Under the pieces are notes generated by a model. That model was not told where the DNA came from and did no database searches. It was given only the letters and a program-made list of their open reading frames with translations. Positions 1-64,000 of a stretch of 64,000 nucleotides of DNA are shown one piece after another. Positions within the stretch are counted from its first letter, which is position 1. Every line of letters begins with the position of its first letter. A program made the translations under genes and the position numbers. The stretch is from contig OZ076409.1 in assembly GCA_964187785.1 (NCBI GenBank), forward strand, positions 59,646,001 to 59,710,000. Direction: 5' to 3'. The DNA is from Amphiscolops sp. MND2022 (lineage: Eukaryota).

Positions 1-21
1 CAATTTTATTGGAGACTGAAA

Positions 22-630
22 TCAACTTTCTAAATTGTAGTTGTAAGAATCAACTGTACTTGTAGGCTTTAGGAGAGAGAATGATAATATCCTCTTTTTG
101 ATTTTGTTTGAGATTTTCTTCAAGACTCTTGATTCTTTTCCCGGGTTTTCGTCTTTCCCGGTAATCGTTCGTATTGATAAATTCTTCCAAACACCCTTTG
201 ATGACTTCAATAGGCCGCTTTATTTTCATTATCATTTCAGTCATTTGCCTAAGGCGGCAAGGAGTCATCAATGACACCCTCAAGTGTTTATCAGCTCTTG
301 ATATCCACTCGAGACTTTCAGGAGGTAATAGTCAAGATTTAGGGCCACGCGCGGCACATCACCGCGACAACCAAAAGGAGTCGTTCGTACTGCCCGCATC
401 TCAAAATGGCGGACAAAGTAATAATATTCGAAATAAGGAACTAAATAAAATAGAATAATAATTGTAAAAATAATGAATCCATGATAAAATGGAAGTTTCG
501 AGGGATATAATACCTGTAGGTTTCTGTGGCAGATTCCACCCACAAAATAATAACCGTAACTGTTTTAACATTTGGCATCAAATTCAGTTTGCCACGATCA
601 CCAACATTGCTTTCATAATCGTCTTTCAAT
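22..630 (-). pseudogene. Accessory sense ORF ('ORF3') of Gypsy A, fragmented, continues out of the window
   Basis: Fragments 441-629, 50-283 and 22-210 occupy the same position as ORF3 of element B; weak match of LEEFINTN..DIIILS to B's FEN(Y)ISTN..VIDISS. Confidence 0.4.
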
Positions 631-1153
631 TTTCCTAATCATCAATTGTTACATTAATCAGTTCTGTTATCATTTCCGTACTTTCAAGTCTCTAGTTAGT
701 CGTATAGTCATTTTAGTCTTCCTTACATTTTACTCTTCTTACTGTCAAGTTTCCAGTATTTTATCACCTGCATCTTCTGGTCGTACAAGGACTATGGACA
801 ACTCTGCCGTATTTAGTTGGAAGTACTTTTAGTGACCTCGCTTCCTCCTTTCTCGAATCGGCATTGTACTGGATTGGGGTTCACTAGTCTTTGCATCAAT
901 TACTCCTTCTGGACAACACTCAATTCAAGCTTCTTGCAACAACAGGTTAGCTATCTGGTCTTTGTTTCATTTTAAACGGAAAAATATGTTTGATCAGGAC
1001 CTGTTCATGCTCATATTTCTTCCTGTCCATTTGTTCAAGGTAGCATAAGCATTTTGCCATATATTTCATTTTCACTTCTAGAAGATTTGTAAAGCGGTCT
1101 CATAGAATTATACTCATGAAGTCACCCACTAAAAATCATCTCTTTCCGTTTAG

Positions 1154-4100
1154 ACATGTCTAGTGAAGAAAACCTAGTGAAGAATCCATCAATCCTGTGA
1201 CTGCCCCAGATGGTGAGAAACAAGAAGTGCTTCAAGAAGTGATTGAGCCCGAAAAGTAAACTCGGCCAAAATCTCAGGCGTCTAATTCAAGTTGTTCCAC
1301 AGATGAAAGCGTTACTACCTTCATTGAGCCGGACAGTCTCTCAGTTTCCATCCTGCCAAACTGCACTCCTCGATCCCGTACCTGAGGAAAGTCTTCGTTC
1401 AGCTGCCAAGAGTTCTGAGTCGGAGCCTTTACTGGTTACTGTGGTACCTCCGCTGTCCACGGCCAATCCGGATGTCGAAGAGACTCAATCAGAGATCCAT
1501 GATCATTATACTCCGAAACTAGCCACCCAGGCGAGCTGTACAATAGTTCTGGAGTTGATTTGCCCTCCGCCAAACAAGCTCTTTCACCCTCGACCCTGAC
1601 ATATTTCCAGGTTTTGACGAAGAGCTTCAACGTTCATCAGGAAATAGTGATGCAGAGCATGCCCCTTACTGCACCAAGGTATTTTCTACTGAGAGGATCT
1701 TGTCGCCATCTGGAGAGAAGTGATACGCAAAGTTTTCATCAAAAACGTCCCAGTCGAACTGCTTGCTGGTCATTCAACTGTTGCCTTCAGTGAAAGACAG
1801 GTCCATGTCTTGGGGACCTTTGCTGACGAATCGGTACTCTCATCGTTTCACATGATATGAAGTCATTGTTGGTAAAAGTAACTGAAGGGATTCCATTGAA
1901 TAAACGCCCTTCTCTTAATATTCCTCGAAGATCAGCTACACCTGGCCCTGGGTAAGAATCCAGCTCTGGAGGAGAAAGCACAGGGACCAACAACGAGGGC
2001 TATACAAGTGGCGCCATTGATACTGGTGAAGATATACGCAACATTGAAACTGGCTCTGAAGGTTTCCCACCCAATATATCTGCCTCCAAGACTTTAGACA
2101 TGACCGTAGGTAACATGGGTCCAACTAGGGCATTAACTCCAAATTCCCGTAGTAGCTACAGCAGTGGAGACTATCGTCCGTTGGCTTCCCTCACCCAGGC
2201 GCAGTCTCCTGTTACTGCCGAATCAAGCCCTCCCCGTAAACGAAGGAAAATGCTCTGCAAACCTGGTAAGGTCATGAAGAACGCTTACTTCAAAGGCATC
2301 CAATGGACAAGAACCTTCGTCTCCGGGCCATTCGATCCCCTTAACACAACCGCTACAAATTCTAGTGAAAGGTGTGTAAAACAAACATATCTATTTACTC
2401 CAAAGGGGCACGTGAGATACTTCGTCATTATAAGACGCAGGGAAATTTGCGGCGGGATCAAAGGTGGAGCTACGAGCACCTCAGTGAGGTGGATGTCTCT
2501 ACGGGAAAAGTGACCCACCAAGTCCGAGGCAATGATGGGCACGTCCTCACACCTCTACAGTTAGAGAAAGAGAAGACGCTAATCACCGATGCCCCTTTCG
2601 TGGACATTGGGGACAAATTCCCCTTTCTACGACGACTCTGTGGCTACGTTGGGAGGGACATCAAGTCCAGATGAATTACGTATGACCACCCTAATTTCTT
2701 TGATCGGGCTCTTTGTGCCGCACGGAGGAGACTTGTCCTTACTCAGGAATTTATGGACTCGATTTGGAGTCTTCACCAGCCATCAGGGATTCTTCTCTGA
2801 CTTCGATTGGAGAGCCGATAATCTCAACGTAAGTATTGCTTTGCCTTCTCGGTCGAGTAGGACTCTTTGATTAATTAGTTTTCCCATAACAAATCTTGTT
2901 TTTAGAAAATCTTCCACCACATCTTCCTCCCACGTGAGGCACCCACCCAAGTGCACAGGGAGTCCGTGGCAGGGTAAGCTACTCACTATTTAATTTGCTT
3001 TCCTTTTCTCAGCGAAAGTAGAACATTAAGACCACAATGTTAAGGTCTAAGTTAGGGTTGATATTTTGTTTTTGAGCAAAAGTACAGTAGTCCCCCAAGT
3101 CCCAGTTGAGTTCGATATCTGGAGACTCAGTATTGGTTTTCTTTATAGCCACAGAGTCTAGAGTGGATGGTCCTGATGGACGGAAACTTCACTGTCAAAT
3201 TGGATATTTTTGCTCTCATATTTCGTGATTGTGAGTATGGCCCTTCTGGTCACTCTCAATGTCTGGGCATATTTACTAATATGTGTGTTGTTTAGATAAC
3301 ATGTGTTTTAAACGCAGTCTGACTGGGCAGCCTGATGCTTCCTTTTTCACATTCGGACAATTTGTCGTTTCCTGCGGAAGCTTTGTTCTCGGGCAGTTCT
3401 CCCCAAATGTATTCCTGATGACATGAACTGGACTGGGCTGTTGTATTTGTGTCCTGACGATCTGAAATTGCTCTCTGGCCGGGACTTCCTGAACTGTTTG
3501 AAGCTAACTGCCGATGTGGATGTTGCTTGTAAGGCCATGACCCGACAGTCTCGCAGCGACCTCAACATTAGCGCTGATGAAATTAATGCACTACTGGCCA
3601 CTCAGAAAGATAGTTTCGCGGCGAAAGCCAGAGGTTACTTCGTCTTCTTGCTTGAGACGTTGTTACGGGACGACCACTTTACCGCCGACATTGTCCACTG
3701 ACTAGCTTGCTTCGATTCTCATGTGTTGACCTCCTTGGCTATGGATCAAGTTACTTTCTGCTTTGGTTCTTTTTTTTTCAAACCTTTTGCTTACGAGGAT
3801 GGGTACAACATTCCTAAGAGTCTGATTACCGCGACGAGTACGTAGAGTTTGTTGATTACTTTCGTGCTAGTTTTCCTCAGCTTAAGGACCTGCCAGGGCA
3901 GATGAAAGATGTGGTCAATTTCCTTATTGCCCTTCCTGCCTAACGTAGTCGTAACAATTTATTTCACTTGTTCCGACATAGCTGCCTTTGCTTGACAGAG
4001 AGTGGAGCTGATCTTCCAGCTATCAAAGTCCATGAAGTAGATACCTCTGAGCCCAAGTGCAGTCTTGTAGATATGCTCTTGCCTGCCCAGTCTTATTTAA

Positions 4101-4444
4101 CAAACTGTTCGCAGTCTGTCACCTGTCGCACTTCTGGTAAAATTCGTGATTAAGATGGACAATTCAATTCTGGGCAGTTTGCTGGTGATCCTTGGACGCA
4201 CGTTGATTTTTTTGGGCGTTCTACATTCCGGAAGGGTCTAATGACTACTTTCAAGGGCCTCAAGCCTACTCCTGCCAATGCCGTCTCTATACCTTCACGA
4301 TGTTCGTCAGTCTTGTCAACTGTAAGTCGCAATGTCCTTCATGGATCTGGAAAGGCACAGAAACTGGCTTTCTTTGGCAATATTCCTTCCTCTGAACTTT
4401 CAAAGGCCGTAGAAGACATAAAGGGAGGCAGTTCTAAAGACTAA
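1154..4444 (+). pseudogene. Antisense multi-exon accessory gene of Gypsy A (BED-like Zn finger plus degenerate hAT-transposase-like body)
   Basis: Exons ~1154-2828, 2906-2973, 3013-~3090, 3149-3230 and 3318-4444 with GT-AG boundaries; finger core (C)ERCKTNISIYSKGAREILRHYKT rebuilt across a frameshift; collinear with 32288-36046. Confidence 0.8.
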
Positions 4445-4608
4445 ATGTACATTGTTGTACATTCTGTTATTAGGTTGTGAATCTGTATACTGCTTTTGTT
4501 TTGTTTGTCATGTATTTATTCTGTCATTATAGTGGTCAGAGTAGTCCCATCAAGATACATACCGTTTCCTGTTACTTAAGAAAGAGTGACTGTAGTTTAC
4601 ATTTCTGA

Positions 4609-7600
4609 CTAGTCTCTGTATTCATCAGTATAGTTGGGGGTGGGATAAGGCCGAAGGTTATATTTCCCTCCTCTAGGGCTAGATACTTCATTTTTAATTT
4701 CATTTTCTGCATTATTAACATTGTCCGATATTCCGGGCACGTGACTATCCTCTCCTCTTCAAGGAGAATATCTTGTACTATCGTCAATTTCAATGTGTAA
4801 ATCAATAGGCGTGTCGCTAGAATTTGTGTTATCTCGGCTAGTGGCCGTGGTCGGCCTTTTGATTTCGCTGCTTTGTTTCTTCTTTGCAGTATTGTCGCTA
4901 ATGTCATCTTCGTCATACAAAGTAGGTGCGTCTCCGCTAGTAGCCGTATGCGGCTTTGCTTCATTTTCATTCATTTTCATTTCATTTCGTTCCTGGACTT
5001 ATCGCGTCATCATCAGCATTGTCATAAATGACGTAATCACCAGTCGTGCCACTGGTATCATTGTCTGGTGTTTGAGAATTTTCGTTCGCATTACCGTCCC
5101 GTCTCAGCTCGAAGACTTGGTAATCAAAGTCTGCCTCCCATGAGATGGTATATAAGTCTTAGAGAATGAATATTTCGTCATCAGGCTGTAATATCTCTTT
5201 AAAATACTTGTCCTCTAAAGGTGTATTTGGAACAAATGTTTTCAGTCTGATTCGGTGTAATATCTGCGTCTTTAACCGACGAACAATATAATTGTCATTG
5301 GGTAATACCTCTTCAACTCGATAAGGACCAACCCAACGGTAATCCCTGAACGGTATCTTTGATCCTTGATTGTCTGCTTTAGGCTGCAAAATAAAGCAAA
5401 AATCTTGTTCATTCAGAGGGGCCGCCTTGGCTTTTCGGTCATAATACTCTTTGTTTTTCAAGTATGACTGCATAATATATGTTTCGTTTTGTCTATTAGA
5501 ACTTGCGTTCTCTGTTGTAATTCTTCTGCAAATTCCGTCGTAGGCAAGAAATTCTTGTTGGGATTATTTCTGAGTTTATGATCTAGGACAATATAGGGAA
5601 TCCGTCCATGGAAAACCTTGCTCGACTCACAATCAATAGTGGAGTGGTAAAAAGTATTGTAGTTGAGTACAGCTAGTGGTAAGTATTTATGCCATTGACG
5701 GCGATATTCCACTGAGGCCATTTTCTAATTTATTTTGGTTGAGGCATGAGTCCTTTCAAGTTTGCCAATTTTTTGTGGGTGTTTAGTAGTTACACATTTT
5801 AGTGTATTTCCGAGAATTACCGCTATTTCTGCAATAATTTTTGACGTGAAAGCGGTTCCTTTGCCAGTGATGAGTGTGGTCGGCAGATATGTGTGTTTTG
5901 CCATGATGTCGATCAAGACTTTTGCCGCGTTCGAAGCGATAGCATCAACTAACCGGTAGGCAAACAGATATCTAGAGAAAACATATTTTACTGTCATCAC
6001 GGTTTGGTAGCCTCCACTTGTTGGTAGATTTGGTGATAAATCGATTTGCATTGCGTCCTTTGGTCTAAGGTCCCATTCGGGCAAGTTGAGCAATTCAGCA
6101 GTGATTGAGTTGTTTGGAACACGTTTGTCTTTTGCACAAGTTTCGCATCCTCCTACCCACTTTTTGACATGTTTTGCAATTCCGGGGTAGTAGTAATTCT
6201 GGCGAAATTTCTGTGACATCATAGATATGCCCGGATGTTTGTGCGGGGTTCCATGTAATGCATATAAAAGCTTTTTTAGTAGGTGTTTCGGTAGGAGTAT
6301 CTGATGATATTTGACTTGACCAGTTTCATCATAGTACTGTCGTGTGACTGTTTCGTCTTTAAGGACTGTTTGGTCCAAATTGTTAAGGTAGTGTTTGTAG
6401 CGTGTATCTTGTTGGAGTTTTTCTTCAGAATAATCTTAGTTCTGAATTTTGGCTTTGAGCTGACGAGTAATTTTGGTGATTTCATCTACTATGTTTTCAG
6501 ATATTGTATCAATTTGAATTACTACCTCTTGGTCGATCAGGTTGTTACGGCTTTGTTGTTTACGTTCTCGAATTTGCTCTTCTGTCTCATCATCATGCTC
6601 TGTGAAAAAGACTTGTTCCTGTTCTGCTACGCCTGTCGATTGGATATTTACCTCAATGAGTTTGGTCTCTATATCTTCGAGGATTTTTGGGATTACTTTT
6701 TCTTTGGGGTCCATTTCTATGCGAGATAGATAGTCGGCCGCAGTATTGTTTTTCCCTGGAATGTGTGCTATGACAAAGGTGAATTGTATTACATAGTCAC
6801 AGGCGTACCAGAGTGCCGGAGGTATAATTTTTGTCTGGAAGAATGTTGTGACCGATTTGTTGTCCGTAAGGATAGTGATCGGTTTGTTTGGTCCCCAAAA
6901 AATGTCCGAATTCTGTGAACGCATAGTAGATAGCTAAAAACTCCTTGGCGTATATTGACATTTTAAGTTGCGATGGCGTAAAGGTCTTTGACCCATATCC
7001 AATAGAAGCATATGATTTTTTGACAGAGGAATTTTTTGATTTGGGTCGTCGTCGGTGAGTATGGCGTAGCAGGCCACTGTAAAGCTAGCATCTGTCATTA
7101 TGGCTAGTTGTTTGTTTGGCAGTGGTTGCTTAAGTGTCAGTTGACTACTTTTGTCAAAGTCTCGAATAATTTCGTTAAATTGTTGTACTAGCTCTGTGGT
7201 CACTTGGACCTTTTCGTCCATTTTGAGGAGTTGGAAGAAAGGGGCTAGTTTTTCAGACAGCCTTGGGATGTAGTTCCTGTAGTAGTTCAGGAGTCCAAGG
7301 TATCGCTGTAGTGCTTTTTTGGATTTTGGGAACTTTGTTTTTTCTAGGAAAGTTGTTATTCTCTCCTTTTTACTCTCTCCTTTTGTGGTTTGACGCCCTC
7401 GGGAGTTATTGTTCTCCCTAGAAAAATAATTTCCGTTGCCCCAACGTGGCATTTTTGCATTGAGTCCTGCTTTTCTGATGCATTCAATTGTCGCCTTTTA
7501 GGTTTTTGATAAGGTGATTGGCGTCATTGGCGGCTATGCCTATGTCGTCTACAAATTGGGCACATTGGTCGGCTTTAATAACTTTGTCGAGATATTCTCG

Positions 7601-9750
7601 CATAAAGCTTGAAAACGCCGATGATGCTCTGCTAAGGCCCTGGGCGAGTCTTCTGTAGGCAAAGGTGCGGCTTGAAAAATGGAACGCAAGCATCTCGATG
7701 GTCCTTTGGTCCGCCATTGGAAGACAGTGATATGCCTGTGGGCAGTCAAGTTTACAGAACAATTTCTTGCCTGCTGTATGTTGCGCAGCGTCCGTTAGGG
7801 TACTGACTGGATGATTGTTTTATTAATATACTCATCCGAGATGAGGTTGTTAATTTTCCTCAGGTCGACCAGTAGTCTTAGCTTCTCATTCGGTTTTTTC
7901 TGTGCAAATATGGGGCTAGCATATTTGAAGAATGGCAGTCTGGTTATTATGCCATATTTGTGTAAGAGGGCCAGCTCGACAAGTATATCTTCCTTTGGGT
8001 TGACTGGAGTAGGTAAATTTTGGCTATAAGCAGGCGAATTGTCCTTAGGGGTTACTTTGACAGTGAACTCTTCGTTCATCCCTATATCATATCTGTGTCT
8101 TGCGAATATGTCGTGGTATTCAACTAGCAGCGATTCGACCTTTTTGACTTCATGTTGTTGAAGCATCGAGTATTTCCAGTCAAAGTTACCAAAAGATTTA
8201 CGGCGTGATTCCTCATCGTTTTGAGGGTCTAGTTGTTCAGCTTCTTGGAGATTGCGCAATTCTTGAAGAAATCGTCGTTGGATTGGAGTGTGGGAACCTT
8301 CATCCCTAGGATTTTTTGGTGTTTGAAACCAGTACTGTTCGTATTGGTCATGGTTTCGGTTGGCTCGAAGTAGAATACTGACATAGTAGATCGCATCTTC
8401 CTCATTTTCGTTGAGGAGATGCCATGTGGACACCGGGTCTATTGGTTTAACGTGTTTCATTTGTTCCGGTGTTAATACGGAGAAGTTTACTATGTATAGT
8501 CCCTTTTTAAGTTTGTATGGTTCATCTGTGAAGTTATTGACATGGACGTTGACGGTTTCATTGGTCAACGTAACTATTGCGGCACAAAATGTGATATCGC
8601 CTTCCTCGTGGAGGAGGTCGCAGGGTTGTAACGCTCCTGTGACCGTATTTTCATTGTAGATCCGGGATTTGATCTCCACTAAGATACGATCATTGGGTGG
8701 TATTGTTGAATCGTCTGGATTAGGTATAGGTTCCAAGACGTTAAAGTAGTTATGGTCAGCCGTTTTAATTTGCATGGAGAATTATGGAAAGTTGAGTATG
8801 CCTTGGCGAAATGTCCAGGACTGTATTATTCCTTTGGAGGAACTTTAGTCCTATAATGGGGCCAGTCAGTTTTTCCAATAGTATAAAAATTTCATGGAAT
8901 TCGATGTCTCCAACTTCGAACTTGAGTTCAACATTGCTCTTTGGGGTTTCCATTTGCCCATTTGCGACCATGATTTGGAATGATGGAGCATGTCCCTCTA
9001 TGACTTTGGATTGAGGCGCTAACAGACGTATTTTCCTGAAGTCTGTTTCCGGAATTGCACTAGATAGGGCTCCAGTGTCTATGAGGCCGTCTATGGTTAG
9101 TTCCCCAAAGTCCATCGGGAAATATAGCATCCGTTTTTCATATTTGAGTCCGAGGTTTGTGGATAAGTATGTATGCTGGTTCTCCTTCTTTAGTTACTAG
9201 GACATGTAAGAAGGCTGATTTATCTAATAGACAGGGCTCGGTCTGCGGCCCATTTTCAATGATTGGGTCCACTATTTCCTCCACATTGGTGACTTCAGAA
9301 TTAGGCTGTCACAATTCGATGGGCGCCCTTGATATATTGTTATCTGGGATTTCGGGGTCGTATTCATCATCTGTTGGTGGGCGATCTTCACACTTAAATT
9401 GAAATTTTCGTTGGTCATAGAGGGAATTGTCCCAGTATGGGTCAACTCCATATTCGGGGTCAATATATTGAGGGGTATAACCTTCGATTTGTTGAAGTGG
9501 TCTGAATTGTGTTTCAAAAGCTACAGTACAGTCCATGTCGTAGTATCGGTCTCGGCGGTCGTTGTGGACCATTTTGTACGTTTTAATATAAGCTTTTTCC
9601 ATCTGTTGCTGCCAGACAACTGATGGTATTCCATTGATGTCACTATAGTACTGGTTGTAAATTACGTTAGATGGGTCGGAAATGACATATTGTCTTATCG
9701 ACAATCGTTCACATTATTGGAGTCGTGGCAAAATTAATTTTTTGAATCAG
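4609..9750 (-). pseudogene. pol: pol of Gypsy A (PR, dUTPase-like spacer, RT, RNase H, IN)
   Basis: ORF pieces 8765-9130 (DTG), 7795-8775, 7484-7762 (FVDD), 6934-7452, 6436-6924, 5725-6378 (HPGI..CETC), 5159-5473 (GPY); ends YNLRPYPTPNYTDEYRD* at 4609. Confidence 0.93.
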
Positions 9751-11472
9751 GTTTCTTTAAGTTTGATTGACCTGATGTAGATGTTGTAGAATTTTCGTTT
9801 TTAGTGTGGGTGTCTTCGTCTTCAGAGGGCTCCGTGTTTTTGGAGTCCTGTCTATTCCGTTTGGGATGAAGATGGGCTCCGGCACCACGCCAACATTTCT
9901 CTGCTGGGTGATTAGTTTTGCTGGTGGTGGGACATTCTGGATAAGTTGAGACTTCTTGCCGTTTTTGGCCTCCGTTTCTTTTTTCTTTTTAATTTTGGAC
10001 AATTTTTCCAGAAATGGTCTTCAGCTTTGCAGTATGATCATTGGTTATTCTTGTTGGTATCAATGCCATTGGATAGTAAATTTTGCGCCTCGCCTGACGA
10101 TGAAGCCATTGTGGGAATGGGCAAATCGCCAGATTCTTCCAAGGCATTTAATTAAAGTTCTCTTTCGAGGTGTGCCACGATTTCCTCATATGTCCCATTT
10201 TCTAGCCTGGCCGTGTCTACCAATCGTTTCAGTTTGGGCGGTAGTTTGGCATATAGCAGGCCATCGATCAAGCTTTTAGCAATCCCTCCAAAGGCTTTCT
10301 CTGCTCCCTGGTTGAGTTCTTTGAGAAAGTCAGGCAAATTCATAGAGCTTGGGTCAAAAAAAATCGATGCCACTTATGTTTGGCTGTGGCTTGAGTCTCA
10401 GGTGTGACGGATTTTCTGCGAAAGATAACCAATAAGTCCTCCAGTATTTGACGGTTTGTAGAGTTTATATTACGAAATGTTTGTAGGGCCCTTTTTCTGA
10501 GTAATGAATGAAGTGATTTATTTCCATCTGTTCAGTCATGGCGGGCTGCATTTTGATGATCGTATGAAATAGATCTTCAAACAGTTCGATTTTCTCTGTT
10601 TTGCCATCAAAAGTCATGGGGTTCGTTGTGACCGGTCGAATTGTCATTGATTGTGGTTTGTTTTGAAGATTTACCAAGACATCTGCCAGTCCGTTGATGG
10701 GGTCTTGTGGCCGTTCGGCTGTAACGGGCTCCGCTACGGGTAGAGTTGTATCCAGTGTTGTATCATGCGCGGATTCTTGTCTCTGAAGGTCTGACTGAGT
10801 GTGAATTTGTCCTGTGAGCAATTCCGGAATCTGCTGTTGGAGTTCGTTACCTCCTGTCACCATGTAAGGAACGGTGTCCGTGTGATCCCTCAGATCACAA
10901 GCGGACCTGGAGTCCTTCTTTGTTAATTTCGCATTTGCGTTTTTCCGTATGTTTCCAATTCCGTCTTCATTCGTGGACGCACACGGCTCAAGGCCATGTT
11001 GGTTCAAAGGCAAGTTTTCCACCATGTTTTGTATTTCTGGAATAATCCTCTCGCTTATAGCAGAACTAATGGCTCTACTAATTTAAGTATGCATTACGTC
11101 CATCATGGTCTCCATTTCCCGAGACAATCTAGCATTCATGTCCCCTGATAGCATGTTGATCGACTCTATTACTATACTCTCCCTAACAGGCTAATTTCCA
11201 CTGTCAATGTCTCTAATTTCAATCTCTAAAGTTGAATTTTCTCTATTAGGGAAGGACTGAAAGTCTTGTCGCCTTTCAGGGACATTAATGAGACTGTCCA
11301 ATTCTCTTTCTATGGAGTTGGAATTTCCATCACCTAACATTACATCCATATTGCCATAATCGGACAACATATCTAACTCCCTTGACTTTCTGACCTTAGC
11401 TTTTTGTTTTCTTGTGGAGGGCGTTGAAAATATTCTTCCAGGAGAAAATATTTGAATTGTTCTTGTAGACAT
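9734..11472 (-). pseudogene. gag: gag of Gypsy A, starting inside the 5' LTR
   Basis: Pieces 11191-11472, 10465-11025 (FDGKTEKIELFEDLF), 10152-10373 and degenerate Zn knuckles; ends TCA AAA AAT TAA. Confidence 0.85.
10848..10862 (-). promoter_or_regulatory. Primer-binding site of Gypsy A (TGGTGACAGGAG; tRNA-Leu-like)
   Basis: TGG directly after the LTR ...TTACA end; the same 12-mer occurs in element B; resembles the complement of tRNA-Leu 3' ends (TGGTGTCAGGAGT). Confidence 0.7.
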
Positions 11473-12491
11473 TATAAACAAACTGGGTTTTACAGTGAAT
11501 CTTGTACAACTTGTATAAAGCAACTGAACAGTAACCGTATAATTATCAATTGTGTCCCCAAGGACCAACTTGGACATATTTATACCCAAGCGGGCTTGAC
11601 ACTCATAATCTTAACGGTAGTGATACTATAAATAACACAAAGGCTAAAAATAGTTACATCATGACAATAAATAACAGCATGACGTCACTGTAGGCTTGTG
11701 CGGGCGGTTAGATCAAAGCGCCTGACAAGAACACAGGGTAAAGGTTAAATTGTTTACAAGCGTAATTTCATGTGTGAAACAATTTTACCTGCATAACAAT
11801 TCATGTTGAACCTGTACGGCTCATGGCCGCAAGGGATCACTTAGATTCACCCCATTGTAAGAAGAGAGGGGCAACACTACATGTTGACATTTACATGAGG
11901 TTGAATATTCTGCAATTCATAGCATATATTTCAATGGGACATTATGATAGGTAGCATCAATTTCATATTAGTTTTGAGGAATTGAAGTACTCATTTAGTC
12001 GGCTGGCCGTATCAGGCCTTATTTCTATATCATGAAGGCATTAGCATCGTTTTGACAAGTAAGCCTAATTAGTTATTAGGGCCGTAGTGGTTTTGTTCTA
12101 TTCATTCAATAATAGCACAGTATATCAACTGGCCAAGTGGCCGTGCCGGTCCATTCCGATTAGTAAATGAATACATCATAGCAACTATAAATATGGCTAG
12201 AAAAGCTCTGATTGGCTAATTCGCCGTGTGCGGCTATGCTAGCTATACTGAACAGGCAAACATTTGAAATCGTTTCTTTTCTGCCTGTCAGTATAGCTTG
12301 CTGTCAAATATTAACTGCACTACATATAGAAATACACAAATTGATTTACATGTGTTGAAAACGTTGAAAAATAAGCAGTGTTTTCAAGTTTATTAACAAT
12401 TGCAGTTATATGGGCAATGATCCGGGTAGGGCGATAGGTAGGCTGTGGTCAATGGTGTAGAAATTGCCATTGCAGGCGGCCGCCTGCGACA
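10863..12491 (-). repeat. 5' LTR of Gypsy A (~1.63 kb)
   Basis: Inner edge fixed by the PBS; outer edge inferred from TGTCGCAGG...ACA, and the same TGTCGCAGG start is seen at 55281; partner LTR is outside the window. Confidence 0.65.
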
Positions 12492-12600
12492 ACTATATTT
12501 ATAATTTATACGAATTTCCATAAAACCCGAGTTAGGTTTTAAGGTTTTGAAAGGTAAACTTATTTTGAAACGTTCTTTAATTTTGTGACCCTCTCACCAG

Positions 12601-15374
12601 GTACTCTTTGAAACTAAACGATTTAATAAATCCCAAGTCCGTAAGGATGCTGAAGTATAGAACCATCCCACAATCAGGTGTAATTAGTTTCGGTATACCC
12701 AAGCATAACTTTTTCATTTCCAATAGAAAACTAACAAAATTTCGAACGAAACAAATTGAAAAATCTTGACCGTTTCAGATGCAGGCGATGGATCGAGAAA
12801 TGAACACAGAGGTAGAAACTCGAGTCAAAAAGTACATTGCCCCACGGAATGAGGACTGCTATTACTTTGGCCCAGGGGGCAAGGATTTCTATCCCGAATA
12901 CCTGTGGAGGTAAAAACGACCAATCAGTCAACATGGTGCTTCTTCTTTGTTGAATTAAGTTTAGGGTTTCCCATTTTAGGAGACTTTTGGAGATCCTATA
13001 ATTCATAAACTATGGGCCAGAAAGTTGCCATAAGAGTTTTACAAATGAAAAAAAGTTTGACAGCGCAAAATCCATCAGCATCTAAAAAAACTTCCCTGAT
13101 TCACAGAAATTTCAATATTTGTTTTTGTACTTAGTTTCAATCACCTTGTTCTGAAAATCCACAAAGTTTGATTTCTTTTCAGTGACAATCAGCCTCAACT
13201 TTTCCGATGTATCATTGATTCTGATGACGTCAACAAAAATTTCAACAGAAGAGACAGTAAAGGCGCCACACCACAGATTTTAGTACAAAAGTCAGTCATG
13301 CAACATAAAATAAAACAAGCCGGGAACGGCCCAAGTCGGCGCCATATCTAAGGCTCAAAAAGACTCGAAAACGAAAACCACTTTTTCTACAACTGGAGAC
13401 AACAAAAGCTCTCAAAAAACTAAAAATAGAGAAAAAAATTTTCCGAATTTTTTCCGAAATTTTTTCGAAGTTTCCGGTAGTGCCGAAAAATGTAAAAGGG
13501 GGGACGCTTTGGGATTTTTTGAACATCCATTCTGTTGCAAAATATCAAAAATTGATGGGAGGAACAATAAAAAAATTTCGGAAAAAATCAGTCTCACAGT
13601 GCCGAAAAAAGGAGGAAAGTCTCATAGTGTCGAAAAAAGTGGACCTTCTGCTTTGGAATGGCTTTTCATCTCTTGTTAGAGGCTTTGGATGCGTTGAAAA
13701 TGAAGTACTAAGTACATATGGTAAAAGTGCATTAATGCACAAAAAGTGGACGTTTCGCGTTGAACTGACGAAAAAAAACTAGCCACTGTAAGAGTCGGGA
13801 TTTTCTTCCAAAACGCCGACTAAAAACGTATTTTGTTAATTGAAAAAAATTAACCAGTCGGGAATTACTTACGTCGGCGCCCGGCTCAAGGCTCAATAAG
13901 CGCGACGAATTATCTTATAAAAGCTTTTGGTGTACTAAAGTCTTTTCCTTAACTGAAAGTCGAAGAGCGCAAAGATCTGAAGAGAGTAGCACAATGTCAA
14001 AACACCTCAAAGAAGGGCCATTCGCAACTGCCTAACCTTGTAAGCTTTGTAAAACCATGTTGAACATAAAAAATCATTATTTTTTTTGTATAATCAACTG
14101 GAAGTACTAAATTTTAGTACTAATACTAAATTACTAAATATGTATGGAAAATAGTTTGAAGAATATGAAAGTGATACAATATTCATATCTAAAACAATTG
14201 ATGTCATAAAATGTATGAGTGCATTTTAGTTATGTTCATTTACGAACATTTGAACAAAAAAGTGGACTTTTCCATGCGGCGCTGATTTAAAAAAAAGACG
14301 AGAACGTTTGAAATTGGCGCCACGTTTAGGGCTCAAACAGCGCAAAGTCCACCGTTTCCTGCTTATGAAGAACGCATCCTAGGCACTAGGACAACACGTA
14401 TCCTAACCCAATAAGATACGCTGTTCAAAAAGTGAACCATTTAGTGTGATGTCTGACAAACAAAGAACAACGGGAACGTCTTAAGTCGCTTAGGGCTCAA
14501 AGAGGTCAAATTCTCATTCAAATGCTCAGGAAGGCTTTAAGGAAATAACTTTCAGAGTAGTAAAATCCAAATGGGCACTCTGAAGCCTCGGAAAACGCTT
14601 TTATCTTAAAAAACACCAAAAATACTTTGATGGGTGAAATTTTTTTTCGAAAAAAAGCACAAAGTGCCAAAAACCGCAAAATGGGAACTTATAGGATTGA
14701 AAAACGTCTTTTTCGAAGTTGAAACGCAAGAAAACCCGAGGGTGACCCTTAGATGAAATGAAAAATTTCTCGAAAATATTGGTGCGCCAAAAAACCCAAA
14801 CACAAAGTTTTAGTCAGACATCGAACGGACGGTCATCTGTTTGGTGAAAGCGCGTACTCTTACTACTAGTCTTACTACTAACGAGAGAAAAAAACTATGT
14901 TGAAAAGTGAGCCTTTCCCATAAATTCTGTGGTCTCACGAAACAAACTAGTCACTGTAATTGTCAGTGTTTCAGCCCCAGAGGAGAGTTTATGACTCATG
15001 ATTCAATCAAACGAAACAATCAATATGCCAGGTAAGTTGTTATTTGAATTGTTGTTTTAATCGAAGCTAAAGTGATACAACAAGGGAATCGGTTACAGGA
15101 ATGGATCTGCTCTGCTGTTTTTCAAGAAATTTGAAAAATGCGGTGGACATCTCCTCAGAGAAACTAAATTATTCACCCTGGAATACAGTTTTTGTCTTTC
15201 CGTTTTTAACCTCTGCGTATTTTTAGTCCTTTTTTGCAACGCAGGTCAGGGCGTCAACACAAGAGACCCATGTCAGCTTACGGACCTAGAGAAAGGAAGG
15301 ACCCAATTTCGACTCATTCAGCCGCCATTTCCTTGAATTCGGAAGACGATAACAACAGCTCCTCAGAAGTATGA
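12601..15374 (+). CDS. 3' exons of an unidentified host gene (12601-12640, 12779-12909, 14975-15031, 15245-15374)
   Basis: Four GT-AG-bounded exons with compatible phases splice into one open frame: YSLKLNDLINPKS|MQAMDREMNTEVETRVKKYIAPRNEDCYYFGPGGKDFYPEYLWS|PRGEFMTHDSIKRNNQYAR|SGRQHKRPMSAYGPRERKDPISTHSAAISLNSEDDNNSSSEV*. Confidence 0.65.
13313..13826 (-). mobile_element. HINE/DINE-1-like non-autonomous Helentron-type repeat
   Basis: Subterminal inverted repeats AGTCGGCG/CGCCGACT, GCCG-GGAA-CGGC hairpin next to the T-run end; at least five full copies in the window. Confidence 0.7.
13850..14965 (-). repeat. Three degraded, stacked copies of the same HINE-like repeat
   Basis: Head motif recurs at ~13852, ~14295 and ~14466 (GGGAACG..AAGTCG..AGGGCTCAAA) with tail motifs (AAAAAGTGGAC, ACTAGTCACTGTAAT). 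Confidence 0.5.
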
Positions 15375-16904
15375 TATGATATCAATATTTATGTCTCCGA
15401 ACACTCGAAACATGCATTCGCGCGGATAATACGAAAGAAGCATTGATGCTAAAAGATGCATCCTACATTTTCACTTTTCAAGTAGTTTGAACATTTTTCA
15501 AAAATTTTAATTCTAGTCGTTTATGACGAAGTATTGTGCGAGAATCTGAAAAGTTGTAGTGAACTCTCGTTTATGAAGATTTTTACATAGTCATAAAAAA
15601 ATTGCCGAATTTAATGGGCCACAAAAGTCGCAATAGCATTACAATATTTTCAGTATGATTGGCTTTTTGAAAACAATCCAGAACCTTCCACCTTCATTTG
15701 ATTGACTGAAAAGTATGACTTTTAAAATAACAAAAGTATCTTCATATCTGGCAACGAATGTAAGCCAATATGCATAGAGTTCCAAAAAATCAGTATTTCC
15801 TTTCAATTCGTCCTGGAAAGATCCTATAGAGTTAAAAAATTGGCTTTAACCCACTTTTTTCGTTAAATATGTTATATCAGTAAACGGTAAAATTATGAAA
15901 CGGTAATTGGAAAGCAACAGCTTCAAAACAAGTCGTAAAAAGCGGAAAAATCGAATGGAGGACTTTTCGGGCTAAAAGCTTTTTGTAAATTATAAATCAT
16001 CAAAACAAAAAATATCAAAACAAATAAATCATCATAAAAAACAAAAAGGGGCACCTTTGAAGAAATGTCTTTTCCTCATAAAAGTCACAAGGTGCCAAAA
16101 TTATCTAAAGAAGGGACTCTGTAGGCTAAAAAACTTTTCTTTTTCTCAACTGAAAATATCAATAAAACTGGAAGGAAGAACCTTCCGCGCAAAAAATTTT
16201 TGATCAGAAATAGTTGAAAAGTTCCAAAAAAACTCAAGGGGAATACCCTGTGGTCTTTTCAAATACTGTAAACTTTAAAATGTTTCTCTCCAACACGAGA
16301 TTCGAACCCACCAATTACGTTTTCTCAGCCCCAGCAACGCACATAAATGCGCTATCCACTATGTCAAATCGCCTATGATTTTGTAACAACATCAATCAAA
16401 CATAAATTTTGACTCGAACCTTAAAAACGAACTTGTTGAAACAGACAGAAGGAAAAGAATAACGGCGCTAAAACGAAGAATTTTAGATTTCAAACAAAAC
16501 GAAAAACAATTAACGTCAATTATTGTTCGCAGCACTCAGAACCATGTTTACAATTAAGTCCGAAACATTCCTACTTGAGGGGACGATCTAGATCTCTATT
16601 GTTCGTACCAGGAGATCTAATGCCTTCGGCCCATGCCCAGTCGACAAACGAAACAACCACGGAGACAGGTTACAATGCTTTCGTACTTTTTGGATTCATA
16701 TTTCTGTGCAAACAAGACAAAAGCGCCCCAGTCAAAAGCGTCCCAATTGAATGCGTCGCAAGATTTATTTGCTTTGATTTCGTCTCATGAACTATTTGAT
16801 AATGTTGGTTCAATGCTTCGTTTTGAAATCTTGATTACGATAAGAAATTGTTTGACTCAAATGATTTATTCAATGAGTCACTTCAAATTCACGCAAATAA
16901 AACT

Positions 16905-16965
16905 GGATAGCTCAGTGGTAAAAACTTTAATTGTTGACAATTAGTCATCGAGTTCGATACTAACT
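16905..16965 (+). other. tRNA-derived (SINE-head-like) fragment
   Basis: A-box TAGCTCAGTGG (16908) and B-box GAGTTCGATAC (16950) at tRNA-like spacing; no intact cloverleaf. Confidence 0.35.
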
Positions 16966-17249
16966 GCATGGAATTTTTTCAAGAAAAAGTCTCAGTCATT
17001 GAGATGACCCGGAAACGTGACCCCAGTATCAGAGGGTGTTCCAGGTTGGGGTGAGAGAGAAGCATTTTTTTCACTTTATGGTGACAATTGTTTTTCAGAG
17101 CTGTGGCGGGCGCAGTTTTTGAAAAAATAGGATGTTTCGAAATTCCGGTCAATTTTTCAAACATGACAAACAAAACAACAAAGGAATTCAAAAGTTTATC
17201 TACCGCTGATTCTCAGGAATGCCAGAAATATATGCGCATTTTCTGACAA

Positions 17250-18530
17250 ACACAATGAGGTCTTTCGTGTCGTAGGACTGTACTACTGCAACTAACTTCT
17301 CGGTCATTTTCAGGAACTTCGGTCGAATGACGACTTTTGGTTCCCCAGCAAGAATTTTTTCAAACTTCAGTTCACTGTTTTTCCTATCTTTTTCCAAAGT
17401 TAATTTAGAGAGTCTGGGGTGTTGCCCGTTTACAATCTGAAACGGCCAAATGCCATCCCTCCAAGAAGTTGTTTGTCCCTGGTTTCCCCTGAATTGTACG
17501 TTCATAACACTTCCATGTCTCGATAGGATATCTGGGGATTACTCCCTTCCTTCGCTTTTATTTTCCAATATAATTATCTTCGAAGTAATCCAGGTTGGAC
17601 GGCTTCATTATCGTCATAAATGACCTGTAGGCTCTTGAATCCGAGAACAGCAACTTCTTTTGGGAGAAATGCCAAGCTCTTTTTGAATCTTTGCTTGAAC
17701 CGCACGCTCGTACATTATCTTCGCGTCAGATCAAGCTCGCAACTTGGTGGTAAACGGATTGACCGAGATGAAAGAGACAGTTTTTGATCATGATGCTTTT
17801 GTTTTATCTTTTCAATGCATTTTTAGCAGCTATTTCAAAATCGAGGCTTACGTGTTTTTGATAGTTATTGAAAGCTTGCAGCATTTGATGCAGGTTTCTC
17901 TTTTATTCCATTATAGAAAGAAAGAGGGACCAAATTTGCTTCAACACTGGTCTAAACAGTGTAAAGGTGGAAAGGCGTTTGCGGTCATACGCTGAAAGTT
18001 TCATCGCAGTACCACAAATCTGCGTTATTTAGGGTGTGCAAGTAGTCCGCTGTTGCGAAAATTGGAATCCCTTCAGAATCATCCTCGCCAGTTTTAAACA
18101 GGAGAAATGCTCACAGGAATGTGTTAATTTTCACTCCTCGGGTAAACTGAATTTCAAAGTTTCATCATTTTCATTCTTCGGCTGAGTTTCTTGTTGGACT
18201 CGGTTGACCAGGCGTTGTTTAGAAGGATACGACGGTTCTTGGTCCTGACTCGACACTAACAAATCGCTGAGATGCCAAAAACACTCTTGGGTTTTTCTTC
18301 TGTTAACACTCCTCGGGTTCTAAGTTCATTACGGAATAGTTTCTATTCTACGTTTTCGGGTTGTGGCTCATGGCAATGTTCACTAACATTTTTATTCTCT
18401 TTGCCAACGTTAATTCGACCCCGGCAGTTTTATCCAGACACCTCCATGACTCTGTTTTGTTCTTGAGGTCCCTTGGTTTTCGGCATAAATACCCACAGTG
18501 GAGTGGGTCATAAATGTCTTCGTTTTATTA
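17250..18530 (-). pseudogene. Mutator-like (MULE) transposase relic with N-terminal FLYWCH-type finger
   Basis: Manual translation across frameshifts: WRCLDK-NCRGRI..EHCHEP, LWYCDETF, SLDFEIAAKNAL, CLFHLGQSVY, LAFLP, LDYFEDNYIG, PRYPIETW..TNNFLEGWH. Confidence 0.85.
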
Positions 18531-18799
18531 CTTTTAACAGCGGTGATTTGCGCTTGGCTGGTAGTTGCTATGAGTTTCTTAACAAGTGTATCAGCCTGCA
18601 TTAGGAAACCATCCTCGGAATTAACAGTTTGACTGATATTAAACACGCGTGAAAATGTCACCTTCGGTAATATCTGGCCGCGAGTACGGACAACTAATGT
18701 TGTGCAATTAATATGAAATAGCTGTGAAATCCTTGCAAATATTAGAAAGACGCTTCTGGTTGGGGCGCGTTCGTCGTGTGAAATGAGCAACATTGACTG

Positions 18800-18865
18800 A
18801 GGGGCTGTCGCTTGGGGCACTGTTGCCTGGGGCGTTGTCGCCTGGGGCGTTGTCGCCTGGGTCGC
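18800..18865. repeat. 15-bp tandem repeat (GGGGCGTTGTCGCCT, ~4 copies), possibly MULE subterminal
   Basis: Directly visible, upstream of the MULE relic. Confidence 0.7.
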
Positions 18866-19333
18866 TTTTGTCTAAACGTTACAAACTGTTGTCTTCGCAG
18901 GAGGTAACCCATTTTTGATTGATGTTTGAGTTAGCAATGTAATTTGAACGATTAATTGTAGGCAATCGAAACGTCCTATTAAAAGTAGTAAATCCTTTAA
19001 GTTGTCAAAATTCCTGCAAAAAGACAAAGTTATTTCAGGCTACCGAAAAGCTAAGTACAGGTTTAACTATGAAAGTGCATTGCTTGTTTGGACATGCAGT
19101 TTACAAAAATCACAATGCGCAAAAGTATCTTTGATTTTGATCAGAAATATAAGGGTATTTTTGTTCTGAAGTCGAACAAATGAATAAAATGCTATTTCAA
19201 AATCAATCTCGACGTTTTCTGGAACTTCGTCGGACTTTTCATTGTAATCTCTCGAAAACGTTAGTTTGAAGAAAAAGCTCAAGTTTTTCCTTCATCTTTT
19301 ATATTCATCACCTTTTCTGAAAACGCTTGCTTC

Positions 19334-19911
19334 AAACAATACGGTAACGTTTGAAGTCAGCGCTATATCTAAGTTTTCAAAATTTCAAAAGGGAGACCCT
19401 TTCGGCTTTTTGAAAATCCAGTTTGTTGCAAAGTATCAAAATTATTGGAGGGGGTCCCTTTGGAGATATTAAAAAAATTTCGATAGTTTTTTTGAATTTT
19501 TTTGAAAAAATAACGAAAAATGTGGTTTTTGAAACAGACTCATAATGCCGAAAAACTTGAAAGGAGAGATCCTTCGGGCATTTGAATTTTCAGTTTGCTG
19601 CAAAAAATCAAAAAATTTGAAGGGACGCTTTGGCGACAAAAATATTTCGAAAAAAGGCTCACAGTGCCGAAAAAAATTCAAGATGGGAGCCTATAGTCTC
19701 GTCCGGTTTTGTATCTTACGTTGAATAGGGAGTAAATGAAATGAGGGACGCTTTGCACTATTTTAGATGCGTTTCCGTTTGCCGGGCCAGTAGTTTAGTA
19801 GTTCTGTAAAAGTGTCCACTACGCATACATTCTGTTATCTGACGAAAAAAAAGAAAAAAAACTTGCCACTGTAATAGTCGGGCTCATTTTGTTGATTGCG
19901 CCGACTAAAAA
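19334..19911 (-). mobile_element. HINE-like repeat copy
   Basis: Same head (AAGTCAGCGCTATATCTAAG) and tail (GCCACTGTAATAGTCGG...GCGCCGACTAAAAA) as 13313-13826. Confidence 0.7.
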
Positions 19912-20411
19912 CAGCCAAAAAGATTCGTAAATTTGTCGAAACAATACTGTTTTGGATTAAAACTTAAAGGGTTTGTATTTGGTGACCGCTTTGCTATGTA
20001 AAATTTTAGGAAGTGCGTTTTTTGAAAATAATTTAGAAGACAGAGTCAGAAGAACAAAAATTGTTTTTCACGTTTTTTGTTACAACCCGTGGATGATAGA
20101 CTTCAAAAAATGCCGAAATTTCCAAGTATGCAAAGTGATATAAAATTTGTTTTCCTTTGATTTCAAAGCAAAATAAAACCTTTCATTTGTTATAGAATTT
20201 TGAAACCTTTACTCTTGAATTTTTTTTGAATGATTAAATAAAAAATGGCTGCGCTTTAAAGTTTTCTTTAGCGAAATGCGAAATCGAAATCGTTTTTAAA
20301 ATAGTTTTTTTATTTTTGCTACAGTGTACGCGTGTGAAAACACAATAGAGATTTCAAAAGTGGATTTGAGAAAAACTTACCGTCGGAAAGAACGAGATAT
20401 TTGTGACACTA

Positions 20412-20961
20412 TTTTTAGTCGGCGCTTTCGAAGAAAATGCGCGACTCTCACAGTGGCTAGTTTTTTCTCGTCAGTTCAATGCGATCGGTCCGCTTTTTTG
20501 TTCATTTGTTCAACATCAGCAACTTGAACTACGGACGTCCAAAACATACTCGAAACGCCAGAACCTCGTCCAAAAGAAAAACATCGACGTCCATAACCTC
20601 GAAAACATAGGATCAGCCTTGGGTGTTTTTCACTCGGATTTTTTTCGGCACTACTTTTTTTTTGATTTTTTTGGATTCCACCAAAGGGTCTCCCCTTCGT
20701 TTGTTCCAATATTATGCAACACAATGGATGTCAAAAATCCCAAAGGGTCCCCCCTTTTACATTTTTCGGCACTGTGACACTGTTCAAAATTCTCATTTGA
20801 AAATTTATTATCGGAACTTTTTCAAAAATCTATGTAGGGTCCCCCATTAATTTTTCTCCAAATTTTGCAACCAACTGGAGTTTCACAAAGCCCAAAGGGT
20901 CCCCTCTTTTACAATTTTGAGCCTTAGATATAGCGCCGACTTTGGCCGTTCCCGGCTTGTT
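20412..20961 (+). mobile_element. HINE-like repeat copy, opposite orientation
   Basis: TTTTTAGTCGGCG ... GCGCCGACTTTGGCCGTTCCCGGCTTGTT. Confidence 0.75.
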
Positions 20962-21075
20962 GCTTCTTGTATTTATAAGATCTAGTTGGAATGTCCAGTT
21001 CTAAACACTTTAATTCCGGACTGAAATTCATTGAAACGTTACTCCGAGTGCATTGGTAAAAATTGTTTTTAACAG

Positions 21076-21401
21076 AACCCCAAATTTACAATGTTCCTGG
21101 TAGTTGCGACGTTTCAAATCTACTTCTTGAAACAGATGGCAATCCAGAGGATCTGTTTCAAAAACCAGAAACACGTGACCATAAAAAACAAGATGAAAGA
21201 AACCATGTCTCCATCGTTAAATTGCGTGCAGTGACTGATCAACAGAGTGAGCCGCGAGTTCTGATTGGTCAAGAGAATGAGAAAGAGCTGATTGGAGGAT
21301 TCAAAGTGATGCGGAAGTTGTTCAGAGGCAAATCTGAAGACATCAATGATCTAGAATGTTCTAACAACGCAGTCGTCGATGAACCAATTGAACATGTTCA
21401 C
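21076..21401 (+). other. Candidate isolated coding exon
   Basis: TTTTAACAG acceptor, GTAAGA donor, open hydrophilic frame within ORF 21063-21509; no partner exons identified. Confidence 0.3.
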
Positions 21402-21839
21402 GTAAGATTTTTCGTCCCATTAACTTGTGTTCGTTATCAATTTCGGCCCATATTTCTTATATGGGAAACTTTTTCTCAGCCGACATTTAATGCATTTAAT
21501 TTGCAATAAAAAACTGGTCTTCATACGATTCTTAGCAAAACATATATTAATTACGAAAGGTTCTTGATAGATAGCTCAAGAGGTTCAAAAACTACTTCGT
21601 AGTAAATTTCGATCACAGCTCTGTATGTGCGTTCAACAGAAAAATGCAGATATTATGACTTTACGATCTAGAGACCACAGGGACTGAAATCAAATTTTCT
21701 TTTTGGTTCTGCTCGGATCTATACCACATGTGAATCATCATGTAAACGGCAAAATGGTTCCCGACTCGCAGTGTCAAAAACGGCCCAATGAAAAAAAAAC
21801 TTGAAAGCACCGGCAAGTAGTGAAGAAAATATATCCCGG

Positions 21840-22010
21840 GTTTCCCGACCAGGCCGATCATAATCTGAGCATATTATGGCACCATATAAATCATACAAAT
21901 TTCCTTACTATGATCTTGCCACGATCGACCTGGAACCATATATGGTCCAAAGTATGATCAGCCTGGAGTCATATATAGTCCGGAGTATCATCAGCCTGGA
22001 ATCATAAATT
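21840..22010. repeat. Degenerate ~30-bp minisatellite (CCTGGA.CCATATATGGTCC..AGTATGATCAG)
   Basis: Repeated units, also present at 22430-22560 and 23095-23225. Confidence 0.55.
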
Positions 22011-22178
22011 TCTGTTCCAAACGCGGGTAGACGTGACATGCAACCTAAACAAAAATTTTCAAATATTGAGAACAGCCAGCTTTATAGGCTTAGAGCAATC
22101 GAGCCACATTCGACCTTTTGTATCTCCGAACGATACATTGCAGGTCAGAACTCCGTTAAGCTTTAAGCGGAGTTAAAG

Positions 22179-23513
22179 ACAAACTATAGTCACTCAATTT
22201 GTTCTCAGCCACTCCTTAGTTATTAACTAACTCTTTTGTTATAGCAGTACCCATTTTGCAGTCTGATTTTTGATCAATTCGAGAAAAATTACCAATAGTT
22301 CAAAAACTGCCAAACAATGATGATTGGTTTCAATTTGTTGACTGTATTGGACCTTTGGTTGAGGAATAACCTCGTAATTTCATCAGTGTATGCGTTAACT
22401 GATTACATTATCCTAATTTTTATTTTATGGCCCCAGGTTGACCATACTGTGGGCCATAAAGGTTTATGGTCCCAAGCTGAGCATAGACTGGACCATATAT
22501 GTTCAGAGTATGACCAGCCTGGATTCATACTGTGAATATGATGGCAGAGTATGACTGACCTGTTTTTGTATAATGGGAAACCTGGGAAGATTTTGGTAAT
22601 TCAAAAACTTTTCTCCACATCACAAAACGACAAAAATCAACAGTCCAAATTATCTTCATTTGATCTGAGTAAAAAACTTCAGTACTTGGGGCTCTGCTAC
22701 CCAATACCAACTGTCGTAATTACTCGTTAAAAGTACTTCATTTGAATTGTTTTGAATTCTGCATCAAGAGTAAAGAGATACAACTGATATCACAGAAAAA
22801 AACTCTCAAAAGTTTGGTAACCATTCTCCAACCACTGAATTCACACAAACTATAGTCACTCAATTTGTTCTCAGCCACTCCTTAGTTATTAACTAACTCT
22901 TTTGTTATAGCAGTACCCACTTTGCAGTCTGATTTTTGATCAATTCGAGAAAAATTACCAATAATTCAAAAGCTGCCAAACAATGATGATTGTTTTCAAT
23001 TTGTTGATTGTATTGGACCTTTGGTTGAGGAATAACTTGTAATTTCATCAGTGTATGCGTTAACTGATTACATTATCCTAATTTCTATTTTATGGCCCCA
23101 GGTTGACCATAGTGTGGGCCATAAAGGTTTATGGTCCCAAGCTGATCATAGACTGGACCATATATGTTCAGAGTATGACCAGCCTGGATTCAGGCTGTGA
23201 GTATGATGGCAGAGTATGACTGACCTGTTTTTCAATAATGGGAAACCTGGGATGATTTTGGTAATTCAAAAACTTTTCTCCACATCACAAAATGACAAAA
23301 GTCAACAGTCCAAATTATCTTCATTTGATCTGAGTAAAAAACTGCAGTACTTGGGGCACTGCTACCCAATACCAACTCTCGTAATTACTCGTTAGAAGTA
23401 CTTCATTTGAATTGTTTTGAATTCTGCATCAAGAGTAAAGAGATACAATTGATATCACAGAAAAAAACTCTCAAAAGTTTGGTAACCAATCTCCAACCAC
23501 TGAATTCACACAA
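22179..23513. repeat. Tandem duplication, ~666-bp unit x2 (22179-22844, 22845-23513)
   Basis: Near-identical copies that both start ACAAACTATAGTCACTCAATTTG. Confidence 0.95.
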
Positions 23514-23532
23514 TTCGTACCACAGAAGAAAT

Positions 23533-26500
23533 TGTTGATGTGCAAGATAATTGAAGAAGTGCCGGTGTGGTAGAGTTAAACTATTGCATAAACAATATTC
23601 AACAGTCGTCAGGTTGGGTAACTTACACAAAGTACATGCTAAGTAGAAGCGTGAGAAAATGACACTTTCAAAAAGAAACACATTAAAATACAGTCACGCC
23701 AATTCACTTGTTATTGCGAATTCTGGTTCTTTATACACGTCATAGCACAACGAAAACAATTCTGCTTCAGAGATGCTAAAGACCCAAGGGTTCCAGCCTT
23801 GTTGGGACAGTGAACACCTCAGCAAAGAAGGTAGTAAGTCTGCTTTTTTCCCATCGGAAAAACAGGCAGGAAAACGCTGACGGATACCATCCAGGATACG
23901 AACATCTTTGTAAAAGAGTTATTCGAGATTCTGGGGAGGTTCAGAACGTGCTTCGAAGTAAGAAGAAAAAGGACGATAGACAGACATTCTTTCCTTTCGA
24001 GAGAATAACAGCTTCCTGAAACACGCCACCAGTTTAGGAACATACTGAAAGTTCTTGCTGCACAATGTCACTTCAAACAGAAGGTTTGGTTTAAGATATT
24101 TTCACTTTAACGCTTGCATTGAGCCGAAAGAGGATCCTGCAGAGACACTCCATTATGCCATAGCGTTCGAAGTCGGTTTGAGAAGACAAAAAACTACTGG
24201 ACAGCCGAGCAATTTCATGAAAGTGAAAGAAAACCCGTTGTTGCAGTGCCAAGCCAGTTCAACAAAAGAGAGTGTTGGAGATGCGGAGTTGTAAACTTTA
24301 CGTCAGCGCGTTTGAAAGTGTGCAAAGAACCTAAAACAAATTGTAAATACTGCATTGAGAATTGTTGTAATTCAAAGCAAAAAGACAAGCTGAAAAAAGT
24401 TGCCATTCCAAGAAAATTCGATCAACGAGACCAAAGGGCCAGAAGGGTCCAACAAAAATACTACTACAAAGACAAGAATCTGAAAATGACGAAATGATGT
24501 TAATTGTGGAAGCTGAATGTGCACAGAAAACAGAACTTTCTTACATCGAAGGATGGTTAAATGGGTTTCGCTTTAAAACAATGATGGGTACTGGCTCAAC
24601 TATAACAATTTTGGCTATTGATGAGATGAAGAAGATGAAATCTTCAAGTCAGGAGAATGATAGCGGAGGAGAAACGAGAAATATGGTAAACTTCTCAATC
24701 CCATGGGACATGTGTTCTGTCAACTATAACTGGGAGACAAGCTTATGCAGAAAGCGCAGCTTCTAGTTACAAAAGAAGGCATGAAGTCCAAAGGGAGCGG
24801 TTGACAACTCTAAGGTTCGAGATGATTCAAGATCCAGTGGGTGAGTCAGACAATAATGTTTTTGAGGAAGAATCCGAAAAATTAAGTGTAACAGCAAAAG
24901 CACTTGTAAATGATTTTCCGCATTTGTGTTCAAAAAAAGAGAAGTGAAGGATTAAAAGATAAATTTCAAAATGAAAGCAGATGCTCTCATAACAGAGCAA
25001 AAGGGAAAAGAACACCAATTCAAATGCAACGAGTTGCTGACGCAGAAAAAAACTATTGAAAGACGGCCACAGCGAGAAAAATGATGAGACTAAAGACGAT
25101 GGTTTGAGCCAACCGTAATTACAGTAAGAAACGATGGTGTGTAAACATTGCAATGGACGGAAGAGCGTTGAGTGAGGCAAATGACAAAATAAATACCAAA
25201 TGACAAACCAAAATGTTTTGATAGAATTGACAGCTGAAGGCTAGGTGATAGGCTAGGTGAGGCAAAAAGGGAAAATTGGTATTCATCATTTGATCTAACA
25301 TATGTATATGGTCAAGTCCCTTTATACGCATTAACGGCAACAGCTTGCACTTCTCAAGTTTTCGTCGGAGAATCAACAGGAACGCTCCGTTTATGATCTG
25401 ATGTTGATACCAACAGAAATTCACAAGGTTATGGATAACCTGTTAGTTAGATTTAGAGGAGTCTTTGTTTTTATTTAGAATGTTTCAATGGTAACAAATG
25501 AACGAAGCTTCAACATTAAGCAAACAGCGGGAAGTGCTTAGTGCGTTTAACTCAACGAATTTGTTATTTAGAGCAGAGGAATGAAAAGATGCAACAAACC
25601 AACATGAACTACTTGGCTTCAAACTGAAGAATTCACGAGTGTTGCAATTTTATGATGAAGTACAAGGTATTACAGAAAGGGTGTGGCCGACAAATTTGAA
25701 AGTGTTGAGATGGTACTCAGGTGCATTAAATCAACTGAACAAACTCATTCCGTGATTCGGCTGCAGATTGTTTTCCATTCAAATAGATCCTAAATGAAGA
25801 TGAGTACGGAATTGATCACCAGAACACGAAAAAGCGTTTGAAACAATGAACACACAACTGAAAAATGTTATTGCGTTGACACACTATAAACAAAATCGTC
25901 CTTTGAGAATAATTTGCGACGCAAGTAAACAAGGGCTTCGGCGGTGCTACGACAAGAAGATTAGAATAATTGGAAGCCAACTGCGTACGCATCTGAATTT
26001 CCCACGGTTTTTGAAGCAAGTCATTCAATAAATGATTTGGGAATATTTACGAAAATGCGGTTGGTAGAACAATTTAAAACATAGGTTATGGAATTGAATT
26101 TGAAGTAGTATCGGACCATGAAGCTTCGAAACGCAATCGACAAAACATTCTTTAGCTGTTTAAAATCATGGGTGGCTAGACTACTTCCATACGACTTCAC
26201 TGTAGTACAAATTCCGGGCAAATCGCTAGGAGTGGCGCATTATCTATCAAGACATCCATTCTCATATAGTGGTCCTCTCATACAGTGTCCAGTTTGGAGG
26301 CGGCAAGACAATACCGACGGTCAAGGCAAATCAGAGTGTTTTAAACGAGTCAAAGGCAAACATTACGTCATTGGTTTCAATTTCAAGAGATAGCTGACTG
26401 TATGTTCAAATGCAATGCAGAAAGACAGGCATTCGCAAGAAAGGAATGAAATAGTACAAAATCCTGCCACAGCTCAAATCGCCCGACTCTCCCCTCCTTG

Positions 26501-28453
26501 AAGGGAAAAACTCAGTTCCTTCAGTTTAGATTCCAATAGTTTACTCTATCTTGATAAAAGAAAGATCCGCTAATCCAAAGGAATTGCATGAAAACAAGTT
26601 TATCGCTCTCAATTTGGGCATGCTGGTAAAGATTCCATGCTGAAAGAGCTGGCGGCTGTCTGGTGGCCCAGAATCCTCCGGGAGGTTATCAAAAAAGCAA
26701 AACAACTGTCCAGAATGTATCCAAGCACGTGAGGATTTAAAGCGTTTAAAAAACCAAAATGATTTTGGAAAATTACTTAGCGCAGAAAAACTAAATGAAG
26801 AATTTTCACTAGATTTGACAGGTCCGTTCCAAAACACACCTCAAGGAAAAAAGTACTTGTTGGTTTCTGTTGGGAAAAAATCAGTATAGCCGGAGGCGTT
26901 ATTTTCAACCAGTCCCACTATTGAGAAGGTTATATAGTTTGTGGCGGAATACATGGCACAGGACGAAATTCTTCAAAGGAGAACAACGAACCAAGGAACT
27001 GCGTTCAAAAGCAAGATTTTTAAATAATTCCGTAGCGATAATCATATGAAACATGAGAAATGCCAGATAAGAGATCAAAGAGGAAATCGGCAAGTCGGAC
27101 GACTTATTAGAACAATACTTGAAAAACGTCGCACGGACTATGGGGTGGTCTTAAAAAGAAAGAAAAATTTCGTTCAGGGATTTTGTTTCCGCAAGGACTG
27201 ATATCTTATCATAGAGGATATAGCTCGCAAACGGAAAAACCCACAAAGCCTTGCTGGCGGAAAACTGGCCAAACTAGTGAAAACGCCAGAAGCAAGAGAA
27301 AAGACAGGTGGAGCAAAAATGACAAAACTGAAGAAAAACTCTTGATACTTGAATCGACAATAAGTGAGGAACTAGCAGAAATGCGGGACAAGAAGCTGTG
27401 CAAGAGAGAACAAGACGGGAACGTCTAAAGTCGGCGACATAACTAAGGCCAAAAAAGTCCAAAATTTTTAATATTGTAAAAAGGGCACCCTTTGGGCTTT
27501 CTGAAAATCCAATTTGTTGGAAAATATCAGATAAAATGAAGGTGGGGGTCTTCGGAGGCATCAAATATGTTTCGAAAAAACCGATAATGGGAAGTTTGCA
27601 ACTGTCTCATAGTGCGGAAAAACTTGAAAGGGGACCCTTTTGAGACAAAAAAAATCGAAAAAAAAGTTGCACAGTCCCGAAAAAAATTCAAAGGAGGACC
27701 ATACACTCTCGTGCGGTTTTGTACCTTCCGTCAAAAATGTAGTAAATGAAACCGGAGACCCTTTGGACAAACTTCGATGCGTTTCCGATAGCCGGTTCAA
27801 AAGTTTAGTAGTTCTGTAAAAAGTGTCCACTACGCATACTTTCTGTTGTCTGACGAAAAAAAACTAGGTACTGTAATAGTCGGAATTTTTTCCTTCAAAG
27901 GAAAAAGCGCCGACTAAAAGTGGGAAGCAGCGTTCAAAAAACCTAATCAAAGACGGAACAAGGAACAAAGTTCGAGGATGGAGAGGTCACAGAAGACTCT
28001 AAGTCCGAGTCGGAGACAATTGCTTATGATCAATCTGGAGAAGAGACCACAGAAAGTGTACCCAATCAGGGAGAAGTGAAATGAAAAGGCCCGAAAGTGC
28101 AATCCGATCAGGACGGGTAGTGAAGAAATCAACGTGGCTAGGTCAGAATGTGATGATAAACAAAGTGGTGAATAGAGAAAAAGTGGAAGAAGTTCAAAAA
28201 AAGCGACAAACTTTTCAATCTTGACAACTTGTTATATTATGACATTAAAGTGTTCTGTAGCTAATTGGAGATTTTATGTTGTTGTAATTAGCTGAATCAG
28301 TGTTCTTGTATCATTGAGTGACATTTCTGCATAATACCTTTTCGTTCGTATTAAAAAAAGGGACTGTGATAGTGTGGTAAAACAGCGGAAAGAAGTTATG
28401 ATTCAAAATTATAGCAGAAGGAACATTATTCAACAGTTTTCAGAATATGAAAT
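23533..28453 (+). mobile_element. Old, heavily degraded Gypsy C; its 3' LTR is split by element B
   Basis: Zn knuckle ECWRCG..C..C, protease-like FKTMMGTGS, RNase H IICDASKQGL, integrase traces (WWPRI..CPEC, DLTGPF); PPT AAAAAAAGGGA at 28353; 3' LTR starts at 28365 and resembles 23533-23750. Confidence 0.8.
27409..27919 (-). mobile_element. HINE-like repeat copy inserted in Gypsy C
   Basis: AACAAGACGGGAACGTCTAAAGTCGGCG ... GCGCCGACTAAAA. Confidence 0.75.
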
Positions 28454-30803
28454 TGTTACGACTATTGTTCGGTGTTGTTTTAGAGATAGTCGCAGTGTAT
28501 GTTTTCACGGGTGTGGACGTTCTCGCTACGGAGATGTTTCTGGATCAGAGTCAGAATCTTGGACATTCAAACAAACAGGCTGTTTTTTATTCAAAGGGGC
28601 TATTAATTTTATCATTTCCTTTTGGTTCTCAGCGAGTATTCTTGTCAAATCTGACATGATTTCTTTTCTCAGAGACGCTTTCATTTCTTCTAGATTCTCA
28701 GGTTCTACCCTAGGGACTTTACTAGGCCCAGCTATAAGATTCTCAGACGGAGTGTTTTTGGCTATAGAAGCTTCAAAGTCTCCAGAAACTAGCTCAGCTA
28801 CAGCTCTCCTTTTTCAATTAGAATAGTAGGGTCTTCGGCAAGAGGTGAATTCTTTGAAGAAGTTTTTTGTTTAACGTTGAAACAACGGAACAGTTTAAGT
28901 TTATTACAACTCGCAAAGTTAACTCACTGAATTTACATGTTTTGTCTAAATATATATACATTCCTAGCATCATTTGTTCCTCACCTAAAAATTTCTAGGT
29001 ATCCTAAAAATCAAGTTTGTTCATTAAAAAGTGCTTATGATTCAAATCCTGTTTGCTCTTCAGAATTGCGGCAAAATAAGAGTCTAGTTAACATTTTCAT
29101 CAGCGTAGGCACGCCGGCGTGATCAATTAGTCAATTTCCAACATAGGAAGTTGAGTTTCGAGGCAAAACAACGACTAGCAAAAATTGTGATGGAGTTGAA
29201 ACAGAGTAAAGAAAACCCGAGAAAATGAATATTTAGATGATGACGAGGATCAAACGATGCTAGAAGAATAATGATGGTTGGCTAATAATTACACAGATTC
29301 AATAGATACATTCACATCAAACTAAAATTTGGCCTACATGTGGCTTCATCAGAAAAGAGGATGAAAATACAAAACTCGAGGTCCAAATGAGTAAAACAAA
29401 CTGTAGTAGGCAAATAATTCAACACAACAAAAATTATTGTCAACGGAAAGTATCCGTAGTCCCAGCACACTTCCAGATGAACAGAACATTGGTATTATTG
29501 CATAATTGGAATTGACTGCATAACAAAATTAGGATTTCAAATGCACACTTTCCATTACTAAGATGCTTGTTTGAGCAATGATTTAGCGGCAATGGAAGGA
29601 TAGCAACGTGAGACTTCGATAACCTTACTTTGCAACTTCGATGTCAATTCTAAATCATAGTTCATGTGTGTGAAGTAATGTTCGATTGTAGCCATTCTGA
29701 AGAAGGTTGTTCGCAACGTAAGGTGGACGTAACTTCAATACCTTTTACCGAAGATACGCTTTAAGGTAGCACTTTATCATAAAAGACATTTTCATGTTCT
29801 TCCTTACAGTACAGCGCTTTCCTATAAAGAAATTATCTCTTAATCTCTTAAATGCGTCAATTCAAAAGGAACTTCGTTTGGAATTCGTTTGCACCGATAC
29901 TTCATAATTGCGGTTTTACATTCCCTCCGTAGATTCTCCGTACGTATTAAGATTAGTTACAGCTGAGCGGCGGAATACAATTTTACTATCCGCTCCGTAG
30001 ATGCTCCGTACGTACTAAGATTGGTTATAGCTGAGCGGCGGAATACAATTTTACAATCCGCTCCGTAGATGCTCCGTACGTAATAAGATTAGTTATAGCT
30101 GAGCGGCAGTAGCTGGCGGGGAGAAAGTGGAGAGCGCAGGCGAATTCATTCTCTTTCTCTCAGCTAATTGGCCTTGCTGGCAACCGAGTTTAATTCTATC
30201 AGCTTGAGCTCAGATAATTCAGTTAAGAAGCGACGCTATTGGTCCGTAAAAATAGAAACACCCATTACTAGCTGAACTAAGTGACGCTGTCATAACGTTG
30301 TAAACACTTGCTTAAGATCACTTGATTGAGGTTTTAAGTGGATATTGAAAACCACTTTTGATACTGGAAAAACAATTCCACTGTATTTTGTATGTTCTTT
30401 CAGTTTAGATCTTATGAACTCCGTTGGGATCTCGGAGTTGAATATTATCTTTGATGTTTTAGTTTTACTGTGGAGCAAAGAAGAAAATGATCCCATTTAG
30501 AAAACGTTTCTGTTTTAATATTTAGATTAGCATGGAAAAATCAGAAGATGTAACAGGAAATAAGAAAAAGTGTTGCGCTCGAAAAAATTTGACCGGAAGT
30601 TTTAGTTAGTACAAAATCATTTCTGAAATTATTCCGTGACACTTACGTCGTATTTTGCAACTGGAAAATTATCTACGATTAACCTAGCTGTACTGTAAGT
30701 AGAAACAAGTTGAAGTTCTAATGACACTTGCAGTATCCTCGGCCGCGTCCTCTTCCCATTGCGAAACACCAGTCGCAACCACGACCGGGGGCGTGTCGTG
30801 ACA
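28454..30803 (-). repeat. 3' LTR of Gypsy B (2350 bp)
   Basis: Direct repeat of 50753-53226 with two deletions (near 28814 and 29048). Confidence 0.97.
29925..30108. repeat. 68-bp tandem repeat (~2.7 copies) inside the LTR; also at 52352-52535
   Basis: CTCCGTAGAT.CTCCGTACG at 29925, 29993 and 30061. Confidence 0.9.
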
Positions 30804-32127
30804 GGGCCCTCTCGTCGCTAGGAACGCAGGCAGCCCATGGCAATGAGGGAGCTCTTTTTTAATTTGTACTGGGGGTGCAGCTGGAGTAGTTTCTGATTTG
30901 GTGAGGGCCACCTCCACGGCCAACGGACTTGTAAATGTCCTTCTCTTCTTTCTTTAGCTCTAGTGTTAGCCTTGCGAAATACTCGTCCGCGTCCGGTGTG
31001 CACAAATCGTTCATGTAGTCCTTTGCTGACTTTTTCCTTTCTTGTGCTGCAGGGGGTTCATTTAGATCATTGAGACGTTCACCCACGTTTTTCCTTTCTG
31101 GTTCAGCCAGGGGAGCGTTTGCTTCTCGCGATGACTTTAGGGGGGACACTTTCGGGGGAGAGTCCGTTTCTTCGTAATATTCATCCGAGTCAGAGTCAAG
31201 ATTAACTCTCTGACTTTTGTTAGCAAGAGGCAGCTTAAACGTTACCCTTCTGGATTTCTTTTGCTGGGGGGTTAATTTGGCAATTTTTGGAGAGCATTCC
31301 GGCTCAAAGGAGGAGTTTAATTGTGCCTCACTGTCGCGGTATACTTCTATTGATGAATCGCTGATATTTATCGTTCCGACCACGTTTAACGGCAGTGTTT
31401 TTATGGGAGTGCTATGACGTTGGTTCTCTTCATCCGAGGAGATGTCAATGACGAGTGAGTATCCGATCTTTTTATCAAGTTGGCGAGGATTTTGAAGAAG
31501 TTTATTTGTAGATATAATTTTCAAACTTTGTCAATATAGACTGTTTTCTACAAAATTGGACGGCAAGTGAGCGTTTCAGTTTCTTTTCCTTCGTAATTTT
31601 CATCGAAATCTCATTGTGCCATTTTTCCGCTTTCGTTTCGGTCCGTCCTGGACTTTTAAGGTGACGAACTTCTATTTTCGCTATGATTGATCAACAAATT
31701 ATTATAAAATAGGAAAGTTTCGTCTTAATTCCGTTTCTCAGTGTCGTTGTGACATCATCAATTTCTTACGGAACGTAATTTCTAAAATGGCTTTTAAAGA
31801 GGCTTTCTTCAGAGCTTCTTGATGAATTTCTATTCACCAGTAGGGTTTTTGGAAACGTTTTGTTTCCGTCAACGCCGTAATAGGCTTTCCAGTGAAGTTG
31901 TAGATTATGTATCTTTTCTGATTACGTAGGGGTGACTTCAATGTAATATTATGTGACCCCGGATTCCGGTACAGCGACTGCGGAATCCACTGCTGTCTAA
32001 TATTATAATATATGCCTCTGAATTCCACCAAAAATTCAAGGTGAAGAGATTTGTCCCCGGAATCCAGAAAAAATTGCAAGCGGAATCCGCTGCACATGTT
32101 ATAAAGTGTGTCTTTGAAATCCGTCAT
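30684..32127 (-). pseudogene. Accessory sense ORF ('ORF3') of Gypsy B, running into the 3' LTR
   Basis: Pieces 31834-32127, 30859-31524 (221 aa, S/P/acidic, KKSRRVTFK) and 30684-30923, which crosses the LTR edge at 30803; no TM or signal peptide visible. Confidence 0.6.
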
Positions 32128-32287
32128 TTTAAACAGCGGATTCCAGGTCTGATAGGTGCTACCTGCGGTTAGCAGTCAATTCCGCAGTTTTCAAAAAGTG
32201 TAAGGATATGCGTCGTAATGTATGTTAATTTCTTTTGGGTGGCTACGTTCACAACGTAACATCTTCTTTCTTCATTTTTTCCTTTAG

Positions 32288-35200
32288 ATTGTCTTGACGA
32301 ATTCTGCTGTAACTCTCCCTGTCATGGAGGAAGATTCTGATCTCCCTCCTCTTACTCCTGCTCCCAAGATTGGGTTCACCAGTGGCAATGAGACAAACTA
32401 TTGCTATACTGACGTTTTCCATTCGGAGGTGGAGGTCACAGTTACTTCCTCAGGTTGGTAAAATCTTTCTGACTTTCATGGGCAGTTGGAATATTGTTTT
32501 GGTGATCAGCCCATTTAGTCTCACCGGATTATCTGACTCCTCTGAAAGACAGATCTTGATTTTCAGTAACTCAACCTGGCACTTTTTTGACTATTGTTCC
32601 CGTTACTTTGGCGGATGAGACTTTTGTCGTCAACACGGGATTGTCGCCATTGGAATCTTCTACAGTTACTCTTTCTTGTGCCTCTAACCCTGTGGTTTCA
32701 CCTGTTTGCACTGTTACTTGTGCGCAATCGACTTTGGTTCCCGTGAGTTCTGTGGTTGGGTCCACTGTTTCCCCTGACATTGGAGCCTCATGTCCTGTTC
32801 TCCCTGAGCGGTCCGGGATGCCTTCGTCTGGTTTTACGTTGGATTTGGAGCCTCATGTAGGTGAGGCTGATCCCCCTCGAGTGATGCTGAAGGAGGTGAC
32901 GAGGACGAAAGTCGGCCGCGAGGTAAGGGTATTACCGTTTTGTGGTGAACAGGGTTTGCATTGCATTATGTTGTCCGCTCCTTTAGTAGTGTTCTTTGTA
33001 GGTTCAACTATGTTTCCATTCCGGAAGGAGGGTTTACCTTGGACCGCGTGTTATCGGTTTCAACGAGCTTGCGGATAAAGTGGAGAGTCGGTTGGAACGT
33101 CCGAAAAAGAAGTATAGCAGTCGTAATCTGTTTCATCGTCGGATGATATCTCTAAATCCGGTCTTTGGAGATTTTGTGACGGGCTCACAGCGTTTTTCTT
33201 CTATCGAGTTTGCAAGCGTGATGTAAAGATGGGCTCTCATGGTTCATCGGAATTTGTCCGTCATTTCGAGTCCAAGAAGCATTGGGAACAGGATGTGGTA
33301 TATCGTTTACAAATGGGGTTGCCGATATACAACAAATTAATGGAGCCAATGACCCTGTCTAGCCGTCAAGAGGACGAGTTTCGTTCCCGACCTTTCCTTG
33401 ATTTGGGCCCAGAGTTCCCTTTTCCCGAAGATTTGTTGCCAAAACATTCAAGGGTTGATTCGAAAGTGTCTTTCATGACACTTGTTCCCTGCTTCTGTGA
33501 CTGGCTGCGTAGTGGCGGCGATTTCTCTTTTGTGAAGCGACTGTGGGGGCTTTTCTTGGCTACGTTGGGCGAACGTGAGCCCGAGTTTACTCTAAAGTGG
33601 AGCCGCTCCGAAACTGCAGTGAGTATGATGTTTCCGAATTGTATTTGCTGGGGTTATTGTGTTGCCGCTACTGATTTCGAAAAACTCCAGGTAGTGGGTT
33701 TTGGATGTATTCAATATTATATCTTGTTTGGATCTGTGTTTTTCATAGTCGTTCCTGTGTCAAGGCGTTGCTCCGCGAGTGTTGCGTGCCGTTCTGAATG
33801 GGGCATCTGCTTTTGGCGATTATTCTGTGCAGTATAGAGTGTCTCGTTGGTGGCCGAGAGAGACACGGAGGAGGAACGTTGCTTCATTGTCTTTTGGGAA
33901 GAAGAACAACTCAAGAAGATTTGCATTGGTAGCGAGCCGTTGGAGCAACCTAGGCCCTGTGCCGAAATCACTCCCTTGTCCCGTTCCGTGTGTTGTTTCG
34001 ACAGTGAGAAACTTCCTGTGTTGATAGTTCGGGTCAGACCGTCCTTGCTGCGCGTGTTGAGTGTTAGTCGTGTTGACGGGAAGCGATTTGTGGTTTGTCA
34101 ATCATTCACAAGCAAAATCCTGCTTCAGTGTGTACGTCAATCATATCAGGACGTTTTTGGGATGGTCGAAATAACAACTATTGTAGAATATACGTTGCAT
34201 CGTTTAAAGAGTGCTCTCTACGAAGAATGGACGGAAGGGAAAGTGGCGCTCCGCAAATGTGTCCGGCAAGGTTTCGTTAACTTCTGTGATCTGCGCGCAG
34301 TTCTGACAGACTTGAAAGATCTTTGGCCTTCTATTCGACCCTACCTTCGCTGTACTGGGAAGCCCGAAGCGAAGGAATCTTCTGACAGAGTTAGTTATTG
34401 TGTTTCCAGAGTGTTGTTTTCTTAGGAATTCCGATGCTAGTATCGCGTGAGGTTGTCGTCCTGTTCATTTTGTAGTCATTATTTTTGCTGTTTTTCTAGA
34501 TGCAAGGTACAGATTGGTTGCTGGTGGCCGACAAGCTGATAGTCTATCGATTCAGACTATTTCGTTTCGTTCTCAATACATGTGAGTTTGTTTTTGGTTC
34601 CTTGTTTTCTCTTCATTGTATCTGACAGGCTGTGTTTTGTAATTTGACTGTGTTGACTCTGATTGTTTGTCGCCATTAGGAATCAACTATATTAGTATCT
34701 GTAATTATTCCGTCTTGTTTTAGACAATATCAACTTTGAGAAACTGGAGCAAGGACGAAGTGACTACGCGTTCCATGCGTACGGCGAGGTTTGCAACTTC
34801 ATTTACTGCCTGCTGTTGAAGACGCATGTGTCGAAACATCTTCCTGGCATAGTCGAATGGGAAGAGTATATGGATGCTTCTGTAGTCAGTATTTTCTCCA
34901 GTGTCCCCAATAACGAGTTTCTTATGAATTATGATTTCGGGAAGTTGTCAGAAGGGAAGACAAGTGATTTTGTGACGTTTCGTCTTCGGTGTCGCGAGTT
35001 TATTGACCGCCTGATTGTGATGTTGTTGAAAACTACCAGTGCGACGTCGGCTATTAGTAAAGGCTTGTACAGCTTTTTTCCAGAAATGATGCTGGAGGGT
35101 GACGACACTACCGCCTTTGCGTTATTTGCTGGTTTGTGTAAAGAGCTGGTCACTTGTGGTGTTATTGCCTCTGATGTATCCAGGGCTGCTGTGAAAGAGT

Positions 35201-36046
35201 ATACCAGCTATATAGTGGAAAGGCGGAAGAATCATTCGAGTTCTGGGCAATCTGCGAGTGGCATTATGGATGTGCTGCAGCATCTGTTGTTGGATTTTGG
35301 CTTTCAAGCTCGGCATCGTGTTCTCCGTGTATTTAAGCTTCGAGGTTTATTTGTGGGGATGCCTGCTGTCAAATATCCTGTTGTTACTTTTGACCTTAGT
35401 GGTAGTGCATTGGAGTCTCGTTCTTTCCAGGACTGTTTACATCTTGTTCAATCGTACGTTATGTGTGCGGGGTATTAGCCTCAGGGTCTTTTCAGTGATC
35501 AGACTGTGAGTGCTGTTCGACGAGCAGTATCTGATTCTGGTGTCTTCTTCGTGACTGCTGGGTTTAATTTGTGGACTAATTTCTAATTTTTGCCGTACTG
35601 ATTGTGATGCTTTCATTACACGGTATGTGACCCTGTACGACACGTTTTTGGATGAACGCCGCAAGGCTTTTGATGCTGAATATAGTTCTTGCAATTTTGT
35701 CAATCGTTTGCCTCGCGTTTATACTGAAAGCAGAGTCTCCAGTCACCCGTCACGTTCTGAATGTGGTAGTGATGTTGGAAGTTCGACGAGTTCAGTGGGT
35801 ACAGTGTTCCAAAAAAAGAGTGTGAGTGGATTGGGTTCCTCCGCAGTAACCGCGGTCAAGTCAAGTAGTGGCAGTGTCAAGTCGCCTGTTAAGAGTGCGT
35901 GCTGTTCTTCTAAAAGTGGTTCGGAAAAACCCGTTTCCGGCAGCAAATTGAATGCCCCTGTTTTGCCAAAGAAGAGTCAAGGCCGTCAAAAAAAGGTGGT
36001 TGATCCTCCTGTTGTCCATAAGTTGAAAAAACCATCCAACATTTGA
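32288..36046 (+). pseudogene. Antisense multi-exon accessory gene of Gypsy B (BED-like Zn finger plus degenerate hAT-transposase-like body)
   Basis: Exons ~32288-33618, 33749-34389, 34500-34581 and 34724-36046 with phase-compatible GT-AG introns; finger (Y/C)RVCKRDVKMGSHGSSEFVRHFESKKH; S/K-rich tail. Confidence 0.85.
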
Positions 36047-36236
36047 TGTATAACTGATGTTTGTTTTGAACTGAGATTTCGAATGCTGTATTTGTTCGTA
36101 TTTGGTATGTCTTAGTATGATGTTTACAGTTGATTTTGAGGCAGTTTATTTGTTCATAGTATTTTTATAGTTAAGAAAATTCTATGAAAATTAACGTAGT
36201 CATTCCAGTTCGGTTTGATATACTGATTCTTTTCAG

Positions 36237-37736
36237 CTAGGCCTGATTTGGACGCGAGTCTTCCGTAGTAACTGAGTCGAGCATTCTAAAGTCAGAATTC
36301 ACATTAGGTCTCGGATTAGGTCGCAAGTTTTCTTCCCACTTTTCAATGATTGTATCCAACAACTATACGAGGTAATTCTGGAGTTTTTCTTTGGGGGGGG
36401 GGCTTTGTATAGGCGGTGGAGTTAAGATGTAGGGGTTATCACTGACGTCCAGATTGAATGACGTAACGTTGTCGGAGGATGTTTTATCCCCGTCAGAATT
36501 TTCTACTGTGGCTGTTTTAGCCACTTCATTTTCCGTTGTATTTGCGTCATCTTCTGCTTTGTCTGTGATTTCTGTAACTGAGGCTGTTCTGTTGAATTCT
36601 CTGTAAGCGTTCCGAACAGAACTTCTCCGAATTCGGTTTCCCAAGCTTGCTCGTACCAATCACTGTGGGTTGTTTTAACCTCTGGATCTGGAAAGTAATC
36701 TTCCCTTCTGACTGTTACGTCAGGTACTCGCTGATTGGGCGCATATAGCCTTACGCGAATTTTATGAAGGGTTTGGGTATATCGTGTACCCGTGCGACGT
36801 ACGACGTAATTGTTGTTTGAGAGCACTTTGACGACTACGTAAGGACCAGTACAGATGCAAGCTTTGAAGGCGAATTTCATTGACTGGTTGTCCGCTTTCG
36901 GGTTCAAAACGTAGCAGTAATCGTTGACTTTGAGAGGCGTAGCAGTGGTTTTCTTGTCATAGTATTGTTTGTACTTGAGATATTATTGCATTAGATTCTC
37001 TTTGGCAGCTTGATGTAGTTCAGCTATTTGTTTTTGTAGCTCATCCGTTAGGTCTTCGTTATTGTCTTTCTTCCATTCAGGTTTCAATCCGAGCTTTATA
37101 CCCAGGATGTTGTACGGAATGCGTCCGTGAAACACTGTTGTAGGTTCGCAGCCTAAGCTTTCGTGGTAGCTTGTGTTGTAGTTCATGACTGCTATTTGGA
37201 CGTATTTGTGCCACATTGAGCGTCTTTCTCCCGTTGATATTTTTAAGGAAGACTTCACAGAGGCATGCGTTCTTTCTAGTATGCCTATTGTTTGTGCATG
37301 TTTCGTCGATGCGTGGTCTATCCGTATCCGTATGTCTTGCGTTTGGGCTATCTGATTGACCACTTCTGATCTGAATTGTGATCTTTTGTCTGTTAGTATG
37401 ACGGTCGGTAGATAGCAATGTCGTGTCATTACATCAATTATGCAACGGGCCACTGTTCTTGCTGTCATATCTCGAGTTGGGTACGCAAAAAGGTAGCGTG
37501 AAAAAACATCCATCATCGTGATGATGTGTTGAAATCCATTAGATGGTGATAAAATTGGTAATATGTCGACTTCTAGACAGTCTTCTGATCCCATTGTGAA
37601 TTCAGTGTTGCTCAGCATTTTGGGACGTATTAGTCTCGTGTCGATATTTTTGTTGGCAATGCAATCTGGGCAACTAGTTACCCAGGTTCTGATTTTCCGT
37701 GCCACTTCCGGGAAGTAGTATTTGGCACTACGTTCC
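36237..37736 (-). pseudogene. pol: Integrase core and C-terminus of Gypsy B pol
   Basis: CPDC, LEVDILP, ILTD, LERTH, GPY; ends NLRPNPRPN...QA*. Confidence 0.93.
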
Positions 37737-37741
37737 TGTAT

Positions 37742-38593
37742 TGTAACGGCTGCTTGATCCCTTCACTTGACCAAACTTTACGCCGCCCTGAATTCGGTGC
37801 TCGGCACTGCGGATCCTTATCGAATACTGCTTGCTTCTTAGATTAAAAGGACTGTATCTTGACTTAGTAGGATCCAATGATCCCGAATTGCACTTCTTCC
37901 TTGTCTCTTAACACGTCCAACTCTCCACAAGTTGAGAGTAACTAACTTAGTCGCCCTAAGACTTTGGCGAAAAGTCGAAAAGAGGTGAAGAAATGAATTG
38001 AGAATTGAAATGGTCCTAAGACCCAACTTGAATACAGCTTTCCAATAAAATTGTGCTTATTTAGGTATGGTATACATATCGTTTTCAATTATTCGATAAA
38101 TATGAGTTGAAATATGAAGTATAAAAAAAATGACATTTAGGTGAATTATTAAAGTTATTAGCTATGTAAACAAACCTTAGTGTGGGTATAGCATGTTGGT
38201 TAGGTGGGCTCTAAAGCATGTCTACACAATGTAAATATCATCATTTGCAACAGAGTTACATTCTAATGTGGTCATAATGGTAAATAGCAATGTTTACATT
38301 ATTGGCACCATGACCTTGGATATTACACATATGAGGGGTAACGGGCGTTATAATGGGTGGATGACCTTGAAACTGAGCCGGTGTGTCCGTGTTTGGTACC
38401 TGCATATGTGTGCCAAGTTTCGAGTCGCTATGGTTAATAGTTGTAGAGAAAACCCTGACTGGGGGGGTTTTCGATTTAGCAAAGTGAGGTTTTCGTTCAA
38501 ATTTTCATCTAAGTTTTTAAGAGTTTAAGTCATGTTTCTCAACCACTATGTTCCAAATCGACTTTCTTCGCCTGCTTCTGACTAGCGCCAACA
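37742..38593 (-). repeat. 3' LTR of the BEL element (852 bp)
   Basis: Direct repeat of 45335-46185, ~39 mismatches by manual count; purine tract GGGAGAAAAACAGGG just inside. Confidence 0.97.
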
Positions 38594-41500
38594 TTGCCGG
38601 CCCTGTTTTTCTCCCGAAAAACACTTTCATAGAACAGGGGTGCCAGTTTCACTGGTCTTTTGAACTTGACATCTTTTGTCACAACTGTCGCAGCTCTGAC
38701 TCTGCCATCGCTTCCTTCTTGTACTTCCAGTACTCTCGCCATCTTGTAGTTGGACCGTTTAACATTTTCACCCACGACCCAAACCAAATCATTGACTTTC
38801 AGCTGTCTCACGTAATCTTTGTTCCATTTATTACGCGCATTACTTTCAGGCAGATATTCTTTAGTCCATCTGGTCCAGATCATATCTGAATAAGCTTGCG
38901 ACACTCGAAATACTCGTCTCATATCTGTGTAACGTTGAGCGTCTGGTAGGAATGGTGTGGCTAAATTAGCTCTTCCCATTAAGAAGTGGTTCGGAATCAA
39001 AGCTTCCAGGTTCTTCAGGATCGTCACTAACACTAGTCAGTGGTCTAGCGTTCAACGTCTGTTCTACTAAACCTATAGTTGTTTTAAGGACGTCGTCCGT
39101 CAAGGATCGCCCATCCAATACAGCTATCATTGCTTTATTACAACTTCGGACCAATCGTTTCCAGATTCCTCCAAAATGAGGAGCTCCAGGAGGGTTGAAT
39201 TTCCACTTGATTTCTTTTTGAGCTGAAGAGTTCTCAATATCTGACTGATTCCATGCATTTATAGAATATCTCATTTCTTTAGCTGCACCCACGAAGTTTG
39301 TCCCGTTATCGCTCAAAATTGTAACAGGTTTACCTCTACGAGCAATAAACCGTGTGATAGCAGTTAAGCAGGTCTCTGCTTCCAAAGATGGAACAACTTC
39401 AATGTGTAATGCTCTAGTCGTCAAACATGTGAAGAGACAACACCATCTCTTCATGGTCTTACGCATAAACTTCACTTCAAAGGGACCAAAATAGTCAAGT
39501 CCAGTGTTGGTGAAGGGGAAAACTCGTTCCTGCAATCTCTCTCGTGGTAAATCAGCCATAAATGGTTGAGACACTCCAGATCGTTGCTTTCTACATTTAA
39601 CACATTTCGCTTTGACGTTCCTCAAAGCGTTTCGCAATCCAATAATCCAGTATTCTTGCCTCAAAAGACTTCTGACGTATTCTGTGCCTTCATGAAAATT
39701 CGCTCGATGAGCATCTTCAATCAACTTGATGACTACAAAGTGCTTTGCTGATAACAAGATCGGATGTTTGACGTCGTAACTTGATCTTGAATGCTGCAGT
39801 CGGCCTTGTAGTCGCAGCAATCCATTTTCATCCAGAAACGGAGATAATTTATTCAATTGATCTGACGCCGACAACGGCTGCCCTTTGGAGATGTTCTCGT
39901 GGGCATCATGAAAAATTTCTTTCTGACAACGTTTCAAAATTGCCAGCTTTGCCGCATTGAGTTCTTCAACTGTCAAAATTTCTCCAGAATTCCTGTTCTT
40001 CGATCTTAGGCAGTACGAGAGCACTCGAATCATTTTCTTGAAAGAGCCAAATCTTTCCCATTTGAATGCGGGTTCCATTACAGCAGCTTGCAGGACTGGT
40101 TCTTGCTCTTCTTGAATGCTGAATTGCAACTTTTCAGGCGCCTTAGGCCAGGCGCCCTCTGTCTCGATAAGCCAAACCGGCCCTGTGAGCCACTTACTCT
40201 TTTTCAGGGCTTAAACTGTCATTCGTCGAGTTCCAATGTCGGCAGGGTTCATCTTTCCTTCCACATGTCGCCATTGGACTATAGTTGAATTTTCGAGGAT
40301 CTCTGCGACTCTGTTCGCTACAAAAACCGGTTGCTTTTCGTTGCTTGCGTGAAGCCATTGTAGGACCGTTGTTGAATCTGTCCAGTGTACGATTCGGTCT
40401 ACTTCAATATCATGTTCTTCTAAAATGAGTTCACGCAGTCTTACTCCAAAGATTGCTGCCTGCATCTCCAACTTGGCCACGGTCATGTTCCTAATTGGAG
40501 CTACTCTACATTTTCCTGTGACAAAGGTCACTTCGCCATTGTCTTGTTTTCTCAAATAAGCAACCATACACATTGCTTCCAACGAAGCGTCTGAGAAGAT
40601 ATGTAGATCAACTTTGTTCACTCCAGACACGAATTATGTTCTTTTAAGGACCATTTGATTTACCTGAATCACCTCTGATGCCCATTTCTTGAATGCATGT
40701 CAATTTTTTTCATTCAGTTCTTTATCCCACGACTCTCCGTTCTCCTTCCATATTGATATTAGTAGCAGTCGCGTTCTGATAGTAAAAGGAGACACTATTC
40801 CCAGAGGGTCGAACACTGCTGAAACATGGGATAACACCGCTCTCTGAGTTATGTTCACCGGTGTCTCCTTCTGCATGCCTCTGCAGATTTCCAGATTATC
40901 TGCATCAACGTTCCATTGCAGTCCCAAGATTGATGGAGAAGTCGGCTCAGCTTCGAAGGTTTTACTAGAGGACGGTGACTTGTCTGCTTGGTCGATAGAC
41001 TTCATAGTCTGTTCGCAGTTGCTAATCCACTTTGTTGAGTGAAAGCCTCCCTTTGCTAACATCGCTCTCAACATATTGTAGATTTCAATAGCTTGCTCAG
41101 CGCTGGGAACAGACTTGACAAAGTCATCCATATAGAAGTTTCGCATTATCAGTTTAGTAATCTGTGGGGACTCCTGTGCGTTATCTCTTGCAACTTGTTG
41201 CAGAGCATAATTGGCGCAAGTTGGCGAACTTTTGGCTCCGAAGATATGTCTTCCATACTCATACACCTTAACGGGTTCATTTGGATTGTCTCTCCATAGA
41301 AGTCCCAACACTTTACAATCTTCCGGTGGTACTTCCACCTGGAGGAACATTGCCTCAATGTCGGCGGTGATGGCAACCTTTTGTTCTCTGAACCTGAAGC
41401 TTATTCCAATCAGATTCTGTAGTAGGTCCGGTCCTGTCAAGAGGTTATCGTTCAAGGAAATTCCACGGAATTTGGAGCCTGCGTTGCACACTCGCCTCAC

Positions 41501-44500
41501 TTTTCCTGATTTGTTTGGATTTTCTACTGGGTGATGTGGAACATACCACTGTCTTTCCAGTTTTGTAGCTTCTAATTCTTCCTGCTTTAGGATTCTGACG
41601 AATCCCTTTTCAACATCTACTTTGATAGAGTCTTGATAGAGTTTCTTCAGCTCCGGTTTCTTTTCAAGTCTAAGCTCCAACAATTTCATTTGGCTCAATG
41701 CCGACGAATAATTGTTCTTTTCCAGAGGAGTCCAACTTCGTATCTTTCACCATCAAACTTCGTGGTTTGTTCTAGCACCTGCAACGCTTTCTCGTCGTCC
41801 TTGAACCTTCCAGACACATCACAGCGGGATGCGTAGGATTCAATGTCCCACCAAGTTTTAATCTGTTCTGCCAGCACATCATCTTCGGAAGCTGTTACGC
41901 AAGATGCAGTCATCTGCACAGCCTTTTGTTGTGGAAGTGGTCCACAGAGGGTCCATCCAAGTTTCGTTTTCACTGCCCAAGGCTCACCGTTCGTGCAGCT
42001 TTTATATTCTACAGGTCGATGTATATGGTAGCAGTTTCGTCCCAATATCATTTTTACATCTTTGAGTTTCAATGTTTCTTCGCTTAGAACCGACAAATGG
42101 GGATAGGCAAGTTTGAGCTCCTGATAGTTGTAGATCTTTGTTCCGGCGTCTATGTTTGGATGAGTGTAAATTTTCATGTGGTGTGTGTCGCTCATTGCCT
42201 TGCCACAAATTCCCACAGTGAATCGTTCACATTTCACATCATTTGTCCCATGTATTCCAGCCACACTCAGGTCAATTTCTTCGCCGTGAGCATTTAACTT
42301 GTCAGCCAATTTCTTGTCTATGAACGATAGATTTGCTCCAGAGTCACACAACGCCAAGGTTGATTCTTGCTTTTTCGAATTTGGATGATGACAGGTATAA
42401 CTGGCAGAATCCCACTGCTCTTCAGTGAGAAAAATGCAGAGTTCACCTCCGCCTTATCTTGCCCGTCTTCTACTCCACTATCTTTCGGTCGTCCATTTGT
42501 CTCGCGGTGTAGCAGTCGATGGTGCCGCTTGTTACAACCTTTGACTCCACACGCTTTGTATGTGCAGTCTTTCACTACATGTTTCCCAGCCAAACAACAA
42601 AAACAGAAATTCATCTCTTTGACTTTCTCGTATCGCGCTTGACATGTCATCTTCAAAAACTTCTCGCATTTCCACAAAGGATGTTTACCATCTCTCAAAA
42701 GACAATCTTGACCAGTCTTCTTGTCGAAATTGTCGTCAGCGAAAGTTGAGAAAGTAGAGTTCTTTGGTTTGTCATTACTTGTCCATTTCGATTTGTCGGC
42801 GTTGGGATTGCCTGTCATGAGAACATCTATCTGCACCGCTGCTATCTCTTGCAACCATAAGCTGAACGCTTCCAGCCCTATGTAGTAATAAGCTTTTTGT
42901 CTCGCGTGCGCCAACGGTTGCGTCTTCATGTTCATTGGCAAATTACTGGTCGCACTACTCAGGACGCATTCTGACTGCAAGTCGCCAACATAGTTCATCT
43001 GTGTCAGAACTTGTACACAACTTGAAACTATTCTCGAGTATTTGACCAATGCTACGGAGTCGTACGCTTTCACTGGCGGAAAGGTGTATATTCGTCTCAA
43101 TTGTGCGTTAACTACCACTTATGGTCTTCCAAAGTGCGCGACCAAGGTATTCCAAGCAATATCATACATGTCTCCAGTGTAGCCTAGTCCAGCTATCACT
43201 TCTTTCGCTTTCCCAGTGACCAGCGTTTTGAGATGATTCATCTCCAAGCTGGCGTCGATGTTTGCAGCGTGCACGGTCGAGAGGAACAACCCTGACCACT
43301 CGGGCCATTCTAGTGGGTCACCTGAGAATTCTGCTAACTTCAGTTTCGGCAAACTGGCTGGTATGCTCACTGCTTCATTTCTTATTGCCGCGAACTGACT
43401 CTGTATGGGGGCAGAGTAGTTAGCTGAGGGTCCCACTGGTGGTGGCAATGTGCCACTTCTCGTTTGGTTACTTAACATTGGTTGGTTTGGAGGTTCGAAG
43501 TTCCCAAGCTGCACATGCTGTTGAAATGTCTTGTTCATTTGCATCTTCGCCGATGCAGCGTTCGGCGCGAATTGACTGGCCGACGTGCCATCCTTTACCA
43601 TGGTCGGCTGTGCTGTTTTAGCAGCCAGGTGGGACATTTGCGTTGTGTGTGGCAAAGGGTCAGGTTGTGGTTTGATAGGTTCGTTGGCCAGTGCGGTTCT
43701 GGATACCTCTTCTCCAAACTTCGTTGTTCTTTCGTCTCATCCATTTTCTTCAAGCCAAGAAGGTACCTTTTCGAAAGGATCGCTGTGGATGGGTATTGGC
43801 GAGATGCTTCGCAAACTTGTGCTTGCTCTGCTTCCCTCCGCCCGAGCGATTTCCATTTCCTTCTCTGCGATTCGTTTAGCCCTTGCCTTCTCCTCTTGGA
43901 GTTTAGCAATTTCGAGTTCTTCTGTGAGTTTATCCATTTCCTCGTGTTTCTTCGGCTCTCGGCTTGGCGTTTCTTTGCAGCTAGTTTTTCATCGATTTCT
44001 TCTTGTTTGTTCATTGCTTCCAGTTCTAGGAGCATCACTCGCTTTGTGGTAGTTGACTTTGAACTAACTGATGTTCTGTTGCCATTTGAATGGGCCTTGC
44101 TTGCACACTGATCTCTTTCTTCAGATAGCGAATTCACCTCATTAACACAACCACTCTCAAACGAATAGGGTACCTTTTGCCACTTCTTCATTCGCATTTT
44201 TCTGAGGAGATGTGTCGCGGGACTTTATTTGTTGCTCTTGTCAATTCACCCTGGCACGCGCCATGATTCCCTCCATACGATGCAACTCACTGTAGATTGA
44301 AGTATCTCCACTGTGTTTCAACAACTCATCCATCTCGTCCACAATTTCATCTCTCCTTTTGAGGGTTTCTTCGTTTGTTTCTACCAATGCTTTGTAATCC
44401 TCTGAGTTGCAAAGAGTGTCCCGATTTTTATTGATTTCATCTTCGTTTTTTGAAGCATTTCATCACATTTCTCTTTGGAGTTTTGATGTTGTAGGAACTC

Positions 44501-44893
44501 CTACAACTGTCCTTCATTCTTTAGGCTCCTCAACATTGTGAGCATCTGACTAATGTGTTTATGTCGTGTTTCCAAGGAACCTAATTCATATCGATATCTG
44601 CAGAATCGGTCGCCTTTTTTATCCGCCCATTCTGGCTGATACTTGACTGTCAAGAGTGCTGTGTTCGCCCCGACGAGTCTCTTCCATCTAGGCAGTAGGT
44701 CTTGTCGGTTCGGTAGAAGGTCTGCGAGTTTTTCCTTCGTTACGTCTGCTTTGCGCAGCTCAGCATGTATTTCATCCATTTTTGCCTCAAGGATTTGAAT
44801 TGCTCTCATGTTGCTCTCCCATTGTGGCTTGTCGATAGAACTCTTCAAATAGTTGTCAATTCTTTTGTAATCAATTCTCTTAGTTTCAGCCAT
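38539..44893 (-). pseudogene. BEL/Pao gag-pol polyprotein (fragmented)
   Basis: LPKLKLAEFSGDPLEWPEW gag; three Cys/His knuckles (CFCCLAGKH..C, CGVKGCNKRHHRLLH); CDSGA protease; FYMDD RT; FSDAS RNase H; integrase LDYFGP/SDNGTNF/PHFGG; end overlaps the 3' LTR. Confidence 0.95.
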
Positions 44894-45241
44894 TTTGAAC
44901 TAGCGCAAAACCCCAGAGTACACTAACTAACCATAGGAGTCCAAATTCTGCTCTGAATACAATTCGCAACAAGCCGACGAAGTAGCCCAAAACCCCAGAG
45001 TACACCTTATACCCAAGAGCTCCAGTAATACCACTTCGAATACAATCTCCCAGAGCCTGCAGAAGTAGCCCAAGCCCCAGAGTACACAATACCCAGAAGA
45101 GAGCCCAGATGAGACCACTTTTCAGTGCACACATCTTTGTAGGGTTCAATCACAGTGGTTCAACAGCTGTCGTTCACTGTACACGTTCACTTGTTCGCCC
45201 AGTGCTTCTCTGGCTGTGTAGCAATCAATTGCTCATCCAGT

Positions 45242-45320
45242 TGTCCGCCCAATTGATGATGTCCGCCCAATTGATGATGTCCGCCCAATTGATGATGTCC
45301 GCCCAATCGATGATGTCCGG
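45242..45320. repeat. 18-bp tandem repeat (TGTCCGCCCAATTGATGA x4) abutting the BEL PBS
   Basis: Directly visible. Confidence 0.95.
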
Positions 45321-45332
45321 GTCGGCGGACCA
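45315..45332 (-). promoter_or_regulatory. BEL primer-binding site (TGGTCCGCCGACCCGGAC; tRNA-Tyr-like)
   Basis: 2 nt from the LTR end; 14/17 match to the TGGTCCTTCGAGCCGGA tRNA-Tyr-type PBS common in BEL/Pao. Confidence 0.7.
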
Positions 45333-45334
45333 AA

Positions 45335-46185
45335 TGTAACGGCTGCTTGATCCCTTCACTTGACCAAACTTCACGCCGCCCTGAAGTCGGTGCTCGGCAC
45401 TGCGGATCGTTACCGAACACTGTTTGCTTCTTAGATTGAAAGGACTGTATCTTGACTTAGTAGGGTCCAATGATCCCGAATTGCACTTCTTCCTTGTCTC
45501 TTAACACGTCCAAGTCTCCACAAGTTGAGAGTAACTAACTTAGTCGCCCTAAGGCTTTGGCGGAAAGTCGAAAAGAGGTGAAGAAATGAATTGAGAATTG
45601 AAATGGTCCTAAGACCCAACTTGAATACAGCTTTCCAATAAAATTGTGCCTATCTAGGTATGGTATACATATCGTTTACAATTATTCGATAAATATGAGT
45701 TGAAATATGAAGTATAAATAAATGACCTTTAGGTGAATTATTAAAGTTATTAGCTATGTAAACAAACCTCAGTGTGTGTATAGCATGTTGGTTAGGTGGG
45801 CTCTAAAGCATGTCTACACAATGTAAATATCATCATTTGCAACAGAGTTACATTCTAATGTGGTCATAATGGTAAATAGCAAGGTTTACATTATTGGCAC
45901 CATGACCTTGAATATTACACATATGGTAGGTAAAGGGCGTTATAATGGGGGGATGACCTTGAAACTGAGCCGGTGTGTCCGTGTTTGGTACCTGCATATG
46001 TGTGCCAAGTTTCAAGTCTCTATGGTTAATAGTTGTAGAGAAAACCCTGACTGGGGCGGGTTTCGATTTAGCAAGGTGAGGTTTTCGTTCAAATGTTCAT
46101 CTAAGTTTTTAAGAGTTGAAGTCTTGTTTCTCAACCACTATGTTCCAAACTGACTTTCTTCGTCTGCTGATGACTGGCGCCAACA
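45335..46185 (-). repeat. 5' LTR of the BEL element (851 bp)
   Basis: Direct repeat of 37742-38593. Confidence 0.97.
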
Positions 46186-46190
46186 TGTAT

Positions 46191-49100
46191 CATCTTCGTT
46201 ATTCCTGGATGTTTGTTTGTTCTTCCATGTAGTGTGGACAAGGGTTCTAGGACTAGATGTTTCGGGGTTATGACTTGGTTATGCGTGACTGATCCGTCTT
46301 CTCCGTAGTACTTTCGCATTAGGACTCCATCTTTCATTATGATTCTTTTTTCATGTCGTAATAGATTTCGTCCTCTCGGTTCAGTTTTAAGGAGGTGCTT
46401 GTCGTATTCTTCGTGTGATATCCGTAGTTTCAACGCTTTAAGGAGGGGATCCGCATCTTGCTCGTTTCTGATCCGTGCATATTCCTTGATTGCGCCGAAC
46501 GAGTAGACTGCGGAGTTGAGGGGTATCTTGATGACTTCAGTTACCTTAGTTGATAAGTCTTTTTCGTGTTCTTCCTGGGCGCGTTGTTTGCTTTGTGCTT
46601 TCCTGGCGAAAATTTTTTGTTCGGATTCTTCTTCTTCATCTGGCAGGAAGAAAAGTTGTTCTTCGTCTGCGACGTCTGATGGTTGTAAGTTGACTTCTAT
46701 TGGTGACGTTAAGATATCGTCCCTTAGCTTTAGTTGTACTTTTTTTTGGAGTAAGTTCGAGTTTCGAGAGGAAATTTGCTGCCGTGTTCTGGGAGCCTGC
46801 TACGTGCATGATTCGGAATTTAAATTGAAGGACGTAATCGCAGCATTCCAAAGTGCGGGTGGTGTTGTTTTTGTCTGGAAGAATCTTGTTACTGAACTGT
46901 TGTCTGACGAAACCCATCGTCGGTATCGTTGTTTCCCATAGGATGTGACTATATTCAAGGATTGCATGGTATATAGCCAAAAACTCTTTACAGTAGATTG
47001 ACATCTTTAGTTGTGCTGGTGAGAAAACACGTGATCCGAACGCTACAGGCGCGAAGGTTTTCTTTTTCGAGAGGAGTTTTCTTTCGTCATTTTCTTCTAT
47101 CATCGGGCGTAGCCTGATGCTCGGAAACTTGCGTCCGTCATTAGCACGTATTGTTTTCCTACTATGGGTTGTCTGAGTGCAAGTCCGCAGGCTTCCGCTT
47201 GGATGGCGTTGATTTCTTTAAAATTGTCGACAAGTTCTTCCGAGGTTCTAATTTTGGAGTCAGCTTTTATCAGTTCGTACATACCAATGAGTTTTTCAGA
47301 TAGTCGTGGTATGTAGTTTCGGTAGTAATTGACAAAACCGATGTACTTTTGGACCTGTTTTTGGATTTCGGGAATCGAACTTTCGAAAGAAAATTTTTAA
47401 CTTTTTGATCCTGCAGGGCTACTCCGTCTGAGGTGATGGTTTCTCCGAGGAATTCGACTTGTTTTTACACCAAAATAGCATTTTAGTCCCGCTTTCCGTA
47501 TACACTTGAAGACTGCTCTGATGTCTTTGATGAGTTGTTCCGTTGTATTTGCGGCTATGCCAAAATCGTCAACATTTTGTGCGCACTGATCTGCTTTGAT
47601 GACTGAGTCGAGGTATTCCCGCATGAAGTTCGAGAAGGCTGACAGCGCTCTACTTAGTCCTTGGGCTAGACGACAGTAGGCAAACGTTCTACTAGCAAAG
47701 TTAAAAGCAAGTAATTCTACTGACCTTTGATCTGCCATTTGGAGGCAGTGGTACGCCTGGGAGCAGTCGAGTTTGCAGAACAGTTTATTCCCTGCTAGGT
47801 GTTGTGCCGCGTCTGAGAGGGTGCTGATTGGGTGGTTGCTGTTGATGTAGTCATCTGCGATGAGGGCGTTGATTTTCCGCAGATCCACCAAAAGTCTCGG
47901 CTTGCCGTATCTATGCATGAGGGCTAGTTCTACCGTTAGGTCTTCTTTGAGATTGATTGGGACTAGTAGGCTCTGTGTGTATACCAGTTTGTCATCTTGT
48001 GAAGTTAGACTGACTTTAAATTGCGTGTTCGTTCCGATATCGAGTCTGTGGCGGGCGAAGATGTCATGGAATTCGACAATGGTGTTTTATAGACTATCAC
48101 GATTCTTTCCCGTAATTAGTGAGGCTGTCCGTTTGAACATTGCAAGGAACTTGTTTCGGGATTCTTCGTTTCCGGTTGGATCGAGTTTTTCTAGTTCTAG
48201 TTCGACAGGTTCCCGTAGCTCTTTCAAAATTCGCTTTTGTATGGGCGAATGTTCTTGTTCATTGCCAGGGTTTCCTGAGGTTGGGAACCAGAATTTTTCT
48301 TCATTATCATCTTGTCGTTCTACTTGCATTGGTGCGTTGATGTACGTCACGACGTCGTCATTTTCTGTGAGGAGCATGAGGGCGGCGATGTACCGACTGG
48401 GCGGATCATATTCGTTTCTTCTGGTTTTAGAACTTGTAATTCAGCTATTTTGGTGATTGTAGCTGATGTATACGGAAAATCCGTTGTATTGGCGACCTTT
48501 ATTGCCACTTTTTTGTCTCTGGCTGTTGTTATTCATTCATCAAATTGTGGTAGCGTCTGCAGGTATCTTGTGCTTGAATTCTGTTTTGATCATGATGGGC
48601 TTGGGGTTGCATTTTTGCATTTCGTCGGTGAGCGCCATCGTGATTTGGATCTTTGGGAAGTCAATTGTTCCTTGTGCAGTGTCTAGGATTGCGGCATGTT
48701 TTCGGAGGAACGCTAGTCCTATTATGGGAATGATGTCTGGTTCATGACAATGAACGTTTCCTCAAAGTTGTAGTCCCGAATTTTGAAATGTGGGGTGTAC
48801 GTGGCAAGTGGTTGTTCAAGTTCAGCATTAGCGTATTGTACCTGGAAAGGGGGTGGGGGTGATTTGTTGACGATGCATTGACTAGCATTCTGTTGAAGTT
48901 TTCCTACGTCCCTTTCACTAATAGCGTTAATGTACGCAGCTGAGTTGACTAAGGCGTCAATTTTGACAGTGTGTTGAAGTCGAATGGTAGGAAGAGCATT
49001 CCCTTATTCTTCTTTTGGGCGATTGCAGACATTAACGGAATGTAGTCGTGGTCTTTGTTGTGTTGGATGAATTCTTTGATTTCATCTAGATCTTCGGGTA

Positions 49101-49745
49101 GTGCTGAAGGGCATTCCGTTATTTCTTCCTCCTCAATTGTCATTGCTGTGGCTGGCGCTGTTTTTAGTGGTGGTGAAGGAGAGTTGTTTTTTTTCGCTGG
49201 TCTCTTTCTTGTTGCGCCCATTTTGTTTTGTCTTCGATGCAGATATTGTTTTCTGCGTCTATCGGTGTGGACGTAATGGTGACGGGACCTGTCGGAGACG
49301 GTGTTGTTCTTTTCAGGATAGGTGACAGTGGCAATAGGAAGTTTGTTGTTTCTTTGGGTTGAGCTTGGAGGTTTGGGACTTGGATTTTGAAGGAAAGTTT
49401 CTTTGTGTCGTATATAGTTGGTTCGTCCCAATGTACGCATCTATAGTCCATGTCATATATATAAACACGTTCAGTTTTAGATTCTGGCAGAGGTCTTCTG
49501 AGTGTCGCATTATTGTCGGGCGACTCCGTTATCCATTGGTGTAGCGACGTTGGATCTTCTGGATGTCTGGCATTATGTCTGAGGATCCTGCCTACGTTCC
49601 AGCGACGTTGCCAGTCTTGGGTTGGTTCTTCTTTGCATTCGTGAGAAAAACCCTCTTCGTACCTGTTTGGGGGGTCTTCGTTGGTGTACGCCCTCGCGTT
49701 TACTTTTTCCCAAAAGCGTAGGCGCGGCGATTTTATTTTTTTGCT
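46191..49745 (-). pseudogene. pol: pol of Gypsy B, 5' part (PR, RT, RNase H, start of IN)
   Basis: ALVNSAAY protease, KLDCSQAYH, AQNVDDF, MTDASF, HGRTNKHPGI; clearly homologous to element A pol. Confidence 0.93.
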
Positions 49746-51130
49746 TGGGACGACGTGGTAGGTACGGGTTGCTCGCTAATCTTATCTGTTGGGATGGTGA
49801 ATTTTCGTTTTCTTTTCCTGGGGTGCTTTGCCGCATTGGCTCTGTCCCAGCAGTTCTCGGTTTTGTGCATTTTACCACACGTATTTGTGTTTTGGTGCGT
49901 CGATTTGGTTTGAACCTTTTGTGTTCGTTTTTGTGATGGCATAGTATCACTCTTTCCGAAGTCGGCGACACTGTTCTTTGTTGTGGCCATATTTGCCACA
50001 GTGGAAACAATAACCCCTTTGCTGTTGTCCTTTTTTGTCGTCCGTCACTACCACGTCCACTGTGTTAAGTGGGACTAGGGTCGTTTCATTAGGCGCACCT
50101 AGTCCGTTTAGTCGCATCAAGATGCAGAACGATGTCATTGTAGGGCTTGTCTTCTAAGTATGCCCTGTTGAGGATCTTTTTGACGTGGTCCGGTATTTTG
50201 GCGTATAGTGCTTTATCAATGAATTTTTGTGCCTCAGATCCAAACGCTTCTTTTGCAGTCTTTTGCAATATTTTCTGGAATTCATGAAGTTTTTGCTTGG
50301 TGGGGTCGAAATGCAGCGCATCCCACTCGCATCTTGCTTTAGCAGAGGACTGAAAATCGCCAAAGCGACGCGTGAAAGCTGTTATGACTTTTTCCAGATG
50401 ATATTTTTTAGTGTCGTCGAGGTTACAGTACGCTTGCAGTGCGTATTCTCGTAACAATGAGTGGAAGTAGTTTAATTTCCGAATCTTTGTGAGATGAGGG
50501 TACATCTTGATGTTATTTCGAAATAGGTCTTCAAAAAGTTCAAAATTTTCGGACTTACCATCGAAAACTGGAAGCGAAGCAGTGAGTGCTTTCGGCATTG
50601 GAAGTAGGTTGGCAGATGGGAATGTCTGCAGTTGGGGCGCGAACAGATTTTTGATGTAGAGGGTTGGTCTTTTTGTTGTTCGCTATGTATACGTTGTTGT
50701 TCCGGTCTTTTTGTGGGTTGATTTGTGGAGTCATTGAGGACTCCTGTCACCATGTTACGACTATTGTTCGGTCTTGTTTTAGAGCTAGTCGCAGTGTATG
50801 ATTTCACGGGTGTGGACGTTCTCGCTACGGAGATGTTTTCTGGATCAGAGTCAGAATCTTGGACATTCAAACAAACAGGCTGTTTTTTATTCAAAGGTGC
50901 TATTAATTTTAGCATTTCCTCTTGGTTCTCAGCGAGTATGTTTGTCAAATCTGACATGATTTCTTTTCTCAGAGACGCTTTTATTTCTTCTAGATTCTCA
51001 GGTTCTACCCTAGGGACGTTACTAGGCCCAGCTATAAGATTCTCAGACGGAGTGTTTTTGGCTATAGAAGCTTCAAAGTCTCCAGAAACTAGCTCAGCTA
51101 CAGCTCTCCTTTTTGACGTCTAGTTGTCAA
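49733..51130 (-). pseudogene. gag: gag of Gypsy B, starting inside the 5' LTR
   Basis: ORF 50472-50957 crosses the LTR edge at 50753; FDGKSENFELFEDLF; CFHCGKYGHNKEQC and CGKMHKTENCW knuckles. Confidence 0.88.
50738..50752 (-). promoter_or_regulatory. Primer-binding site of Gypsy B (TGGTGACAGGAGT)
   Basis: Immediately follows the LTR ...TAACA; same core as in element A. Confidence 0.75.
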
Positions 51131-53226
51131 TTCGTTTTTCAATTAGAAAAGTAAGGTCTTCGGCAAGAGGTGAATTCTTCGAAGAAGTTTTTTGTTTAAC
51201 GTTGAAACAACGGAACAGTTTAAGTTTATTACAACTCGCAAAGTTAACTCATTGAATTTACATGTTTTGTCTAAATATATATACATTCCTAGCAACATTT
51301 GTTCCTCACCTAAAACTTCCTAGGTATCTTAAAAATCAAGTTTGTTCATTACAAAGTGCTTATGAATCAAATCATTTCAGTCCAGCGTCATGAAATCACG
51401 TGTCGAATTTCCTAGTTGCGTTGTTATTCCGTAAACTTTGTTGAAATCATTTTTGTTCAAGCAATTCCATTTCCTGTTTGCTCTTCAGAATTGCGGCAAA
51501 ATAAGAATCTAGTTTACATTTTCATCAGCGTAGGCACGCCGCGGTGATCAATTAGTCAATTTCCAACTTAGGAAGTTGAGATTCGAAGCAAAAGAATGAC
51601 TCTCAAAAATTGTGACGGAGTTGAAACGGAGCAAAGGAAATCAGAGAATATGATTATTTTGATATTAACGAGGATCAAACGATGGTAGAAGGATAATGAT
51701 GGATAGGTAATAATTACACAGATTAAGTAGATACATTTACATCAAACTCAAATTTAGCCTATATGTGGCTTCATCAGAAAAGAGTATGAAAAATACAAAA
51801 CTCGAGGTCCAAATGAGTAGTACAAACTGTAGTAGGCAACTAATTCAACACAACAAAATTTTTTGTCAACGGAAAGTATCCTTAGTCCCAGCACAATTCC
51901 AGATGAACAGAACATTGGTATTATTGCATGATTGAAATTGACTGCATAACAAAATTAAGATATCAAATGCACACTTTCCATTACTAAGATGCTTGTTTGA
52001 GCAATGTTTTAGAGGCAATGGAAGGATAGCAGCTTGGGACTTTGATAACCTTACGTTGCAACTTCGATGTCAATTCTAAAACACTGTTCATGTGTGTGAT
52101 GTAATGTTTGATTGTAGCCATTCTAAAGAAGGTTGTTCGCAATGTAAGGTGGACGTAACTTCAATACCTTTTACCGAAGATACGCTTTAAGGTAGCACTT
52201 TATCAGAAAAGACAATTTCATGTTCTTCTTTACAGTACAGCGCTTTCCTATAAAGAAGTTATCTCTAAAATATCTTAAAAACGTCAATTCAAAAAGAACT
52301 TGTTTTGAAATTCGTTTGCACCGATACCTCATAATTGCGGTTTCACATTCGCTCCGTAGATGCTCCGTACGTATTAAGATTAGTTACAGCTGAGCGGCGG
52401 AATACAATTTTACAGTCCGCTCCGTAGATGCTCCGTACGTACTAAGATTAGTTATAGCTGAGCGGCAGAATACAATTTTACAATCCGCTCCGTAGATGCT
52501 CCGTACGTATTAAGATTAGTTATAGCTGAGTGGCAGTAGCTGGCGGGGAGAAAGCGGAGAGCGTAGGCGAATTCATTCTCTTTCTCTCAGCTAATTGGCG
52601 TTGCTAGGGGCAACCGAGTTTAATTCTATCAGCTTGAGCTCAAATAATTCAGTTAAGAAGCGACGCTATTGGTCCGTAAAAATAGAAACACCCATTACTA
52701 GCTTAGTTGAGTGACGCTGTCATAACGTTGTAAACATTTGCTTAAAATCACTTGATTGAGGTTTTAAGTGGATATTGACAACCACTTTTAATACTGGAAA
52801 AACAATTCCACTGTATTTTGTATGTTCTTTCATTTTAGATCTTATGAACTCCGTTGGGATCTCGGGGTTGAATATTATCTTTGAAGTTTTCATTTTCGTG
52901 TGGAGCAAAGAAGAAAAGGATCCCATTTAGAAAATGTTTCTGTTTTTAGATTGACATCGAAAAATCAGAAGATGAACCGGAAATAAGAAATAGCGTTGCG
53001 CGTGAAAATATTTGACCGGAAGTTTTAGTTAGTCCAAAATCATTTCTGAAAATATTCCGTGACACTTACGTCGCATTTTGCAACTGGAAAATTATCTACG
53101 ATTAACCTAGCTGTACTGTAAGTAGAAACAAGTTGAAGTTTCAATGATACTTGCAGTATCCTCGGCCGCGTCCTCTTCCCATTGCGAAACACCAGTCGCA
53201 ACCACGACCTGGAGCGGGTCGTGACA
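50753..53226 (-). repeat. 5' LTR of Gypsy B (2474 bp)
   Basis: Direct repeat of 28454-30803. Confidence 0.97.
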
Positions 53227-53231
53227 GAAAT

Positions 53232-53340
53232 TTTCACGAAGTACCTGCTAACGCAGAAGCGTGAGAAAAAAACACATTCAAAAAGATACGCATTAAGATA
53301 CAGTCACGCCAATCCACTTGTTTTCTAGGATTCTGATTTT
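53232..53340 (+). repeat. Remainder of the Gypsy C 3' LTR
   Basis: AGAAGCGTGAGAAAA...ATACAGTCACGCCAAT.CACTTGTT matches 23645-23712. Confidence 0.85.
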
Positions 53341-53369
53341 TTTGCTGCTTCCGAACAAAACATTAACAG

Positions 53370-53620
53370 CCGGTGTTTCAATCTATTGTTCCTGTTTCGT
53401 GTACTTATTGGAACTGACCTTTTGGTTGCATATTTATTTTTAAAAATTGTCTTTCCTGCTTTATGAAGTTCAGGAAAAGTTTTTCAACTGAAAAACCGGA
53501 AAATGTAAGAAAGTTTGTGAGATTCTTGCAAGAACATTTGGTATTTTGCAAAACTCTGTTTCGCGATCTTCCCAAGAGTTACGTTGTCTTATGTCAAGAG
53601 TCACTCGGGCGAAACAATAC
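53370..53620 (-). pseudogene. Possible hAT dimerisation-domain relic
   Basis: SW..PNVLARISQTFLHFP..VEKLF..NNRL across frameshifts; weak. Confidence 0.25.
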
Positions 53621-54763
53621 CCGTTTCCTTGATCCACCCAACTCCCAATTGTGGTCCATCGAGGGGCATTTGCAATGTTTGCCTTGCGTGTTATTTGTTC
53701 TGGAGAATTGTCCGCATCGCGCCTTCGGGACACGGGGTGGCGAAATGTGTGCTTAATGCTAGAGATAAATAACAAATCCCTCCGAAATTAATAGCAAGAT
53801 GAGAACAGTAAAAAAATGTTCCTCCAACAATTTTTCAAACTTCGTCAACTGACTTGTTTTGGATAAAATATTGACCACCCTTAACCGGAGGAGCAACGGT
53901 GGCCTCCGGTGGAAATAGTGCCTGCTGATCAAAATTGCCTCCAGCGGTAGTTTGTGCTTTGGCTCGAACGAAAGTTGCGATAAATTTTCAATTTGTGAGA
54001 ATCTTTTGAGAACCTTGCAATAGAAAGAACTTCGTACATACACTATTGGATCAAAAACTAAAGACAGGCAAAATCACCGGCCAAAACTTCAAAAGCGCAT
54101 GCATTTGACAAAACTGTCACACAAAACTCTCGGCGTTTGATCAAAATTACAATATTTTTTGTTTTAAAATCAAATGAAACTTCAACTTCGTAAATCGAAT
54201 TGTATTTTTGGGAATCGGCGAATTTTCTAACTTTATAACGCACTATTGCAAGCACTGATGGTCTGAAGATAAACATTCTCTGATCAGCTTTGTAGCCTTG
54301 ACGCCGTTCTCTAGCTGTTGTATCTAACACTGTTTCTGTTCTTGGTACTTCGAAAACGAACAACGAAAAACCTGCTTTAATTGCGTCAAAACTATTTTGT
54401 CATGGAGTAAGAACTAAAGAACTCGCGTTTTGCAGACATTTTGCGGTGTAAGAGTCTACAGAGAGTGGTATTGGATAAAGTGTAAAATTCAAAAGCAGAG
54501 GTCTGAATCAAACGTCCAAAATATGTTGCTGGCTTGTTGTTACGAACAACTGGTTTCGGGATATTGCATATGCAGTTTCTGAGAATTGCCAGAAGATATA
54601 AAGAACCCGTTTGAGTTTTTGTAAAATCTGTTTGATTTCAAAACCCAAAAAATCTTACTAACTTTGCTCAAACGTTGAGAAATTTTTCAACATCCGACTT
54701 TTGCGTCAATTGAGTATTTGGGTATTTTTTGAAATCGGAAGTTTCTTAGGCTAAATTGAACGT

Positions 54764-55254
54764 TCTAACGGCTGCTTCTCTTTATCTTGCGCTGACGCCT
54801 GACAGCTTGACGCTGACGTATGAACTCCTGGTGATCCGGCTTTACTCAAGGGTGGATCTGTTGAGCTCCGTCAAAAATTCCCCCGCTCTGTATGTTCAGG
54901 CATTCAAACTCTCCAACTGTGATGGTAGCAACTTGTTCGCTCTGATTCTAGCGAAAAGTTGTAATTATATCGAAAGTTAAATAGTCTGGTGACTTGAGAC
55001 TCAACTTGACTATGGCAAATCAGTCGTTGAAAATTTTGCCTAATAATGGTTTATATCTGGTTTGGAATTCTGCATTCAGAATTTACCTGCATATGTGTGC
55101 CAAATTTCATGGCCCTATGGTTAATAGTTGTAGATGAAACCTGTTTGGAGGGATGTTTTCAAAATTTCTGCTAAGTTTTGAGAACTTAAGTTCTTGGTTT
55201 CTTAACCAGCACGTTTGTAATCGTTTTTTTACCTGCAGATGACTGGCGCCAGCA
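54764..55254 (-). repeat. Solo LTR of a related BEL family
   Basis: Starts T(C)TAACGGCTGCTT and ends GATGACTGGCGCCA(G)CA like the BEL LTRs; 55085-55254 aligns to the BEL LTR; flanks AACGT/AATGT fit a TSD with one CpG transition. Confidence 0.8.
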
Positions 55255-55280
55255 AATGTCCTTAGCTATTTTTACCTTAA

Positions 55281-56807
55281 TGTCGCAGGGCTATACATGC
55301 GATATGTCCGACTTGCAACGTTATTGAGGCAGGAAACACCTCATCCGGTTCAGGATACCGGAAGACGTAATGAACTGTGAGTTTTGAAAAAGATACAACA
55401 AACTGTTAAATTTTTACTTTTACAAACATTCGCTTTTGAGATATCTGAAATGTTCATCAATGTTTGGTTAAAGTGCAAAAATGAATTCAATCGTTTGAAA
55501 AGCGGGAGTAAGGATATCGTTGCTCATTTTACACCAAATCACCTTTTTAAACTACACAAACTCATCAGTGAAACAGTACGTTACGTATGTTTATTTGTCC
55601 GTGATATACCTAAAACTGGAGGTTGCTCACAGTATAATTATGGGAAATTTGGTAAACAAGTATGATGTTTGGACTAGAGAACAGCATGACGAACTCACAT
55701 ACACTTGTGCTCTTACAGTATACTGCATTATGCGGATTGTATAGAACAGTGTAGTCGGTGTTTATAATGAAACAGCATATTGATTATTCACACGCTAGTG
55801 CTCGCATATTATGATTCATTATTTGGGTTGTGTAAAACAGCATATTCGGAATTCATCTAGTGAGCAACATCAATTATGAAACACTTGAATTAGACTACTG
55901 CTGTCACGGTGCTATGTTGGACTTTTTAAGTGCTATGATGATGTAATGTATTTATCAATTTTAACTGCTGGCTCTCAAATTTTGACGTTATGATGATAAA
56001 AGTCCAAACAGTGGTCAATTGTTTTGAAATAACACCGAAAAAACTTCGGAAGAAACCCTGAAACAAAATTTGTCCGTTATCATTCACCAGAAAAACTTTC
56101 ACTAATCTGCTGCTAAAATTCGTCAACCTTTTTTATGATTCAGTGCTATTTCACACTTCAACGTCTTCTGCAGATTAGCTCTCTTTGTGAACACTATTTC
56201 CCCCTATTTCATTTTACACTTAATGATTAGAAAATTGTCGCGCCTAAAGTTGCTTTCGACGTGGAAAACTGGAAATAGACGGTCACAAATAGTTGAGTCT
56301 CAGTCTCTAGACAGTTGAGAAAACACTTCAGAAACATGTTACGTACAAGGTAATGCAAATTTATTTAATGTTTCTGAAAATGTTGGGATTCTCTTTGACA
56401 GGATCTTTGGCAGTGAAGTAACTGAACCCTCACAAATAAGCAACGAGATAGAACTTATTTGCCAAAGATTGGCAGAGCAAGACAACACAAAAACGACACT
56501 GATTGAGAAACAGCTGAAGAAAATATTGGGAGATATACCTAAAAAGATTAAACTTAGTGAAAACTACAACGCAACAAGTAGGGAAGAGGGTGCGGAAAAT
56601 ATTACGCTTGGTCCTTCTTAATCAAACTTCTCAGGAGGAAACACGCATCAAATACAGATGTCAATTGAGATAAAAGTCGGGAGATTGCCTTCCAGTCCTT
56701 CGAAAAGAATGAATTAAGACAGCCTTAGCCTCCTTTTGGGGTTGTGAATGAAACTCTTGAAGATATTGTTATAATCAACGAGGACAGACTGGAGGACGAA
56801 TATCACA
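55281..56807 (+). repeat. Probable solo LTR of a third A/B-type Gypsy family
   Basis: Starts TGTCGCAGG like LTR A and ends TATCACA; the 3' part holds a decayed gag-N-like frame (GSEVTEPSQISNEIELICQRLAEQ...INEDRLEDEYH); no clean TSD. Confidence 0.45.
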
Positions 56808-57262
56808 CGTAGTGTATGTTTTCTGGAAATGTTGAGATTCTCTTTGACGGGATCGTTGGCAGTGAATTAAAAGAACCTCACAAATAAGCAACGAGATAGA
56901 ATTTATTTGTCAAAGATTGGCAGTGTAAGACAACACAAAAATGACACTGATTAAGAAACAGCTGAATAAAATGTTGGGAAATACTCCTAAAAAGATTAAA
57001 ATTAGTAAAAACTACAACGCAACAAGTAGGGAAGAGGGTTCGGAAAACATTACGCTTGGTCCTTCTAAATCAAACTTCTCAGGAGAAAACACGCATCAAA
57101 TACTGATGTCGATTAGGATAAAAGTCAGTGCATTGCCTTTCAATCCTTCGAAAAGAATGAATTAAGATAGCTTTAGCGTCTTTTTGGGGTGCGAATGAAA
57201 CTCTTGAAGATACTATTATAATTAACGAGGACAGACCGGAGGACTAATAACACACGTAGAGT
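56370..57262. repeat. Tandem duplication, ~448-bp unit x2
   Basis: GTTT(T)CTG.AAATGTTG.GATTCTCTTTGAC at ~56370 and ~56818; collinear throughout. Confidence 0.9.
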
Positions 57263-57264
57263 AC

Positions 57265-57561
57265 GTTTTGATGAAGATATACCCACATACCTCAATGAAA
57301 CCGAAGCATTTTTGGCAAAAATCAGGTGCAGATTCTTCAGTGGCTTCCCAACTCCTCAGACAATAATGATGTGGAGAACGTGTGGACGGTCCCTAAAAGT
57401 TTTTTGGAAAAGAAAAGTCCCCGAACAAAGGCCGCACTGATTGAAACTATTCAAGAATCACAGCACGAAATTACACTGAAGATGGACGAAACTTGATGAA
57501 TGCAATCCCCAAACGTTTGCAGATGTGTTTCGCTCTCAACGGCGAGTTCGTCCACGTTTAA
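57265..57561 (+). pseudogene. Tc1/mariner transposase C-terminal relic
   Basis: ILQWLPNSSDNNDVENVW (compare WPxxSPDLNPIENxW) ... LMNAIPKRLQMCFALNG. Confidence 0.8.
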
Positions 57562-58497
57562 ACTCAAGCTCTATGGGGTATTCAATTGTGTTTTGATATG
57601 CGAAATATGTCTGAAATATGTTTGTTTTGTCTGCATGAATGAGCGCATTGCTCAAGGACAAAAATTTTAGCTCCTTAACATACTTCCACACGTTACGTTT
57701 TTCATTGCAAAATGCCTCATGAGAGTCAACGAGGAGAGAACTTCACTTTTTTGGGTTTCTGTGAAATTTTTGGTTGTCTTATTGCGGACTAATTTTATTG
57801 TTTTGACTATAATTTCTTATCGTTTCTTTACATGAAATCGCATGGCATCATATAATTTCATGCATAGAATTGCAAGAATTTCATTCCGATCATCACAAAA
57901 ACAAAACGGTTTGCATCCGTGATGCTTACAGGGGTATCCTCTCGTTATAGTCAGTCAGCTCGATTTCATCATTTTAAAATTGACTCAATAAAGGCTGCTA
58001 AATTGGAGAAAAATTTCACTTATTGAAGTGTGAAGAACCAAAAAAATGCTACCCGAAAAAGTTTTCCCTCTGGAAGTGTGATTTTATTGAAGTGGCCTAA
58101 ACGTCTATTCTTTTTCTGGAACACATTTGGGGGACATTTGGAACACAGCTCTCTGTGGAAAACAATTCACCCAGTCATATTATATGCATGATAAAGGTTT
58201 TGACAGTGAGCCGTATGAACTCAAATTGATCATACTCATGCTTTGTTATTGAAAAAGAAATGAGAAAAGAAATCACTTTTGATATTGGGTGTAGCTTTTG
58301 ATTACATCATCATAACAAATGATTTTGTTGCGAAACAGCATATGCTGCCATACGTTCCATGCATAAAAACGCCTGGAAAACGCGGATATCATAGTGCTAT
58401 GAATGGTATCTCATTGAAGCCTGCTGAATTTGGATCCGCGCGGTACGCTTTCTGAAATTGCTGAATTAATGTTTTCGATAGACCCTAAGTTAGTTTG

Positions 58498-59063
58498 AAC
58501 AAACAGGGAACGGCCCAAGTCGGCCCGCTCAAGGTTCAAAAAGTACACTCTTGTTAAAATTTCATCAATTTCATAGTGCGAAATACGACTCGAAAACGAC
58601 TTTTTCCTCAACTGGAGACAACTAAACCTCTCAAAAAACTAAAAAATGAGAAAAAAAATTTCCGAGACTTTTTTTGAGTTTTTTGAAGTCTCCGGTAAGT
58701 CGCATAGTGCCGAAAAATGTAAATGGGGCCAATTTGGGATTTTTTTGAACATCGATTCTGTTGCAAAATTGAAGTGGGGACCCTTTGAAGACATTTAAAT
58801 AATTTGCGAAAAAAAGTCTCACAAAGCCGAAATAGTATGCACAAAAAATTATGGTCAAGGGCCAGACTCGAACTCACGTCCTTGTGCTTCGCAGACCTCA
58901 AAAACTCCTGATTAACCTCTATGCTAAGTGGCAGTAAAAGTTACAAGTTTAGTGTGGCATTTCGTGGAAGTAACAGCTTATAAAGCTTATAAAATCTGTC
59001 ACGTCGTTGATCTTGAAAAATCCAGTGCTATAGTCTGCGTTTTCTACGAAAAGCGCCGACCAA
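58498..59063 (-). mobile_element. HINE-like repeat copy
   Basis: GGGAACGGCCCAAGTCGG head and AAAGCGCCGAC tail; body matches 13313-13826. Confidence 0.75.
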
Positions 59064-60102
59064 TAAAATACGAAGATCTTTGAGATGCAAGATATTATTT
59101 CTGATTTTTCCTCTGGTAGAAAAAGTTCTTATCAGAAATCGAAGTACCGCTAGGAAGTTTAGAAAGATTTTGCACCCATTGATTTTTTCCGTTTTAGGTT
59201 TCATCTCGAAATCCAATGCAGGAAATTGATGAAAGTGACTTTGCTTTGGACTTGGTGGTTGAGAAATCTGAAACAAATTACGAAGTTTCTGGTGGCACCA
59301 GTAAGTTTTTTTGCTTCCCATATGAATGGGATTCATATTTATGGGTCTTTATATTTAACCCATCACAAAACACCTATCACGTGCCGAAGGTTACCTCTGT
59401 TTCCACAGGTTCGTCACTCTTAGCATGCGATGTCTGAAAAAAGAATCCATGAAATTTGATCTACTTTTTTGGAAGATCAAATTGCGGATATTCTGCTCAT
59501 GATTTTCTGAGAAATTACCAATTCAGGTTGTTTTGTGCAAAACATTTTTAGATCAATACGGTAACCCAAGGTTCCGAACAAACCCAAGTCGTCGTCGACA
59601 TCACATATTTCCGTCGAGATTCGCCAAACGGAAGAGTCGAGAACCAAAAAAGAAACGAAGCTCAGTTTCACCAACAAATTCGAGTTCATGCGATTCGCAA
59701 AATGAAGAAACGAGTGTTGGTAAAGAGAGTGTCCGAAAAACAGAGAAAAACACTGTTTCTTCTTTATGCACCATTCTGTAGCCTAGTGAGTAGTGAATGA
59801 AGATTTCGTCACAATATTTCATTTGAATTTGAAACAGGTTTTTTTACTGTCCATATTGATTAATTTTTATAGTCTTGTCCTGAAAGTGAGGAAAGTTTTT
59901 GTAAAGAAAATCAATGGCAGCTTTTTTGAAATCAAAATGTCAACATAGTTTGATAGAAATTGATAGATAATTAGCATTGATCCGAAAAATCGTTTCTATT
60001 TGGATAGAAACAACTTTTCTGATTGATGCGATTTATCTATCAAATTTGGCATGTTTCGTAATTGGCCAAAAAGTATTAACATGGGTGGATCATGCTTTAC
60101 AA

Positions 60103-60670
60103 CCCTAAATGGACCATGGTACGATTTCGTACCAGTTATATTCTGCGAAGTTCTAAATGCACCAGCTGAACGCATGGTAAAGAAAACTCTTGAATAAGAA
60201 TTAGATTTTCAGACACTTTTACATAGCATTGCACGCCATTTCACGAAATATTGACATGATGTCTCCGGAGTTATGAAAACGGGTCCAAAAAATCAGAAAA
60301 AAATTGAGCGCAGATTTTCCGTTTTTCTTGTTTTCTTTTCTGGCCCTTTTATTCCACTGGTATCAAGATTGGGTCAAACTGACCCTAGCATGTGTTGAAA
60401 CATGACGAAATGCAATCAGAGACACGACGCGTGCAAAGTTTTGGCGCAAAGTCTGGAGCCAGTGCGGCGAAGCCACACTCCAGCGGAGGAGTTCGCGCAA
60501 AAAATTTTGCACACCCAGCAGTTCAAAAATCAAACTGAATGCCCTGATTATCCTCTTTCGAACGCTCTATAAATCGTTTGTCGGACTTGAATAGTTTAGG
60601 AGATATTACGGTTTAAAGTTTGAGCAACCGGTTTTTGGATGAATCTTAAATTTTCCTGGTCCATTTAGGG
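60103..60670. mobile_element. piggyBac-like MITE
   Basis: 14-bp TIR CCCTAAATGGACCA/TGGTCCATTTAGGG; TTAA on the right, ACAA on the left; no coding capacity. Confidence 0.65.
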
Positions 60671-62030
60671 TTAACAGACGAAAAATTACGTTTTTCATAT
60701 ACAAATGTATATAAATTCAATTTCAAAAATTAGTTTTCGCAACCATAGTTCTAACAGTTTCTCTTGACTACCACGACAAGATCTTGCCAAATTCTTACTG
60801 CATTTCGGCTGCCATGAAACAAATTGCAATATTCTTACTAAGATCTTACTAAGATGTCTCAATATTACAAGATCGAACTTAACCAAGATGAAAAATTTCC
60901 AAATTTTACCAAAATTCAAAATTTCAATTCAAGTTCAAAAAACAGCTACACTTTCAACAAATAGTTCCATTGCCGTGTCTTTTAGCTCTTTTTTAGCACA
61001 GACATTGATTTCTTGTAAAAAAAACGAAATCGCTGGAATAAGATCGTGCTGGTTCTAGATCTGTGGTTTCATCTTTTCTTCCGGTGTTTTAGATCTTATT
61101 CTATTGATTTTTTGATTTTTAGTGATTTTAAATCTTATTCTGGCGGGCGGTGTTAGATCTTATTTACTGATACTCAAACATTATTTTAGTGGTTCTTGAT
61201 ATTTTCCGAGTGTATGTAAAGATTACCTCTTAATCGAGTACTTTTATAGTCTTGAGTGAGTTTTAGATTATTTTTTAATTCATCATTCGTGACATTTATA
61301 TTAATTTTTTTTCTGATGCTGCTTTTTTTCGATATCAAGCAATTCGTAGCAGGGTTTTTTGGAATCTTTGTAATAAGACCTAATAAGATTATTCTTGCGG
61401 TCTGAGGATTCTTGCTTCTTAGTAAGTTTTTTCTTGGAAACATGTCTTGATAAGATCTTACCATGGCAAAATGTGTGCCATTGCAAGCTCTTAACCAATA
61501 TTGTCCTGAGATCTTCCTGAGATAACCATAATAACCATTAGGGGGGGTCAACCCTGATTAGCATGATATTTGTCTGTACGCAAGTGTATTTTTCGTAGTG
61601 ATTCGAACCCACCTACCTCTACTACTGAACCGTGCATTTCAACCACTAGGGTCCAGTGGACGGACTTTCAGACTGAACTGCTTCTCTCAGTAATTTAGGG
61701 CAAAAGTTCACAGTTGTTCATGGCAGAAACTGGTGGATATTTTAATAGAACCCCACTGAAACTATTTTTTTTCATGTTCTCAGAAAAACTCTCAAAAATC
61801 AATAAAAATTGAATTACCACGACCCAATAAAATTTAAAAATTGTAAAAGCTCATCGATGATTTTTTGCCGTGAAGTAAAGACTGTTATGAATATAACTTA
61901 CAAATTTGAATTTACATATTTTTTGGAGAAATTCTGCATTACAATTATACTGTATCTAAGCCTTGCAAACCGGTTATCTACTTTATCAAAACCCGTCTTT
62001 GAATAATCAATGTCGATCAATGTCCCTCAA

Positions 62031-64000
62031 TCATTTGAACAAATCCATGGATCCCATTTTCTTGCGGGGTTTTCTGACATACTCTGACCCCAAGTTTATT
62101 GTGTCAGCCCTTCGGGGCATAGTTCGGCTTTGAGGACTTGAACCTGACCCAGAAGCGGTCAAGTATGACGTCATCGATTTGGCTCCTGATAAGTTGAGAC
62201 TCTGTGAAAGGTTATCGTCTGATACGTGTCGGTGGGCTTTGAACCGGGACAAGGAATTTTCCAGAAATGCGCTCAGTTTCCGGGGCCCTGAGGAAGCTAT
62301 GTTTAAACTGGAGGCATGGCTTACTAGAAGTAGGTCGGGATTCTCCACTGAAATAAAAGGTCAAGGTTACAATTGAAAGCGACTATCGTCAGAAGAAAGT
62401 TACCGGTCAAAAGTTACCAGGTCAAAGTTCAAAAGGTTCACAAAGATGTTGCTACATCATTTGATGTCAATACAAGAAACGTATTAGTCGTCTATTAACG
62501 GTGGTTCGGTCAAAGTTGATAGTCAAAACATTATTTTACAGAGTTTTTCAATTTCAAATTTTGACAGATTCTGCCATTTAGTTTTTGAACTGCAAGATGC
62601 AAAGTGGTGAAACAAATAAAATATCTGATCAGATTAGATCGAACTTTAATAAAAATGTTGTGCAGGGAAAAACTCGCTTCGAGTTTCTTCAAACATTACG
62701 AGATTTTGTTTTTACAAATTTGTACTGACACTCCAGTGGACTTAAGTCCTTGGCAGGACAACTCAAGGATTCCAAGTTGTTGACTAGATAACTGAAAGAC
62801 TGAACCAGGACTGCTAAGAACTTGTGAATTTTTCGAAAACTGGGGAAATTTTGAAGTACTGGCAAGGATTTCCCCAGTTTTCGAAAAATTCACAAGTTCT
62901 TAGCAGTCCTGGTTCAGTCAGTCGTTAGCAGTCCTTGAGAAATTTCGATGAAAAAATTCAAGTTGCACATAGGGCGTGGCCATGTTTAATTTGAGTAGGA
63001 GAGGCTAGTTGTGTACTTCATATCACTTTTTAATACAATATGTATTTTGTATCAATTTTGCCCCATGAGAACTGGGGTATGATCAGAATAACTGTTCCAG
63101 TACATTTCCCATAGTTGAGACTCAGTCTCGGCTCAATTGTACCGGAAATAATGATGGAAAATAGGCTTTTCCCGGGCAGGGGAATGAACTCTACAAAATA
63201 TTGACTTTTAATTCTTAGCAATCAGATCTAATATTGATTATCTGATGGACTTCGAAAGACATCCAACATGGTTTTTGTGCTTGTTCATTTGATGCCTTTA
63301 TTTCGATCATTTGTTAAAAGAAAATATCTGGACGGAGGCGAAATTTTCTTGTAGACGCTGGGGAACAGCCGCTCAAAGATCCAAAATACCCTAAAGACAA
63401 CGAGCGGGTCTCAAAACCGTCTTGAACAATTATAGACAACATCCCTCGTTACTTGAAGGTTAAGGAATAATAGGAATAAGGAATATTTTTTTGCCTTTCT
63501 TCGCCAATTAAATCTTCAGTTGAGTTTTTGCTTGATATGAGATGTCGCTTAATATGACATGCCGCCACAATGTGTAGAAAAGGTCACAATGATGTTTTAA
63601 ATCGGTTTTCTCAACACCGGATAGTGACTTCGATTTTTAATCTCAAGAATAGTTAGAGACATAGCCACAACCTATACCAAGCGACAACTTATATCAAGCG
63701 ACATACCCAGATTTAATTGATGAAGAATGTTCGCTAAGAAAAAAATTTTCCCTAAGCCTTCAAGTGACGAAAGAATGTGCCCAATGCTAAATTCATTTAA
63801 TATGACGAAAACTTCAAAAAAATGTGTATGTTTTGTATGTTGATATTACTGTTAGCACTAATCGCTCGGGTAACGATCTACAAGAGCTGTTGGAAGTACC
63901 CTAGATTGCTCAGTACCTGTGGGGCTCTGGATGTCTATACTGGAGGGTGCTGGGCTGGGACTGTTGTTGTCATTATCCTCGGAGGGTGACACAATGAGTT
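62031..64000 (-). CDS. Last two exons of an unidentified host gene (>64000-63917, 62347-62031)
   Basis: AG|GTAC donor at 63916 and TTTTATTTCAG acceptor at 62348; phase-1 join gives ..DIQSPT-V-ENPDLL..KKMGSMDLFK*; Ser-rich. Confidence 0.7.
62798..62919. repeat. Perfect 52-bp inverted repeat with 18-nt loop (intronic)
   Basis: 62798-62849 is the exact reverse complement of 62868-62919. Confidence 0.97.

Follow-up and report, generated by a model that had tools for sequence, protein, structure and literature searches.

This locus raises the question of whether a protein encoded on the strand opposite to a retrotransposon is a chance reading frame, a passenger, or a transposase put to new use. 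The original prediction was that it is a catalytically dead hAT transposase adopted by the retrotransposon. We analyzed the whole 64,000-nucleotide stretch of DNA (the window; positions 59646001-59710000 of the contig) and conclude that the accessory gene is real, selected, and widespread, and that it is probably a dead hAT transposase domesticated by the retrotransposon. The gene extends from 32324 to 36046 on the plus strand, beyond the span of 33180-35480 first assigned to it, and lies between pol and the 3' LTR of a minus-strand Ty3/Gypsy element (Table 1).

Table 1. Features of the window, in order of position.
Feature	Coordinates	Strand	Basis or remark
Degraded clade-2 homologue of the antisense gene	1956..4441	+	Exon C/F profile HMM matches (profiles include clade-2 rows); tblastn from clade-1 exon F, E 0.004
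3' LTR, Ty3/Gypsy element	28454..30804	-	TG...CA ends; 5-bp target duplication GAAAT; self-BLAST ~92.5% to 50753-53227
Second accessory ORF (ORF3): acidic, low complexity, no Pfam family	30862..31530	-	Co-oriented with gag-pol and transcribed away from the antisense gene
Predicted exon A (ATG, 5' coding)	32324..32453	+	62% amino acid identity to L037 exon A; GT donor
Predicted exon B, low-complexity Ser/Pro/Val-rich linker, poorly conserved	32567..32922	+	
Predicted exon C: basic patch, CCHH finger, helices after finger	33057..33618	+	Alignments; acceptor and frame broken in window copy
Predicted exon D: RNase H-like core, start of helical insertion	33749..34389	+	AF2 model of L037 copy, Foldseek, VIA, site counts; frameshifted in window copy
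Predicted exon E, 27 codons	34500..34581	+	Conserved AG/GT; at least 150 genomic matches
Predicted exon F: all-helical domain (~315 aa) and low-complexity basic tail	34724..36046	+	AF2 pLDDT 90; stop and frameshift in window copy
3' end of pol (integrase core and tail)	36503..37762	-	Pfam rve E 3.5e-11, Integrase_p58_C
Nested LTR element, presumed BEL/Pao-type, interrupting pol; separate from the antisense gene	37742..46186	-	853-bp direct repeats, 95% identical; ORFs
Degraded gag and 5' part of pol (RT)	46187..50752	-	Pfam RVT_1 and DUF1759
5' LTR, same Ty3/Gypsy element	50753..53227	-	Self-BLAST and flanks

The carrier has the LTRs, target site duplication, and PR-RT-RH-IN order of a Ty3/Gypsy LTR retrotransposon, the protease having been read by eye in the L037 and L038 copies. 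Between its integrase tail and 3' LTR are two additional genes, ORF3 in sense orientation and the divergent antisense gene. The carrier LTRs are unusually long (2.0-2.4 kb), and the gag frame (window 50472-51119; also L038) begins within the 5' LTR and continues across the primer-binding-site region. An 18-bp tandem repeat (45242-45331) adjoins one LTR of the nested element, which we presume from its features to be of BEL type.

The window copy of the antisense gene is broken. The exon C acceptor reads CG, 13 nt are deleted after 33192, insertions of 20 nt and 7 nt follow 33834 and 35575, and an in-frame TAG occupies 35476-35478. Open-frame copies exist elsewhere in the genome; one of them, L037, is predicted to contain six exons (about 45, 113, 193, 207, 27, and 428 codons), and the predicted protein of an open-frame copy is about 1,020 aa long. 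All of the peptides quoted in the original prediction are present in the window in the order given, but they are spread over four predicted exons and cross frameshifts. Thus, the strand pair YSVQY...CFIVFW exists in different frames on either side of the 20-nt insertion, and DKLIV...NTY and NINFEKLEQ are contiguous only through the predicted E-F splice. The CxxC..H..H finger is YxxC..H..H in the window copy, with Tyr in place of the first Cys (33202-33282), but 129 of 137 aligned relatives retain the full CCHH finger.

Homologous splice sites keep AG or GT at 190 of 195 positions across 30 clade-1 loci (background AG 6%, GT 9%), and several of the five misses look like off-by-one extensions; we infer from this conservation that the gene is spliced. 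Of 40 exon pairs, 18 are saturated; in the 22 for which dS could be measured, dN/dS falls between 0.01 and 0.11, and purifying selection covers exons C to F. No intronless retrocopy was seen among the 150 exon E matches listed, in which the longest open frame is 356 aa. It is almost certain that the antisense gene is coding and under selection and not a product of chance, given the number of genomic matches to its last exon, the conserved splice sites, and the low dN/dS. Because such genes are spliced and antisense, standard repeat annotation would overlook them.

In the 1.07-Gb eukaryotic assembly, probably that of an animal, at least 149 matches to the last exon were found (6,690 candidates, 148 scored), and a further search returned at least 150 from 3,480 candidates; both figures are lower bounds rather than copy numbers. 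An opposite-strand integrase lies downstream of the gene in 53 of 54 fetched loci, all of them taken from the top matches, which bears out the earlier claim that the gene is fixed in a class I element. Paired LTRs were found in all 26 two-stretch elements, most pairs being 97-100% identical, and the same antisense position is held across pol lineages with integrase identities of 54-100%. The exon F profile matched 1,157 cluster representatives at E<=0.001 (50% identity clustering), and the 10 that were looked up are all unnamed ENA gene calls. For one representative, P0094, matches in this genome do not exceed 30%, and it is therefore likely that other hosts carry the family as well. The deep-branching relatives (P0086, P0094, P0139; P0278) seem to be without the E/F intron and without a close counterpart in this genome, the latter checked for P0094.

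A second clade of the gene, 20-25% identical to the first, shares the C/D, D/E, and E/F intron positions and contains one additional intron; its degraded homologue in the window sits in a second, degraded Gypsy element (~1200-11100). Trees of RT, integrase, and exon F from 25 elements have their deepest split in common, which is consistent with a single old capture of the cassette. Within clades, the cassette has been exchanged among elements whose pol backbones are nearly the same, and independently of the LTR. The original prediction covered neither this swapping nor the introns and ORF3. In L037 and L041, for example, RT/RH/IN DNA is 98-100% identical and the exon F protein only 53%, and the mosaics (L037/L038 versus L041/L042, L043/L044, L035/L036) indicate that LTR plus ORF3, antisense cassette, and pol are separately exchanged modules. 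Such swapping suggests a host-facing role, and the failure of LTR and antisense protein to cosegregate weighs against strict cognate specificity. ORF3 itself occurs in both clades and runs into the 3' LTR; in all 10 pairs compared, pN is lower than pS, as under purifying selection. An acidic motif, which we take to be SIM-like, is present in the five copies examined, from both clades.

The evidence for hAT ancestry comes mainly from exon D, which was modeled from the L037 copy, separately from exon F. The model (pLDDT 57) contains an RNase H-like core, as had been foreseen, and among 350,542 chains Foldseek placed Hermes at ranks 1-4 (E 2.1e-3 to 1.6e-2), 6, and 9. The alignment is nearly gapless from the helix before b1 and reaches into the insertion helices; those that follow the core align with Hermes up to residue 347 (rmsd 10.2). 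Like Hermes, a hAT transposase of the Ac group (PDB 4D1Q, 8EDG), the antisense protein has the predicted order finger, RNase H core, putative helical insertion, and the helix after RW is in register. It differs from Hermes in lacking D248, CxxH, RW, and ERxFS, and in adding a low-complexity N terminus of about 200 aa and some 180 C-terminal residues; its gene is without TIRs and lies inside an LTR element. The exon F model had no match, Hermes included, in PDB, VIA-wide, or BFVD searches, so the hAT fold proposed for the C-terminal half was not recovered. To our knowledge, Ac-type Hermes is the only hAT structure solved, and the missing exon F match is thus weak evidence against a hAT relationship.

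The sequence-level link to hATs that the original prediction implied did not emerge from profile, HMM, or hhalign comparisons. Repeated Pfam scans gave no family above cut-off for the exons; exon C has a sub-threshold C2H2 match (zf-C2H2_ZN292) and none to zf-BED. The C-terminal hATC domain (PF05699) was not matched in 126 members, and the last-helix register ranks 6 of 618. PDB sequence profiles linked the protein to no known family, and exon HMMs found nothing meaningful in the ORFs of 50 host hAT loci; hhalign values stayed below 1%. No longer homologue of exon F was found among 3,601 candidates, and the corresponding search with exon C yielded family members only among the 120 listed of 124. 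An ESM Atlas lead, DHC_N1, was dropped as unsupported, recognition being low and without a family link.

Catalysis can be judged at the sites in exon D that are equivalent to D180, D248, CxxH, and RW. CxxH has a role in hAT transposases. It is present in 1 of 84 relatives, and the W319 site holds Phe in 31 of 36 and Trp in one. D180, D248, E572, R318, and W319 are named as essential for hAT transposase in the accessible part of one report (PMC6027215). In the antisense family, ERxFS is found in 0 of 115 sequences, although the E572-equivalent register is uncertain. No inverted repeat longer than 12 bp (E of at least 1.4) spans the cassette in the four copies tested. If the protein is a hAT, these counts make it very likely that it is catalytically dead; the predicted loss of D/D/E, CxxH, and RW held up, with acidic residues at two sites as nuances, and neither an intact DDE triad nor flanking TIRs were found for the gene.

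Those acidic residues are what a residual, altered nuclease or metal site that nicks or processes nucleic acid would draw upon. Glu occupies the D180 site in 40 of 76 sequences, including the deepest-branching rows, with Asp in one (P0278), and the most Glu-rich column near the E572 region (F213) has Glu in 35 of 117. Set against this, Thr takes the D180 site in 34 of 76 sequences, no acidic residue occurs at the D248 site (0 of 85), and CxxH and RW have been lost, which leaves such an activity very unlikely. An origin of the C2H2 finger and RNase H-like fold in another DDE family or a host gene, with the hAT likeness reduced to fold class, is a more serious alternative. It would suit the unmatched exon F, the missing sequence-level link, and the VIA comparison, in which Hermes is tied with unrelated RNase H/actin-like folds for exon D. 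It sits poorly with the Hermes ranks, which the original prediction had anticipated, with the near-gapless alignment into the insertion helices, and with the domain order, since hATs run finger, linker helices, core, helical insertion, and final helices in the accessible part of PMC6027215. We therefore regard a hAT origin as quite probable and a different ancestry as unlikely. Readings of the gene as a nested hAT insertion, as a passive passenger, or as an active transposase would be in keeping with how common nested insertions are in this genome (the BEL element in pol; the hAT derivative in L129), yet the constant position in 53 of 54 loci across integrase identities of 54-100%, the strong purifying selection, the absence of long inverted repeats in the four copies tested, and the missing catalytic sites make all of them negligible.

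On balance, we favor the reading that this Ty3/Gypsy lineage carries, as its conserved antisense gene, a captured hAT transposase that has lost its DDE residues and may now be a nuclear accessory protein favoring expression of the element. An entire hAT-type transposase would have been captured once, inserted antisense into the region between pol and the 3' LTR, and would then have lost its ends and catalysis. An antisense insertion retains introns through reverse transcription of sense RNA, which accounts for an intron-bearing passenger. Transcription of the gene may start at an internal promoter that also drives ORF3 in the opposite direction, and its protein may act in trans, binding element chromatin or a host silencing factor and relieving repression in the manner of TnpA/VANC-type regulators. 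From its retained finger, its basic patches, and its scaffold, all predicted features, we consider the protein likely to be nuclear and to bind DNA or chromatin. Fast divergence under purifying selection, together with swapping, argues for a trans-acting, host-facing factor ahead of an LTR lock-and-key activator or an integrase partner.

A pro-element chromatin regulator with an antisilencing role comes close to an even chance, ahead of the alternative that the dead hAT-derived protein tethers the preintegration complex to chosen chromatin or acts as a dominant-negative poison of host hAT/ZBED-type multimers. That alternative would fit the whole-length conservation of exons C to F (dN/dS at most 0.11), as of a multimerizing scaffold, and the many hATs in this genome; a host-facing module of this kind would also diverge fast and be swapped between pol backbones. 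However, integrases are 99-100% identical where cassettes are about 53% identical, which speaks against a tight integrase partner, and we consider the tethering or dominant-negative reading improbable. A bolder form of the antisilencing reading, which we hold to be rather doubtful, is that an intron-bearing hAT was captured once and became an obligatory, swappable antisilencing module that, with a SUMO-decoy-like ORF3, would form a two-gene counterdefense cassette diversifying in an arms race with the host. If this were true, the cassette would be diversifying over more than 1,000 protein clusters, and a DNA transposon would have been domesticated by a retrotransposon, not by the host.

hAT scaffolds have been reused by hosts as regulators, as in ZBED1/DREF, ZBED6, DAYSLEEPER, and ZNF862. 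Host-domesticated hATs of this type sit at fixed loci, whereas the antisense gene is multicopy, travels in a retrotransposon, and has been shuffled among elements. Its protein belongs neither to the active hAT transposases nor to the TRP28 proteins, and PF04195 (TRP28) had no match in any Pfam scan of the window or of family members. It may nonetheless work like the antisense ORFs of plant Retand/Grande elements and like TnpA/VANC. In the accessible parts of two reports, the antisense ORFs of the plant Gypsy elements Retand, Grande, and RIRE2 are likewise conserved and located between pol and the 3' LTR, and that of Grande has a demonstrated promoter of its own; the function of these ORFs is probably nuclear, and one domain is labeled Transposase_28 (PMC11963269, PMC7264820). 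The same parts give TRP28 as specific to flowering plants and, in contrast to the gene studied here, describe no introns and no whole RNase H/DDE-derived transposase for the plant ORFs (PMC11963269, PMC7264820); the origin of most of them, like their function, is stated as unknown (PMC7264820). TnpA of Spm, itself derived from a transposase, and VANC of VANDAL are element-encoded accessory regulators, as is proposed here; the same source states that a transposase can activate the element encoding it and can lose DDE on co-option (10.64898/2026.08.24.746577). TnpA and VANC, however, stay in their own DNA transposon and bind its cognate ends, whereas the antisense gene has donor and carrier of different classes and does not track the LTR. 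The ORF3 genes of bdelloid LTR elements are, like the antisense gene, captured genes shared as modules, in their case for enzymes; the extra ORFs in the accessible part of that report are env, GDSL esterase, and DEDDy exonuclease, with no DDE transposase among them (PMC5408684).

Searches of the main text of openly accessible articles turned up no earlier description of a hAT-derived gene inside an LTR retrotransposon. Domestication of transposases is known for hosts, accessory regulators are known within DNA transposons, and the route from Gypsy integrase to Ginger leads from class I to class II. Adoption of a class II enzyme by a class I element, with maintenance under selection, would run the opposite way and would give one type of antisense accessory ORF a specific origin. 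Since alleles are naturally swapped on near-identical pol backbones, function is testable from genome and RNA data alone.

No progenitor came to light in a PF14291 search, which is known to be incomplete, since hmmscan put a domain of L125 above cut-off that this search had passed over. A degenerate motif pattern returned three loci only, degraded or unrelated; one metagenome scan was empty, and another gave one 15-aa match (L144). Multicopy PF05699 matches near a Gypsy integrase tail (L129, L131) were rejected as candidates, being short hAT deletion derivatives distinct from the antisense gene. The derivative adjoins the integrase tail (L129:3600-4400, L131), and eight matches with an identical PF05699 score suggest that it may travel with that retroelement. 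Near another hAT fragment are Family B DNA polymerase-like ORFs (L137:3-1694), presumably Polinton-like. The window also holds a perfect inverted repeat of 52 bp and two tandem duplications of about 666 and 448 bp (62798-62919; 22179-23513, 56371-57269).
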